A stretch of 64,000 bases of DNA from Phoronis australis (taxonomy: Eukaryota; Animalia; Phoronida). This document shows, piece after piece, positions 1 to 64,000 of this stretch. Position numbers and translations under genes: made by a program. Location of the stretch: NCBI GenBank assembly GCA_002633005.1, contig NMRA01000575.1, positions 91,325 to 155,324 of the forward strand, given 5' to 3'. Numbering within the stretch: position 1 is the stretch's first letter; each line of letters opens with the position of its first letter. The notes below the pieces were generated by a model. The model did no database searches. It saw only the letters and a program-made list of their open reading frames with translations, and was not told where the DNA came from.

Positions 1-525
1 CAAAATGTTGGCTCACAATGGTTTGCAATAGTCAGCAATTTCTAAACATTTCTGGACGTGCTTAATGAAGAAAGGGAAAAATGATGAGGTTACAAACTAA
101 ATATGAGAAGGTTGTTGAGTAGTTTCGAGCATTAACCTAGGTATTGACCCTGAACTCAGAAATGGACTCCCCATCACAGAAAATCGTCTGAGCAATTTAT
201 TACATGACCTGCTAGTCCTCAAGTTGAAGAAAAACAAAGTAGGCCAAAATTCAAAGTGGCACCATCTGCCATCTTGAATTGCACAAATTTCAAGTTTGCA
301 CTTTGTGCAACCAAGCTAATTTTGCTCTTCTGATCGTATTAACTGTATTTCATGAAAACAAACTTTACAGCAATCAACATTGATTATATTTCAAGCTTAA
401 ATATTCAGTTTTAACGAGAGATGGCATCTTGAACATACATGTACAATAACAGCGACTCAAGAAAGACAATGCTTATATCTAGGTGGTAGTTGAGTGTTCA
501 GAGAAAATTGATCAACCTCTCATAC

Positions 526-698
526 CTGGTGCCTTTATTTCCCTTGACAGTGTTTCCACTCGATCCTTAAGTTCCTCCAGATGGAGCAGGTGCAGCATGT
601 GGGTTAACTTACTGTAATCTCCAACATTAATTATCGCTTGTTGCTGAAGCTGTTCAAAAAGTTTGTGAGTGTTTGTTATATTCTGCAGTTTTGTTGGT
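526..698 (-). CDS. DED exon, C-terminal half (KPTKLQNITNTHKLFEQLQQQAIINVGDYSKLTHMLHLLHLEELKDRV)
   Basis: Acceptor ttgcttttcag, donor CCAG|gtatg, 173 nt phase 2-1. Pattern LF..L.....I...D.S.L..ML..L matches DED helices 4-6. Confidence 0.75.
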
Positions 699-3600
699 CT
701 GAAAAGCAACAAAACATTCACGATCACATCAATCTAAAATCACGCCTGCTGACATCAACCTGAGCAAAAGTTGTACAGATAATAAAAAGTCTCCGTTACA
801 TAAATCAAGATGACTCCATACTTTTCAAATATGAAGTCAAATATTAATGAACATTCTCAATAGCTTTAGCTTATCGCCTATCAGGTACGCCCCTATGATT
901 CCTTCTGTGATGTGTTTACTCTAGTACACAGTATCAAGCACAAGGTTCTCTAACATTTAACATTACTTATTAATAAAACATTTGCCTTGATTTAAGTGAG
1001 GTTAGCTACCCCAGATTGTAACTAGGATCCGTGGTCTAATCAATTTCATCGATATCAACTTAATCAAGTTAATTTTGAAATTTTCTATTCCACTTTTGTG
1101 AAACGCAAGATGGGTGTCTAGTATTCTGTGCTCGAATATGTGTCTAAGGTGGACAATTCTCTATACTCGAAAACATGATGTCTAATGTGGACGACTTTCT
1201 ATCCTCAAATACTTAATGTCTAAGGTGGTCAACAATCCATGCTCGAGTACATAATGTCTAAGGTGGTCGCAACTTGGTAACTCGACAGGAGTGAGATTTG
1301 ACGCTTATTTCAAATTACTTTTACTATATCTCTGGTAGATACTGTACATGTACTGTACATTGTGTTCATGTCGAATTTCACGGTGATCCACAGAGGAAAT
1401 ACTATTGAACGGCACAGTGATAAATATGGCGCCACAACAGTCTATAGTCATCGACAGTCACGCACGTTCAAGTAGAAACACATCTGCCAATTTTCATACG
1501 TATAACTATCTGGTGGGTTCAATAAGTAGGGTAATTGCTGAAGGGTTTATTGGAATAGTAATGACCCTTAGGTATCACACAATATATCTTGAATTCATCT
1601 GAACGGTGTTATCGGGTGTTGGATAGAATTCATTTTCCATGTTTCATGAAAATCCGTGAAGAAATTCAGGAAATGTAAACAACATTATCAGACAAATATA
1701 ATAAATATCCTGCAAAACGTTTGGGATCCGATACCACCAATATCGGACGAAAACAAGCAAATAAATTACCACTAGGTGGTGCGACCGTTGTAAAGAGCCA
1801 TCGAAAAATCGTTGTAAGCCGCCTGTGCCCCAGAAGGACCACGTAAGTGTTCGCAATCGTCCTTAATGTATACGAATATGCTAATCTCATGTCAACATGT
1901 CGATACTTTTAATAGCGTGGTAGAGAGAAAGCGGACGCCAAAAACACTCAAGGACAATCAAAACGCCAAATACATGTTGGTGGTGCAGAAAACCTGCACG
2001 TCAATTATCTGCAGAACGAGAAGACGGTGAAATGTTCTTAAAAAATACCTACTTCCCAACTCTTATGAAAATTCACTCATAATTTGGAGCATAAAGGGGA
2101 ATCGTAAAAAACAAAATCGCAATTAAGCGGCATTCCACCGCGTAATCGAATCCGTCCAAAATTCGGTCATACCGTACAATCCATGATACGAACATATATG
2201 CAAAGTTGGAGAAACATCCATGCAGAGGTTTTTTAAATAAGCAGCGAATGAAGGACGGATAACCACCGAGCGAAGGGATGCCGGTAGAGGATGACTGTAT
2301 GGCGTATTCGCACATACATTGTATATGTATGTACAGTGTAGGCATATGGGGCATAAAACGAGAAAGGATTGAACAACATTGTAATACAATAAACTTCAGC
2401 AAAATTGGAGGTGAAGAGAAAATATTTTTAAAAAAAGGAATTAAAATGGCAAATGTGTTAAATCTACGGTTCAGTTTATGAAAAAACATACAGAGTACAT
2501 TATACGTGTTACATATCTTGTACGTTCCGTTTGGAAATAGACATTTAAGCCCAAGTTGTGGCTGGATAGCAATTGATACAGGTCACTAAAGAGAATGATT
2601 ATTGATTGATTGATTGAGTGATTGATTGATATGTTTCCACGATCTGGCATGGAAGGCAAACTCGACAAACCTGTGAAGCAGACTTTTTCAACTAAAAGTG
2701 TCGATAAGCAATTAAAAAAGTCACTGTTATTTCCTTATGAAACTGTATCGCCGGCGAGGTGTTGTGAACTGAAGTAATACCACTTTATAAGTTCGACAAT
2801 TTGAGTGTTAAACCTTCCATAAAAAGTGTTAATTTCATTCACATATAAGTTCACGCATATTTATCATTAAAAATAATGAACTACTTCCAACGATAATGAA
2901 ATTAAATTTTCATTGACAACAGCGTTTAACTAATAGGCTATCTTTGATGTTCCATCAAATTATTTAAAAACAGTTGGAAAGCGTGAAGGTAAATGAGATT
3001 TCTAATAACATGAAACGTACAGGCTGATATATGAGACTCAAGTGTAGAAAAAAAATGATTTACAACGCTCAATGGTTTAACATTATGTTGCAGCCTCCAA
3101 AATGGCCAACTTTGTGAATAACAATCGCAACATTAGATCTTCAAAATGGCTGTTGGGATTCATATGAAAGATATTATGCTTTGTAAAAGGTTCTCCAAAA
3201 TGCTGTCTTCAGTGTTTTTTGAAAATTGACACTTTTGCATGAGGGTTATAAAAAGCTAAATTATAATTCTCAATTTGAGATTTCTTGTTGAACATTTGTA
3301 TGGAAGAAACATAGTCATGTTATTGGCACTGTTTTGTTACAGACGTAACTTTCTTTTTTGTTTATTTGTGCTATAGTGACAGTTCTCATGACCCAAGTAT
3401 TAACAGTTTGATATAAGGTCACAAGTCAAACTCTACAGGCTCTGTTGTTTCAAAAAAGGTTTACAGTTACAGAGATAAAACTACAATTTTGAAGATATTT
3501 CGCAGAATACATGATAAGCTTCTGTAGAATTAAACCCACACAAACCTGGAACACATTCAACATGAGTCGGCGCCAGTGGTGCCATGTACACTTGTTTTTC

Positions 3601-6600
3601 GGTAACTCATCTCAAGCGAAATCTCGGAGTTTTGGCCTTTAAAAGCTATTTTTTAGAGCAAAGGCGAGTAAAATGGAGTCGTAATTCATGTTTTTGTGAT
3701 CGATATGGCGCTCTTTGGTTATGCTGACTGAACCAACAGCTTCTTACGCAATTTGTTTTATTTTCAAATTGGCACTTCTTGACCGACCAAAGTATTGCTC
3801 CAGAAAACTTTATAACGAAGATTGATACACTGGCGATTATTTCCAGTCACTGTGCAGGATATGATTTATTCGTAAACATGTTATGTTGTTTTTCTTACTT
3901 AATCCAATCTTCACACAAGCCCTTTAGTCTTTCAAAATCACGACCAATGACACGTTCAGCAACTTCATGTAGCAGCTGTTGATGAAGTTTCCCTGTCACT
4001 CGCCGTTCTCCTGAGAATAAATACACACATTTCTAAGCAACGTAAACATTACAGGTAGCCGTTTTTGCACATGACCTAGCTGTCCTAGACATCGTTCTAT
4101 TTGGTACTCCATTGAATTGAAGAGAATCACAGTTGTTGGGAGCTTTCAATCATAAATAGTTTTAGTGTGTTTAATTTTGGCCGTAATTTTGGAAAAAAGT
4201 GGACCCCGTGATAGTTAAGCCACGAGACATTCTCTCTATGGTAGGCATGAAATTTTAAAGTTTCGTTTTAAGACCATCTTGAGTTTTAGCAGTATTCTAG
4301 AAAAGTGTCCAAATTTAGCCAAAATCTTATCTGAAAAATAAACGACCATAAATACGAAACTTTCAAACACCACGTTTTATCCATCGATTTTTAAAATTTT
4401 AGATTAGAATTTGTTTTTAAAAGTTTGATATTCAGCAAAAAGGATTATCAAATATAGGATTCAAAAGGTTGTTTGAAATTTATTAAATAAAATAAAAGCA
4501 GGCGGTCTGATACACGTTGTACCAGTCGTGCGCAGGCCTCACATGTGGTACATTGCACTGATCACCTGGTTGTTTGAAATGAACAAAGAGAAGTAACTTA
4601 GAGAACTGTGATATACATGTGGCCTTCATCTTCAACATCTACATTAAACGAAAATTAACCATGCTATTAGAACCTTGCAGTAGTGTTGCAAGGTTACGTT
4701 ATATAATTACGTCTACGTCATACGTATATTTTGTCACTGAAAAGCTACCACTACGAAATACTTCCAGTACACTGTACTCGGTTCCATGATGGTAAGATTT
4801 TTCATGATGAGGACCTAAACATGACTATACTTTGTTGTTAGCTGGAAGAACATTTGAAAATATCAAACGTTGACAACCGCTAATCGATATTCTAGCCCTT
4901 CACCAATCTGTTTACCGTGTTTTACATAGCCACAATACCATGTGACCATGTATTACATAGACACAATATTACATAAGCTGGCAATCCAGACTGTTAGAGA
5001 ATGTTGCCAAGTCTATCAATGTGGCAGGGTTCTTCAAACATAATGTACGGTAATATCTTAAGGAATGTTTCTTCATCTTACTATTTGACGTCTTCTTTCT
5101 CTGTGCACTGATTGCCGATTCTTCCTGAAACAAAACAAAATTCAAAGCACAGAAAAAGTTAATAGTACAGCAACATTCCCTCGAGGTAAATCTGTTAACC
5201 TGAACAACACAAGAACTAATGAAGATCTCGAAATTACTATGGATAGTTTTATGCTTTGCCTGTTAATTATATACTGTATTTACCGGCATAATAAACAACA
5301 GGTAGGTCAAGACTGCTTCAAAACTCATTCATTTTAAGTTCATAAAAATAGCATGTTTTAAATTTCAAAGAAATGTACAGAGACATCAGAAATTGAAGGC
5401 CTCGGTGTTACAATGCAATATATTTCAGTGCAGTCATATGTTTTATATGCTAACGGGAAGTGATCCCTCCGTTGTTATCAGCATAGATAAAACAGTCCAT
5501 AACACCATAATTAATACAAAAGCAAGACTTTGATCATTTACATCGGTAATTGCTACAATTTATTACCACAATACTGTACATAAACATCCATGTACAGTAT
5601 GCAGAAGAAATGACAATTCGACCGCAACTGTTCACATGTTGTAAGTAGAGCGCTGGTTGGAAGTCCACCCGCTACAGGATAAGTGCTGGTATATCCTGGA
5701 TATTTTAATATTTGAGTAACATTGATTCGCCAAAAACCTTTATCTTTTGAAAAGCTTGCGAAACACAAGGCTAAATCGATCCTAGAGTGATCCGTTCTCA
5801 AGCACTGAAAAACTTTAAATTCTCTATACATGGCGGTGATTCTTAAAGTAATTATGTCTGGCCACTTTAACTGGTGTTTTTCTCATCCAGATATTATTGG
5901 GTTGGATTATGTGTTCTGCAAGCATAAACCAATTTTGTTCTTATTATTTCCCATACGTTGTACCCTCTTGATATTATCTGTTGAATACAATCTGCCGCAA
6001 AAACCTGGACTAAATTCCAACCCCCCAAGCCAAATAGAAAAATCTGTATTTAATTCATCTATAATAGATTTGTAAAAAGTCCATAGTAATCTGGGCTTGC
6101 CAACCTGTGATGGGGCCGTAAGTTAAGTATTTGAATACATGTAGGTCAAAGGAAGTTTCTGAATAACGATAATTTGTTCACACAATTTCAGGTATACGGA
6201 ATACAAGTACTTCGGGTATTCTCGTGTCCTGGAAACTCCCTCACATGAGTTTAATATCACGGCACGTTTCAAATTCAATCATAACAGCGAAAGGTCTGAC
6301 GAAGACCCGGTTAAAATCGATGCCTAACCGTGACCTCTGGAGACGAACAGTACTGCTACATGTATGTGACGTTATTCCCAATCAGTGGCATGCCTCTAGA
6401 TGTGCAGTGCACTTACTCTTGAACACAAGTTTCGCACTGTTCCCACACAGTTATCGTAGCATTTTCGACAGTATTTTCAATTTTTACAGTCACATGACTT
6501 CCTTTTCTGACTGAAGCTTTTACCTACGCAGTTACGTAACACCACAAAGGGGGTAATTTGAGGCTGCAAAATACCCGAGGCATTCTGTTTCGAATGCTGA

Positions 6601-9600
6601 CGTCGTGACAAAATGTATTGTCAAAAAACAAAAGGTTAAAGAGGCGATGCTGGTCCTATGTAGGCGTTTGTAAAGACTAAACAATTGTGAACATAGTCTG
6701 TTACGTCGCTGGCGTCAGAGTTCAGTGAATGTTTCCGGGGCATTTACATATAAATGAACTGTTGTGTTGGCCGGGTGCATTCAAATGTTCGACCTGGGTG
6801 CGGCAGTCGAGTGCCAACAGTAGAACTTTTGCACCGACAGTGAAGGTTGTAACATAAGTTCAGCGGACTAACTGGGGACCACGAGATAACGGTGTTCATG
6901 TCGGATGCTGAAAGGAAGGCACTGACCACAAATACACGATGTACAAGCTATGTGGAATACTAAGCTGGACTCTAACTCGGTAATATTAGTTTGGGTGCCA
7001 CATGGATATAGTCAACACAGTTAGGATACATATTAATGTTTGTGTGTAAACGCTTACGGTTGAAGCTTAGTTAATTATTGTTTATTTAAATGTAATTTTT
7101 CTACTGAATTGTCTGATTAAAGTCACGTCGTGACTGCGTTTCCTGGTTTACTTTTATAGAACCAATGAAGTGTATGCCATTAAAACTCATTTGCGTTTTC
7201 CCGTTGCTCCCAAGTTGTTCGATTCTATAGCCCAACAACATGTTGGGAAGTTTACCCCTGCAGCCAATATCTTACACCACTGATTAACTCCATTCTGGCA
7301 TTGATGACTGGATGGCCAGCTCTATTTTGTTCGATAATTGCTCTAATCTCCAATAAGATCATACCTACCTTGACTGGGCTCTGCTTTAAAAAAGAAAAGT
7401 TAAGTAATACCATATCTGAACATAAAGCAATAGCATTTCTGAAATCTTTGTCAAATGTCAAAAGATGATCATTGTTTAGTTTTTGAATCGCCAAAATCCC
7501 CCAACTTCAACTGAAGTTACAATAATCTACTCTTTCCGAACACACCAATTCACTCTGAGTTTCCCAGCGTTCACACGTGGTCTGTACTAGGCCTGGTAAA
7601 TTATTGGCCTGCTTGTTGTCATAACAGACAAAAAAGTGTTGTTGACAGTTAACAAATAAGCTAGATGTTAAAACGTGTTCGGAACCCCCTACGTCTGGTA
7701 AAGTCACCGAACGGGAAATCACTGTCACGTTAGGGTCAAGTTCATCTGAATCATAANNNNNNNNNNNNNNNNNNNNNNNNNNNNNNNNNNNNNNNNNNNN
7801 NNNNNNNNNNNNNNNNNNNNNNNNNNNNNNNNNNNNNNNNNNNNNNNNNNNNNNNNNNNNNNNNNNNNNNNNNNNNNNNNNNNNNNNNNNNNNNNNNNNN
7901 NNNNNNNNNNNNNNNNNNNNNNNNNNNNNNNNNNNNNNNNNNNNNNNNNNNNNNNNNNNNNNNNNNNNNNNNNNNNNNNNNNNNNNNNNNNNNNNNNNGA
8001 CAGGTTCTCGTTTAATTCACCTGATTACATAAGCCCGCCATAACTTCAGTCTATTGTATACAAAATCCTTAATCCCAAAGACGCATTGCCATCTCAGACG
8101 TGTCGCTGCATTGGTGTACGTGCAAAAAGATGAATCAAATGTCCAACAACCTCCCATTCACACTAGCAAGAATTCATCAAGGGGGAAGAGCGATACTCTC
8201 GTTTTGTCCCACTGGATAAAGGTATGAACCCAAGGGACATCTCCCGAGCACACAATGCGTAGAGAACCAACTCGGATTCATACTCTGGCTCAAATGTCAG
8301 GTATTTTAAACTAAATTGTTATGGCAAACATGAGGGCCTACAACGTCGCATATTCTTGATCGTCTTGGGGTCCGCTTCATCGTCCCCATCAACGTAAGTA
8401 TAAAGTATGTTTCATACAATATGGAATTGTATTAAAACAGGGAATTCATTAACTGCACGAGTCCCGGCGGATCAAATACCTTTAGTTTGGATCAACGAGT
8501 AGGGTTAGATGAATGGTTATTTTTCATTTACGCCATTGCCAATTCAAGCCTTTCCAGCCGTCGTAAACAAAACGCTGACTCCTGATTCATACTCCAATAC
8601 ACCACACTCAACCTGCAGTCCCACACTCAAAAAAAGACAAGAGAAACGAGTAATGCACTTACATGAACCTTCACAGCCCCGTCCATCAGCGTCTCCTTGT
8701 AGATAATTTCCATCACGCACAGTCTAACCTTGTCTGCCACTAATGCACGAACTTTAGCTTCAATCATCTCAAAAACTGTACATGCTCTTTCACAATGATC
8801 CCTTTCGAGTTTAAACCCTTTAGAGGAAATTTGTTTCTTTTCGTCATCCTCAATGCTCCAGCATAAAATTCCAAACAACAACGTGGCGCTACTTATCAAA
8901 CGCATTTTGTAACTTGTACACTCGTGTTCAATGTCATCAGTACACTCCACGTCCACGCCATGACAAAATAGTTTAACTATCAACCCTCCATTCTGTCTTT
9001 CTTTTATGTACGGGCATATCCTGCACATGTATGACTCTTCGAGTATATGTTTGATGGTCGTAAACATGCCAGTAGCGATAGGTGATGTGCAATCTGCCAG
9101 CCAAGCAATATTAACCATTGAGCATGTTTTAGAGTAGAAGATTATTTCCTTCCAGTCCAGCCTGACATTGCAATCTTCAGTAATGTCCTTCACTTCACCA
9201 TCTTTTTCATGCAATATGCGAAAGTCTTCGCTCTTTAGTCGTTGATCATCCACTTTTCCCAACATTGCTGCAACAGTCACTCGCACTTCGACTGGCTCCG
9301 AGAATGTTAGATCTCCATCTGTGCAGGTCACGCATATTCTCTGAGAATAGATGTTAGCTCTGCCTTGGGTGTCGTAGTGCACTGCCCTTGCTAACAACAA
9401 CTGATCTACAAACTCAATTTCTATGTTCCCGGATATTGCATTTGGTGGTACTCTGAGTTGAACCCCTTTGTACCCAAAAACTCCACCGTCTGCTCCATCA
9501 ATAGTTGCTATAGGAATAGAAATAACATTTATCAGTACTTGGGAAGGATTGCAACGAAAGTCAATTAAGTTCCTCGTTTTCTTACTAAGTAGCTTTTTAG

Positions 9601-12600
9601 CGATCACTTCAATGTTCAGACTTTAGCACATATTATCTTAGTAATTTTGCATTTCCGTTATCAATTACAATCTGGGAATGAGAAGGTGACGATGGCACTC
9701 TTTGTCCTTTTTATCGCAATAAGTTGGAGAGTAAAAAAGTATGTGTGAGAGTAGCTATTCGGTTAACCCTTTTTTTCGGAAAGATCGTGCCCCCGAACAC
9801 GGCCGACCTCGTACTCATTGCTCGGACTGCTTCACGTGGAAGCTAGAATTGAATTGTTTGTGAGATTTGTTGAATGTTGTGCACACTCTATTTTCACAAA
9901 AAATCGAGGGTACTTAGACATTCCGGGAGGGGCGTCAAACAACCTACATAATTTCTTCTCCCTGCCGTTTGATTCAAAAGACCAACTTTAAAATTCCTGA
10001 AAAATTACTGGACGTTAAGTTTGCAGGGTGGACCTACTGATCTGGTGATACAGGGTGGTTCTACTGATCTCAAGATACAGGGTGGTCCCACTGATCTCAA
10101 GAAACAGGGTGGTTCTACTGATCTCATTATACAGGGTCGTCCTACTGATCTCACGATACAGTGTGATCCTACTAATATGACGATAGTGGGTGGTCCTACT
10201 GATCTGACGATACAGGGTCGTCATAGTGTTCTCACGATAAAGGGTGGTCCTACTGATCTCACAATACAGGTTCGTCATAGTGTTCTTACGACAAAGGGTG
10301 GTCCTACTGATCTGACGATACAGGGTCGTCATAGTGTTCGTACGATAAAGGGTGGTCCTACATGTACCAAGTCACAACAAACTTTTTTACAGCTTTTAAA
10401 ATTGTTCAGTACATGTACTNNNNNNNNNNNNNNNNNNNNNNNNNNNNNNNNNNNNNNNNNNNNNNNNNNNNNNNNNNNNNNNNNNNNNNNNNNNNNNNNN
10501 NNNNNNNNNNNNNNNNNNNNNNNNNNNNNNNNNNNNNNNNNNNNNNNNNNNNNNNNNNNNNNNNNNNNNNNNNNNNNNNNNNNNNNNNNNNNNNNNNNNN
10601 NNNNNNNNNNNNNNNNNNNNNNNNNNNNNNNNNNNNNNNNNNNNNNNNNNNNNNNNNNNNNNNNNNNNNNNNNNNNNNNNNNNNNNNNNNNNNNNNNNNN
10701 NNNNNNNNNNNNNNNNNNNNNNNNNNNNNNNNNNNNNNNNNNNNNNNNNNNNNNNNNNNNNNNNNNNNNNNNNNNNNNNNNNNNNNNNNNNNNNNNNNNN
10801 NNNNNNNNNNNNNNNNNNNNNNNNNNNNNNNNNNNNNNNNNNNNNNNNNNNNNNNNNNNNNNNNNNNNNNNNNNNNNNNNNNNNNNNNNNNNNNNNNNNN
10901 NNNNNNNNNNNNNNNNNNNNNNNNNNNNNNNNNNNNNNNNNNNNNNNNNNNNNNNNNNNNNNNNNNNNNNNNNNNNNNNNNNNNNNNNNNNNNNNNNNNN
11001 NNNNNNNNNNNNNNNNNNNNNNNNNNNNNNNNNNNNNNNNNNNNNNNNNNNNNNNNNNNNNNNNNNNNNNNNNNNNNNNNNNNNNNNNNNNNNNNNNNNN
11101 NNNNNNNNNNNNNNNNNNNNNNNNNNNNNNNNNNNNNNNNNNNNNNNNNNNNNNNNNNNNNNNNNNNNNNNNNNNNNNNNNNNNNNNNNNNNNNNNNNNN
11201 NNNNNNNNNNNNNNNNNNNNNNNNNNNNNNNNNNNNNNNNNNNNNNNNNNNNNNNNNNNNNNNNNNNNNNNNNNNNNNNNNNNNNATGAAGATTTTACAA
11301 GTTTTACAGTGCCATGCCTCTTTAAGGTCCAGCAGTACTCTAGAAAAGTGTCCAACTTTATCTACCGCCGCATCTCATCTCAAAAATAAATGACCATATC
11401 AATACAAAACTTCACACATCATGCTTTGTCCATTGCTCTCGCAAATTTGGATTAAGAAGTGTTTCTAAATGTCAACAGTTTAGTATGAGGGATTAACAAA
11501 TATACAAGTAGGACTCAAAAGATTGTTTGAAATGAACACGGAAAAGTAACTTAGAGAACTTTAAACAGTGTTCATCACATTAGTCAGTGGTGTTGATACG
11601 AATGCGTATTTTTGCTTCACTGTATTCATAATTGAACATTCCAATTTCACCAAAAAATAGTTTGTTCAGTGATGACCACATTTCTACTGTAGGCCAGGCC
11701 CGTAAACTGCCAGCTAGACTTCTGAAACACTTTTAATTCAGGAACGTAATTTTGCGAAGTCTTAAGATATCTTGACTTTTTCGAGAGAAAATAGGTATAC
11801 AAAACGCATTCCAAGTAAACGTCACGAAGGGGAGACAGGTTCACGCTATGAAAACTCAATCCTTCTTACAAGTTGGCGGTGCAGCAGATTCCGCTCTTCC
11901 GAACAGCTTTTCCTGAAACGAAACAAAATTCAACGCACAAAAATAGTTAATAGTACAGTAAATCAGTTAACTTGAGCAACAAAATACCTCGGGAAGATCT
12001 CGAAATTACCGTGTATGGATATATGCTTTGCGACTTCACTGACATTTTCCTCGCTGATAAATTATTTTATTGCTTCTAATAACTATTGTATTTACCGACA
12101 TAATAAACAATATGTAGAAGTCCATACGCAGAGGGAGAATACCTGAGGAGTTACCAGTATTTTTCAAAATGATTGACATTTTTTAAATCAAAACAGCTTA
12201 CAAAGTAAATGAGAAACTACAGTCAAGATATTAGCAAGAGGGGCAAACACTGGAACACTAAAATTCGAGAACCGGTAGAAATAATATGGAATATACTAGA
12301 GCTCGACTCATTGGTTTACGGGTAAATCTACGCGGTGACCACTGCGTTTCCAACTGTATATTTTCACGGTCAAAAGCATTCATTGACAAGACGGAACTAC
12401 TACAGTTTAGTTTACACGTCTAGTGGTATTACACAGTACAAACAAATCGTAAAACAACAATATGTAATTACAAACAAAAAGGTAGCGTAATGTGTGTGTC
12501 TGCTTGTGTACGTACGTGGGAGTGGGTGTGGGTGTTAGTGTGCATGTGTGCGCCATTTTATCTTGAAATTAGAAATGCCATCTTTGTCGTTGCATGTCAT

Positions 12601-12951
12601 TTGAGAGAAAGTCCCACGGGATTTCCATTTACCTGATAAATCATAAGAACGATGGAAATGCCGACGCACAAATTTGCACCAACGGCTTCATTTTTGATCT
12701 GAAATTCCGCAACTTTGCGTTTATGCGGTATTAGATGCTGTATTCAAAATTGTGAAAATTTCATAAAAACGACTCCATTTATTAAAACCTTAATATTATC
12801 ACACAAATACTGTCAGCAATACTTTAGAATTATACACTAATCACCCGATAATTTTCATGAATGCTACCTTAAGGAATTCCTTGATGTTTTCTGCAGTTGA
12901 TTCATTGACCCCGTGTCCACGTCCACAAACGTCGTAAGCGGTTTCTCCAGC
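526..12951 (-). CDS. Spliced gene model (partial): ankyrin repeat - ZU5/UPA-like - death effector domain protein; exons 12951-12868, 11912-11870, 9507-8663, 5124-5082, 4010-3899, 698-526; continues beyond left edge, 5' end not found
   Basis: All six exons have AG/GT boundaries and their phases chain without a stop (0-0, 0-1, 1-0, 0-1, 1-2, 2-1). Domain motifs recognised by eye. Confidence 0.75.
1141..1270. repeat. 38-bp minisatellite, about 3.5 copies (tgtctaaggtggacaattctctatactcgaaaacatga)
   Basis: tgtctaaggtgg recurs at 38-nt spacing. Confidence 0.8.
3899..4010 (-). CDS. DED exon, N-terminal half (ERRVTGKLHQQLLHEVAERVIGRDFERLKGLCEDWIK)
   Basis: Acceptor ttattctcag, donor gtaag, 112 nt phase 1-2. 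LL.EV.E....DF..LK.LC.D.I is the typical DED helix 1-2 signature. Splices in frame to 698-526. Confidence 0.8.
4480..4567. mobile_element. 88-bp insertion flanked by 13-bp target-site duplication GGTTGTTTGAAAT (probable 5'-truncated retroposon)
   Basis: Direct repeats at 4467-4479 and 4568-4580, AT-rich tail at the left end. The paralogous segment near 11521-11535 has a single copy (empty site). Confidence 0.65.
5082..5124 (-). CDS. 43-nt linker exon B (EESAISAQRKKTSN)
   Basis: Acceptor ttttgtttcag, donor gtaag, phase 0-1. Bridges the ZU5 exon (ends phase 0) and the DED exon (starts phase 1). Confidence 0.7.
7757..7998. other. Assembly gap (N run)
   Basis: Direct reading. Confidence 1.
8663..9507 (-). 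CDS. 845-nt exon encoding a ZU5 domain followed by a UPA-like beta region
   Basis: Core of ORF 8627-9607. IDGADGGVFGYKGVQLRVPPNAI and SQRICVTCTDGDLTFSEPVEV match ZU5 (GG.L...GV.L.IPPGA; SP.V.C.P.GL.F..PV.L). Acceptor ttcctatag, donor CAT|gtaagt, phase 1-0. Confidence 0.8.
10023..10360. repeat. 27-bp minisatellite, about 12 copies (atacagggtggtcctactgatctcacg)
   Basis: 9-aa periodicity IQGGPTDLT in the ORF track. The last units alternate between two variants. Confidence 0.95.
10420..11285. other. Assembly gap (N run)
   Basis: Direct reading. Confidence 1.
11286..12117. repeat. Intragenic segmental duplication, copy 2 (paralogous to about 4247-5305), includes linker exon A
   Basis: Collinear similarity to copy 1. 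Left end hidden by the N gap. Confidence 0.85.
11870..11912 (-). CDS. 43-nt linker exon A (EKLFGRAESAAPPT)
   Basis: Acceptor tttcgtttcag, donor gtaag, phase 0-1. Same length, phase and intron flank as exon 5124-5082. Confidence 0.7.
12868..12951 (-). CDS. Terminal ankyrin-repeat exon (AGETAYDVCGRGHGVNESTAENIKEFLK)
   Basis: Acceptor gttgttgcag, donor AAG|gtagc, 84 nt phase 0-0. G.TA.D.......I.EFL is typical of the last ankyrin repeat. Confidence 0.65.
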
Positions 12952-13264
12952 CTGCAACAACATGTTTGAATGGAAGACGAATATTACGTAAAATTACAAG
13001 ACCCGAGAATTGATCTTAAGTAGACATGAACCTACTGCTACTTTCTGCTCTTTCTGAAATTATTGGCAGCAGAAATTGACGTTTAAATACTTCGTCAACC
13101 GCCGATGTAGTGCTAAAATGACCACTACACTTTGAATTAATAAATGTCAATAGTTTATGCCAAATACCGATTCTTTCAAAACTGACTGTTGCTTATTTTC
13201 ATCAGCACTTTTGTTGTGGTCATTAGATACTTGAGAGGAAGCAGAATCGTTGACATGTAAGCAA

Positions 13265-13480
13265 ACACGTGGTGATGCTGGGTTATACCAAGCAGTGCTG
13301 AGTGCTGTACTAGATACAGTGTACACTGGGGATGCTGGGTTATACGAAGGAGTGATGTAGAACATACAGTGTACACTGGAGATGCTGGGTTACACCAACG
13401 AGTGCTGCAGAACATACAATGTACACGTGGTTATGCTCGGTTACACGAAGGAGTGGTGTAGAAAACACAGCTAGTGTACA
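13265..13480. repeat. About 50-bp tandem repeat, 4 copies (acactggggatgctgggttatacgaaggagtgatgtagaacatacagtgt)
   Basis: gatgctgggtta(t/c)ac and variants recur at 50-58 nt spacing. Confidence 0.85.
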
Positions 13481-14763
13481 TTGGTATAACCAGTTGGTTG
13501 GAGATCAAACACGACGGCCTGACCGCCCCAGAGACTGGCTTTGAACGTGTAGACACTGATGTGTATTTGAGCACCAGCCAATCCATTTTAGGTCAGGCCA
13601 ATCCGCTCTTAGGTGTAGCCATCTAGTATAGGAGTCCCACAAGTTGGAGCACCGGTCACTGGGTTTTCCAATCCAACAGGTGGTTTGGAAGATAGATCAA
13701 TCGTTGATTTCCGCTCGTTATTTCATACGACAGCGCCACTCGTTTTACGGCCCACGAGCAAAACTCAAAGTAGGTTTCACGTTAGTTATTCCATCATGAT
13801 AATACGCTCACAAACACCTTTTCGAGCAACGTGTTAAGTCATTTATGGACTGTTGATATTTTTGGTGTTCCACAGTAATTTTATGTGGTAACCTGAGACT
13901 AGACTATTTTTTCTGAGTTACAAAACAATATGTGATATCACTGGTTCACATTTTGATCACGTGATTAGTATAATGTTGGGATTGTTTTCTTTCACAGAGG
14001 TAATTCCTAATAACAGGACCACCCACATTGTTCCAGCATGATATGTAGGCTTGGTTGATGTTACGTGAAACAAAGGCACAGAGAGCTTACTTGTTATGAA
14101 CTAATCTGAAGAAGTACATTGTAATGCATTAAAAATGGAATTGCCAATAAAAGAAAAAATCATTAGGACAGCAGTATGAACGGAAGTGTCGAAAATGAAA
14201 AATAAAACATGACATATTCCTGACTCAAGATAGGACAAACGTTGTACCACAATCGTCATTATTAAAAACAGTGGGAAGACAAGCAAATCATTTTACAAAA
14301 GTCGGACATTATTCAGACTTTGTGTTCACAGCCCATCTGGCAATGAGATCATTTTCTCTGACATTTCTCAATTAGTGATTTTACAGACTCTTCGTCTTCT
14401 GGATTTTGGTAGGTGCGCCTTAAACCACTGAACGGTGTGAAATTTGACCCACCATTCCAAGTTGTTTTTAATATGGTAGACCGGTTTCACGCCGGTTCAA
14501 CTTCGGAATTTAAGAGGACACTTCAGTGGCTCTTTAATTGGATTGCAATGGTGCGATAACAATATTGTGTTATGGCATGACTCGGAAATATTCAGTAATT
14601 TACTGGTGAGAAAGTTCTGAGAGAGTTGTATTAACACCGCAGTCAGAATCGATGTTTTCAATGAAATTAAGCCTTCCACTCTAATAAGAATTTCATAATA
14701 ATCCTTTCTGCGATATGATTCTATTTCAGTCAACAACAATGACATCTAAATCATCAGTCTCTG

Positions 14764-14985
14764 GAGTTGACCATACCGTAAATTGTGCATTCTAAAGTAG
14801 CGCAAGACAGTGTACTCATCGCCTTCCACTCGAGTTGACCATACCATAAGTTGTGCACTCGAAAGTAGTACAAGTATACTCATTGCCTTCAACTCGAGTT
14901 TGTCATCCCATAAGTTGCGCATTTGAAAGTAGCGCTAGTGTACTCATTGCCTTCAACTCGAGTTGTTCATCTCATAAGTTGCGAC
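14764..14985. repeat. About 64-bp tandem repeat, about 3.4 copies (gagttgaccataccataagttgtgcactcgaaagtag...actcattgccttcaactc)
   Basis: Recurring gagttg...taagttg.gca...aaagtag...tactcat.gcctt.actc unit. Confidence 0.85.
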
Positions 14986-17906
14986 TTCACGCCAATAATG
15001 CCCACCAACTTGAACTTCGTTTTAAGCCAGATAAACAGGGTGAAAGATTTGAGTGCATCTGTACTTAGAGATTAGACCCCGTGGGCCAGAGTGCAAGACA
15101 TGAGGTAAGAATTTTTTAAATTTTATTTTAAAAAATTATTAAAGAATTTCAAGAACCTAGAAGATCAACTTCAAAATCTACTGTTTCCATTGATTTAAAG
15201 TACCAAGCGAACCAGAGGTTTCAGGTGATATTTCTAGGTTTCAGGGGATATTTCTAAACATCTCATTACCTTTCTTGCATACTTCACGTTTTATTCAAAT
15301 TTTCAAAGTAACTAAATATTTGTGTTCGAAGTGAAAACTGGATGCCAAATACTGCCAAGCAGGATTTTGTAAGGCTGTGGCCACTTTTGGACATAACACG
15401 GTTGAGAAGAAATTTGGGGAAGACCAACATGCCGTAAGCGTTTTGACTGCGACATAACTCGACGCACCATTTGTCAGTGCCCAAGTCCCCTACGCATGAA
15501 GTACGAGAGACTTGATATATTAGATAGTACAAAGCAGTGACTATAATTACGAGGTGGAAAAGATTGCAGTGCCATTACAGTCTAGCTCCAGTGTACTATC
15601 ATCTGGACCGCAATTGGGAACTAGAAATCACCAAATTTGGAGAAAGTCCAAGCACCAATTCGCAATGTTTCATGCAAGTTGACAAAACGCTTGCGTGTCT
15701 GGCACAGGGGGTTAGTGGGTCCTGCGCGTTTCGTTGATTTGCGCTATATGCGGACGACGTAAGGATTATAATGACGTGTATGCAAGTTAAAAATGTTTCA
15801 GGTTTGCAAATGAGTCTCCAATTTATAAGTAATTAGAAATAGTCATTCGTGAATCGTAGACTTTCGTCGATATTTTCAAATGTGCAAACATACAAACCAA
15901 TAGCAACGAATCATTCCCATGTTGCTTCAATTCACACACAGTTATCAAATTAAATGAAACTACAACTCTCCATTTTTCTACACGTTTAGTTGCAAGGTTT
16001 TCGTTGAAGTCTGCATTTTTCAGCAAGGACCTCTTCGGCAATTCATCTAGGTATGAGTTCAAGTTTGTCTAGCAGTTTGTAAGTAAAAGTTGTAGGAAAT
16101 GGAAGTTCACAAAGCTCAGATTTTGGGGACCCTTAATTTTTAAAATTTAGGTGAGAAAGGTTTTTCTGAGATCAACCTCAGTGTGGAACCAACATTCAAC
16201 ACCCGCAATGGCAATCTTACGCCCCGTTAGCGCAGTTTCTCCGCTTCGCACTTTACACCTAACTTAACGATTGCCGTTCATATATGTGCGCGTCCAAAAA
16301 CAGGCCAAAACACCTGTACACGCTGAATGATGCTGTTGTCCAAATGAAATAATTCTGTTCAAATGCTTTGCACGTACAGTGTAGACGCGTGTGTTTCAAT
16401 TCACTTGTTGGTCCAGGTGCCTTTCGTAAACGGGATGTTTTTATTTTATTTTTTCATCAAGTGTCTGTACTTTTCATTTGACTAAATGTACGTCAATGTT
16501 TGCCATTTTGCATCGCATAAACACAATCAAGGCGCAGTGCCTATATACGCGCACACGCAGCAAGAGAACGATAAAGATGATTGGCTGCATTTATGGTACT
16601 TGGGCAGATGCAGTGTCCTGTTAATGAGCAAAAGTGAGAGTGTAGTTCGTGCTTATATCAACGACAATCAGGGGTTGACAGGGGTATTTTCTTGAGTGCA
16701 AGCCGGACGTCAGCGTAAAAGCTCGACTAAGTTTAACTTTTTGTCAAGTTGCAAAAGTTTTTGATTTAACGACAAGCTGAAACATGTACAGCTACATTGG
16801 GAAGATGGGATTTTCAGCAATACAGTCAAATCTTGAGACATTTGAGTGTGTTAACATATAATCACACCACCTTAAAATCCACTGAAATGTCTGTTGACAT
16901 AGTCGGTACATGTTTTCCGTGGGGGCCAGTCGCGAACATTTATCGGTAAAAGGGACAATAGCTCATTTGAAGAGAACATCAGAATCAAAGGATAAAGCAA
17001 CTATAGTTGAATTTTCAATTTTGAGGCCAAGAACCGATGACTTTTTATTTTGTATTATTGACAACAGGGACAACACCACACTTTTCAACTGACCGATAAT
17101 TCACCAGACTGCAAGCTGCTTCTTGCAGTACGGTGTCGCCACCCTTTGAGAAGTTTAAAAAGCCTCTTCAACAAATTTGAATTGCCGTCGTTTTAATAAA
17201 GAGTGGTGTAGCATTTATCAAACTAAAAAGAACATCAGGGGAAAATCTTACTCCAATATTTTTATATAGGATCTTGTCTTATGCTTCATTCATACAGTAA
17301 ATTAAGTCGTATTTCTTTGTATGTGCGCATACTTTTGCGTACTTTTGTAAATTTTAATTCTACTCAATTCACTGTATCAAAATTATCCACTGCCAGACAA
17401 TTTCAGTGGCGGGGTACCCCTGCAAGATTAAGAATACCGGGATCTCAAAATAGACCTACTGTAGATCAGCCCGAGAGGTAACTGCATGATACTTGCTACA
17501 AATTAATCAGGGTAGACCAATGAATCACGAATGAGCACTGCCAGACAAACTGAGTGGCGGAGTTAACTCAGTATTTTGATTTGCAATTTACACATCTCTC
17601 ATAAATTACGGTCACAGACAACTAGGAGAACCAGTCAAGATAAAGGGCACCAATTTCTATCAACACTTCCCCGACAATGATGGATGTATTTCTTCTCATG
17701 ACACTCCCAAGTAATTAATGCCTCGGCTGATCAAGACTGTTTCACCAGATGTATATCATATTTAAAAGTAAACCCAACTTCACCGACACATGTAGAGACT
17801 CGCACACAAAACTATGTTTAGTTAAAACAACGAGGCACAAATAACAGCAGGCATTTGGTAACATAAAGGTTACTCTTTTTAGAGAGTTTCGGTCAATTTT
17901 AAGGTT

Positions 17907-18075
17907 TGTTGATGCACTATTTGAACGCTGTATTTCCAAAGACTTATTATTCGTTATATTTGTTTCAGTGAAACCGGCCTTGTCGGACAGTAAGCATAAC
18001 GTCAACCTTGTTCAGAATAAACGTACATGTATCATATTCGACTATCCCGTGTGTTCAATGCCCATGGCTCCTACA
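17907..18075 (+). repeat. 5' LTR (169 bp, internally deleted by about 280 bp relative to the 3' LTR)
   Basis: Starts tgttgatgcactattt, jumps to gaacgctgtatttcc (3' LTR position about 24373), ends ggctcctaca. Confidence 0.9.
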
Positions 18076-18086
18076 TATTGTTTCAA

Positions 18087-20921
18087 ATGGCTGCTCAAGA
18101 GACTACCAAGAGTTTGGATATGAATCCAGGAACAGTGAACGAGTTACACAATGCCCCTATCAACATCGATACCGTGAATAGGGAGCCAACCGAGCGTGAC
18201 CTAAGAGCCACCCAACGAGCGAGGAAAGCTGAACTGCGAATTAAGCAAGACATTCTGAAACGACAGCAAGAGTTGGTTTTAGAAGAACTACGTTTGGATG
18301 CGGAACGACGCAAGGAGGACAGTATGAGTTTCAAGCGTCAGGAACTTGAGATCCACGCTGAGTTGGCTGAGTTGGAAGCCGGGTTCGATGACGTTAGTGA
18401 GCAGCATAACCCCTCTCGCAACCCTCACAGTTCGTCACTCAATGTATCCGCATCAGATTTTGTGCCCGTATCTTCGTTATGTAATCCAGTGACTGTGACT
18501 ATGTCGACACCTGCTGTGTCTGCAGTGCCTAGGTTTGCACCCTGTGTACCTTGTGATCCAGTGACTATGTGGCAGGCTGCATCCGCTGCTCCCACACTAG
18601 CGCCACCTGTTATGAACTGTCATTACTATCCACCGGCTACATCGTCCCCGCCCGCATTGGCGACACCTGCTGTTAGCACTTGTTACTGTCCTCCGGCTGT
18701 ATCCGTCGCTCCCGCATTAGCGCCACCTTCTATGAACTCTCGCTATTTTAGGTCAAGCGCTGAGAACGTTTCGGGTATTTTGGACTTCGTTGCTAGAAGG
18801 TCCTTGGCTACACCTGGGATAAAGAAATTCAACGGGGATGCAGACCAGTACCGTCAGTTCATCAAGGCGTTTGAAGTTCGCGTAGAAAGCAAGCTGGATT
18901 CCGAGATTGATAAATTTTATTATCTAGAGCAGTATACCTCAGGAGATGCGAATGAGCTTGTGCGAAGCTGTTTACATATGCCAACGGACAATGGGTATTC
19001 CGAAGCCAAACGGCTCTTAGAGCAACAATATGGCAATAGTTTGGTTGTGGCAACAGCATACGTTCAAAAACTTTTGGACTTTCCTCGGATCCCAAGAGAA
19101 GATTCTGTGCCGATTTCCCGTTTTTCAATTGCTCTAAAGACTGCTTATAACGCCTTGAAACACATTAATCAGTTAATCCAACTTGACCATCCCAAAAATC
19201 TTCAACAACTCATGTCAAAACTGCCTGCGCCTATGCAAAATAGATGGCGGCGCGAGGCCAGTAAGATTCGCGGCAGATTTACTCGTGACGTGACATTCGA
19301 AGATTTTGTGAACTTTGTTTGTGATGAGTGCTTCATCTTTTCTGACCCAGTATTCGGTAAGCGACCAACTGGTAAATTAGAGGTGAACACTACCCAGCAT
19401 CAAACTGTCTCTTGCATCTACTGTAACGGCAACCATCGCGTAGATGTTTGTAACGCTTTGTGTGCGAAACCTTACGAGGAAAGACGACAATTTGTGATTG
19501 AACGGAAATTATGTTTCGGATGTTTAAAACCCGGATATTCTTCGAAAAATTGTAGATCCAAAGGACAATGCAAAAAATGCAACAAACGACACCCAACCAT
19601 TATGCACATCGACGGGTTTGAAGTTCCCAAGCGGCAACCCGCAGCAGCCAAACAGAACAAGCGACAAGATGATACCCAACAAGAACGCCGAGATGCGACC
19701 ACGAACACAGAATTACATGTAAGTGATCGTGGTGGTGATCGCAGGGGTACATTCGCCACTACGTCACACAACACTACAGTTATGATGCCGATCATACCCG
19801 TGCGCATCAAGAAGGTGGATTCTGAAGATAGTATCATCACCTATGCCTTCCTTGACAATGGTTCATCAGGCTGTTTTGCAACAAATGATCTGTTAAATCA
19901 ATTGAATGTGAATGGCGTGCCGAGCAGGCTTCAGCTCACAACCATGCACGGACAATCAGAGGTTGAAACGAAGGCAGTCACTGGACTGCACATAGAGGAT
20001 CTGAATGGCCGGAACGTCATAAACCTCCCTGTTGTATACGCCCGCGACGAAATTCCTGTATCTAGAGAAGGAATCCCCACCGCTCACGACGTGGTCAAGT
20101 GGTCTTATTTAAGTCATGTAGACATTCCAGATGAACACTCCGATGTTGACATCGGCCTTCTTATCGGCAGTAACTGCGCCAAGGCGACTGAACCACTACA
20201 GGTTGTGCCTGGCAGAGACGGTGGTCCCTACGCCGTGTTGACTCGACTCGGATGGTTGATCATCGGCCCCGTTTCCATAGCACTGCAGAACTTGTCAACG
20301 CGTGTTATTTCGTGCAACTATGTGTTTATGACGGAAAACCCAACCACAGAAATGACTAGACAACTGTCAATATACGACCAAATGAAGGATGTCAGTCAAA
20401 GCCAGCTCCTTCAGAAATTATTCGAATACGACTTTTGCGAATATGCTGCTAACGAGAAGGACGACGCCGTCTACTCCCAAGACGACAGACGATTCCTACA
20501 TGTTGTGAACCGAGGCGTTCAGCACGCAGATGGTCACTACATAGTTCCATTGCCCTTTCGAGAGGGAAGTGATACGTTCCCGAACAACCGAGAGATAGCC
20601 CAATCGAGAGCAAGAGGTCTTAAAAGAAAATTGTTGAGCAACTCTACCTATCGACATGATTACGAAACCATCATGAACGACATTCTGAGCAAAGGTTTTG
20701 CTCGTAAAGTAGCACCCGGCCAGAAACCTGTGGAAGGCAAAGTGTGGTACATCCCGCACCACGGTGTTTACAACTCAAATAAACCAGACAAAGTAAGGGT
20801 TGTGTTCGACTGCAGCGCCAAATGCCAGGGGAAAGCTTTAAACGACTGCCTTCTATCTGGGCCGAATTTAACCAATTCTATTGTTGTTGTGCTTACCAGG
20901 TTCCGGAAGAGAGAGTCGTAG
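18087..20921 (+). pseudogene. BEL/Pao gag-protease-RT N-terminal segment, ending at a frameshift
   Basis: Coiled-coil N-terminus, DUF1759-like KFNGD...F...F region, zinc knuckles CIYCNGNH/CFGC/CKKCNKRHPT, protease YAFLDNGS and LLIG, RT start WYIPHHGV. Confidence 0.92.
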
Positions 20922-22267
20922 TCATGATGGACGTAGAGGCTATGTTTCATCAAGTGCGTGTACCGCCACACGACTGGGACTATTTTCGCTTTCTTTGGTG
21001 GCCAGGTGGTAATTACAGCGCTGAGCCAGAAGATTTCCAGATGGTTGTCCACCTCTTTGGCGCATCGTCATCGCCCAGTTGTGCTAATTTTGCGCGGCGC
21101 AAAACAGCAGATGATTTTGCGTACGACGATCCAGTGGTTTACAACACTATTAAGCGCAATTTTTATGTAGACGACTGCCTACGGTCTGTTGAGACAACTG
21201 AAGAAGCTGTTCGCCTTGTTCGCAAATTAAGAGACGTCTGTGCCAATGGTGGTTTCAACCTGACGAAGGTGTTGAGTAATCGCCGAAACGTTATTGATAG
21301 TGTTAAAACCCTAGATTTGGCCATTGACGATTTGCCAGCCAGTCGTGCCTTGGTTGTGATATGGTCCGTTGAGAAAGACGTGTTTACTTTCAAGACTCGT
21401 CTGAAAGACTACTCCTTCACCAGACGCGGTATTTTGTCTATGGTATCGTCATTTTACGACCCCCTTGGTTTCGCCGCACCGGCAGTGCTTCCGGCCAGAC
21501 GTTATCTTCAACAGCTTTGCTGCAGCGCAGTTGGATGGGATGACGAAATTCCGAGCGACTTCCGATCGAAGTTCATCGAATGGCAACGACAGATTTCCAT
21601 GCTTGAATCATTTGTTGTCGGCCGCTGCCTCAAGCCTGTTGATTTCGGGGATGTGAAACTTCGACAACTGGACTGTTTCGCTGATGCCAGCTCTTATGCA
21701 TACGGCTGTGTGATCTACTTGCGACAGGTCGATGACTCAGAACGTATACATTGTTCTTTCCTGATGGCGAAGTCAAGACTAGCACCGCTTAAGCCCATCA
21801 CCGTTCCCAGGCTGGAGCTTACCGCAGTTGCCGCAGGTATTGGCAGAATGATGGAAAATGAGTTAGAGTTTCCTGTTGACGATGTCATATTTTGGACCGA
21901 CAGCATGACAGTGTTGCGCTACATTAACAACGATGCCAGGCAATTCAAAGTGTTCGTAGCCATCAGAATCAGCCAGATTCGTGACAAGTCGCTCCCCAGT
22001 CACTGGCGACACGTGAAAACAACCGAAAACCCAGCAGACGTAGCATCACGGGGTACAAGGGCTGAGAACCTGCTGATCAACACGTGGTGGTTGAACGGAC
22101 CCGAATTCTTGTGGAAGACGGAAGCCAACTGGCCAACGCAGGCCATCGTCACAAGTTTCCCCGATACTGACCCTGAAGTCAAAGTCGACTCATACGGTAT
22201 GTGCACTGACTCCCCTGGAGATCTGCTAACTGTTTTAATCAAAATTACTCAAGCTGGTATAAGCTGA
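20905..22267 (+). pseudogene. BEL/Pao RT core and RNase H (Peptidase_A17-type) segment
   Basis: DVEAMFHQV, FGASSSP, YVDDCL, FADASSYAYG, WTDS, NPADVASRG. Bounded by frameshifts near 20910 and 22245. Confidence 0.92.
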
Positions 22268-22287
22268 CACGCGGATGTGCGTGGTTA

Positions 22288-24005
22288 TTGCACTTCAAGG
22301 ATTTATTGCGTAGGTGGGCTGCAGATAGAAAGGTTGTCGAGGCCGAAATTGCCACGAATGTACATGATCCCCCAAAGATTGCACGTTTTGTTGACAGCCG
22401 AATGGCTCGCAAGAAGAAGTTTGATTGCCAGAACGCTCAACTGACTGTTGAACGTCTTAACGTTGCAAAAAACGTGATCATCAAAAGTGTTCAGCGACAG
22501 GAATTTTCATCAGATATTTCAGCAATAAAGAACTGTGGCAAACTTTCAAGAGCAAGCCCTATCGTATCCCTCAATCCTGTGCTTGATGTTGACGGCGTTC
22601 TGGTTGTTGGAGGGAGGTTGAAGTGTGCTGAGATACCATTTACGGAACGTCACCCAATAATTATCCCTAAGAATAGTCACCTAAGTGACTTGATTATACG
22701 CGATGCACACGAGAAGTTGAGACATGCAGGAAGAAACCATACCCTAGCGAAAATACGCGAAACTTACTGGGTTATCCATGCCAACTCAAATGTGCGACGA
22801 ATTTTGCGACAGTGTGTTACATGCAAACGCCTACAGGCTCCAACTTCGTGCCAGAAAATGTCCGACTTGCCTGCAGATAGAGTCTCTTATGACGTCCCCT
22901 TTGCTCGTTCGGGCGTTGATTATTTGGGATCGTTTGTGGTGAAAGAAGGACGACGAGAATGCAAGCGATATGCAGTTGTCTTCACTTGTCTTAGTATGCC
23001 AGCTGTTCACGTAGAATGTTCAAGAAACCTCGATGTGAGCTCCTTTATAGATTCTCTCCGTCGGTTTATGGCTCGGAGAGGTGAAGTGAAGGAAATCCGC
23101 AGCGATAATGCAACGAATTTTCGCGGAGCTGACCGTGAATTGAGGCTGGAGATTTCAAGATGGAACCANGAGAATGCAAGCGATATGCAGTTGTCTTCAC
23201 TTGTCTTAGTATGCGAGCTGTTCACGTAGAAATCTCAAGAAACCTTGATGTGAGCTCCTTTATAAATTCTCTCCGTCGGTTTATGGCTCGGAGAGGTGAC
23301 GTGAAAGAAATCCGCAGCGATAATGCAACGAATTTTCGCGGAGCTGACCGTGAATTGAGGCTGGAGATTTCAAGATGGAACCAGCAACAGATCAATGATG
23401 AATTGTTGAGCCGTGAGGTGAAATGGAAATTTAATCCACCGACTGGAAGCCACCATGGAGGCGTGTGGGAACGTCAAGTTTGCAGTATCAAGAAGATACT
23501 TAATGGTCTTTTAAGGTCACATGGGAGAAATCTCAACGACGATGCTTTCCATACTTTCATTTGTGAGGTCGAATCCATCATCAACAGCCGGCCGCTGACG
23601 ACTGTTACCGACGATCCAAATGACGTCAACGCGTTGACACCGAACCGCATTCTTACACTACGCTCGCAATGGATGGTGCCGCCAGGACAATTCGAGGAAA
23701 GTGATCTTACTTGTCGCAAAATGTGGAAGCGTGTACAGTATCTGGCCAACTGCTTTTGGGATCGATGGCGAAAGGAATATTTAGTCACTCTACAAGAACG
23801 CTCAAAGTGGAAACGTGCTCACAGAAATTTATCGGCCAACGACGTTGTGCTAATTGTTGACGATGACGTTCCCCTGAATTCTTGGAAGATGGCACGTGTT
23901 GTGGAGCTGATTCCTGGCAGTGATGGACATGTTAGAGTTGTTAAAGTTAGAACTCAGTTTACGTCTCTCATTAGACCCATAACTAAGCTTGTCTTACTTT
24001 TGTAA
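22288..24005 (+). pseudogene. BEL/Pao integrase (HHCC zinc finger, DDE core, C-terminal DUF5641-like), with a 214-bp duplication across the N at 23169
   Basis: HEKLRHAG...CVTC, GVDYLG, SDNATNF, HHGGVWER, NSRPL, FWDRWRKEYL. Confidence 0.92.
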
Positions 24006-24074
24006 GATGTTTGATTTCTGATTTATTGATTCAGTTACTTTATGTGTAAACTTTGTAGTTTACAAGGGGGAGTT

Positions 24075-24519
24075 TGTTGATGCACTATTTTATTTTGCAG
24101 TGCGTAAGGTTACGTCCTACTACGTGTGTCAATTGGTTAAGCTTCTTATATAACAGACTTTCCGGTACTATCTGGCCTTCTTGACATGAACCGCTATACT
24201 GGTAACGCGTACAACGCTAACGATGTTTTTATGGAGCCTAGAGCCTATATCATTGTAAGATTATACTATTTTTCCGCATATTACCGTAGAATTCACTGGC
24301 TGTTTCTCGTATTGGGTAAGACTGTTTAGCCCATGCTGTATTACGTGGAATATCTTTACTGTATTGTAACGTGAACGCTGTATTTCCCAAGACTTATTAT
24401 TCGTTATATTTGTTTCAGTGAAACCGGCCTTGTCGGACAGTAAGCATAACGTCAACCTTGTTCAGAATAAACGTATCATATCCGACTATCCCGTGTGTTC
24501 AATGCCCATGGCTCCTACA
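24075..24519 (+). repeat. 3' LTR (445 bp)
   Basis: Follows the PPT, has TG...CA ends, contains aataaa, and its 3' part is near-identical to the 5' LTR. Confidence 0.92.
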
Positions 24520-25469
24520 GTATTGTTAATCGATAAAACATCCACGTATGATGATGTCTCAACAAAGAAAATTTCTCATCAACTCAAAACAATGAGTTCC
24601 TCACCTCGATTTCAGAAACGGGCACGCGTGCTTTATTTTTGACAGCTCTCCCATCAGAGCACCAGAGTATCCCAAATTGCCCTGTTATGTGACGTTCGAC
24701 CCTTGATATAAACACAGATGTAAGAACAGAAATTTTAAGCCGTAGACAGTCCAACTTCTTTAGTGCATGCCATACATGTATATCCGCTTGCAATATTAAC
24801 CCATTTATGCCCAACTTTTTCTTTTGTTTCAAAAATTAAGTAAATGACAGATATGACAACTTTATGAAGATAAATAGGAGTTTTGGTGAGATTGTTTCAT
24901 TTTAATTAGTTTTACTAGCATTTTTAATTACGGGCCACAAATGACCCACTGGGATCAAATGGGTGCTCTGGTAACACAAATAAAAAAAACATTTTCACAT
25001 GTTTAACTCTCTTATTTATTGATCAAAACTGATGTTTTTTCACAATTTAAAGAATTTTTAGTCATCAAAGTGAAAAAAATGTCCATTAACAGTGTTCATG
25101 GTGATACATGCATGTGAAAGTACCTTTCACAGCTAAAAATTCATCACAATTTTGACCGTTTGTCCTCTAATAAGACTTGAAAAGAGACAAACAAAAAAGG
25201 ATTGTACTACAAACTATCAATGTGATGAAAATACACAATGTAACTAGTCACGCATCAACAATTGTCCACAACTGTCCACAGCTTATCGACGAATGTGAAA
25301 CTGTTCAAAGCAACGATCATGCAGCGTGATGTTACACTTAGAACAGAACCTTTTGGTTTTCAAACCACAAACAGCACATCTTCGACGGGTTTCACGAGTG
25401 TTTATAAAATGGTTCATGCCATCATATCGAATGTCGTCTACAATCTGACGAGGGAGTGGTGTGGCACGN

Positions 25470-25587
25470 CTAGAGCCTATATCATTTGAAACCGGCCTTG
25501 TCGGACAGTAAGCATAACGTCAACCTTGTTGAAAATAAACGTATCCTATCCGACTATCCCGTGTGTTCAATGCCCATGGCTCCTACA
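25470..25587 (+). repeat. Third, partial copy of the same LTR (internally deleted), starting at a single-N contig join
   Basis: ctagagcctatatcatt joined to tgaaaccggccttgtcggacag...ggctcctaca. Confidence 0.9.
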
Positions 25588-27347
25588 GTGTGTTCTGGCA
25601 ATTTGAGCTGGTACTGACGTATCAAATGACTATATCACAAAATTACGACACTAGACATGTACGTGCAATTTGTGACAATTTGAGTCTGCAGCGAAGTGTG
25701 AAAATTTGGGCCTTCACAACACCATACGAAAACATGCTCCACCCTCTCAGCAATCTATTCTCTTCAGAAAATGATTTTTACAATTGATTCCGTCCAGACT
25801 GTAATCATCAGAACATTTCTGACGACAACGCGAATACTGTGCCAATGGAAGTGACGGAGATATCTTTTCAATGCTGACGAATTTTGTTCATAAATTCAGT
25901 TCAAGTGAAGTAACACAAAATTTTCAAACACTGGCTTTTCCGTAAGTTAAATTGTCACATTTAGCCTGCGTACATTTTTTTGCAAAACACTGACAAGATG
26001 TTGACTGTACTCGTTCAGCGACAATTCTTCTGAGTGAGATGCATGCATTTCATAAACAATTTCAAACAGAAGCTCAGATCATAGTTGCCTTCTCAGAGCT
26101 TTGTACATATATGTGTTCACAAAATGCATGTTATGAATAACCTTGAATTTATTATAAGCGGTTACACATTTGTGCTTTAATGGTATTGTTGGTTTCTTTT
26201 ATTAGCAATTACATGTATCTATCGGTTAATCTTGATTCCAGGGTGCAGTCTAAAGATTTTAGCCACGTCGTCGTTATCGTGTGACTCTCAGTTCCGATAC
26301 AGTTCAGATGAGTAAGTTTTATGATAACACTCAAAGCGTATTAAGCTGATTTAAAATAATTGCTTAATACACTCCTACATGTAACTTGAGGATAACATTC
26401 GCACATCATTAATATATGGACATCTAGTGTAGGTTTTGGAAACACTCATCAGGGAAATGACAACCCCGGTAATAGCACGTGCATGCGCACACCTAAGTGC
26501 TTGTGAACCTGAATTTTCTGCGCATTGGGTAGGTCATTTATATTGGATGAATTAAGAATAACGACAGTACATTGCACAATGGGTAAACCCAAACTCATTT
26601 GCTAACACGTTTTTTACAAATTTAGAAACAGAAAGAAAAACTACAAAGGCACATTAACTCCAAAAATGTATAATTTTAAACTGCAATTGAGGATTGACAG
26701 CTAGTCCGTCTTTACGAATTAACAATCAGTAATTCCGGATTTGCAATTGGCACTACTGATTGGCAATTCATAATAGAATGTTCAGTTTTATTGATTTTTT
26801 TGGCACTAATGTGTTTTTCTACTTAGTACAACGCTTTACTGTTAATGAAATTGTTTTAAAAAATTTGCACGCAATTTTTTAAAAAAGTTATCAATTTCTA
26901 ATGCTCTGTTTTAAAGTATTGCATCTGTTGTCATTTCTGAAAAGGGATATTTTTGTTGATTTTTAGCACGGACTTTGTCTGTCCCAAGGAAAACTGTCCC
27001 AGTGACAAGACCGTGTATGGAACGTATTATTACACAAGCGTAAGTGGTTGTTACCAAACTTGATCAAATACATCACGCCCCGCTAATGATATTCTGCAAG
27101 AGGGCCAGAAGCTGCTTGCCTCTGTTGTGGAACGAATGAGCAACTGGTGTAATCAATTTCCACGTTATTTCGATATCTTTGTATTATGTCTGGAAGCGGT
27201 TTATACTTGTTATTGTTGCAAATATAAAAAACAATTTGAAAGCTCGTAGTGCATGCTGGAAAAGAGAATAACCAGTTAGCTTCAGTCATTTGATTGTAAA
27301 CCATGGTTTTATTCGTTTCACGTGAAAACTCTGTTTCTGTTCAACAG

Positions 27348-27496
27348 GATTCTAGAGTGTGCCGGGCAGCATGGCACGACGGACGTATCATACCTTGGAG
27401 TGACAATGACGCGGACAGGACGGTCAGATGGACAAACTGCGCTGAGCGTTCTGAGTATTTCATGTCATTGCGTTGTGGGGCTGGATGGACTTACGG
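27348..27496 (+). CDS. Candidate first coding exon (ATG 27406: [30 protein letters not shown]), possible weak signal peptide
   Basis: Good acceptor (tctgttcaacag) and donor (G|gtaagt). Ends phase 1 in this frame, compatible with exon 37803. Hydrophobic core is short. Confidence 0.4.
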
Positions 27497-30400
27497 GTAA
27501 GTTAATCTAATGAATGTTTTTAAGATCACGTTTCACACAACATATCAATTGTTTTTTAAAACTATTTTTAAGTTAAAGCTTTTCTGTTGTAAAGGTTAAA
27601 GTTTTGGTGTGAAACGTCCAATGAAGATTCCAGTACTCCACAATTGCGACACTAATTTTAGAGGGTAAAGGTTTTTTTCCATTTACAATAACATATTACT
27701 TCAAAAAAATGTCAAGTGCTGAAGCTCATGCCACAGGATCGGCGCACTAAACAGGTACATATACAATTATACACAACGCAATGCAACGCAATAACGTACA
27801 AACTGTGCAGAAAAAAGCAAAAAACCATTTGATAGTTATTTTTAAGCTATATGCATTTTAAAAGAACTAACTGAATTTCTGTTCTGGCATCTGGTCAATT
27901 CTCTGGTTCCCTTCTTAATTCAAAAACATTTTCAATCGTCCCATTTGTTTGTATCATTACATTTCTGTGTGTTTAAAGAATCACCGACTTCTACATCAAA
28001 CACACTCTCAAAAACCTTTTAGACATATTAAATTAGGTTTAACGTTATCAAATTTGGTTTTAAAATTGAAAACTTGAACCAGTTCAAAGTTCTATTTTGT
28101 TCATTTTGAAGACCAAATACTGATGTACAGTGTAATGGCGGTTTTGTTTATTTCAAAATTTACTTGCATTGCAGTCATTAAACAGAAACGTACCCCTTGA
28201 CAAAAAAGTTAACATATTGGCATTCAAAGACTGAATTTTGTAAAGTCTCGGGAAAGCATTTACAAAAACTACAAGAGTTTGAGTCCACATATCTAATCTT
28301 ACTTAAATAATTAGATAACATAATTCTATGCAGGAAGCGGAACTGAAAGAAAAGTAATTTTATATCAATCATACATTCATGTAGAAGTTTGTAATAGAAG
28401 TTCCACATCTTCTGTGATAGCGGCCATATTGGAGGACAGCGGGATGAGTTACGAGTTTAAAACTTTGTTTAAATTGTTTTCGCCAACAAATTAAGGTGAA
28501 ATTTAGTTAGACATATCTTTACTTAATATTCTGCACGATTTAGCAGATTTCAGCCTCGCAGTTGTTACTCATGAAGTTACAAATGTGCTCACAATTCCCG
28601 TTGGACTTCGTCTCGTATTTGGCGGCACCTACAATGTCGACTTTTGCTGAACTGAAAGGCATGTTCAATCGGCTACTTTGTAATTTGTGAAGATTTAACG
28701 TTGATAAATTTTGACAAACTTTGCTACAAAAAAGAAACTTTGTTCAATGTTCGTGTTTTTTGTGTTTGTGGCCAGCGACCAGTTAGGCCTAAGGGTAGTC
28801 TTGGCGCAAAGCTGTATAGGCCTACTAACAAGCTGTATTTTGACTATAGTCTTCACTGGTAGCTGGTGACTGAGGCTAACTAAGGTCTGCCGCGGCAGTG
28901 TGACACAGGACTAACCAGCCCGTAATTTCATGCAAGTGTCTGAAACTACCCTTGAATATATGCAGCATTTATCATTTGACCATTTTACTTCGACAAAACA
29001 GCTTGCAACCGCATGCATTTACCGTTCGCCAGTGTCTGGTCTCGATCNNNNNNNNNNNNNNNNNNNNNNNNNNNNNNNNNNNNNNNNNNNNNNNNNNNNN
29101 NNNNNNNNNNNNNNNNNNNNNNNNNNNNNNNNNNNNNNNNNNNNNNNNNNNNNNNNNNNNNNNNNNNNNNNNNNNNNNNNNNNNNNNNNNNNNNGTGAAT
29201 CGATCTTTCATTTTTCTCCCTCAAAAATGTACCCGATAAAGATGGCATTTGTAAACATTTGCTTTACGTGCCACAGAAAAGCAACCTATTTTATATCAAT
29301 TTAGATCGAATCGTTCCACTCGATAACAGCAAGACAAAGTTCGTTTACCTGACACCAGACGGCAGACTGAGGTGTTGAACATAACGTAAAATTGCCGTGA
29401 GGACTTGACAGGGACCTCAGGGGTTTCACACTCCACTGATTTATCCACATTATTTTGAAAACGCTTTGCCCAGTCGCACATTGTGTGTCATAAAAGAGAT
29501 AAGCATACCAGCAGCTGACGCAGCAAGTAGAACTACTCTCGTTTATCACATTGGTGTAGACTCACAGTTGATCTATGGTTTTCTGTAGACCCCAGACCGT
29601 CCCGAGTTGCACCACATACCAACTCGGGACGGTCTCTCACGACGATTAAGCGTTATGTGAAACTAACCAATGACGCCAGAGGTTCGAACGCTCAGCGCTT
29701 ACTGGTGTCGGCTTATCGCTTCAATTCATCGTTTTACGCTAATAAATCATCAAAATTTGCTGTAAAACCCTCACAAATACATCGAGTTATTGAACAAACG
29801 TGTAGTTTTATTTCGCTGTAACGGATTATAGGTATTTGAACGTACCGTAGAGTACAAAGGTCGGTAGCTGGCCAATATACCAAGGGCGGTCGCAGGAATT
29901 TGAAATCTATTAGGTGATAAATTCGCATTGGTTGTTCCAGAAATACAGACAGGATAACATAAATGTGCGTTGTAATTTTAGGCTTGCGATATCTTTGGGT
30001 TCTGAACACAAAACGTTTGTTATTCCGGCCAGTGGCTCGGAACCCGATCAGGCCTGTTGCGCCCGGACTGATGACATCACGAACATGAACCAGCTTAAGA
30101 TTTAAACGAAACTTCCAGTCACCAAAAGACTATACTAGTGGGACAAAAAATGTACACGTGGTTGTTTTGGTGAATTAGCCGCGAAACTGCAAATCTACTT
30201 ACTAGCTCGTCGGGAGCCTTGGAGTCAGGTTAGCCTTCCACAGAACCGTCAGGGCAAAAGCTGTACGGTACCAATGATTCGAATAACTAAATAAAGATTC
30301 CGCAAGCATCTGAGCATTGGACATAAAATCGAGTTGTTGTTTCATAACAGCCTTCTGTCAGCAAACGCTGAATTAGCATTCGCTCACAAGGCCTCGGTGT

Positions 30401-33400
30401 CCGGTCAGTTAGTTTATTGCATGTAAATCCCGTAACGTATTGATTCGTTGATTGCTGGCTTCTCGAACCATTTGCACTCACGAACACTCCAAGACATTAC
30501 AAATTGTATCTAATAAGAAAGAATTTGTTCATAGAAGCATTAGTTAGGGTAAGAATAATTCATTTTGAAACAGAACGCACAATAATAAACATTAAGGCGG
30601 CAACTCGCAATCGACTTCTAAGGCGAGTGCTCATCCGACTAAGACTCCACATTCCGATCGTTAGGTTTCGCAGGCTATCAGTTCGAACCGGAACACTCTT
30701 ATCAAGAAATACTAGAGAGGTGCCGTCAACGTGCACACGGGACATATGGATAGTTCCGAAAACCGTTTGAATGACTTGTCATGGTGTCAGAACTCTAAGT
30801 GCACGATAATGGAAACGACTGACGCTTGCGCTTGCTGCCACTGACGAAATTCTGGAAGTGAAACGCCTTCTTGGAGAAGCGCAGATGTGTCTTACGGACC
30901 ACCCTGGTTTTGCACCGCATCTGTATTTCCTCTTGCAAGCAAACTTATAACCGTGTATTGTGCCGTGGGGAAAAAGCTGGAAAATAAACAAAGGCCAGTA
31001 ACAATTCTTCCAAATTCCTCTAAAATGATATACATTACACAAAATCAGATATATGATAAGTATAAGTCAACTGAGTCTAGGGAAAGAGCTGACGAAAAGT
31101 AGCCATGACACACTCAAGCGGGACAACAGTAGTCCGTAACATAAAGTAAAATCGCTAAAAACTGTACGAAAGCTATGCTAGGGTGTACAATGGGTAAGAA
31201 ATTTTTACAACTTAGGCCAACAGTATGATTAGCCGCAGCTTGACATGAAACAGACTGTCAGACGAAAATTAAGAATGAGCAAACCACATGCGCGGCTCAA
31301 AGTGCAGGTGCACCGTCACAGTTTCTGAACAGAGGTCTGCTGATGGCATTTTAGGGCCGGGAAAAAGAACTGGCGAAAACATTCTACAGCTAGGACCAAA
31401 CAGAAGCCTGACGAACGAGTCAGTCATCAAACAGGTTATATAAAAGTTTGTGTTCTCATGCCTTGAATTGATTGTAATTGTTAATGTTTTCATGGCCAAC
31501 TACAATTCTCCATAATCAAAAACTGATTAACAATCGATCTGCGTTTGCCTCTTGCCAACACACTAGCCACAACATCTGACTTTAACATCATTTGTTACCT
31601 AAGCATGAGTTGTTTAGTATGCAGGCGTTCGACAAAATGCCGGCCATAGACACGGAGACGTTTCAGTGCTTTATTCTTGGTATTGACCGCGTACTTTTCA
31701 TTGTTCACTACCGCCAGCCACTCCCGAAGCTTTATGGGCTCTCGAGAAAATCGAATAAACGATATACCCGCTTTTCTTGCAGCTTCATAGTTCGCACAAG
31801 CAGGAACGATACACTTTACCATAGCGGCACTCACACTGCAAAAGAACCAATGACGTCGCTGCGTCGTTTCTCACCTTCCTTACAGGTTAACGAGACACCT
31901 CTCGGCGAGGTAGGATCGACCGTATACGAAGTGATGTGGATATAGACCGATTAAGTCGGTAAAGAAGATAAATTAAAACTGGTGGCATTCTCCTATAATT
32001 GTTCAGCTACGCCTGATAGCGGAGATCAGGAACGTAAAAACTTAAAAAAATTCAACTTAATCAGATTGTGACGAACTCACTTCTTGAGATGCTAACGTGG
32101 AAGTTAATCACTTTGAGTATAGCAAGAATTATTCTGTAGAAAAAATTGTCATATTCACTATTTTTGAAAAACATGCGAACTATATGTAAGACTATTTCAT
32201 ACCAATGCAGTTTTCAAATTCTCTGTTCTTATAAGCTATATGCGCACATGCACTAAAAAAATTGCCAGTTAACAATTCCCAAGTGCATAATCGCCGTTGT
32301 TTAGTTTACATCAAAGGAAAAGATCACATTTAGGATATAAGCGAAACGCGTTACGTCAATGTCTGGCCATACCAAATAGTTACACGTGTTTTGCCTTGTG
32401 GAGAGTTGAGAAATATCGACGAAATGGCGACCTTTTGGCGGATCTAGGTTTTTGAAATATGAAACTACATGCAAAAGAAAAATGCACAAATTCAAAATCT
32501 TAATGGAAATACGGTAAAACACGTATCTTGCTACTTTAAGGGTGGGTCTGCACACCTGGAAAATGTTTTAAACTCTGAGCCCTGCCTTTAGCCGTCTGTG
32601 CATGCGCGCGCTTGTGTCTGGTGACAACTACCGCTGCAGCATCAAGTATACTATACATCGCTTTTAAACAAAAATTCGGTTTTCGTCGTGTGATTAGGAA
32701 AGCGAGCCCTTTTTGACAGAACATTAATTTTTTTATTGCTAGAACATTCCCTTGACATATCTTGCATTATTGTGACGATTTGAGTCTGTGCTATACTACA
32801 TGCTCAAATTACCACGCGAAAAATTGTTGTGAAAATGTGTACTATTGGTGACCGATAACGACTGCTGCTTTGATCGACGTTGTCACAATTTTGAACTTGC
32901 GACAACTTGGGACATTGTGACAATTTGAGCCTGCACACAGCACATCCATTCGTAGATTGGTAGCTGAAACTGAATGCATTTGCAGTTCCGTGATTTTCAG
33001 AATTAGCTTCATCTACTTAAATTGCCAGGTTCTCGAAATCAGCAGCTACGAAAATGACGGTACATGTAAAATAGGAACCACCAGCTCTGAGCACACTGAG
33101 CTTCCCAACGGATGATAGACAGAATGATTCCTGATGAAGTGACGCTCCTGAAATAATTCTACAGTAGCGACACAACTTGACAAGAGTGTCGCAAGATAGC
33201 TCATCACATCATCATTAGTCCTCCACACCTGTTTACTTAGTGAGGAACAATTTGTAAAAGTTCTGGCTCATGCGACAAGCCATAACATTTTGAAGAACTT
33301 GTATTTCCAGATCAATTAGTTAAGTGAAACTGTCTTATCCATTTGTCCTGGTAACTTAGTATTGGTAAAATTTTTGATTGTGTTTACAAACACATAGAAA

Positions 33401-36400
33401 GCTTCACATGAGAATAAATTTAAGTTCTGGTTGGTTTTTTTGTTAAACTTGACAACTAAAACTGGCACCACATGACCAACAACGTGTATCTTTGACAACA
33501 GGACCTAGGGCAAACCCTGTGGAGAGATTATCTTGTCAACAAAAGACAAACCGGACGTTGAAAAGCTGTCAGCAAAGAGGAGAGAGACACGTCAATTGAG
33601 GTGCGACAGTGTTATTCTAAGTACACTGGATTTGTGCTTGTCTCTGTTAAGGTTGATGCTTTGAAACGGCGTAGTGGCAGTGTAAGTTAAAATTGATGGG
33701 TCACATTTCAATTCTCTTTGCTTAGAAATACATGTAAGCTTCCTCAACTCAACTACATCGTCTCATTTATCTCCAACTGACAGTTTTTCAAACCTCCTTT
33801 GTTACTTTTGGACAGGATAATCTCGCCACAGGGTTTGCTATTTGATCCCAGATGCCGAAGGGAGCACCAAAAAATAATTTGGTCGTGTTAAGAGTCATAG
33901 TGGTCAGGTTAAAAAAATACCAACCCTCCATCAACTGACAGTACTAACAGGTGAATTATCATCCGTAAATTGAGCCCAGCCAAAACTTTCGACAGGCTTG
34001 CAGAAAATGATAAGTTACATTGACATTAGCCTACAACATACATCGATTCAGACTTACAGTACAAGTACGTCACAATGGTACACCTGGTTGCATTAGTTAT
34101 AATTCCTCGTCACCCAGCAAACAGAAGAAAACCACGGTTACTTGTGGACAACTTCCGTAGTATTTGACTATTGGTTCCAGTTTTACAAGCTTTTTGGGCG
34201 ATACTGGTTACTTCCTTTGACAACTCAGTGGCGGATCTACGTTTTCAGTAANCGATTTCGTCACATGAACTTGGCTCATAAGTTTCGTGAAACCATATTT
34301 GTGCACATCTGGGTATGAGTCACACCACTAGCAAAAAATTTTTGTTGGAACATCTGCTTACACACACCTTTTCAGCATAAGAAAAAGTGTGGTGTGTATA
34401 CAGGGGTTTAGACAATTAACAAACATTGAAGAGCATAAGGAGCACCCACGGGGCGTAAAAACTTGAATATCAGATGATCGCAACAGCCTCAAGCTGTTTA
34501 AGAATGAAGACCTGTACTGTTAGTCCGGAAATAAACATGTGTTCTGTCTCGTTACGAGAAAAACTGGCAAACGATGGTGCTCTCAGCTCATAGTCTATTA
34601 CTAAAAGCAACAATAAACAATTAAGTATGACTTTATTAAGCTGAATCACGTGGACAACAATTGAAAAACGTCAAATGTATCAGGAAACAAATCACCTGAA
34701 AACAGTTTCACGAAACCAAAACACTGTGTAAGCCTACACCGTGGTGAAAAGATATACAGGAGCATTTCGTAGAGGGACCAGATGTACACTGAGAGTACAT
34801 AAAAACTCTGGCCTGGTCCGTCACGAGACCAAAAGTACACCTGTGCTTATTATCCCTATAAAAATAGTCGATCTGTCGCGGGCCCAAACAGTACTGGCTG
34901 AGATAAATAGTTTTACAAAGCACAATTTTGGTAAAAACATCACAAGACTAGTTCGCCGAGGGACCAGAAGTACACTGAAACTCGATACTTTCACAAATCA
35001 AGCTGGCCTGGTCCGTCGTGAGACCTAAAGCGTACTTTGAAAAAAAATTGAATTGAAACTTCTCTCTAGACACGTTTTAATCCCCAGTGGTTGCTCATAC
35101 GTGTAGTTTACACATCTGGTGTTCAAATGCTGCGAGAGGTTGTCAAGGAAGGGTTTTCGCACCGTTCTGTAGTACTCACTAGAAGAAACAAGTATTGGGT
35201 ACAGGTTTAACTACGCAATACGTGAAATACATGTAAGATTTTGGATATGAAGCAGATAGACTCATTTGGAAATACAAACCAGAATCAGTTTCTGTGCGCT
35301 CGTAGACCCTCTGGTGTGCTGGGTAAATTTGGCATGTCTAAAAATAATTTCTATTTCGTTTTCATTGTACACAAGCATGAAAAACTGACATTATTACAAA
35401 CTGCGAATAATTATAACTTATTACCTGGGTGTTTCTCCAGGAACGTTGGTCCTATCTTCCTGCTGTCTAGACTGCCGAGGAATCTGTATAGCGGATCCAA
35501 TGTTTTTTTGCTTGTCTTAGAACCATTCTACCCAGACATCTTCGACGTTTGTTCCCAACGCTTGCACTTCGTCAACTGTTGTGTCAATGAGCTTGTCCAC
35601 CTCTACAATGCAGCATCTCGTTTCGTAGCTCAGTTAGCACTAAGCCACCTGAGGTTACCAAGTCCATTCAAAACGGGCTTACAGCATGCGCAACTAAATT
35701 TGTTCCGTTCATCATGGACTACTTCAAACCTTGACGATGTATCCCAGGACCCATTTGCATCTCTTGCAGTTTTCAAAATAAACGTCCCAATGTGTGAACG
35801 CTTGAAACCCGAAGTACTAACATCAAATAAATGACCATGGGTATGGGCGTTTCGTCGGGTGGGCCTTTCTGCGGAAATTCCCAGTATAGAAAACCTCAGT
35901 GGAGCTTATTGCAGGTAGAAAGACGGTAGGTGTTCAGGTCGGCACTAGGGCTCCTTAGAAGGCCCATTGAACATCGCACGAGTCCCGCAAGACTTTGTTG
36001 TGAAAATACAGCCTCCCCGCAATTTCTGGTACTGTACACTGTTCGCGAATGCTGTCACTTTGTTAATGTGAGTGCCCCTTGGTCATTCCTTGTATAGTCA
36101 TAACTCGTTAGAGAGCCATGATCTTCAAACAGACTCGCGACCAGACAACGGCGCCACAATAGCAATTCTTCGGAAAACGAGTTTTATTTTTCAAAAGTAT
36201 TACATGTACATGTACACTGTATGATATTGCGCAAGACAATTTTACAATACACCAGTCAAATTCGAGTTACAAACGTGTGGGGTGTAATAGGGTGACACGG
36301 CATGACAGATGAGGTAAAAACGTTGCCCGTCAATTCGCCTGAATATCAGGGTTGCGGCACCACAGTATTTCCCTAATCAAATCAAAACATATCTTAGAGT

Positions 36401-39400
36401 AAAGAAACTAGTTACCTAAAGAAATCAGCTATAGAGCTGCTCTTTCAGCGGTGGATTCATCTAAAATGCATGGCTACTTCAGAAGTGTCGTCGGAAGCGC
36501 GTGCACAATTGATCTCCGGGGTTTTGCCGATGAGTCACAAAGACTCGAAACGCGTTGATTTTTGATTGTCATAACAGCAATTCACAATGCCAAAAATATA
36601 TTTTCAGAGTGAACCCCCCCTCAATTTTTCCAAGTTGGTTTACTCAGGGTTTACACACGCTGGCGGTGCCGTTTTTTGTTTTGCTGGAGACGTTTTTGTT
36701 TTGCTGGAGATGTTTTTGTTTGTTTTTTTTTTTAATTTTTGGGTCCTGGCCCGAGGGGGGGTTTAAGCCCCCTGTACCCCCCGTAGATCCGCCACTGCAA
36801 CTTGTTGCTATGTAACTTCATTGTGAAACCTTTTGCCCTAATGTCTGGAACTCGTTTGGAAGTTGAAGACATTCGTATCAATGAACATAAGAATCAGAGT
36901 AGCTGCTTCTCTACATACAGTCAGTTTCGGTGGCTCCTGGTTTGAAGTACCTTCAACCGCTGGATACCGCTTAAGTGAAGCTGGTTCAGAAAATCACGAA
37001 CCACTAAATCCACTAAATACATAGGCGGATTTAGGGGGGCGAGGGCCCGGGCCTTCCCCCCCCCCCCTTTGTATGCCGCAAGCAAAATGAAACATCAATA
37101 GCGCCTGGCGTGACTTAACATTGAGTTCACTAACTATAGTAACTAGGACCGGTAGCGGAGAATAGGGGAGGACTCCTCCCCCAGATTGCGGTGGAACGGA
37201 ATCGCGTTCTTGTTTTATTTGTTTTCTCCACCGGTAGATTTTCCGAAGAGAATGTTCACATTCCCGGCTCCCGCAACTTTCGGGCCGCCTGTCCACTATA
37301 CAATTGCCCAATTCCCCGAGGCAACATTTCGGCCCCCCTTATGGTATCCTAGATCCGCCATTGATAATGAATAATTCAATTCTAGGAATGCAGTGCACCC
37401 CTGGATATTATCGAGTAGTGACGTAACATCGCCTCTGTGGGTACTCACTACTGCAACCCGTTCAATGAAGACATTATGTATTTTAATCACTCATGTAGTT
37501 CCTATTTGCAGATATGATAAGGCTTGGAACTGCAAGAAATTTGTGTCGGAGCGAAAGTTTGGTCAGTAACCGAATTTGGCTATTTCATAAATCTGAAGTC
37601 CTTTCATATGAATGTTATGTCTTTATTGTTGCTAGATTAATATATCGTTCATGTAATCCGTAAATGAAGCATGAATAATGAGTATTCTTTTAAACTTACC
37701 ATTATGCTACTAGTAGCGTTCTATAATAGTTTGCACCTGTCGTTCATTGATATTTTGTACAATATACCCGGATGTCTAATCAGTGGTTGCAATATATTTC
37801 AGAACCACTTTACCGTCTCAGTACGCTTTCTTCAATGGGATCTGGAACTGTCCGCGTGTACGGCGGAATTAACGTTGACCTGACTCATGACGTCATATCC
37901 GCCAGTGTGTATGACACTACAACATCTTCACCACCAACGGAAGTACTCTCCAGCGATGCTGTAGAATTTAAAGAGTATCGCATACACACTGGTGTCAATG
38001 TGTTCACGACTACTGGAAACAAAAAAAACTTGTATTCCAAAATCGTGAATATTAATTACGGTAACTACTCAGACTTAGCAAAACTGATCTTTCCAATGAT
38101 CACTTTCCGAGCTTTAGAATTATGCACCCGAGCTGTTAGATACTTCCATTTTTTACTTTTAGCCACCAACATAAAGGTCTATGTCGCTTTTCTGCTATCA
38201 TGCCTTTGGGAACACCGTCTTATTCGAGCAGATATTATTTAAACCTATTTGATGCGAGCTAATTGAATCTCATGCGATTCGATTTTTGGAAAGGGCAAGC
38301 CTGCACCTTTTCCATTTACAACACAAGGCAAAACCTTCTTGTACATCAATATGCTACTTTTTTAAGCTGTCGCCTCTTACTTACTGCATATCATTGTGTT
38401 TTTCGATCAAGAACAAACAGCTGCTACTGTGGTTGATGTCACTATACCAGTTGGTTGTTCCTCGAGGGAAATTGTTGAACAGATTACACAAATATTTTAT
38501 TTTTTTTGACAAATTTAGGGGAATCGACATCAATTTGACATGATTTATCGTTTACTTGAGTTAAACTTCTCTTTTATGTGTTTTGGCTGTTGCTACTACA
38601 AACGTACAAAACTGTGAGGTTTCACCGATCAAGCGTTACATGCGCGTGTATGCAATGGCTTCTGTGGCAAAATGGAAAATTTACATGGTTTTCTGGAAAG
38701 TCACTTGTAGATAAATTCATCATTAGAATCCTTTAAAAGCGATTAATTTTGTTGTAAGGTATGAGATTTAGGTTTTACGGTTTTATTTATCTTTCCTGGT
38801 TAACATATTCCTTAAGCTGGAGTATGTAATTGTTTCTGGGTTTTGAATACTTCTTGCTTCGGCTCTTACCTATTGTCTTCAATGTATAAGTTCATGTCGC
38901 GCGCTACTATGAAAAGCCAAATAAACAAAAATCGCAGCAAAGTCAACGTCTTTTCAAATTACATATAAACAGTCTGATACTTGGAAAAATCCCATTCGAT
39001 CAAGCAACTGGTGTTTTACGGTTTTTGGCAAACTGTGACGAGCCAAATATTTTTACCAACGTTACAGTCTCCAGTTGCTTTTATGCTCTCCAATCCCTGT
39101 GGTCAGCGAAGTCATTAATGAGTTCTTGGGGCTACTATTTCCAATTAGGTAAAATCACACTCTCTGGGGCTGATCAGTCGTCAACACTTAGACTTGTAAA
39201 TTCTTCATCGTTGAACTGGACTGCTGACGCTGGGAAGGCCATTGACGACAACAAGTCTACAGACTTTATAAACGGAAGGTCGTGCTCTCATACTTTGAAG
39301 AGAAACAACCTGCAAAATCCGTGGTTGAGGGTTGCGCTAAGTAGAATGCACACTGTTCACGGCATTGAGGTGACGAGCAGAAATGGTTCACGTGAGTCTC

Positions 39401-42400
39401 TGTGATTGTTATTCTGTTGTTTCGTTACACCCAAACTAGAAGCAACATCTATTACATGAACACTTGCTCATATACTGGGTGTACCAAAATTTTCTCAAAC
39501 GTGAGGCAGTACTCTTCAGTGGAACTTAAACTAGTCTATTAGCTCATTACTGGGAGTAGATATGAACTTCATTGTTGAATTGACTGCAGTCGCATAATAG
39601 AAAATCCCTTGATTACGCAGCGGTTCTTGAATTCCCCGTATTTACTCACGACACTGCGACATCCGCCAAGGGCCTTGTTTTCGCGCCATTGGAGTTTCAC
39701 ATGTTATTTGTTGGTGCATTGTTCGTCTAAATTAGTTGTATTCGACTTTTTAATAGTAGCCAACTTTGCTGCGGGATGCAACTCCGACTGCAGAATGTTG
39801 CATAAATTTGAAAAGTATCCGAGGATTCGATATTTTCCTTCTTGGTTCCTGGTATCAGCTCGATATTTTTGAAACGAGCCCAAAGTAACAACGCATTTTA
39901 ATATCGCCTAGACAAAAGAGACAGGATTGCCCTATTGGACTCTCATCTACTTATATGCTGCATGCAAGGATGGATGCTGTTAAGTACTTCTTTAACGAAT
40001 CCACTACATGTATTGTGGTTTGCCGATATTTTTCTAATTTCGATAAAGAACTCAAATGTCAATGTCTTTAAAACGTAAGCAAATGCATTGCATGAGGGGT
40101 AGACTGGGAGGAATCATGGGCGTCGTCAATGTAGGTACTAATTGCACGAATTCCAAGATATTACATTTTCAAGTACTCATTTGGGAGAATGTTAAATAGC
40201 AAATACATATTCCCTATCAAGTAAATTATGACTTGTGGTGTTTGCTCAGTAATTCCGTTCACCACGGTTTGAATGATAACTGCGCTTAATGTCGCCGTGT
40301 ATCCAATCTTTAGGTGATTGCAAGAACACACAACAAGGAAAAGACTACATGGGAACGGTCAGCAAATCTAACGGTGGTAGCATATGCAAAAAGTGGAACG
40401 ACTCAAGGTGGCCTCATCTAAATGTGCTAGAAAATTATTGTCGGAATCCCGATGGCGAGCCAGGAGGACCGTGGTGTTTCCTCCGATCTGGCCATTGGGG
40501 ATATTGTGATGTGAGCCTGTGTTCAGGTATGGAATTGATTTGCTGCTGGTTAGTAGGGTGTCATCACGGGCTCAACTTTGTCACGTTTCTCATTTCCCTT
40601 GATCTCAGTTTAGAACTCTAGCCATGGTACGCCATCGCCTGCACGTTATCTATTTACATGTATTCTATTAGAGCTTGCGACACCGAGGTCAGCCGCGAGA
40701 GTTGGCTATGTGAATTTTAGGCAACCTGCTTGACTGAGTTTTGATCGAGTGTTGTCGTTATCAAATCAAGCCTAATTTCATTAATTTATTTTCCTTTTGT
40801 CATTTTTGTCCAACAAGTGTAGCTCTTGGGGTAAGGAACTACACAACCAGAGCTTTTTCGGCAAAATTCGCTAGCAAAACCTGAAAATTACACTTGGTCA
40901 TTTGTTTTTATACGCACCGACCTGTGGCCCAGGTTGGATGACCAAAATGGTCTGGCATCTGATATCTTTTCAGCTCGACAAACTACAAGCCACGAGTTCT
41001 ACAACAAGAAATATTGGGAGTTAAAATCTTGTTACAGTTAGATAAGAAGTGACATTTGGCTTCTGAGTGTTTGTAAAAAAGACCGAAAAGCGAATGCCAG
41101 CAAATTTCATGCATGAGCACAACGTCAGCAACGCAAGACGGAATTTGGCATTCCATGGATAGAGCGCTATGATTCAAGCGGCAACATGACGGCTGCGTTA
41201 TGTTTTATACTCCTGTATTGGACAGACTATATTTATGTAATCTTCCACTAAAAACAGCAACACAATTAAGAGCAATGCTGGAAGGAGCACCTTTTAATGG
41301 ACAACTTATTATAAGTTATACTATTTTGCTAAAAACCTTGTGCATTTGAAATCCTTTTGCCAGACAATGTAATTTTCATCCTAGTTAAAGATGTATTTGC
41401 ATGCTTATAACTTATGCTAATGTATAGTGGGACATCAATGACAATGATATTTGAACACCATCAACGCTAATCAAAGTGCAAATATATTCACGGACAACTT
41501 GTCAATGTTAAAACAAATAATTCTGAAAATAAGTGACCTTTGCACTAAAGACGTACCTTGGAGGCTCACATAGCCTGCATCATGCAGTGTTATTTCACAA
41601 TACCACGTCACGGCACTTACTGGATACGGTTGACTTATTTACAGCGCAGCATTTTTGACACACTATTCATTCTTTAAGAGAGTTTGCAATTTTCAACCTA
41701 CTTCATATTTACATAGTCGCTATATGTTGTATTTCTAACTATTTTGACCGAGCAATCAGATAGATGAGGAATTAGCGTGCAAGTTCCACTTCAAAGGAAG
41801 GTGGCATGAAATAACCTGTCTGACATAGTAACGTCTTGCTGCTCAAAGGTGACAATTTCAAAGACTTTACAACAGAATAAATGGATTTATTTTTTAATCA
41901 TCCATTTCCGGATATTCAAAAAACCAAACAGTAGGAACACATGGACACGCATCAGTAAATATCGTCCATATACAGTGAGTTGGCTTACATGCACCCACGA
42001 ACCACTATCCACCCAACTAGATTAACAGGCATAGGTAATTTATTTTCGAAAAATATATTACAAAGTCACTTAAAATATGAGATGGCATCACCAGAAACAA
42101 AAACGCAATTGTATAAACCTAGGTCTCACAGAGTCCCTGAGAGATTTCCAAGTCCGGGTCTCCAATTCAAGTGACACACCACCAGCGACCTCTACTGACG
42201 TTCTGTGTAAGCATTACACGGGCACCATCAGTGACTCCACCACTGCATACATAGACTGTGATCGTCCAGTCACTGGGAGATACCTGTACATCATCAAGAA
42301 CGGCAACAGCAAATCAGAAACTCTGTCTTTGTGTGAAGTGGAGGTGTGGGGGAAACCAGCTAATGCAGGTACTGAAGTGGATAGAGTTTTTTTAATATAC

Positions 42401-45400
42401 AGAGTTCAATCGAGCTCTGCCACAATTTACCAAATTAAACATCTTCACATGACTGCGTAGTCGAACCTTCATCGCAATAATATGCTGTTTGTTTGGTCAA
42501 AGATTCATCGCAGTTTAATTTGTACCAATATTTTTTTCATTTTGTAGCCTCAAGCACGCTTACTACAAGAGTAAGCGTGGGTGATGGAGTGACGCTAACA
42601 TTCGAGGGGATAGAGTCATCCGGTATCAAATGGCAGAAAGACGGCGCTGCGTTTTATAAAAGCGGCGACATAGATGGATGGAATGACAAGCTGACTAACA
42701 CAATTGACCCCGTAGAAGTGGGACATGGCGGAGTGTACACTATACACAGATCAACTGGAAACGTTCTAGGCATCATCCGCCTGGTCGTCAGAGGTTAGTA
42801 GGCCTAAGAGATATTCTTTTCGGCCTGGTTTTGTTAAATATTAAATGTGTGCCTGGCTTACGCGGACACGATGTAACAATGTCTGCTTTATTTTGTCGAT
42901 GGCTGGGTTGCAAAAAGCGCTATTCATAATTCGCAAATCGTCATTTCATTCCAAGCCCTGTAATTTCTTCTCACCTGAATCAGGTTAAAGTTGATAGCAA
43001 TAGGCTTCCGTGTTTTGAACTGAAAATTAGTTTCTTTACCGGAACAAGGGTTCGCACACGTAGGTGCTGAAAGCATGTTATAACCGGGCATAACTTGGCA
43101 ACTGAAAGAAACTAAACTGGGCAAGTACGCGTTCTGAGTGAGCTATAGGTCATTGGCGTTAGACACTACGGGTATATCGCAGGCGTTTTCAGGATAGTCC
43201 ACGTGGCAGAACTTGCTGATGGTATCCTGGTACTATAATATGCACATCTACCCATCATACAGTGGTTAAGCTTGTGTATTTATTACACAAAACATACGGA
43301 GTCGTCTGTGCAATGCATTTTTCCAATACACGGAGTGTACGGAGTGCATCATTGAAAGGCGCACAGCTCATGAGCGCTCCCAGGGGCGAGTTGTTGGGGC
43401 TAGGGCCCTTGCATTTGGCGAAGTTAAAACAAAAACAAGGCAAAAGTCCACTAAATGCGCAGGAACAGCCAAAATTTGGCGAACGAACAAAAGTCATGGC
43501 TCTGAACGTACCCCGTGAAGAATCTTAGTGAAATGTGCATATTCTAAAAAAATCGAGCCTCCCATTCTTAAGGTTGGGTGCTCGCATGCAGGTGTTGACA
43601 GATTACGTCAGGTCTGGCACTTTTTGGCAAATAACAACGATTACGTAATTTTTTGATATTACATGTGCATATGCAAATCACAAAGTAGGGCAAACTAGAA
43701 ATCTAAACGCCTTACACTTTATCGCCTGCAAAACACTAAAACAACCAAACCCGCGCCAACCAAACGGAAGGACATGCAAACAACTTCTTCGGCGGCGAAT
43801 AACATATCCATGTCCATTCCAACGGAGACGAACCCAAACTCAAGAAACACGGTGAGACTATCTGTGCTGTCTCAAGGACAAACCTGTACTCACGCGCTGT
43901 TAACTAAAACGTATTTCAACGTTTTGTGGAGTAGGCCTATATTTCAAACGAGTATACAACAAAAAGGGAATAAAAATGTGAAACTAAGTACATTCATGTT
44001 AACGTACCATCTTTCTAAAGTTGGGCCATTGGTAGCCGCTCCGTGACAAAGATAGCGCGCTCACAATGCGCTATTTCAGATCACGTTCTCTCGCCACTTT
44101 CTGTTTTAATGACTTCAGCCAGACCGGACTCGCGTGTAGGGCACATTTGATTATGGAAAATTCACTCAGCGACGTAGTAAAATTGTAGAATATGCGAAAA
44201 GTGCAAATTAAAATACTTCTATTGCCATAGGTCGTGGGTCATGGGTCGAGGGAGTTGTAGGTCGAAGGGGCTCGTGGGGTGTAGGGGGAGAGGAGGCTTT
44301 AGAACAATTCTTCCGTGTAAAAGTTATAACGATATGCATATTACGAAAAATCTTCCTGAAAACTTGTTTTTGTGGAAAACATATACGGGACACATTCCTG
44401 TAATCGAAAACTAGCATTTAAAAACCATTTCAATACAAAACATTAAGCAGTTATAAAAAGTCAGAAGAATAACTGGGATACGACAAGTACGTTTGGAAAC
44501 TCTGACTGTGGTTGCGGGACCTAGTGATAGATTTGTGTCGTTGCAGTATGCCCAAGTGGTAAATACGGCGTTGATTGCTCTGAGAAATGTCCACACTGTG
44601 AGAATGGAGGTATTTGTCACGACATCACAGGGGAGTGCATCTGTCCACCTGGGTTTATGGGGCACAGTTGTTCTACAGGTGAGAACTTAATTTAGCTGTT
44701 GTTTGAGTTTATCCTACCAAAACATCGGTCGATCCATTTAAGTACTTAGTTAAAGAACGACTCATGCCAGATGATGTTGTATTGTAGTAGCAAGGTATTG
44801 TTTAACTTGCGTGATCCATGCGACGGGCGCATGGGACACTAACATTGTTTTCTTTTGTTGCTTCTTTGTTGGATATACAGTAACCATACAGGTCGTATGG
44901 ATGTCGTATCTTGGGCGCACATATGCCAGGTACCGATAAATACTTGTCAATATATTTATTATAAGAAAGAAAAACAGTGATAAATGGATACGCCAATTTA
45001 TCGACGTTCATCCAACGAGCTTGCGACCTATTTCTTGTGGAGAAGCAGGATTTTCTAGATATTATTCCCTTAAATCAAACTTTTTGCTACTCTGTGAAGT
45101 AATTCCAAACTGATTTTAATCATTTTAACATGGAGGCAGTTATTTATCACGAGAGATTTGCTCATAGTTTCTGAACTTGCCATTTACATAGATACTGCTA
45201 AGACAGACCTAAGCATTTTAAAATGAAATACTCAACATTTCCCACAACGAATCTCATACAAAATTGTCACGTTCACGACTGGTATTTCATGGCGCACTTT
45301 TAGGAGGAAAATGGCTCACTTTGAAATGAAATAAACTGTTGCATCACCGACATATTCCATATACATGTACTATTAGTAAAGCTTAGTGGGCAATTTAATG

Positions 45401-48400
45401 GCTATGAATGTAAAAAATGAGCTACGTGTACTAGCTCAATCACTGTCAACCATAGATACAGTTGTACTCAGATTTGACAGGACCAAGTCACCAATGAATA
45501 CAGGCCAAGTCGATTGAACGACGCCATTGCCTGGAACTTCTTTTTAGTTAGTTCACAGACTTTGTTGTTTCAAAGCTAAACTCTAAAACCATCACGTTGA
45601 ATGTTTAACAGCACCAAAGTTGACAAAAGCAAGGACCAAGCGACAATTGACTTTGCAATACTGAACTGTACATTATTTGCATACTTGAACTGTAGTTATT
45701 GGTGGCCAGGTGAATATCAAAATTACTAAAGCATTTACAAATGGATAAGGACATATAGTTACGCAACAAGCGTGCCACTTGTCATGAAACATCTGGCCCT
45801 AATTGTTACCAATACGTTTAGATGGCGATTTTCGCCGAGTACTTCAATCGACATCAGTTAGTGTTATTATCAATTGCAAGCAGAAGCTGTTGTCAACAAT
45901 ATTCTCCCAAATGTCGAGAAATGTTCGTTATGATAGCACGTGCTTGCACAAGTCCCAATATATCCATGCCCTCGTCTTTTGTTGGCTTACCATCTGAAAA
46001 TTGTCTGCCCAAAGGTTGTGGAGGTAATCGTTTTGGGAGTGATTGCCTATCCAATTGCTCCGAAGTGGACAGTGAGGACGGATGTCAAGGGAAATATGTG
46101 TGCACGATAGATCCATACGGGTGTTCCTGTGTTACTGGATTTAAAGGAATGAATTGCAGTGAAGGTATTCTTTTTCAAATACCATTACGATATATTTCTG
46201 TGCAAGCCAACATACATGTATGTGACTGTTACTAAATTTGATAGTTATGGAATGACTGGGTATTTTACATTCGCCTCTTTATGGTCACGATAATAACAAG
46301 TGTTTTTAATTGCTGGTTATTTATGCCTAGTTACCACATACAGGTGCCACTTCCGTTATTTCAGTCGGACGGTACCGGTTACATAGAGACACTTAAATCT
46401 CGAGATGTTTAGCACAATTCTAGCCTCGTTTTCGTTCAGTGGAAATTTCTCGCTTTGTTGTTGGTATTGAGTGCATTAACTGTTTTCCTCCTTCCAATAC
46501 CAGTGAAGTTTTGCTGTTGTGCTGCGGTCTGCAAAAAGTTGCATGGATCAACCTGAAAAGTATCCATGGATTCATTCATAAAACATGCTGAAAGTGGAAT
46601 GGATGAAATAATATCCCACCAGACATTAATCCGCGTATCGACCGAGACCACAGGTGGAGAATGATACGCAGAATAATGTCGTATGCCAATTGACGTAATT
46701 TTAATTTATCCCATACACTTAAGTTTCTTTTTTCTGACGTCATTTATATACTTCCTCCAGACTGTTCACGTGGCGGATCACAACATTTAGCGTATGTACG
46801 TGCGCGTAGTGTCACAGTTTTACAGTAGTAAAAACAGTTTTAAATGAAACGAACCATTCCATGAGAATATCAAAAGATATCAAAAAATCACTGTAGGCGT
46901 CATCATCTAGTTTCAGATTCAACTTTGTGTATGTGATCATGGTGTGGCTCTGATACAAAAATCATCAATTTTGCACTTATTTGCCCCTTAGGTTTTACCC
47001 ATAGACCCTCAAATGTTTGCGAAGAAAATGACACATAACCATCTACTAGGGAGATGGCATTATCCTCCCGTTTGCGGATGTATTTGAGGAATTTTGTTCC
47101 ACCCAGTGGCCATTTTTACTGTTTTCGAGTCTGCCCCTCTATCAAACAAACCATCCATAGAATGATTGTGAAAATTGTCATATTTGTTCTTAGTGTGTAG
47201 AGAACGGTTGACGATAACCTTCCTACGACTTTGACTACTTTGGCGCCTCCTATTGGCACATTTGTTTTTTGTAGCGCTCATGGCTGTTTCTACTAAACCC
47301 ATTGCGGGATCTTTATTACATTTAGCAAGCGTATTTATATGAAGTTGACAGCGGACGACGACGACTTTAAGACAGATCCAACAAACACTGTGCCCTCTAG
47401 TGGCAATTTCATTTTTTCCGTTTTTTCCCTGTTACTCCGAAGTTCCTTGATGGATTTTATGAAATTTGGTGAACAGCTCACTGTTACAGAGACGGCGTTG
47501 TTTTTGGATGGTTTGACATATTTTACGCCATTTAAGGGCCATTTTTATTGATTCCTGGCCTGTTTTTGGCGTCCGCCCCTCTGCCAATCGAATCACATCA
47601 TTTTGAAAATATTAGCATATATGTTCTTAGTGGGAAGAGTACGGTTAATCATAATTTTCCAACGACATAGACTACTCTGGCAGTTTTGTCTTTTTGCGCC
47701 CATAGCTGTATCTCCTAAACCCACTGCAGGATCTTGATTAATTTTAGTAAGTGTATTTATATGAAGTTAGCAACGGTCGACGATGACTTTCCAATGAATC
47801 TGTGCCCCCTGGTGGCGATTTCATTTTTTTGTTTTCCTCTTTTACTTCTAAGTTCCTTAATGTATTTTTACTGGAATTGGTTAAAAGCTTTCTATTAAAG
47901 AAACAATGACATGTTCCCGTTTTGGGATGGATTCGACGTATTTTGCGGTTTTTTGAAGTGTTGTGTGGAAATGCATCATACACTAAACCTAACATACCTT
48001 CAAAAAACTGGTTTGGAGTCCGCCGCATGAACGGAATTTACGTATTGTAAAACTGGTAAGTCACAACAACACCCAATTGTTTAAATACTGGTTTGGAAAG
48101 CTGGTAATTTGGATATTACTGAAAGGGTTATGTTTTCAATCGTAAATATCCGTACCTGTCATTTTTCTGAAATTGCACAAATTCCATTGGCGCACTGCCA
48201 CCATGCTCGGCCGCCTTTGTGTAGTAAAAGAAGCATTGCGTGACACTTTGTATGTCCAATAACACGATACTTCTGCTCGTATCCACCGTCCTCTTTTCAC
48301 TTGTGATATCGAAGATTTTTGATAAATTTCATTGTGCTAATAGTTTGAGAGGACATTGACAGGGACTTGTGCAGGAGGTCTGAAACTGGACCAGCATGCA

Positions 48401-51400
48401 CTGCAGGCAGTGTGTGGGATTCTTAGTCCATTACGGTGTTCAAAAACTGACCAAGCAAGAAGGAATGGGCACCCCTAATAAAAATAAAACCTGCTTCTCT
48501 GAAGTATGAGATGGTAATGGGGGTTGTATTATTAACTCATCAGTACATTAAAAGTGACTTTTTGAGTTCTGTAATCTTGTAATAGATTTATCATTTTTGC
48601 ACCAGCAAAACTGAAATCCGCGAAGAAAAAATCTCTCATACAGCTTCCCATGATCTCCTTCGTCACTGATGAAGCAAAACGAACGATATTTTGTTCTATT
48701 TGGCATCTTGGTCGATACATAATTGCAAAATCGAGTAGCGCCTCCTAGAGTCTTTTAATCACACTGACAGTCACAGATTGGCAGAAAAGTGTTTGAGTTA
48801 TGTAAAAAAACTGACTGCACGAAAACTATGAGAGACAAGATTTTTTATTCTTGCGTTGGGCTGAACAAAGACAGCAGTAACAGACGGAAGTTAACTCATG
48901 TTCCAAATAATTCTGATATACATGTAGATTTGGGAGAGCGATAAAAATGTGTAAAAATGGCCATAATAATAGGCAGTGAAAATGACATTTTTGTAGGCTA
49001 AAATGGGAGGACTTAAAAAATCAATAAATCCATCCGATCTAGTTTTTCTTGTATGTTATTTTTTTCTTTTTTCTACTATATAGTTATTTTTTCAATAGCG
49101 TGAAGCGATGATGTGTTGTTGAGGACAAAAGTCGCCTACTTCCCAGTACTATTACATGTATTTGCTATTTTTCAGAAAAAGCACAAAGTGGTCGTAAAAA
49201 GGGTTAAAAAACTCAGAAACTATTAAAAAATCAGGCTCAGGTTTCTTTTGACAAGGCCAGCTGATGTGCTAAGTTTCAAAAAAATTGGTGATTTTGCATA
49301 TATAGCCAACTGTCTGGTTCTTATATGGAATTGCTCTTAATCAAGAAGGTGGAACTTATTAAATTGAGTGGTTAAGTGATCACAATTCACTTTGGACAAC
49401 ACGGCGACTTCTCTGAACAGAAAGGCATGTTCAACGGGCCACATTGTCTTCGGTAAAGATTTACATGTAGCTATAATACATATACAAAGTCTGATACTAA
49501 TAAGAAGTTTTGTACAGTTTCCCGGTGCTGTTATGAAACTTTTATTTCTTTCAACCTGAAGTGCCCCTTCAATTCACCTTGCGTTCTGCTAAATTCTGTG
49601 GAAATTGTTCTGAAATCGTTTTTTGTTTGAAAGTCAACTTCTGTTAAAGGCCTGATTATGTGTCAAAACAGAATACATATTATTCTAATTTCTATGCACA
49701 AAATGCGTTTTTAATTCACGTTTCGTAACTAATTATTTTCCACTTCAAGGTATACCAAAGCGACCTTGAGTTGACATTGACCCACCTAGGAAGCGGTCGC
49801 TAAAATAAATTGACGTTTCCTGTTGTTTAGTCTTCAACACCAAAACACATGTTTATGTTAGTAAGAATGTATGTGTGTATGTATGTACCTATGTATGTAT
49901 GTATGTATGTATGTATGTGTGTATGTATGCATGTATATATGTATGTATGCATGTATGTATGTAAGTATGTATATCTATCACTAAATGAGTGTGTATGTGT
50001 TTTTGCACATTTGTGTATGCGCGTGTGCATGCGTGTGTGTGTGTGTCTGTGTGTGAGTTAGAGAGAATTCTTGTGTGTTAAATATATACATCCATGCATG
50101 CATTTTTGGAAGGCGGTATGCAATCCACAGATATCCACGGCGAAGGAGTACACAATCGAAGCTGATGGGAGTGATTCGGACTGTGATACAAAACCGGATG
50201 ACTTGTCTTTGACGTTTTAGATTGGCGGAGCAAAAGCAGGCTTGCGTATCACAAGGGGTATAGGCTGGTTAATTATCACATACTACATAGATTTTATTGC
50301 TTTCGTTGAAAAGTTATTGAGATATAACGTGTTCACCAAAGTGTGTTATTGTCAATCTCCTTTTTTATTTTAGAATGTCAAGATGGTTATTACGGAGCAG
50401 ATTGTCAGCAAAAATGCGGACATTGTAACAACAGCGCCATATGTAATCCGTATACTGGTCACTGTCGGGATGCGTGTTCTCCTGGGTACATGACTTTCCC
50501 GTATTGTCAGACAGGTTTGTAAACAGTTGGTGACTACCTCATCACCGCAATGAATCGTTCTTGATTGTGTAGTATACTAAAAATGCTCAATTGTGGCTTA
50601 CGTTGGAAAATACTTTCTCAGAAATGTATTTGTGTTAAACTTTCAGCACATTTCGGTTATTGCGTCGTACCAAAAACTGTTAAGGGTTGCTTTTACAATG
50701 TGTCTTTTTGCATAAGGGCTAAAGTGTATCAAAACAGAACCTATATAAATATTTTTGCGAAATAACTCAAACGTTGCATGAATTTTAAACGAAATGATAA
50801 ATTGGAACTCTTTAACAGTGCTTTTCCTATTTCAACTAAACGAAATTAAAATTTGTATTTAAAACTGTTATTTTTTACGAATGTAGATTTCATTTTATTC
50901 CATACGCGTTGAATCTGTAGAGGGAAATACGGACACGTAATAATGCTTTCCGTGTTCGCCTCCCGCTCTAATTCAACAGTGACCTCTGACATGGAAAGTT
51001 CAAAAAGTAGGTCAATGTTGACTCGACGTCGTTAGCCGGTTCGATCACCTAACTTTCGGAAAATAATTTAAAGTGACACAACTATAGCAGTGTAGTTAAC
51101 GCTCAACATACAATCAGGTCTCAATCGTAACAGTTGGAACAGGACTGTTAATTATATGACAGTTGTGTCTCAGTTTTCATTTGCTAAATAGTTTATCGTC
51201 TGCAACTCTGGCGCCGATTCCGAGGTAACCATAATATCAAATATTGTTGTTATTTAACTATTTTCAGGAGATGTTACAAGTTCAATGAAAAGTTACCCTT
51301 GTTTTCATCTTCGTTATCTCTTTTCAAGTAATAGATCGTCACAATTAAAACTGTTTTTTTTACTAGGGAAAACTTGTAGCCTAACGCGCAAGTAATTACA

Positions 51401-54400
51401 TATACGATGCGATCCGCCACGTGAACAGTGTGAGTGAAGTATTTAAAAAATCTGCGGAAAAATGAAAGAAGTTTAGGAACTCGAAGCGTATCGGATAAAT
51501 ACATTATGCTTCAGTCTCGGTACAGCGTACTAGAAGTTTTATCTTTTCCTTGAAAGCTCAAAATTTGAATTCAATGAAATGCACATCCACTAAATACGTC
51601 ATAAAACTTACATCAACATGTACACCTAACGAATGTACGGGATACATGCAAAATCTGTGGGTCAGCCGATATTCACCTTGCCAGTTACAGCCCCTAAGTG
51701 ACAAACAAGCGAGCAAATTTCATTTTCTTGCGTCATTCTTCGAGATTGAAAAAAAAACAGTGTACTATCAACTGGAAGCAGATGCTTTTGACAATTTTAT
51801 TAAAAGCACGATTTTTCATACCATATAATTATTACAATAGAACCAGCATGTGTTTTCAGAAATCCATTGATGAACGTACATGTATACACTCATGGGACAT
51901 CCCTCCACCACCACATTCGCGCACGCAGCCTTCAACATGGGGCGGCTCGAATTCTTGACGTTGTGGACCTTATGGACTAAAAAGAAAAAAAAACGGGGGC
52001 ACCAGTGTGAGTTGCGCGTTTGTGCTTATTTAGTGAACTTTTGTCACATTTTCTCGGACTTTTTGGTTTCTCAGAGGCGGACGTTTTTATCCACTTCGCT
52101 TGTGCGAGCCACCGAGCCCCACCCCCTGGGTGCGTGTATGCTTCATCACAAAGATACTAAAATAAACAGTAGTAGCCCATCTGGCATTAAACTTTATAAA
52201 TTCACAGTATTCGACATTGTAGTATTTACGAGTTCTGCTTTCAGACGTACAATATACGGAATACGTTGTCTTAATCTCCGACAACAGGTGTAATTTTACG
52301 ATTAAAACATTGCTGAAAGTTATTAGGACAATGCCCCAACAATTGCTTTCGCATTACAGGTATATCCAAGTTCCTATTCACTCCCTGCCATGCGTTCACT
52401 AGTAAGACTGATCTCAGGGCAGTATTAGGAGACACCTTTGTGCAATGCTTAAAGGAGAATGCCACCCGATACCATTAGTCCTTTTTACGGCCTTAATCGG
52501 TCTATATCCACATCGCCTCTTAGACGGTCAATCTCACCTTCCTGAGAGGTGTCGCGTTAACCTGCGAGGAAGGTGAGATGCGACGCAGCTACGTCAGTGG
52601 TTCGTCTGCAGAGTGAATGCCGCTATATTGCGGTGCATCGGCTCTCGCTTGTCCGAACTATGAAGCTGCGAAGAAAGCGGTTATGTCGTTTTTTTCGACT
52701 TCCTCGAGAGCCCGAAATGCTTAGGAAGTGGCTCGCGGTAGTGGAGAATGAAAGGTATACTGTTAATAGCAAAAATGAGGCCGTGAAACAACTTCGTGTC
52801 TGTGGTCGGCATTTCTTCGACAGTGATTTCTCTGACGAGTTCCGGCTTACCAAAGAACTATCCATACGTTCCGTTGCCTATGCATGTTCACGGTGCCTCT
52901 CTAGTATTTCTTGATCAGTGTATTCCGGTTCGAACTGATAGTCTGTGAAACCTAACGATCCGACCCGTGAAGTCTTCGTCGGACGAGCTCTTGACTAGTC
53001 GGGATTGGTGCCGGGCGAGTTGCCATGTAGACGTTTATTATTCTGCGTTCTGTTTCAAAATGAATTATCTTCATCTTAAAATGATCCTAACCAATGCTTA
53101 TATGAAACTGAAACAAAGTCTGTTTCATCAGATACAATGTGTAATGCCTTGGAGTTCTCGGGAGTGCAAATGTTTTGAGAAGCCAGCATTGAATAAACCA
53201 CTGCGTTAGGATACCGGCTTTTGATGTCGGCATTGAAAGTTAATTGACTGTGCACCGAGGCCGTGTGAGCGTATGCTAATTCACTGTTTGCTGACAGTAA
53301 GCTGTTGTGAAACAATTACTCAGTTTTATATGCTATTGTCACATGTTAGGGGAATCTTTATTTAGAAATAGAAATACATCATTCAAATCATTGTTACTCA
53401 CGGTACAACCTTTGCCCTGACGGTCTGTGGAAGGGGAAACCGAATTTGCAGCCCCCGACAAATAAATAGGTTTTCAGTTTTGTTGCTAATTTACATAAAC
53501 AATTGCGTGCACAGTATTTCTTTGGCTCACTATTATAGTCTTTTCGTGACTGGAGGTTTAGTTTCCAACTAAATCTGTTTTTTTATCCGTGCCAGTTCCG
53601 GCGGCCGCGACGGTCCTGATCGGGTTCCGAGCCACTGGCCGGGATAACAAGCGTTTTGTGTGTCAAGTATAAATAACACAGATCTAGGTTCTCCTGTCTG
53701 TATTTCACGGAAGAATACTTCAAATTTATCACCGAACAGACCCCAAACTCCTGCTACGGTATTACCCTTGGTAAAATGGCCTGTCGAACTTTGTAGGCTA
53801 CGGTGTGTTCAAATACCAGTACATGTAAATCCCTAACAGCGAAATAAAACAACACGTTTTTATAAGAACTCGGTGTATTTTTAAGGGTTTTACATCGAAG
53901 TTTGATGATTTGTTGTTGTTAAACGACTCAAGCGATAAGCTGACACCAGTGAACTGCTGAACAGACTGCGTGTGAAACCGATGACGTCATTGGATAATTT
54001 CAACACCTCCGACTGCCGTCAGGTGTCAGGTAACGGAACCGAACGCGCCGTTATCCAGTAGAACTACTCTATCTAAATTGATACAAAATAGGTTGCTTTT
54101 GGGTGGCATTTTCCTTTAATTGTCTACGAGTGGGACTACGAACCTGGGCCTCACAGAAGGGAGCTCTGATGAAGACGCAGCGTCGCTGGTGAGAGCTGGT
54201 GCCAAAATGTGAACAATATTCAGAAGTTCTGATGATTACTCAACATTTCAGGTTTGCAGTATCATCCCTCTGCATCAGTACATTCTTCTACTTTTATAGA
54301 AATTGCCAGACTCAAAGACCCACCAATAGTCGTTTCAAGAACAAGAACAACTGTATCCGTTCGTTGGACAGCCTGGCTGAGTGGAACAGATCATGGCGTG

Positions 54401-57400
54401 GGGCCGGTTGAAAAATACGTTATAGAGTACAAACAAGATGGTGGTGCGGTGTGGACCTCCAAAGAAGTCAATAATGTGGCAGATCAACTTACGTTCACTC
54501 ACGATATTTCCAACACTGACGTGAGCCATAGGTACCTAGTGAAAATAAGGATAATGGTTGCAGGAGGTCTTCTTGGGAACTCCAGTCCGGAAGTGGAAGC
54601 TTGTGGAGGTACAGTAAGCCTGGCCGTTTTTACAAGTACTGGAATTTTAATAACTTATATTTTAAATAGCAAAAACGATTTTGTCACCAGGCATGTCAGT
54701 CCTCTTTAGCCGTTAATTTAGAAGTTGTAATTTGCCCCGTACCTATAGTTCCGCTTGCTGGGTACAGGTACATACAGGATACTATACACTTACGTTACCA
54801 TTACTATGTTTTGAATTTCAGCGCCAGAAACTTCAGAGCCAAGTCTATCAAACACAGATGTTAACACAATCGACATAAGCTGGCCAGTAAGATTTCATTG
54901 TTTCCAAACTTTAAATAGAATGTTAAACATTGGGTTTGTAAAGTGATCTGTTGAATTCCAGACATCGTTGTACGAGACTTTATTTTTTCTTAATTCCTAT
55001 CGTTATCGAGTATATTCAAATTTTGTTAAGAACTGTGGTGGCTGTTGGTAATACCTTAAACCAGACATGTGTTCCTTGACGGCTACGCAATACTTCGCGA
55101 GATATTCCTATATATGGTGTTTCAAGAAAAGCAAATGTTCAAATAAGTTCACCGGCTTTGCGAGAGCCTTGCGTCTGGGGAACTCGTCCCTTTATAAAAT
55201 TGACCGATGATTGTGTATTCCAGAAATGGCATCTTTTTGGTCGTAAGTAAACTGATGAAGACATGACTCAGCTGTTAGCTACAGCAAGCTACTACATTGC
55301 GAGAATTGATACGCTGGTTGATTCAAATTTATTCCCTTATTATCTGATCACTACATTCAGATGATTCCATTAATTTCAATGAATTCAAGAGTTTAGCAAT
55401 AATCTGTTTTTGCCTTAATCAATATTAAGAGCAATTGCCCATATTGTGAGACTTACACGCATTATGTGCAGACTCCTGCATTTCCACGTTGTTTTAAAGT
55501 TTTCGAAGACGCCTATATTTTGTTGACGTGTTCAGTTATAACCGCTCATTTGTGCAACATTCAGGAAAGTGGGTGGAGGTGTGGTACACCGGGGTGGTAT
55601 GTAGTGGAGTACATCAACGGAACAGACACCACGTTGAGGAAAACCTCCAACATTACATCGAGGAGTACGTCTCTGTATACGGCATCCTGCACCACCTGGC
55701 GAGTAAGAGTCAGAACATTCAATAAGCACATGACCACAGTGTCCCGCGAAAAGAACATCACCAGCCGAAATAAAGGTACTTATTTGACGTTAATTACTTT
55801 CTCCTGTGTCATGCGCAGGGTGTTAGAATGAAATATATGACATTGTATTTAGTAAGCACTTGTGCATTTCCGATGGCATTTTGTTTGTCGTGAAATTTTC
55901 ATTTTGTATTCGAACACTCGTGCTTATTAGACATGTGTTTCATTTGGGTCGTTAAAGTTTGATCTCGCCCTATTCAGCTGACTAAAATGGAAATAGAATT
56001 GGGACATTTATTCTCATAAAACTTGTCGTGTAGTGTGTCTTACCATAATATAATTCTATTTCTGCATGCAAAAGTACTTCGAAAACATGATCAGATTCAA
56101 GGAAGCAATTGAGAATTTATTGAAATTGACCAACCTTGAAATTGCGAACTCAAAATGGCCCACAAACTCACTGCATATAATTTGAGTTGACACACTGTAA
56201 TAGAAATAGGATCCTGTGAAGGCGAAAAATGTTATGAGATTATTTTAAAAGAGTAAAAAGCCCAATTGGATTACCGCTTTTAATCCGAAAAACTGGGCGA
56301 AGTGGAGCTTAATGGTTATGTAGAACCCAAAAAAGTTCCTAATTTCGGAACAGTATATCTCGGAAATGGCTGATTGGACTCTTATACAACTCCCAGACGT
56401 TACATTTATGCTATAAGCAGGGTTCTCGGTGAATACGATGGGAATTGTTTCTAAAATGTTATATTTTTACATGAGGGCCGATAAAATAAGACTTTACAAA
56501 TAAAAGCTGCATGAAACGAAAACAGAATGATGATCTAGAAAAGTGTGACAGCGTTTGTGACCTGATCGCGTGACCTGGTTAATGACTTATTGTTTAAAAG
56601 TCAGAAAAAACAATTTTTACAGGTTTATCATTTTCAGAAATATACATATAGACTGTGATTAAGCTATATGTAAAACACTTCGATAAAGTTCCGAACGTTA
56701 CTTCCACTTAGTGTCCCACGGACATCATAGTTCGAAGATAAATAAGCATGTGAAGAAGCATGTTGTATAAATCAGTGCGTTGATATTGCATACGTAATCG
56801 TACTACTATTCATAGTCATATCTTTGTGATATAAAATCACCTATAGTTAAAGTCTGAAAAGTCAATATAGAGATTTTTTCCGGCTTAACTATTGGTCACG
56901 GGATATCACGAACACATGGCGTGTACGAAATAATACTTTCCCAAATATCTCTTAAATTTGGTCAACACGCCACCTGTGAAGACGTCACACAACCAAATTA
57001 TTATTACTCCGGGGTACAAATCTTTTGACTTATGTTTATAAGATCCCGGGGTGCGTCACAGGTGGCGTGATGACCAGGGTTAAAAAATTTCGGTATACAT
57101 TACCACGCCAGTTTAAGAATTACATACATGTAGTTACGGAGAATAATTATTAATTTTGCACAAAGGGGTAAAATGAGTTGTGCGTTAGAGTGAACTATCG
57201 TTTTTACGCCAGTACATGTTTTACGAAAGGCAAAATTCACCAAGCCTGTTGAAGTTTTTGAAAAGAGTTCATTGAAATTAATTGCTAGGCTAGCCCCTGT
57301 ATTTTTCGTCAAAATCTGTTCATTTCATGATTTTTTATTTTTTGGAAAAAGTGAACATTAGTATAAGTATAATTTAGAACAGGTTGCTTCAGAATGAAAA

Positions 57401-60400
57401 AAATAGTACAGATGCTTAAAAAATAGCTTTTTCTAAATGCACTGGTACTCAAATGCCACCATTTCTTCCCTAATTAAATATGCAGAAACTTTAAACAGTC
57501 ATAACTTGCCTATTATTCGGCCTAGAACCTTCAAACAAACCCCATTGTTTAGCTGCTGAATTGTAGAATAACTTTACTTCAGTCTCAGAAAACTTTAAAA
57601 CAAGTCATTTCATTGGATAATGTCAATACAGTGTAGTTCACAGAGGTTCCAGATTGACCAATCAAGAACGAGCTAACAAAGCTCTTCGGATTTTGTCAAA
57701 CTGACTGCCATCCATATTGGATTTGCATTCTCAGCTGTTCACAGTGAAGTTTCAACGTTTTCAGTAATAAAATTGCTCATACAAGTACATTCGTTTGGCA
57801 TAAAAACTCAGTATACACTAGAGAAGAGCTATGGGTGATAAGTCAAGAAAATCACGAAGAAAAAAAAGAAAATTTGCAGGAAATCGTTTCAAAAGTCAAG
57901 ATGAACAACCTGGACCCTCAGCTGGTGATTGTAATTGCGAACATCAACATGGTGAACCTAAGTCTAAGTCTGCTTCATCCTCCAAGTTAAAATCTGCTGA
58001 TGTTGAATTTGACCATGATGCTGAACTTTCAGGATATAGATTTATTGATATTGTGTTGCTCCAAAATTTTTTGGAACAATTTAATTGTCCAAGTTGTGCT
58101 AGTGACACGTTCGGTGAGATGTCAGAAGAAAGAATTGGACTTGCGTCTCACGTCACATTTTCATGTCGTGATCGTGCGTGTAACTACAGTGTGAAACTGA
58201 CTACTTCAGAAACAGTGAATGGTAATAACATGTTATTTGATGTCAACAGAAGATTCCCAATTGCAATGTTTGCCATTGGAAGGCACAGGGCCCAGGGCCA
58301 AAGATTTCTCACAAACATGAATATGCCACCTGCGCAGACTCCATCAATTTGGAACAAGCACAAAAACAAAATTCAACGAGCAACAGAAAGTGTGGCACAG
58401 AGATCATTCTCAAGTGCAATTGTGGAAGCAAGGGCAACTGCTAGCCCTGGCTCTTCATCAACTGACGTAGTTGATCTAACAGTATCGTGTGACGGTACGT
58501 GGCAAAGGAGAGGTTTTTCGAGCAAGAACGGTATAGCCACTGTTCTTTCAGTGAACGGAAATAGCAGTAAAGTGATTGATGTGCAGACTTTGTCCAACTA
58601 CTGCAATCGTTGTAGCATAAACAAGAAGCGAAAAAGCGAGGAAGATTTTCAGGACTGGAAGGAGACGCATACTGACTGTGATTCAAATCATGAAGGTAGT
58701 GCAGGCGCGATGGAACCAGCTGGAATTGTTGCCATCTTCCGTCGATCTCTGCCCAACTACAATGTGCGATATACAAAGTACTTGGGTGACGGGGACAGTA
58801 AGTCGTTCAAATCTGTTGTATCTGCAGATCCTCCTGTTTACCCAGGGAATGTTGATATTGGTAAACTGGAGTGCACTGGTCACATTCAGAAGCGGATGGG
58901 GAAAAGACTAAGCGATAAAGTTAGTGAACTGAAGAAGAAAGTGTTTCAACTGCCTGGGGGAGGAACGACTAAAGGTATTGGTGGAGTAAGAAAACTGACA
59001 AAGAAAGGAATTAAGCGAATTCAAGGCCATTATGGTGCTGCCATACGCGAAAATGCTGGAAATGTACAGGCAATGTACAATGCCATCTGGGCAATATTTA
59101 GACATCGCAATCGTGGTCATCAAGCCTGTGGTGACTGGTGCCCATCAAAATCTGGACGCGGTGATCCCAATGCTAATGCCTTACCACATTATGTCTGTGA
59201 AGCAATTAGGCCAGTGTTTGTATCTTTGTCTGACATGGAGTTACTTCACAAGTGCGCTCACGGTGGCACACAGAACGCCAACGAAAGCTTCCACAATCTG
59301 GTTTGGGAGCGTTGCCCCAAAACTACCTTCGTTTGTAGAAAGCGCCTTGAACTGGCTGTATTTGATGCAGCGATTGTGTATAATGAAGGTGAATTAGGCA
59401 GGGTGAATGTTTTTGAAACATTGGGCCTGATACCTGGCTACTGGACTCTCAGTGGGCTTGCAAACATTGACCGTATGCGCCTTGACAATGCCTACATTGC
59501 TGGATGTAATGACGTTATTCGGCAGAGGCGTGCAGCGCGTGGGCAACGTGGTGACAATAATTACATACCAGGAGGATTCTGAGACATAGACTGGGACATT
59601 TTATTAAATAACTGTCAAATGCTGCTCATAATCTTTGGTCTTTCTTTGATTACAAGCTGTTGTGTTCATTTTTATACGCATGTTTGTCGTTTTCTTACTT
59701 CAACAGCGATTTTTGGCCATACTGTATTTTTCGCCTTCCAAAGCAGACTTGAAACATCATATCTCAATAAGTATTAAAGATAACTGCTTGAAATTTTCAG
59801 GGTAGATTCACAGTACTATTCTACATGTTATGAACTAAGTTTGAAAGTGAAGTCCAACCCAATTTCATTTTAGCTATGGTTAAATGAGGGTTGAATGATA
59901 TTTTTTAGCAGAAATATGAAAAATCGTGTGTAAATCTCGAGCAAAAACACCCAGTGGAATGTCTCTAGTTCATAACATGCAGCTCATTGGTATAAATCAT
60001 TTTGCTAAGTTTCAAATTGATTGGATAAATACTTTTTAGTCCACAGTGTTTCAAAGTGTGCTATGTTTTTCAGTCTGGGTCATGCGGCGGCCATTTTGAA
60101 TTGCTGATGATATGCAAATTAAGTTGTCAAAACACTTGAAAGCAATTTATTATGCTAAAATGAACCTCATATTTACCTATCTGTTATGTAAATGTCTGCT
60201 TATTGTTTGTTTGCAACCTTTCCAGTTATCTACAAGTTAGAGGAAAACGGCCATTTTTGTGAAATTTTTGGATGGACAGTTTGGATTACTAATTTGCATA
60301 TTTTTCAAGGAGTATTCAAGTAATGACCTGAGAAATGATTGACAAGTTATTTAGAATGGAATTTAACTGTCTAAAAGCAAATTGTGTGCTTATGCTGAAT

Positions 60401-63400
60401 ATAATTATTGAAAACCACTGAAATTCAGACTTGTGTCTTTTAATGGGCTAATTAGCATAATTTATGCATAATTATTGACTTGTATGGTAACTTCCACCAA
60501 ATTACAGTCTCTTTACAACCTTCTGTACAAATTACAACCTTGAAAATTTCTTTTTACCTTTCCCACAGACTATGTTTTTGGATGTGTAAATGTCCTAATT
60601 TGGGGGCTAGCCTTGCCTTAATTCAAGAACTCATTAATCAATCAAGTAATCAATCAATTTTGCATGAATATTGTGAAGTGTAATCCTGTAAACCTGTGGA
60701 AGCGTCTTTCTGCCGAGGCAATTAAAATTAGGCTTACAAAATTAACTCAATTTGTTTTACACCCACTCCTTTCAGTCAGAGGATCGTATGAGAGTCTTGG
60801 TGCCATACATGTAGGTACTACGGTACATAATAGTTATTATGAGAAGAATGTGCTCTTTTCTAGCGCCATCTCAAGTACAGGATCTTGTTATTGAGACTGG
60901 CAACGCCACCAGCACTTCACTAACAGTTGTATGGAAAGAGCCCGAAAGTAATGGGTGTCCCATTGAAGAATATCGGCTCACATATAGACTAGTCAAGGTG
61001 TTTCAGTGCACAGACGAACACAGTGGAGACAAAGTAACGGAAATCCTTCACACGACGAGAAAGGGTATCACGGGTCTCAAACCAAACTCAAAATACATCA
61101 TAAAGGTTGCTGCTAAAACAAAATCCATTGGTGAAGAAAGGTTAATATACGGAAATACCCTTGAACATGGTGAGTGCGATGAAAACGTAAAAGACACGGA
61201 CAAAGTGTAGCTCAATCTCACAATTAAAAATGTTTGCACTGGGTGTGAAATCCTTAATTATTATTTATAAGCGAGGAATAGCTCATTACAAGTGGGATGC
61301 TCACTGCGGGTTTAATTCACTTTGAAAGTGGATTTATTTACTTTAAATAGTCTGCCTACTTTCAGTGCCGCATTTTGGACCTGTATCCCGCAGTCCCGCC
61401 CCTTCTTGACTTACAGCGAAATCGGGTCACCTTGACATACGGATACGGACGTCTTTGAGCGTTGCTTTTCACTGACTTTTTTATCGTGTTATAAAAAGAA
61501 AACTTAGCGTAATACGGCAGTGGGAAACAGACGGGTGGTCTTTGCTAAACCTATCCGTCTATAACAGTTGGGAGTAAAGAGAAACCGGCTCTGGCTTTGC
61601 TCCCAGTCGGACTTTGAACCTTGCAATTGGCTTTGGTATGTTTTTTATCGAGATGTTCCCCTTTTTGCAAGGGGTGCCCTATGTTTCGTTATCGAATGAT
61701 GGAAACTTCGGATATAAGTTTGATGAATGGTGATCTAGCACTTGTGAACTTAATCATTTAAAAAATGAAGGAAAACTGGCATTTTACATCGTCTCGCCTG
61801 AAACTTACTTATCTGGAACGCTCATCCCTTCATGCAGTGCACGTCGTCAGGGTGAACATCTCTTATTAAAATTTATCTGTTTCTCCGTCATTTTGAGTAA
61901 AAGTCAGTCGTAGTTACCCCGCTGTTTTTTTTAATATCCAATATACAACACCTATCCTATGACAAATGTAACTTTCTGTAATTTTCCAATGGTGAAGCGC
62001 GTGTTGACGCAGCTCTGTGTACACTGACTTAATTGTAAGGATAATAAAAATTGCTATGATAGTAATAGTAACAGTAGCAATAATCATTCTGTGAGTCACA
62101 AAAGTATTAACAAGATACTCTACAGCGTGAGATTATTTTTCACTGGTACAACTTGTAGAGATGCCACGGATGACTGCAGCAAATAAAAATCGTTAAGTTT
62201 TGACACAAAACGCAATCATTTGTACAGCTCCAATACACAAATAAAAGCATGTGCATTGTTTCTATGCTTCTTGGAAACGATTGATTTTTTCAGTTTTGAA
62301 CACATTACGTAAAGTACATGTACGTGTTATTTGAATGTCAATAATGCCAATAATATCTGCGCTTTATACGAGGGAGTTTGACGTAAATGAGTTACAAAGA
62401 ACACTTACTTGCCAGTAAAATCTCTTTTGGATATTCATATTTCAGATGATAATATTTGTATGTAGGCGTTATCACGTACCGACCAAATTTGAAACGATGT
62501 ATACCTCGATTGAATGGCTGACTCTAATGCAATCTTCATTTAAAAATGTCTTCAGCGCCATCAGGCAATGTTTCCGTAACTATCCTCACCAAGGGCACTC
62601 GGTCAGTTTCAATCACCGTCTCAAACCTGAATTGTCAAGACAGAAATGGAGTTATAACTCACTACGAATACATTATTACTAACGACGGAACCACGTGCTT
62701 CACTGCCTCAATCAATACGAACGGGTCGTTTACCGAAATTCAATCGGATATAACCGGCCTGGTTCCCGGCAACTCATTCACTGTACGGGTTCGTGCTCAT
62801 ACTTCTGCTGGTTCAGGGCCTTGGAGTGATGGCGCCAGATTCACTACGTTAGAGGAGGGTGAGTTACCAAGAAAGTTGATAGACTTTTAGGAAAGCGTTT
62901 TGTGCTTGTCTACTCTTAAAATATTAGTTTCATAACTTTTTCATACAGGTACCAACACGAAAAAACGAAAGATGAGGCATAGTGTTTGGCGTGAACTAAT
63001 GTTACAATTTACCCTAGACTTCTTTACTGCAGCAGAGAAGCTTATACTTGTCCAATTCTGCTTGTAGATTCGCAAGTGCTACACTGACACTTGGCGTACA
63101 TGTAGTGCGGTAATAATTGATAACATGAAACAATACGAATAGTTGATGCGAATGTAATAATAATGTTTAGTTTTGCTGCAAACCCGCCTTGTGACATTTA
63201 AATGATACTACGTTCTATTCTATTGCTACTCATCACACCAATAATAAATACAGCTCCACCATCACCGAAGAATCTAAGTGTGGTAGATATGAGCCCAACA
63301 TTCGTCATTATTGGATGGATGCCACCGTGTCCCCCTAACGGCGTTATAAGGGAATATCAGCTAAATCACCAAAGTCTGAACGTCACTGATGACAAGAACA

Positions 63401-63471
63401 TAACGACGTGCACAGATTGTTCGTCTTTGAAGCTCCTTAACTTGAAGATGAATAACACATACGAATTTAAG
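27348..63471 (+). CDS. Spliced gene model (partial): Tie-like receptor ectodomain, Ig-like - F-type lectin[kringle] - Ig - EGFx3 - FN3 x5 or more; continues beyond right edge (kinase vs phosphatase unknown)
   Basis: Exons from 37803 to 63471 all have AG/GT boundaries and chain in frame. The Ig-EGF stretch ([16 protein letters not shown]...[12 protein letters not shown]; C..DPYGCSC.TG.KG..C) matches the characteristic Tie1/Tie2 sequence. The first exon at 27348 is less certain. Confidence 0.85.
27930..28410 (-). mobile_element. 5'-truncated L1/Tx1-type non-LTR retrotransposon fragment (ORF2 C-terminal zinc-binding region)
   Basis: W..YY......[19 protein letters not shown]....SNSCSFC...PET....FEC..V matches the zf-RVT region of L1/Tx1 ORF2. 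Confidence 0.8.
29048..29194. other. Assembly gap (N run)
   Basis: Direct reading. Confidence 1.
29262..31994 (-). mobile_element. Non-autonomous Kolobok-type DNA transposon with THAP remnant, copy A
   Basis: Terminus ggtggcattctcct|ataa at 31981-31998 matches the TIR of copy B. Collinear reverse-complement similarity to 52453-54115. Left terminus is degenerate. Confidence 0.8.
31595..31822 (-). pseudogene. THAP domain remnant ([11 protein letters not shown]...GISFIRF...EWL...RVYGRHF)
   Basis: C-x4-C, W and (C>Y)xxHF THAP signature; truncated. Confidence 0.8.
33429..33925. mobile_element. About 500-bp foldback / MITE-like element with long imperfect inverted arms
   Basis: gcaaaccctgtggagagattatcttgtc (33510) pairs with gacaggataatctcgccacagggtttgc (33811-33838). 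Pairing extends outward to ggttgg/ccaacc. Confidence 0.7.
34226..36797 (-). mobile_element. hAT-type DNA transposon derivative, perfect 16-bp TIR CAGTGGCGGATCTACG, 5-bp TSD CAACT
   Basis: TIRs at 34226-34241 and 36782-36797. CAACT at 34221-34225 and 36798-36802. Internal transposase remnant. Confidence 0.85.
35097..35700 (-). pseudogene. Decayed, intron-containing hAT transposase fragment (THAP12/PRKRIR-like C-terminal half)
   Basis: ...[17 protein letters not shown]...[19 protein letters not shown]|[22 protein letters not shown] matches hAT PR...RQ..R.N.P..TPEEYYR....PFLD.L...L..RF. GT-AG intron at 35424-35179. Confidence 0.75.
37020..37363. mobile_element. hAT-like MITE (CATAGGCGGATTTAGG ... 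CCTAGATCCGCCATTG)
   Basis: Imperfect TIRs with G/C-run subterminal sequence. No clear TSD. Confidence 0.6.
37803..38060 (+). CDS. Receptor exon: N-terminal beta-rich, Cys-less Ig-like domain (Tie Ig1 position)
   Basis: 258 nt, phase 1-1, acceptor atatttcag, donor G|gtaac, open frame. Domain identity is positional inference. Confidence 0.65.
39149..39391 (+). CDS. Receptor exon: F-type lectin (FTP/fucolectin) domain, N-terminal half
   Basis: ADQSST...AGKAIDDN...CSHT...NPWLRVAL...VHGIEVTSR. 243 nt, phase 1-1, donor gtgagt. Confidence 0.9.
40314..40526 (+). CDS. Receptor exon: complete kringle domain
   Basis: DC....[17 protein letters not shown]...[14 protein letters not shown]....WGYCDV..C with all 6 Cys. 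213 nt, phase 1-1. Confidence 0.93.
42123..42308 (+). CDS. Receptor exon: F-type lectin domain, C-terminal half
   Basis: LRDFQVRVS...C.......[11 protein letters not shown]...[10 protein letters not shown]. 186 nt, phase 1-1; an alternative in-frame acceptor lies at 42132. Confidence 0.9.
42548..42793 (+). CDS. Receptor exon: Cys-less Ig domain of Tie Ig2 type
   Basis: [19 protein letters not shown]...WQKDG...GGVY...IIRLVVR resembles Tie2 [22 protein letters not shown]...RLIVR. 246 nt, phase 1-1. Confidence 0.85.
44547..44678 (+). CDS. Receptor exon: Tie-type EGF 1 ([44 protein letters not shown])
   Basis: 132 nt, phase 1-1. This frame is absent from the ORF track and was translated by hand. 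Confidence 0.93.
46015..46164 (+). CDS. Receptor exon: Tie-type EGF 2 ([11 protein letters not shown]...[21 protein letters not shown])
   Basis: 150 nt, phase 1-1. DPYGCSC is a Tie-family hallmark. Confidence 0.92.
46757..48045. mobile_element. Helentron/DINE-like non-autonomous element with internal tandem array (about 435-bp unit x2, built of shorter cores)
   Basis: Subterminal inverted repeats gttcacgtggcgga (about 46766) and tccgccgcatgaac (about 48019-48032), short simple repeat after the left end, and duplicated internal blocks at about 47190-47500 and 47628-47910. Confidence 0.55.
49866..50056. repeat. (TATG)n / (TG)n microsatellite
   Basis: Direct reading. Confidence 0.95.
50374..50514 (+). 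CDS. Receptor exon: EGF 3 ([47 protein letters not shown])
   Basis: 141 nt, phase 1-1, strong acceptor ttttttattttag. Confidence 0.92.
52453..54115 (+). mobile_element. Non-autonomous Kolobok-type DNA transposon with THAP remnant, copy B; TTAA TSD, 15-bp TIR AGGAGAATGCCACCC
   Basis: ttaa|aggagaatgccaccc ... gggtggcattttcct|ttaa (14/15 match). Frameshifted THAP at about 52625-52860 (RKWLAVV...RVCGRHF). Confidence 0.88.
54300..54608 (+). CDS. Receptor exon: FN3 domain 1
   Basis: PP.V...T.TTVSVRW...[11 protein letters not shown]...W...Y.V.I...G.SSP. 309 nt, phase 1-1. Confidence 0.9.
54822..54886 (+). CDS. Receptor exon: FN3 domain 2, N-part ([22 protein letters not shown])
   Basis: 65 nt, phase 1-0, acceptor gaatttcag, donor gtaag. 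Confidence 0.8.
55565..55775 (+). CDS. Receptor exon: FN3 domain 2, C-part
   Basis: CG...YVVEY...[12 protein letters not shown]. 211 nt, phase 0-1. Confidence 0.82.
56313..57105. mobile_element. Old non-autonomous TIR element (TGGTTATGTAG... / ...TATACATTACCA), TTAA on the left
   Basis: Imperfect terminal inverted repeats. Right TSD not preserved. Confidence 0.4.
56956..57079. mobile_element. About 125-bp TTAA-flanked MITE with a piggyBac-like AGGG-TTAA end
   Basis: tggtcaacacgccacctgtga pairs with tcacaggtggcgtgatgacca. TTAA at 56952-56955 and 57080-57083. Confidence 0.6.
57282..60617 (+). mobile_element. Transposase-encoding DNA transposon, probable Kolobok superfamily (TTAA TSD, short TIR gc[t/a]aggctagcccc)
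   Basis: TTAA at 57278-57281 and 60618-60621. TIR core at 57284-57297 and 60603-60616. Single long ORF inside. Confidence 0.75.
57831..59582 (+). CDS. Intact 583-aa DDE transposase (Kolobok / 'Mutator-like' family)
   Basis: N-terminal basic NLS, C2C2 finger (CPSC...CRDRAC), catalytic D ([10 protein letters not shown]), D (GDGDS), CxxH (ECTGH), E (TQNANES). Uninterrupted from ATG to TGA. Confidence 0.9.
   Translation: MGDKSRKSRRKKRKFAGNRFKSQDEQPGPSAGDCNCEHQHGEPKSKSASSSKLKSADVEFDHDAELSGYRFIDIVLLQNFLEQFNCPSCASDTFGEMSEERIGLASHVTFSCRDRACNYSVKLTTSETVNGNNMLFDVNRRFPIAMFAIGRHRAQGQRFLTNMNMPPAQTPSIWNKHKNKIQRATESVAQRSFSSAIVEARATASPGSSSTDVVDLTVSCDGTWQRRGFSSKNGIATVLSVNGNSSKVIDVQTLSNYCNRCSINKKRKSEEDFQDWKETHTDCDSNHEGSAGAMEPAGIVAIFRRSLPNYNVRYTKYLGDGDSKSFKSVVSADPPVYPGNVDIGKLECTGHIQKRMGKRLSDKVSELKKKVFQLPGGGTTKGIGGVRKLTKKGIKRIQGHYGAAIRENAGNVQAMYNAIWAIFRHRNRGHQACGDWCPSKSGRGDPNANALPHYVCEAIRPVFVSLSDMELLHKCAHGGTQNANESFHNLVWERCPKTTFVCRKRLELAVFDAAIVYNEGELGRVNVFETLGLIPGYWTLSGLANIDRMRLDNAYIAGCNDVIRQRRAARGQRGDNNYIPGGF
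60864..61169 (+). CDS. Receptor exon: FN3 domain 3
   Basis: APSQVQDL...[20 protein letters not shown]...[16 protein letters not shown]. 306 nt, phase 1-1. Confidence 0.93.
62556..62858 (+). CDS. Receptor exon: FN3 domain 4
   Basis: APSGNVS...RNGVITHY...[24 protein letters not shown]....TTLE. 303 nt, phase 1-1. Confidence 0.93.
63254..63471 (+). CDS. Receptor exon: FN3 domain 5, N-part
   Basis: APPSPKNL......W.PP.PPNGVI..Y...LK.N..YEFK|gtaag. 218 nt, phase 1-0. Confidence 0.92.
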
Positions 63472-64000
63472 GTAAGGTTGAACTGAATGGTCCTTGTAAT
63501 GCCTTTCCACGAGGCCTGACTTATTAATCTACCTGTTTAGGCCTACATGGAAAACGGACTTATCGTCACCATATGCCACCATCAGTCTAGATTCATCAGA
63601 TAGGCCTAGCTGTGTTCGTTCAAGTTACATAACTCGTTGGAATCCACCTTTGTCATTGATTTCATCATGAATTTAGCATTATCTCTCCTGTCATCACTTG
63701 TAGTGCAAGCATTATATAGAAATTTCTACGATGTCGCATGGAAAGCAGAGATGTATGTTTCGTTACATCCACATTGTAGATTCGAGCAAAGACCACTGAC
63801 TGGGGCAACTGGAGCCGATCCATTTACAAGACTGTTAAAGAGGGAGGTAGGGCTCAAAACTACGTCTTTGTTGGCTTCACATGATCGCTGCTAAGTTGCA
63901 TGAAATACATGTACATGTACAATGTATACAGCATGACATGCATTGTTGTGCGACATTGAGTTGTGTACAACTTGATTTGTTTTGCCTTGACATCACTAGA

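Follow-up and report, generated by a model that had tools for sequence, protein, structure and literature searches.

The window, a stretch of 64,000 nucleotides of Phoronis australis DNA, carries on its forward strand a gene whose exons encode an F-type lectin (FTP) domain in two halves, a kringle lying between these halves, an Ig-like domain, EGF domains and FN3 domains (Table 1). The gene continues beyond the window end, after the last FN3 exon.

Table 1. Exons of the gene in the window, with the evidence for each.
Feature	Position	Strand	Evidence and remarks
Upstream exon, 85 aa, probably beta-rich	37803..38060	+	258 nt, phase 1-1; donor junction 38060>39149 in RNA, acceptor predicted
FTP/F-type lectin N-half exon	39149..39391	+	243 nt; profile and PDB matches; RNA junctions on both sides
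Kringle exon, in CDR4 loop of FTP	40314..40526	+	213 nt; PF00051, PDB kringles, RNA
FTP/F-type lectin C-half exon	42123..42368	+	246 nt, 3 Cys, LCEVEV; RNA junction 42368>42548
Ig-like exon	42548..42793	+	weak Pfam Ig_3 match; RNA junctions
EGF exon 1	44547..44678	+	Pfam EGF_2 above cut-off; RNA junctions on both sides
EGF exon 2	46015..46164	+	RNA acceptor, predicted donor; tblastn to P0165, P0166, P0169
EGF exon 3 (predicted)	50374..50514	+	tblastn to P0165, P0169; splice context; no Pfam match; outside RNA test
FN3 exon (bounds predicted)	54300..54608	+	Pfam fn3 E 3.7e-5
FN3 exon (predicted)	60864..61169	+	Pfam fn3 E 2.8e-11
FN3 exon (predicted)	62556..62858	+	Pfam fn3 E 2.1e-8
FN3 exon (predicted, partial domain)	63254..63471	+	Pfam fn3 E 7.1e-9

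The N-half and kringle exons (39149-39391 and 40314-40526) are open in frame between AG and GT ends and have phase 1-1. All three exons of the unit are phase-1, and the kringle exon, with 213 nt and phase 1-1, is both frame-preserving and symmetric. These bounds and the start of the last exon at 42123 are the same as in an earlier note on this DNA, but the end at 42308 given there had to be moved: there is no GT at 42308, the donor at 42368 is confirmed in RNA, and the LCEVEV motif sits past 42308 within the longer exon.

On the 91 positions of Pfam PF22633 the N-half covers 1-41 and the C-half 46-89, and each half by itself scores under the curated cut-off, which is why standard annotation overlooks the split domain. 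With our own FTP HMM of 155 positions, used beside Pfam, the halves correspond to positions 24-79 and 84-152, and the two-exon form joined in silico gave 117 bits as a single FTP domain. F-lectins were the top PDB matches for both halves (FBP32, 3cqo: E 1.3e-11 for the N-half and 2.2e-5 for the C-half), and the sequence homology that defines F-type lectins extends over the domain of about 140 residues. The kringle scored 52.6 bits with PF00051 (cut-off 34.3). Scanning all six frames of the window gave just two FTP matches, the halves themselves (E 8e-18 and 1e-12, the next at 0.6), and a single kringle (E 1.5e-17, the next at 0.1); the introns of the unit yielded no further FTP half and no overlooked exon. 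The region contains no N gaps, the window having none after position 34252; both absences had already been noted.

RNA evidence came from four runs of the species, with 18-19% of each raw-read run X1-X3 sampled, and a junction needed at least 3 reads in a run to enter the junction listing. Both junctions that include the kringle were read. The first, 39391>40314, was covered by 1 read in X1 and 8 reads in X2, plus 2 variant reads, and the second, 40526>42123, by 6 + 2 reads, one contig of a diverged copy and 2 X1 reads with one letter changed. The kringle exon has stranded RNA depth as well as these two junctions, and two or more diverged copies that are expressed retain it; the single kringle difference in the read table is synonymous. 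The RNA junctions follow the genomic order, and misassembly is therefore ruled out. The two halves tile the FTP profile with the kringle in the sugar-binding loop (CDR4), as the earlier note had proposed. So the nested architecture is real and expressed.

The earlier note further suggested a splice-controlled specificity switch, in which regulated omission of the kringle cassette yields a contiguous lectin of other specificity. Without the kringle the reading frame would be preserved, and this form scores as a complete single FTP; a symmetric exon of this kind permits loss via exon skipping according to PMC3927616, and P0017 directly joins two halves which are separated by an insert in P0016 (see below). 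Run X3 had a depth of about 0.9 on both FTP exons and zero on the kringle, which is about two reads per exon and too few to interpret. However, none of the four runs listed the skipping junction 39391>42123, where each inclusion junction had about 10 reads and the listing minimum was 3 reads. Nearly every exon modelled in the gene is phase 1-1, so that symmetry of phase does not point to skipping in this case. The skipped form also remains without the Asp, the Cys-Cys pair and the second Arg of the fucose site; the canonical site would thus not be rebuilt, and the specificity switch is unsupported. We consider regulated skipping quite improbable, and inclusion of the kringle would be the normal form, as judged at low RNA depth.

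F-type lectins bind fucose with the motif H-x24/26-R-x-D-x4-R/K, as given in PMC5712786. In the Phoronis domain His and the first Arg are kept (H-x29-R), while Asp and the second Arg are absent, and the vicinal Cys82-Cys83 pair is missing at its position; the motif alignment agrees here with the earlier reading of the letters. The vicinal disulfide is missing also in some working F-lectins. Among 427 FTP domains in our set the complete motif was present in 139, and at least one of H, R, D/E and R/K was missing in 288, so the loss, common in insert-free FTP domains, need not stem from the kringle. Fucose binding has presumably been lost in the Phoronis protein.

The barrel itself seems to have been maintained. 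In eel agglutinin the two halves are held together by cross-half staples (PMC5712786), and most of these are retained here. The Cys residues for the structural disulfides Cys50-Cys146 and Cys108-Cys124 are all present, one in the N-half and three in the C-half, and so are the Ca ligands equivalent to Asp38, Ser49, Cys146 and Glu147. The Ca motif h2-D-G-x reads D-D-N here, with Asp for a Gly that is 93% conserved in the set, and the Asp of a cross-half salt bridge (eel Asp64) is Ala. Because the cross-half Cys and the Ca ligands are kept, the two halves likely fold as one Ca- and disulfide-stabilised barrel.

It is very improbable, in our judgement, that sugar is still bound through His and Arg, or that the halves pair between receptor molecules instead of within one chain. 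His and the first Arg are indeed retained, and a pattern of His and Arg only occurs in 13 of the 427 natural FTP domains. But the Asp is gone, as are one basic residue of three and the vicinal disulfide, which touches the sugar ring, and an N-glycosylation sequon, starting directly after the kept Arg, may block the pocket. For the conserved Cys, pairing inside one chain is the simplest use.

Compared with known F-type lectins (eel agglutinin 1k12 and FBP32 3cqo; PMC5712786), the Phoronis domain has in common the homology, the structural Cys pairs, the Ca ligands, and His with the first Arg. It differs in that CDR4 is interrupted by a kringle of 70 residues and that Asp, Cys-Cys and the second Arg are lost. 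The intra-domain intron of FBP32 has another position, close to Glu123-Cys124 (eel numbering).

The inserted kringle has the six-Cys pattern (Cys at 2, 24, 42, 54, 64 and 69). Its first and last Cys are 1-2 residues from the exon ends, and in kringles Cys1 and Cys6 form a disulfide; the termini should therefore be close together. Lysine-binding kringles have an acidic pair, two Trp and a cationic Arg or Lys. Here the D-x-E pair and both Trp are kept, and His stands before the second Trp, at the position of plasminogen's Arg, which matched in kringle alignments what had been reported for the D-x-E pair and the His. The middle loop is about 10 residues shorter than in most aligned kringles, and a lysine site of plasminogen type is thus not found. 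The kringle may bind a protein ligand, probably not through the classical lysine site.

The kringle could also be a tolerated passenger, which entered a permissive intron of a lectin whose site was already dead, so that the unit is a spacer and the kringle has no ligand. Degenerate fucose motifs are the majority among the FTP domains of our set, an intron of the same loop exists in other FTP genes, and the short middle loop and the His at the cationic position would suit such a relic. Yet the six Cys, both Trp, D-x-E and the reading frame are all intact, and an exon that persists in two or more diverged copies, each expressed, with its single tabled difference synonymous, does not look like one. 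We regard this explanation as unlikely and prefer a kringle that is in use.

We searched for related proteins with each part of the unit. The N-half query gave no close homologue among 66 candidates. The kringle query gave 14 matches with 36-43% identity; in 4 of these an FTP domain was present, always in tandem and never in a nested arrangement. With the C-half, 325 matches were obtained, of which the best 150 were examined after word and length filters, so absence is not implied. No kringle inside an FTP domain was found in the 164 proteins scanned, including these best 150 of 325, nor was the architecture found in the literature, where the supplements of FTLD surveys might list such proteins. 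Six split-FTP candidates were flagged, of which P0016 and P0106 were kept; P0024 was dropped for a low-complexity insert, P0160 for two cases resembling gene-model read-through, and P0036 as fragmentary.

Both retained gene models predict a whole domain inserted in FTP as in Phoronis, but not a kringle. P0016 carries a whole FTP inside FTP, at the same sugar-binding loop, and P0106 has a beta-trefoil lectin in a later loop and an intact fucose motif. In the structure model of P0016 (pTM 0.59) the insert is predicted to fold as a complete F-lectin (Z about 21) and the outer halves show confident beta-strands; the pairing of these halves is not directly visible in the model. The view that the nested architecture is unseen elsewhere therefore holds for the kringle case, but not for whole-domain nesting in FTP, which recurs.

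For the origin, five metagenome loci were compared. L004 and L005 have intronless FTP, L002 and L003 gave no profile match, and the informative one was L001, an unrelated FTP gene with a phase-1 GT-AG intron directly after RxDCC, in the same loop. In addition, 19 of 22 short C-half-only ORFs start at HMM positions 79-87. Nesting of modules in an enzyme is known from the gelatinases, which have FN2 repeats inside the catalytic domain. Class 1-1 domains, kringles included, typically enter pre-existing phase-1 introns (PMC3927616), and that paper gives as examples the kringle in thrombin and FN2 in MMP2, 'inserted internally'. The Phoronis case is alike in that a symmetric phase-1 module would have entered an existing phase-1 intron, and differs from the cases in that source in that the intron is inside a domain, in its ligand-binding loop. 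With a loop intron of that phase in L001, and with kringles established as class 1-1 modules, the origin would be ordinary: the kringle was likely inserted into a pre-existing phase-1 intron of the sugar-binding loop.

The neighbouring exons point to a receptor. The ectodomain contains Ig, three EGF and FN3 domains, and RNA links the exons as far as EGF exon 2. EGF exon 1 had its best named matches in receptor protein tyrosine phosphatases (PTPs) of the Ig-EGF-FN3 type. The proteins P0165 (Lytechinus variegatus), P0166 (Holothuria leucospilota) and P0169 (Caerostris darwini) share the order Ig, three EGF and FN3 and are similar in sequence, but unlike the Phoronis gene they have neither FTP nor kringle. 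Four Ig segments of these proteins were compared with the Ig-like exon, and for 3 of them it scored above each of 500 shuffles, which indicates homology to the Ig domain that precedes the EGF repeats in invertebrate receptor PTPs. The upstream exon matched nothing in Pfam or Atlas and its fold model was uninformative (pLDDT 35); its likeness to a farnesoate-methyltransferase-like domain or to a first Ig domain did not exceed that of shuffled sequences in any of 4 comparisons.

No PTP domain was matched anywhere in the 64-kb window, and the transmembrane and cytoplasmic parts lie beyond it. In Biomphalaria sudanica, the SudRes1 MEGF RPTPs combine EGF repeats with a galactose-binding-like domain and form paralogue clusters (PMC12297450). 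We liken that pairing to the present gene, and the source nowhere mentions a kringle. The tail of the Phoronis protein may be a tyrosine phosphatase and the family one of variable recognition receptors.

Taken together, we favour, at a probability of roughly 0.6, the following course. Exon shuffling would have brought the kringle exon into an old phase-1 intron of the sugar-binding loop; the two lectin halves would still pair as one Ca- and disulfide-stabilised barrel; and this barrel, giving up fucose binding, would have become a stand which holds the kringle outward as the predicted protein-binding tip of a cell-surface receptor, possibly with a phosphatase tail. Because the sugar-binding residues are partly lost, the lectin likely acts as a stand for the kringle, in line with the scaffold role suggested before. 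The mechanism of origin would be a textbook one; the function we infer from sequence.

More tentatively, and with less confidence than even odds, the intron of the sugar loop could be a recurrent socket, into which whole domains are repeatedly plugged, a kringle in Phoronis and an FTP in P0016, and where the tip is swapped between paralogues and possibly also by splicing. If so, a fucose lectin would have been turned into a display scaffold, like an antibody framework, in invertebrate recognition receptors. The Phoronis gene is an RNA-supported case in which a mobile module replaces the binding loop of a lectin rather than adjoining it. Seen beside the other nested FTP domains, it suggests that split domains are undercounted in surveys of F-type lectins and that this loop naturally accepts insertions. 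It bears on the way recognition becomes diverse in invertebrate receptor families, and on the use of the small F-type barrel as a display scaffold.

An F-type lectin (FTP) domain is divided over two exons, and a complete kringle exon lies between them. The earlier note had proposed this nested order, and profile searches, splice ends and RNA joints now confirm it. Inspection of splice sites and frame gave the same coordinates for the first FTP exon (N-half) and the kringle exon; for the second FTP exon (C-half) the proposed start was kept, and the end was corrected from 42308 to 42368.

Exons of the FTP-kringle-FTP unit and the exon upstream of it (window positions)
Feature	Position	Ends, frame and phase
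Upstream exon	37803-38060	
FTP N-half exon	39149-39391	AG/GT ends, open, phase 1-1
Kringle exon	40314-40526	AG/GT ends, open, phase 1-1
FTP C-half exon	42123-42368	AG/GT ends, open, phase 1-1

Positions 1-41 of Pfam PF22633 (91 positions) were matched by the N-half and 46-89 by the C-half, each half falling below the cut-off when searched alone. With our own FTP HMM (155 positions, from 425 full-length FTP domains among our search matches), the N-half covered 24-79 and the C-half 84-152, and the halves joined in silico scored as a single FTP domain with 117 bits. Among solved structures, the halves came closest to the F-lectins FBP32 and eel agglutinin. The exon between them encodes a kringle with six Cys, which exceeds the Pfam cut-off. 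A six-frame profile scan of the whole window showed no additional FTP half or kringle under E 0.1, which agrees with the earlier statement that no further FTP half was found in either intron. The upstream exon 37803-38060 gave no Pfam match and carries no domain assignment. Directly before it, a weak, non-significant kringle-like match (37499-37660, plus strand, E 0.3) lies in a bin with slight depth in RNA run X1; it could be a chance match or the remnant of an exon.

Four RNA runs labelled as the same species (X1-X3 raw reads, 18-19% of each used; X4 contigs) were aligned to 37400-46300 at 90% identity, and joints with at least 3 reads in a run were listed. Stranded reads cover the exons of the unit, with GT-AG joints at 38060>39149, 39391>40314, 42368>42548, 42793>44547 and 44678>46015. 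The joint from N-half to kringle (39391>40314) had 1 read in X1, 8 in X2 and 2 variant reads. For the joint from kringle to C-half, one diverged copy, whose C-half exon differs in its first 20 letters, accounts for 6 X1 reads, 2 X2 reads and one X4 contig; 2 more X1 reads have one letter changed. Both inclusion joints, named earlier as the check, were seen in RNA, the second one in no listed row with the exact reference letters. Because its reads come from differing sequences, at least two diverged copies, paralogues or distant alleles, are expressed with the kringle before the C-half. RNA depth increases over the 3' part of the C-half exon and over the EGF exons, and many of the reads there depart from the reference; further family members with more diverged 5' exons are suggested. 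Of the 10 codons changed in the C-half exon among the 40 of 300 difference rows listed, 6 were non-synonymous.

It had also been proposed that skipping of the kringle exon could switch sugar specificity. The skipping joint 39391>42123 was absent from the joints listed for the four runs; minor skipping could have escaped notice, because joints under 3 reads per run go unlisted. X3 showed slight depth over both FTP exons and zero over the kringle, from about two reads per exon, too few to interpret. As first described, His and the first Arg of the fucose motif are kept with 29 residues between them (H-x29-R), and Asp, the vicinal Cys pair and the second Arg are all absent on alignment; a glycosylation sequon directly follows the kept Arg. 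Judged from these residues, the domain has likely lost fucose binding whether the kringle is included or not, so the specificity switch is unsupported. Such motif loss is common among FTP domains, all four motif positions being kept in 139 of 427 full domains.

In the kringle, alignment bore out the acidic pair D-x-E and the His in place of the usual cationic residue; both Trp are kept and about 10 loop residues are missing. We take the acidic pair, Trp and cationic position to have the roles of the classical lysine site, and this site appears doubtful here because of the His and the shortened loop.

In eel agglutinin, according to sections of PMC5712786, loop CDR4 on the top face carries Arg79 and Asp81, and the termini exit at the bottom. 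Two disulfides (Cys50-Cys146 and Cys108-Cys124), two salt bridges and a calcium site to which both halves contribute ligands hold the fold together. The N-half has one Cys and the C-half three, at positions matching its structural Cys, and the calcium ligands Asp, Ser, Cys and Glu are kept, whereas one salt-bridge Asp and the calcium-motif Gly are altered. Since matching Cys and calcium ligands are kept across the halves, the simplest reading is that both would form one barrel, with the kringle projecting from the former sugar face. The lectin as scaffold, an idea of the earlier note, is likely in view of these residues and the partly lost fucose motif.

As an analogue we modelled the predicted protein P0016, in which a complete FTP lies between two FTP halves (residues 1664-1948) in the same loop as the kringle site; its outer halves are 75% identical to halves directly joined in predicted protein P0017 (residues 1471-1580). 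In the model the insert adopts a complete F-lectin fold (Z about 21, rmsd about 2). Confident beta-strands make up most of the outer halves (mean pLDDT 83, pTM 0.59). The model fits nesting and does not demonstrate pairing of the outer halves. In P0106, another predicted protein, an FTP (residues 221-505) encloses a ricin-type beta-trefoil lectin domain (321-442), in a later loop than the kringle site and with the fucose motif intact. Nesting inside FTP is therefore not unique to the kringle case. A kringle inside FTP was found in 0 of 164 proteins scanned, and several had both in tandem. Literature searches gave nothing relevant on FTP or F-type lectin paired with kringle (the main database survey lies outside this comparison); the portions consulted of two F-type lectin reviews (PMC5712786, PMC12221842) describe no nested FTP, and in that of PMC12221842 the word kringle has 0 occurrences.

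An unrelated FTP gene (L001:447-570) has a short GT-AG phase-1 intron directly after RxDCC, in the same loop and phase as the Phoronis australis unit and within one or two codons of its position. Short ORFs with only a C-half start at HMM positions 79-87 in 19 of 22 cases, and many are preceded by residues resembling translated intron ends. A phase-1 intron in this loop is therefore likely ancient and present in many FTP genes, but not in all: the fish FBP32 gene is split at another place (parts of PMC5712786 and PMC12221842). Class 1-1 domains including kringles are as a rule inserted into pre-existing phase-1 introns (part of PMC3927616), and PMC7502776 emphasizes that mobile modules fold independently. 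The kringle exon would have entered the loop intron as such a module, and a new mechanism is unnecessary. The sugar-binding loop may be a "recurrent socket" for inserted domains, a reading for which L001 and P0016 give evidence.

Elsewhere in the window, long gag-pol-like frames (18021-20918, 20783-22264, 22210-24002) lie between two similar flanks at 17745-24640 and appear to resemble a BEL/Pao retrotransposon. Two THAP-domain frames (52561-52911, plus; 31598-31870, minus; Pfam E about 2e-8) are probably transposon remnants. A 331-aa frame at 8630-9622 (minus), from a separate gene on the opposite strand, matches ZU5 weakly (E 0.009), and a frame of short tandem peptide repeats (9973-10420, plus) enters an N gap.

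Downstream of the FTP unit the gene continues with exons for one Ig domain, three EGF domains and at least four FN3 domains or parts of them before it exits the window. By eye, 55536-55775 (plus) is a possible additional FN3-like exon with no Pfam fn3 match, and one intron holds an open 586-aa Mutator-like transposase frame (57822-59579, plus; PF20700, E 1.9e-63). Receptor protein tyrosine phosphatases (PTPs) of sea urchin, sea cucumber and spider were 3 of the 6 best named matches of the first EGF exon; they share the Ig-EGF-FN3 order but, unlike this gene, have no FTP or kringle. Compared with four Ig segments from these receptors, the Ig exon scored above every one of 500 shuffles for three of them. 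The six-frame profile scan showed no PTP domain in the window, so the tail may be that of a phosphatase or of a kinase. In snails, receptors that combine EGF repeats with a galactose-binding-like domain and PTP domains occur as clusters of paralogues, and these clusters have been linked to resistance against parasites (part of PMC12297450). This makes a recognition role of the Phoronis australis gene product plausible, by analogy only.
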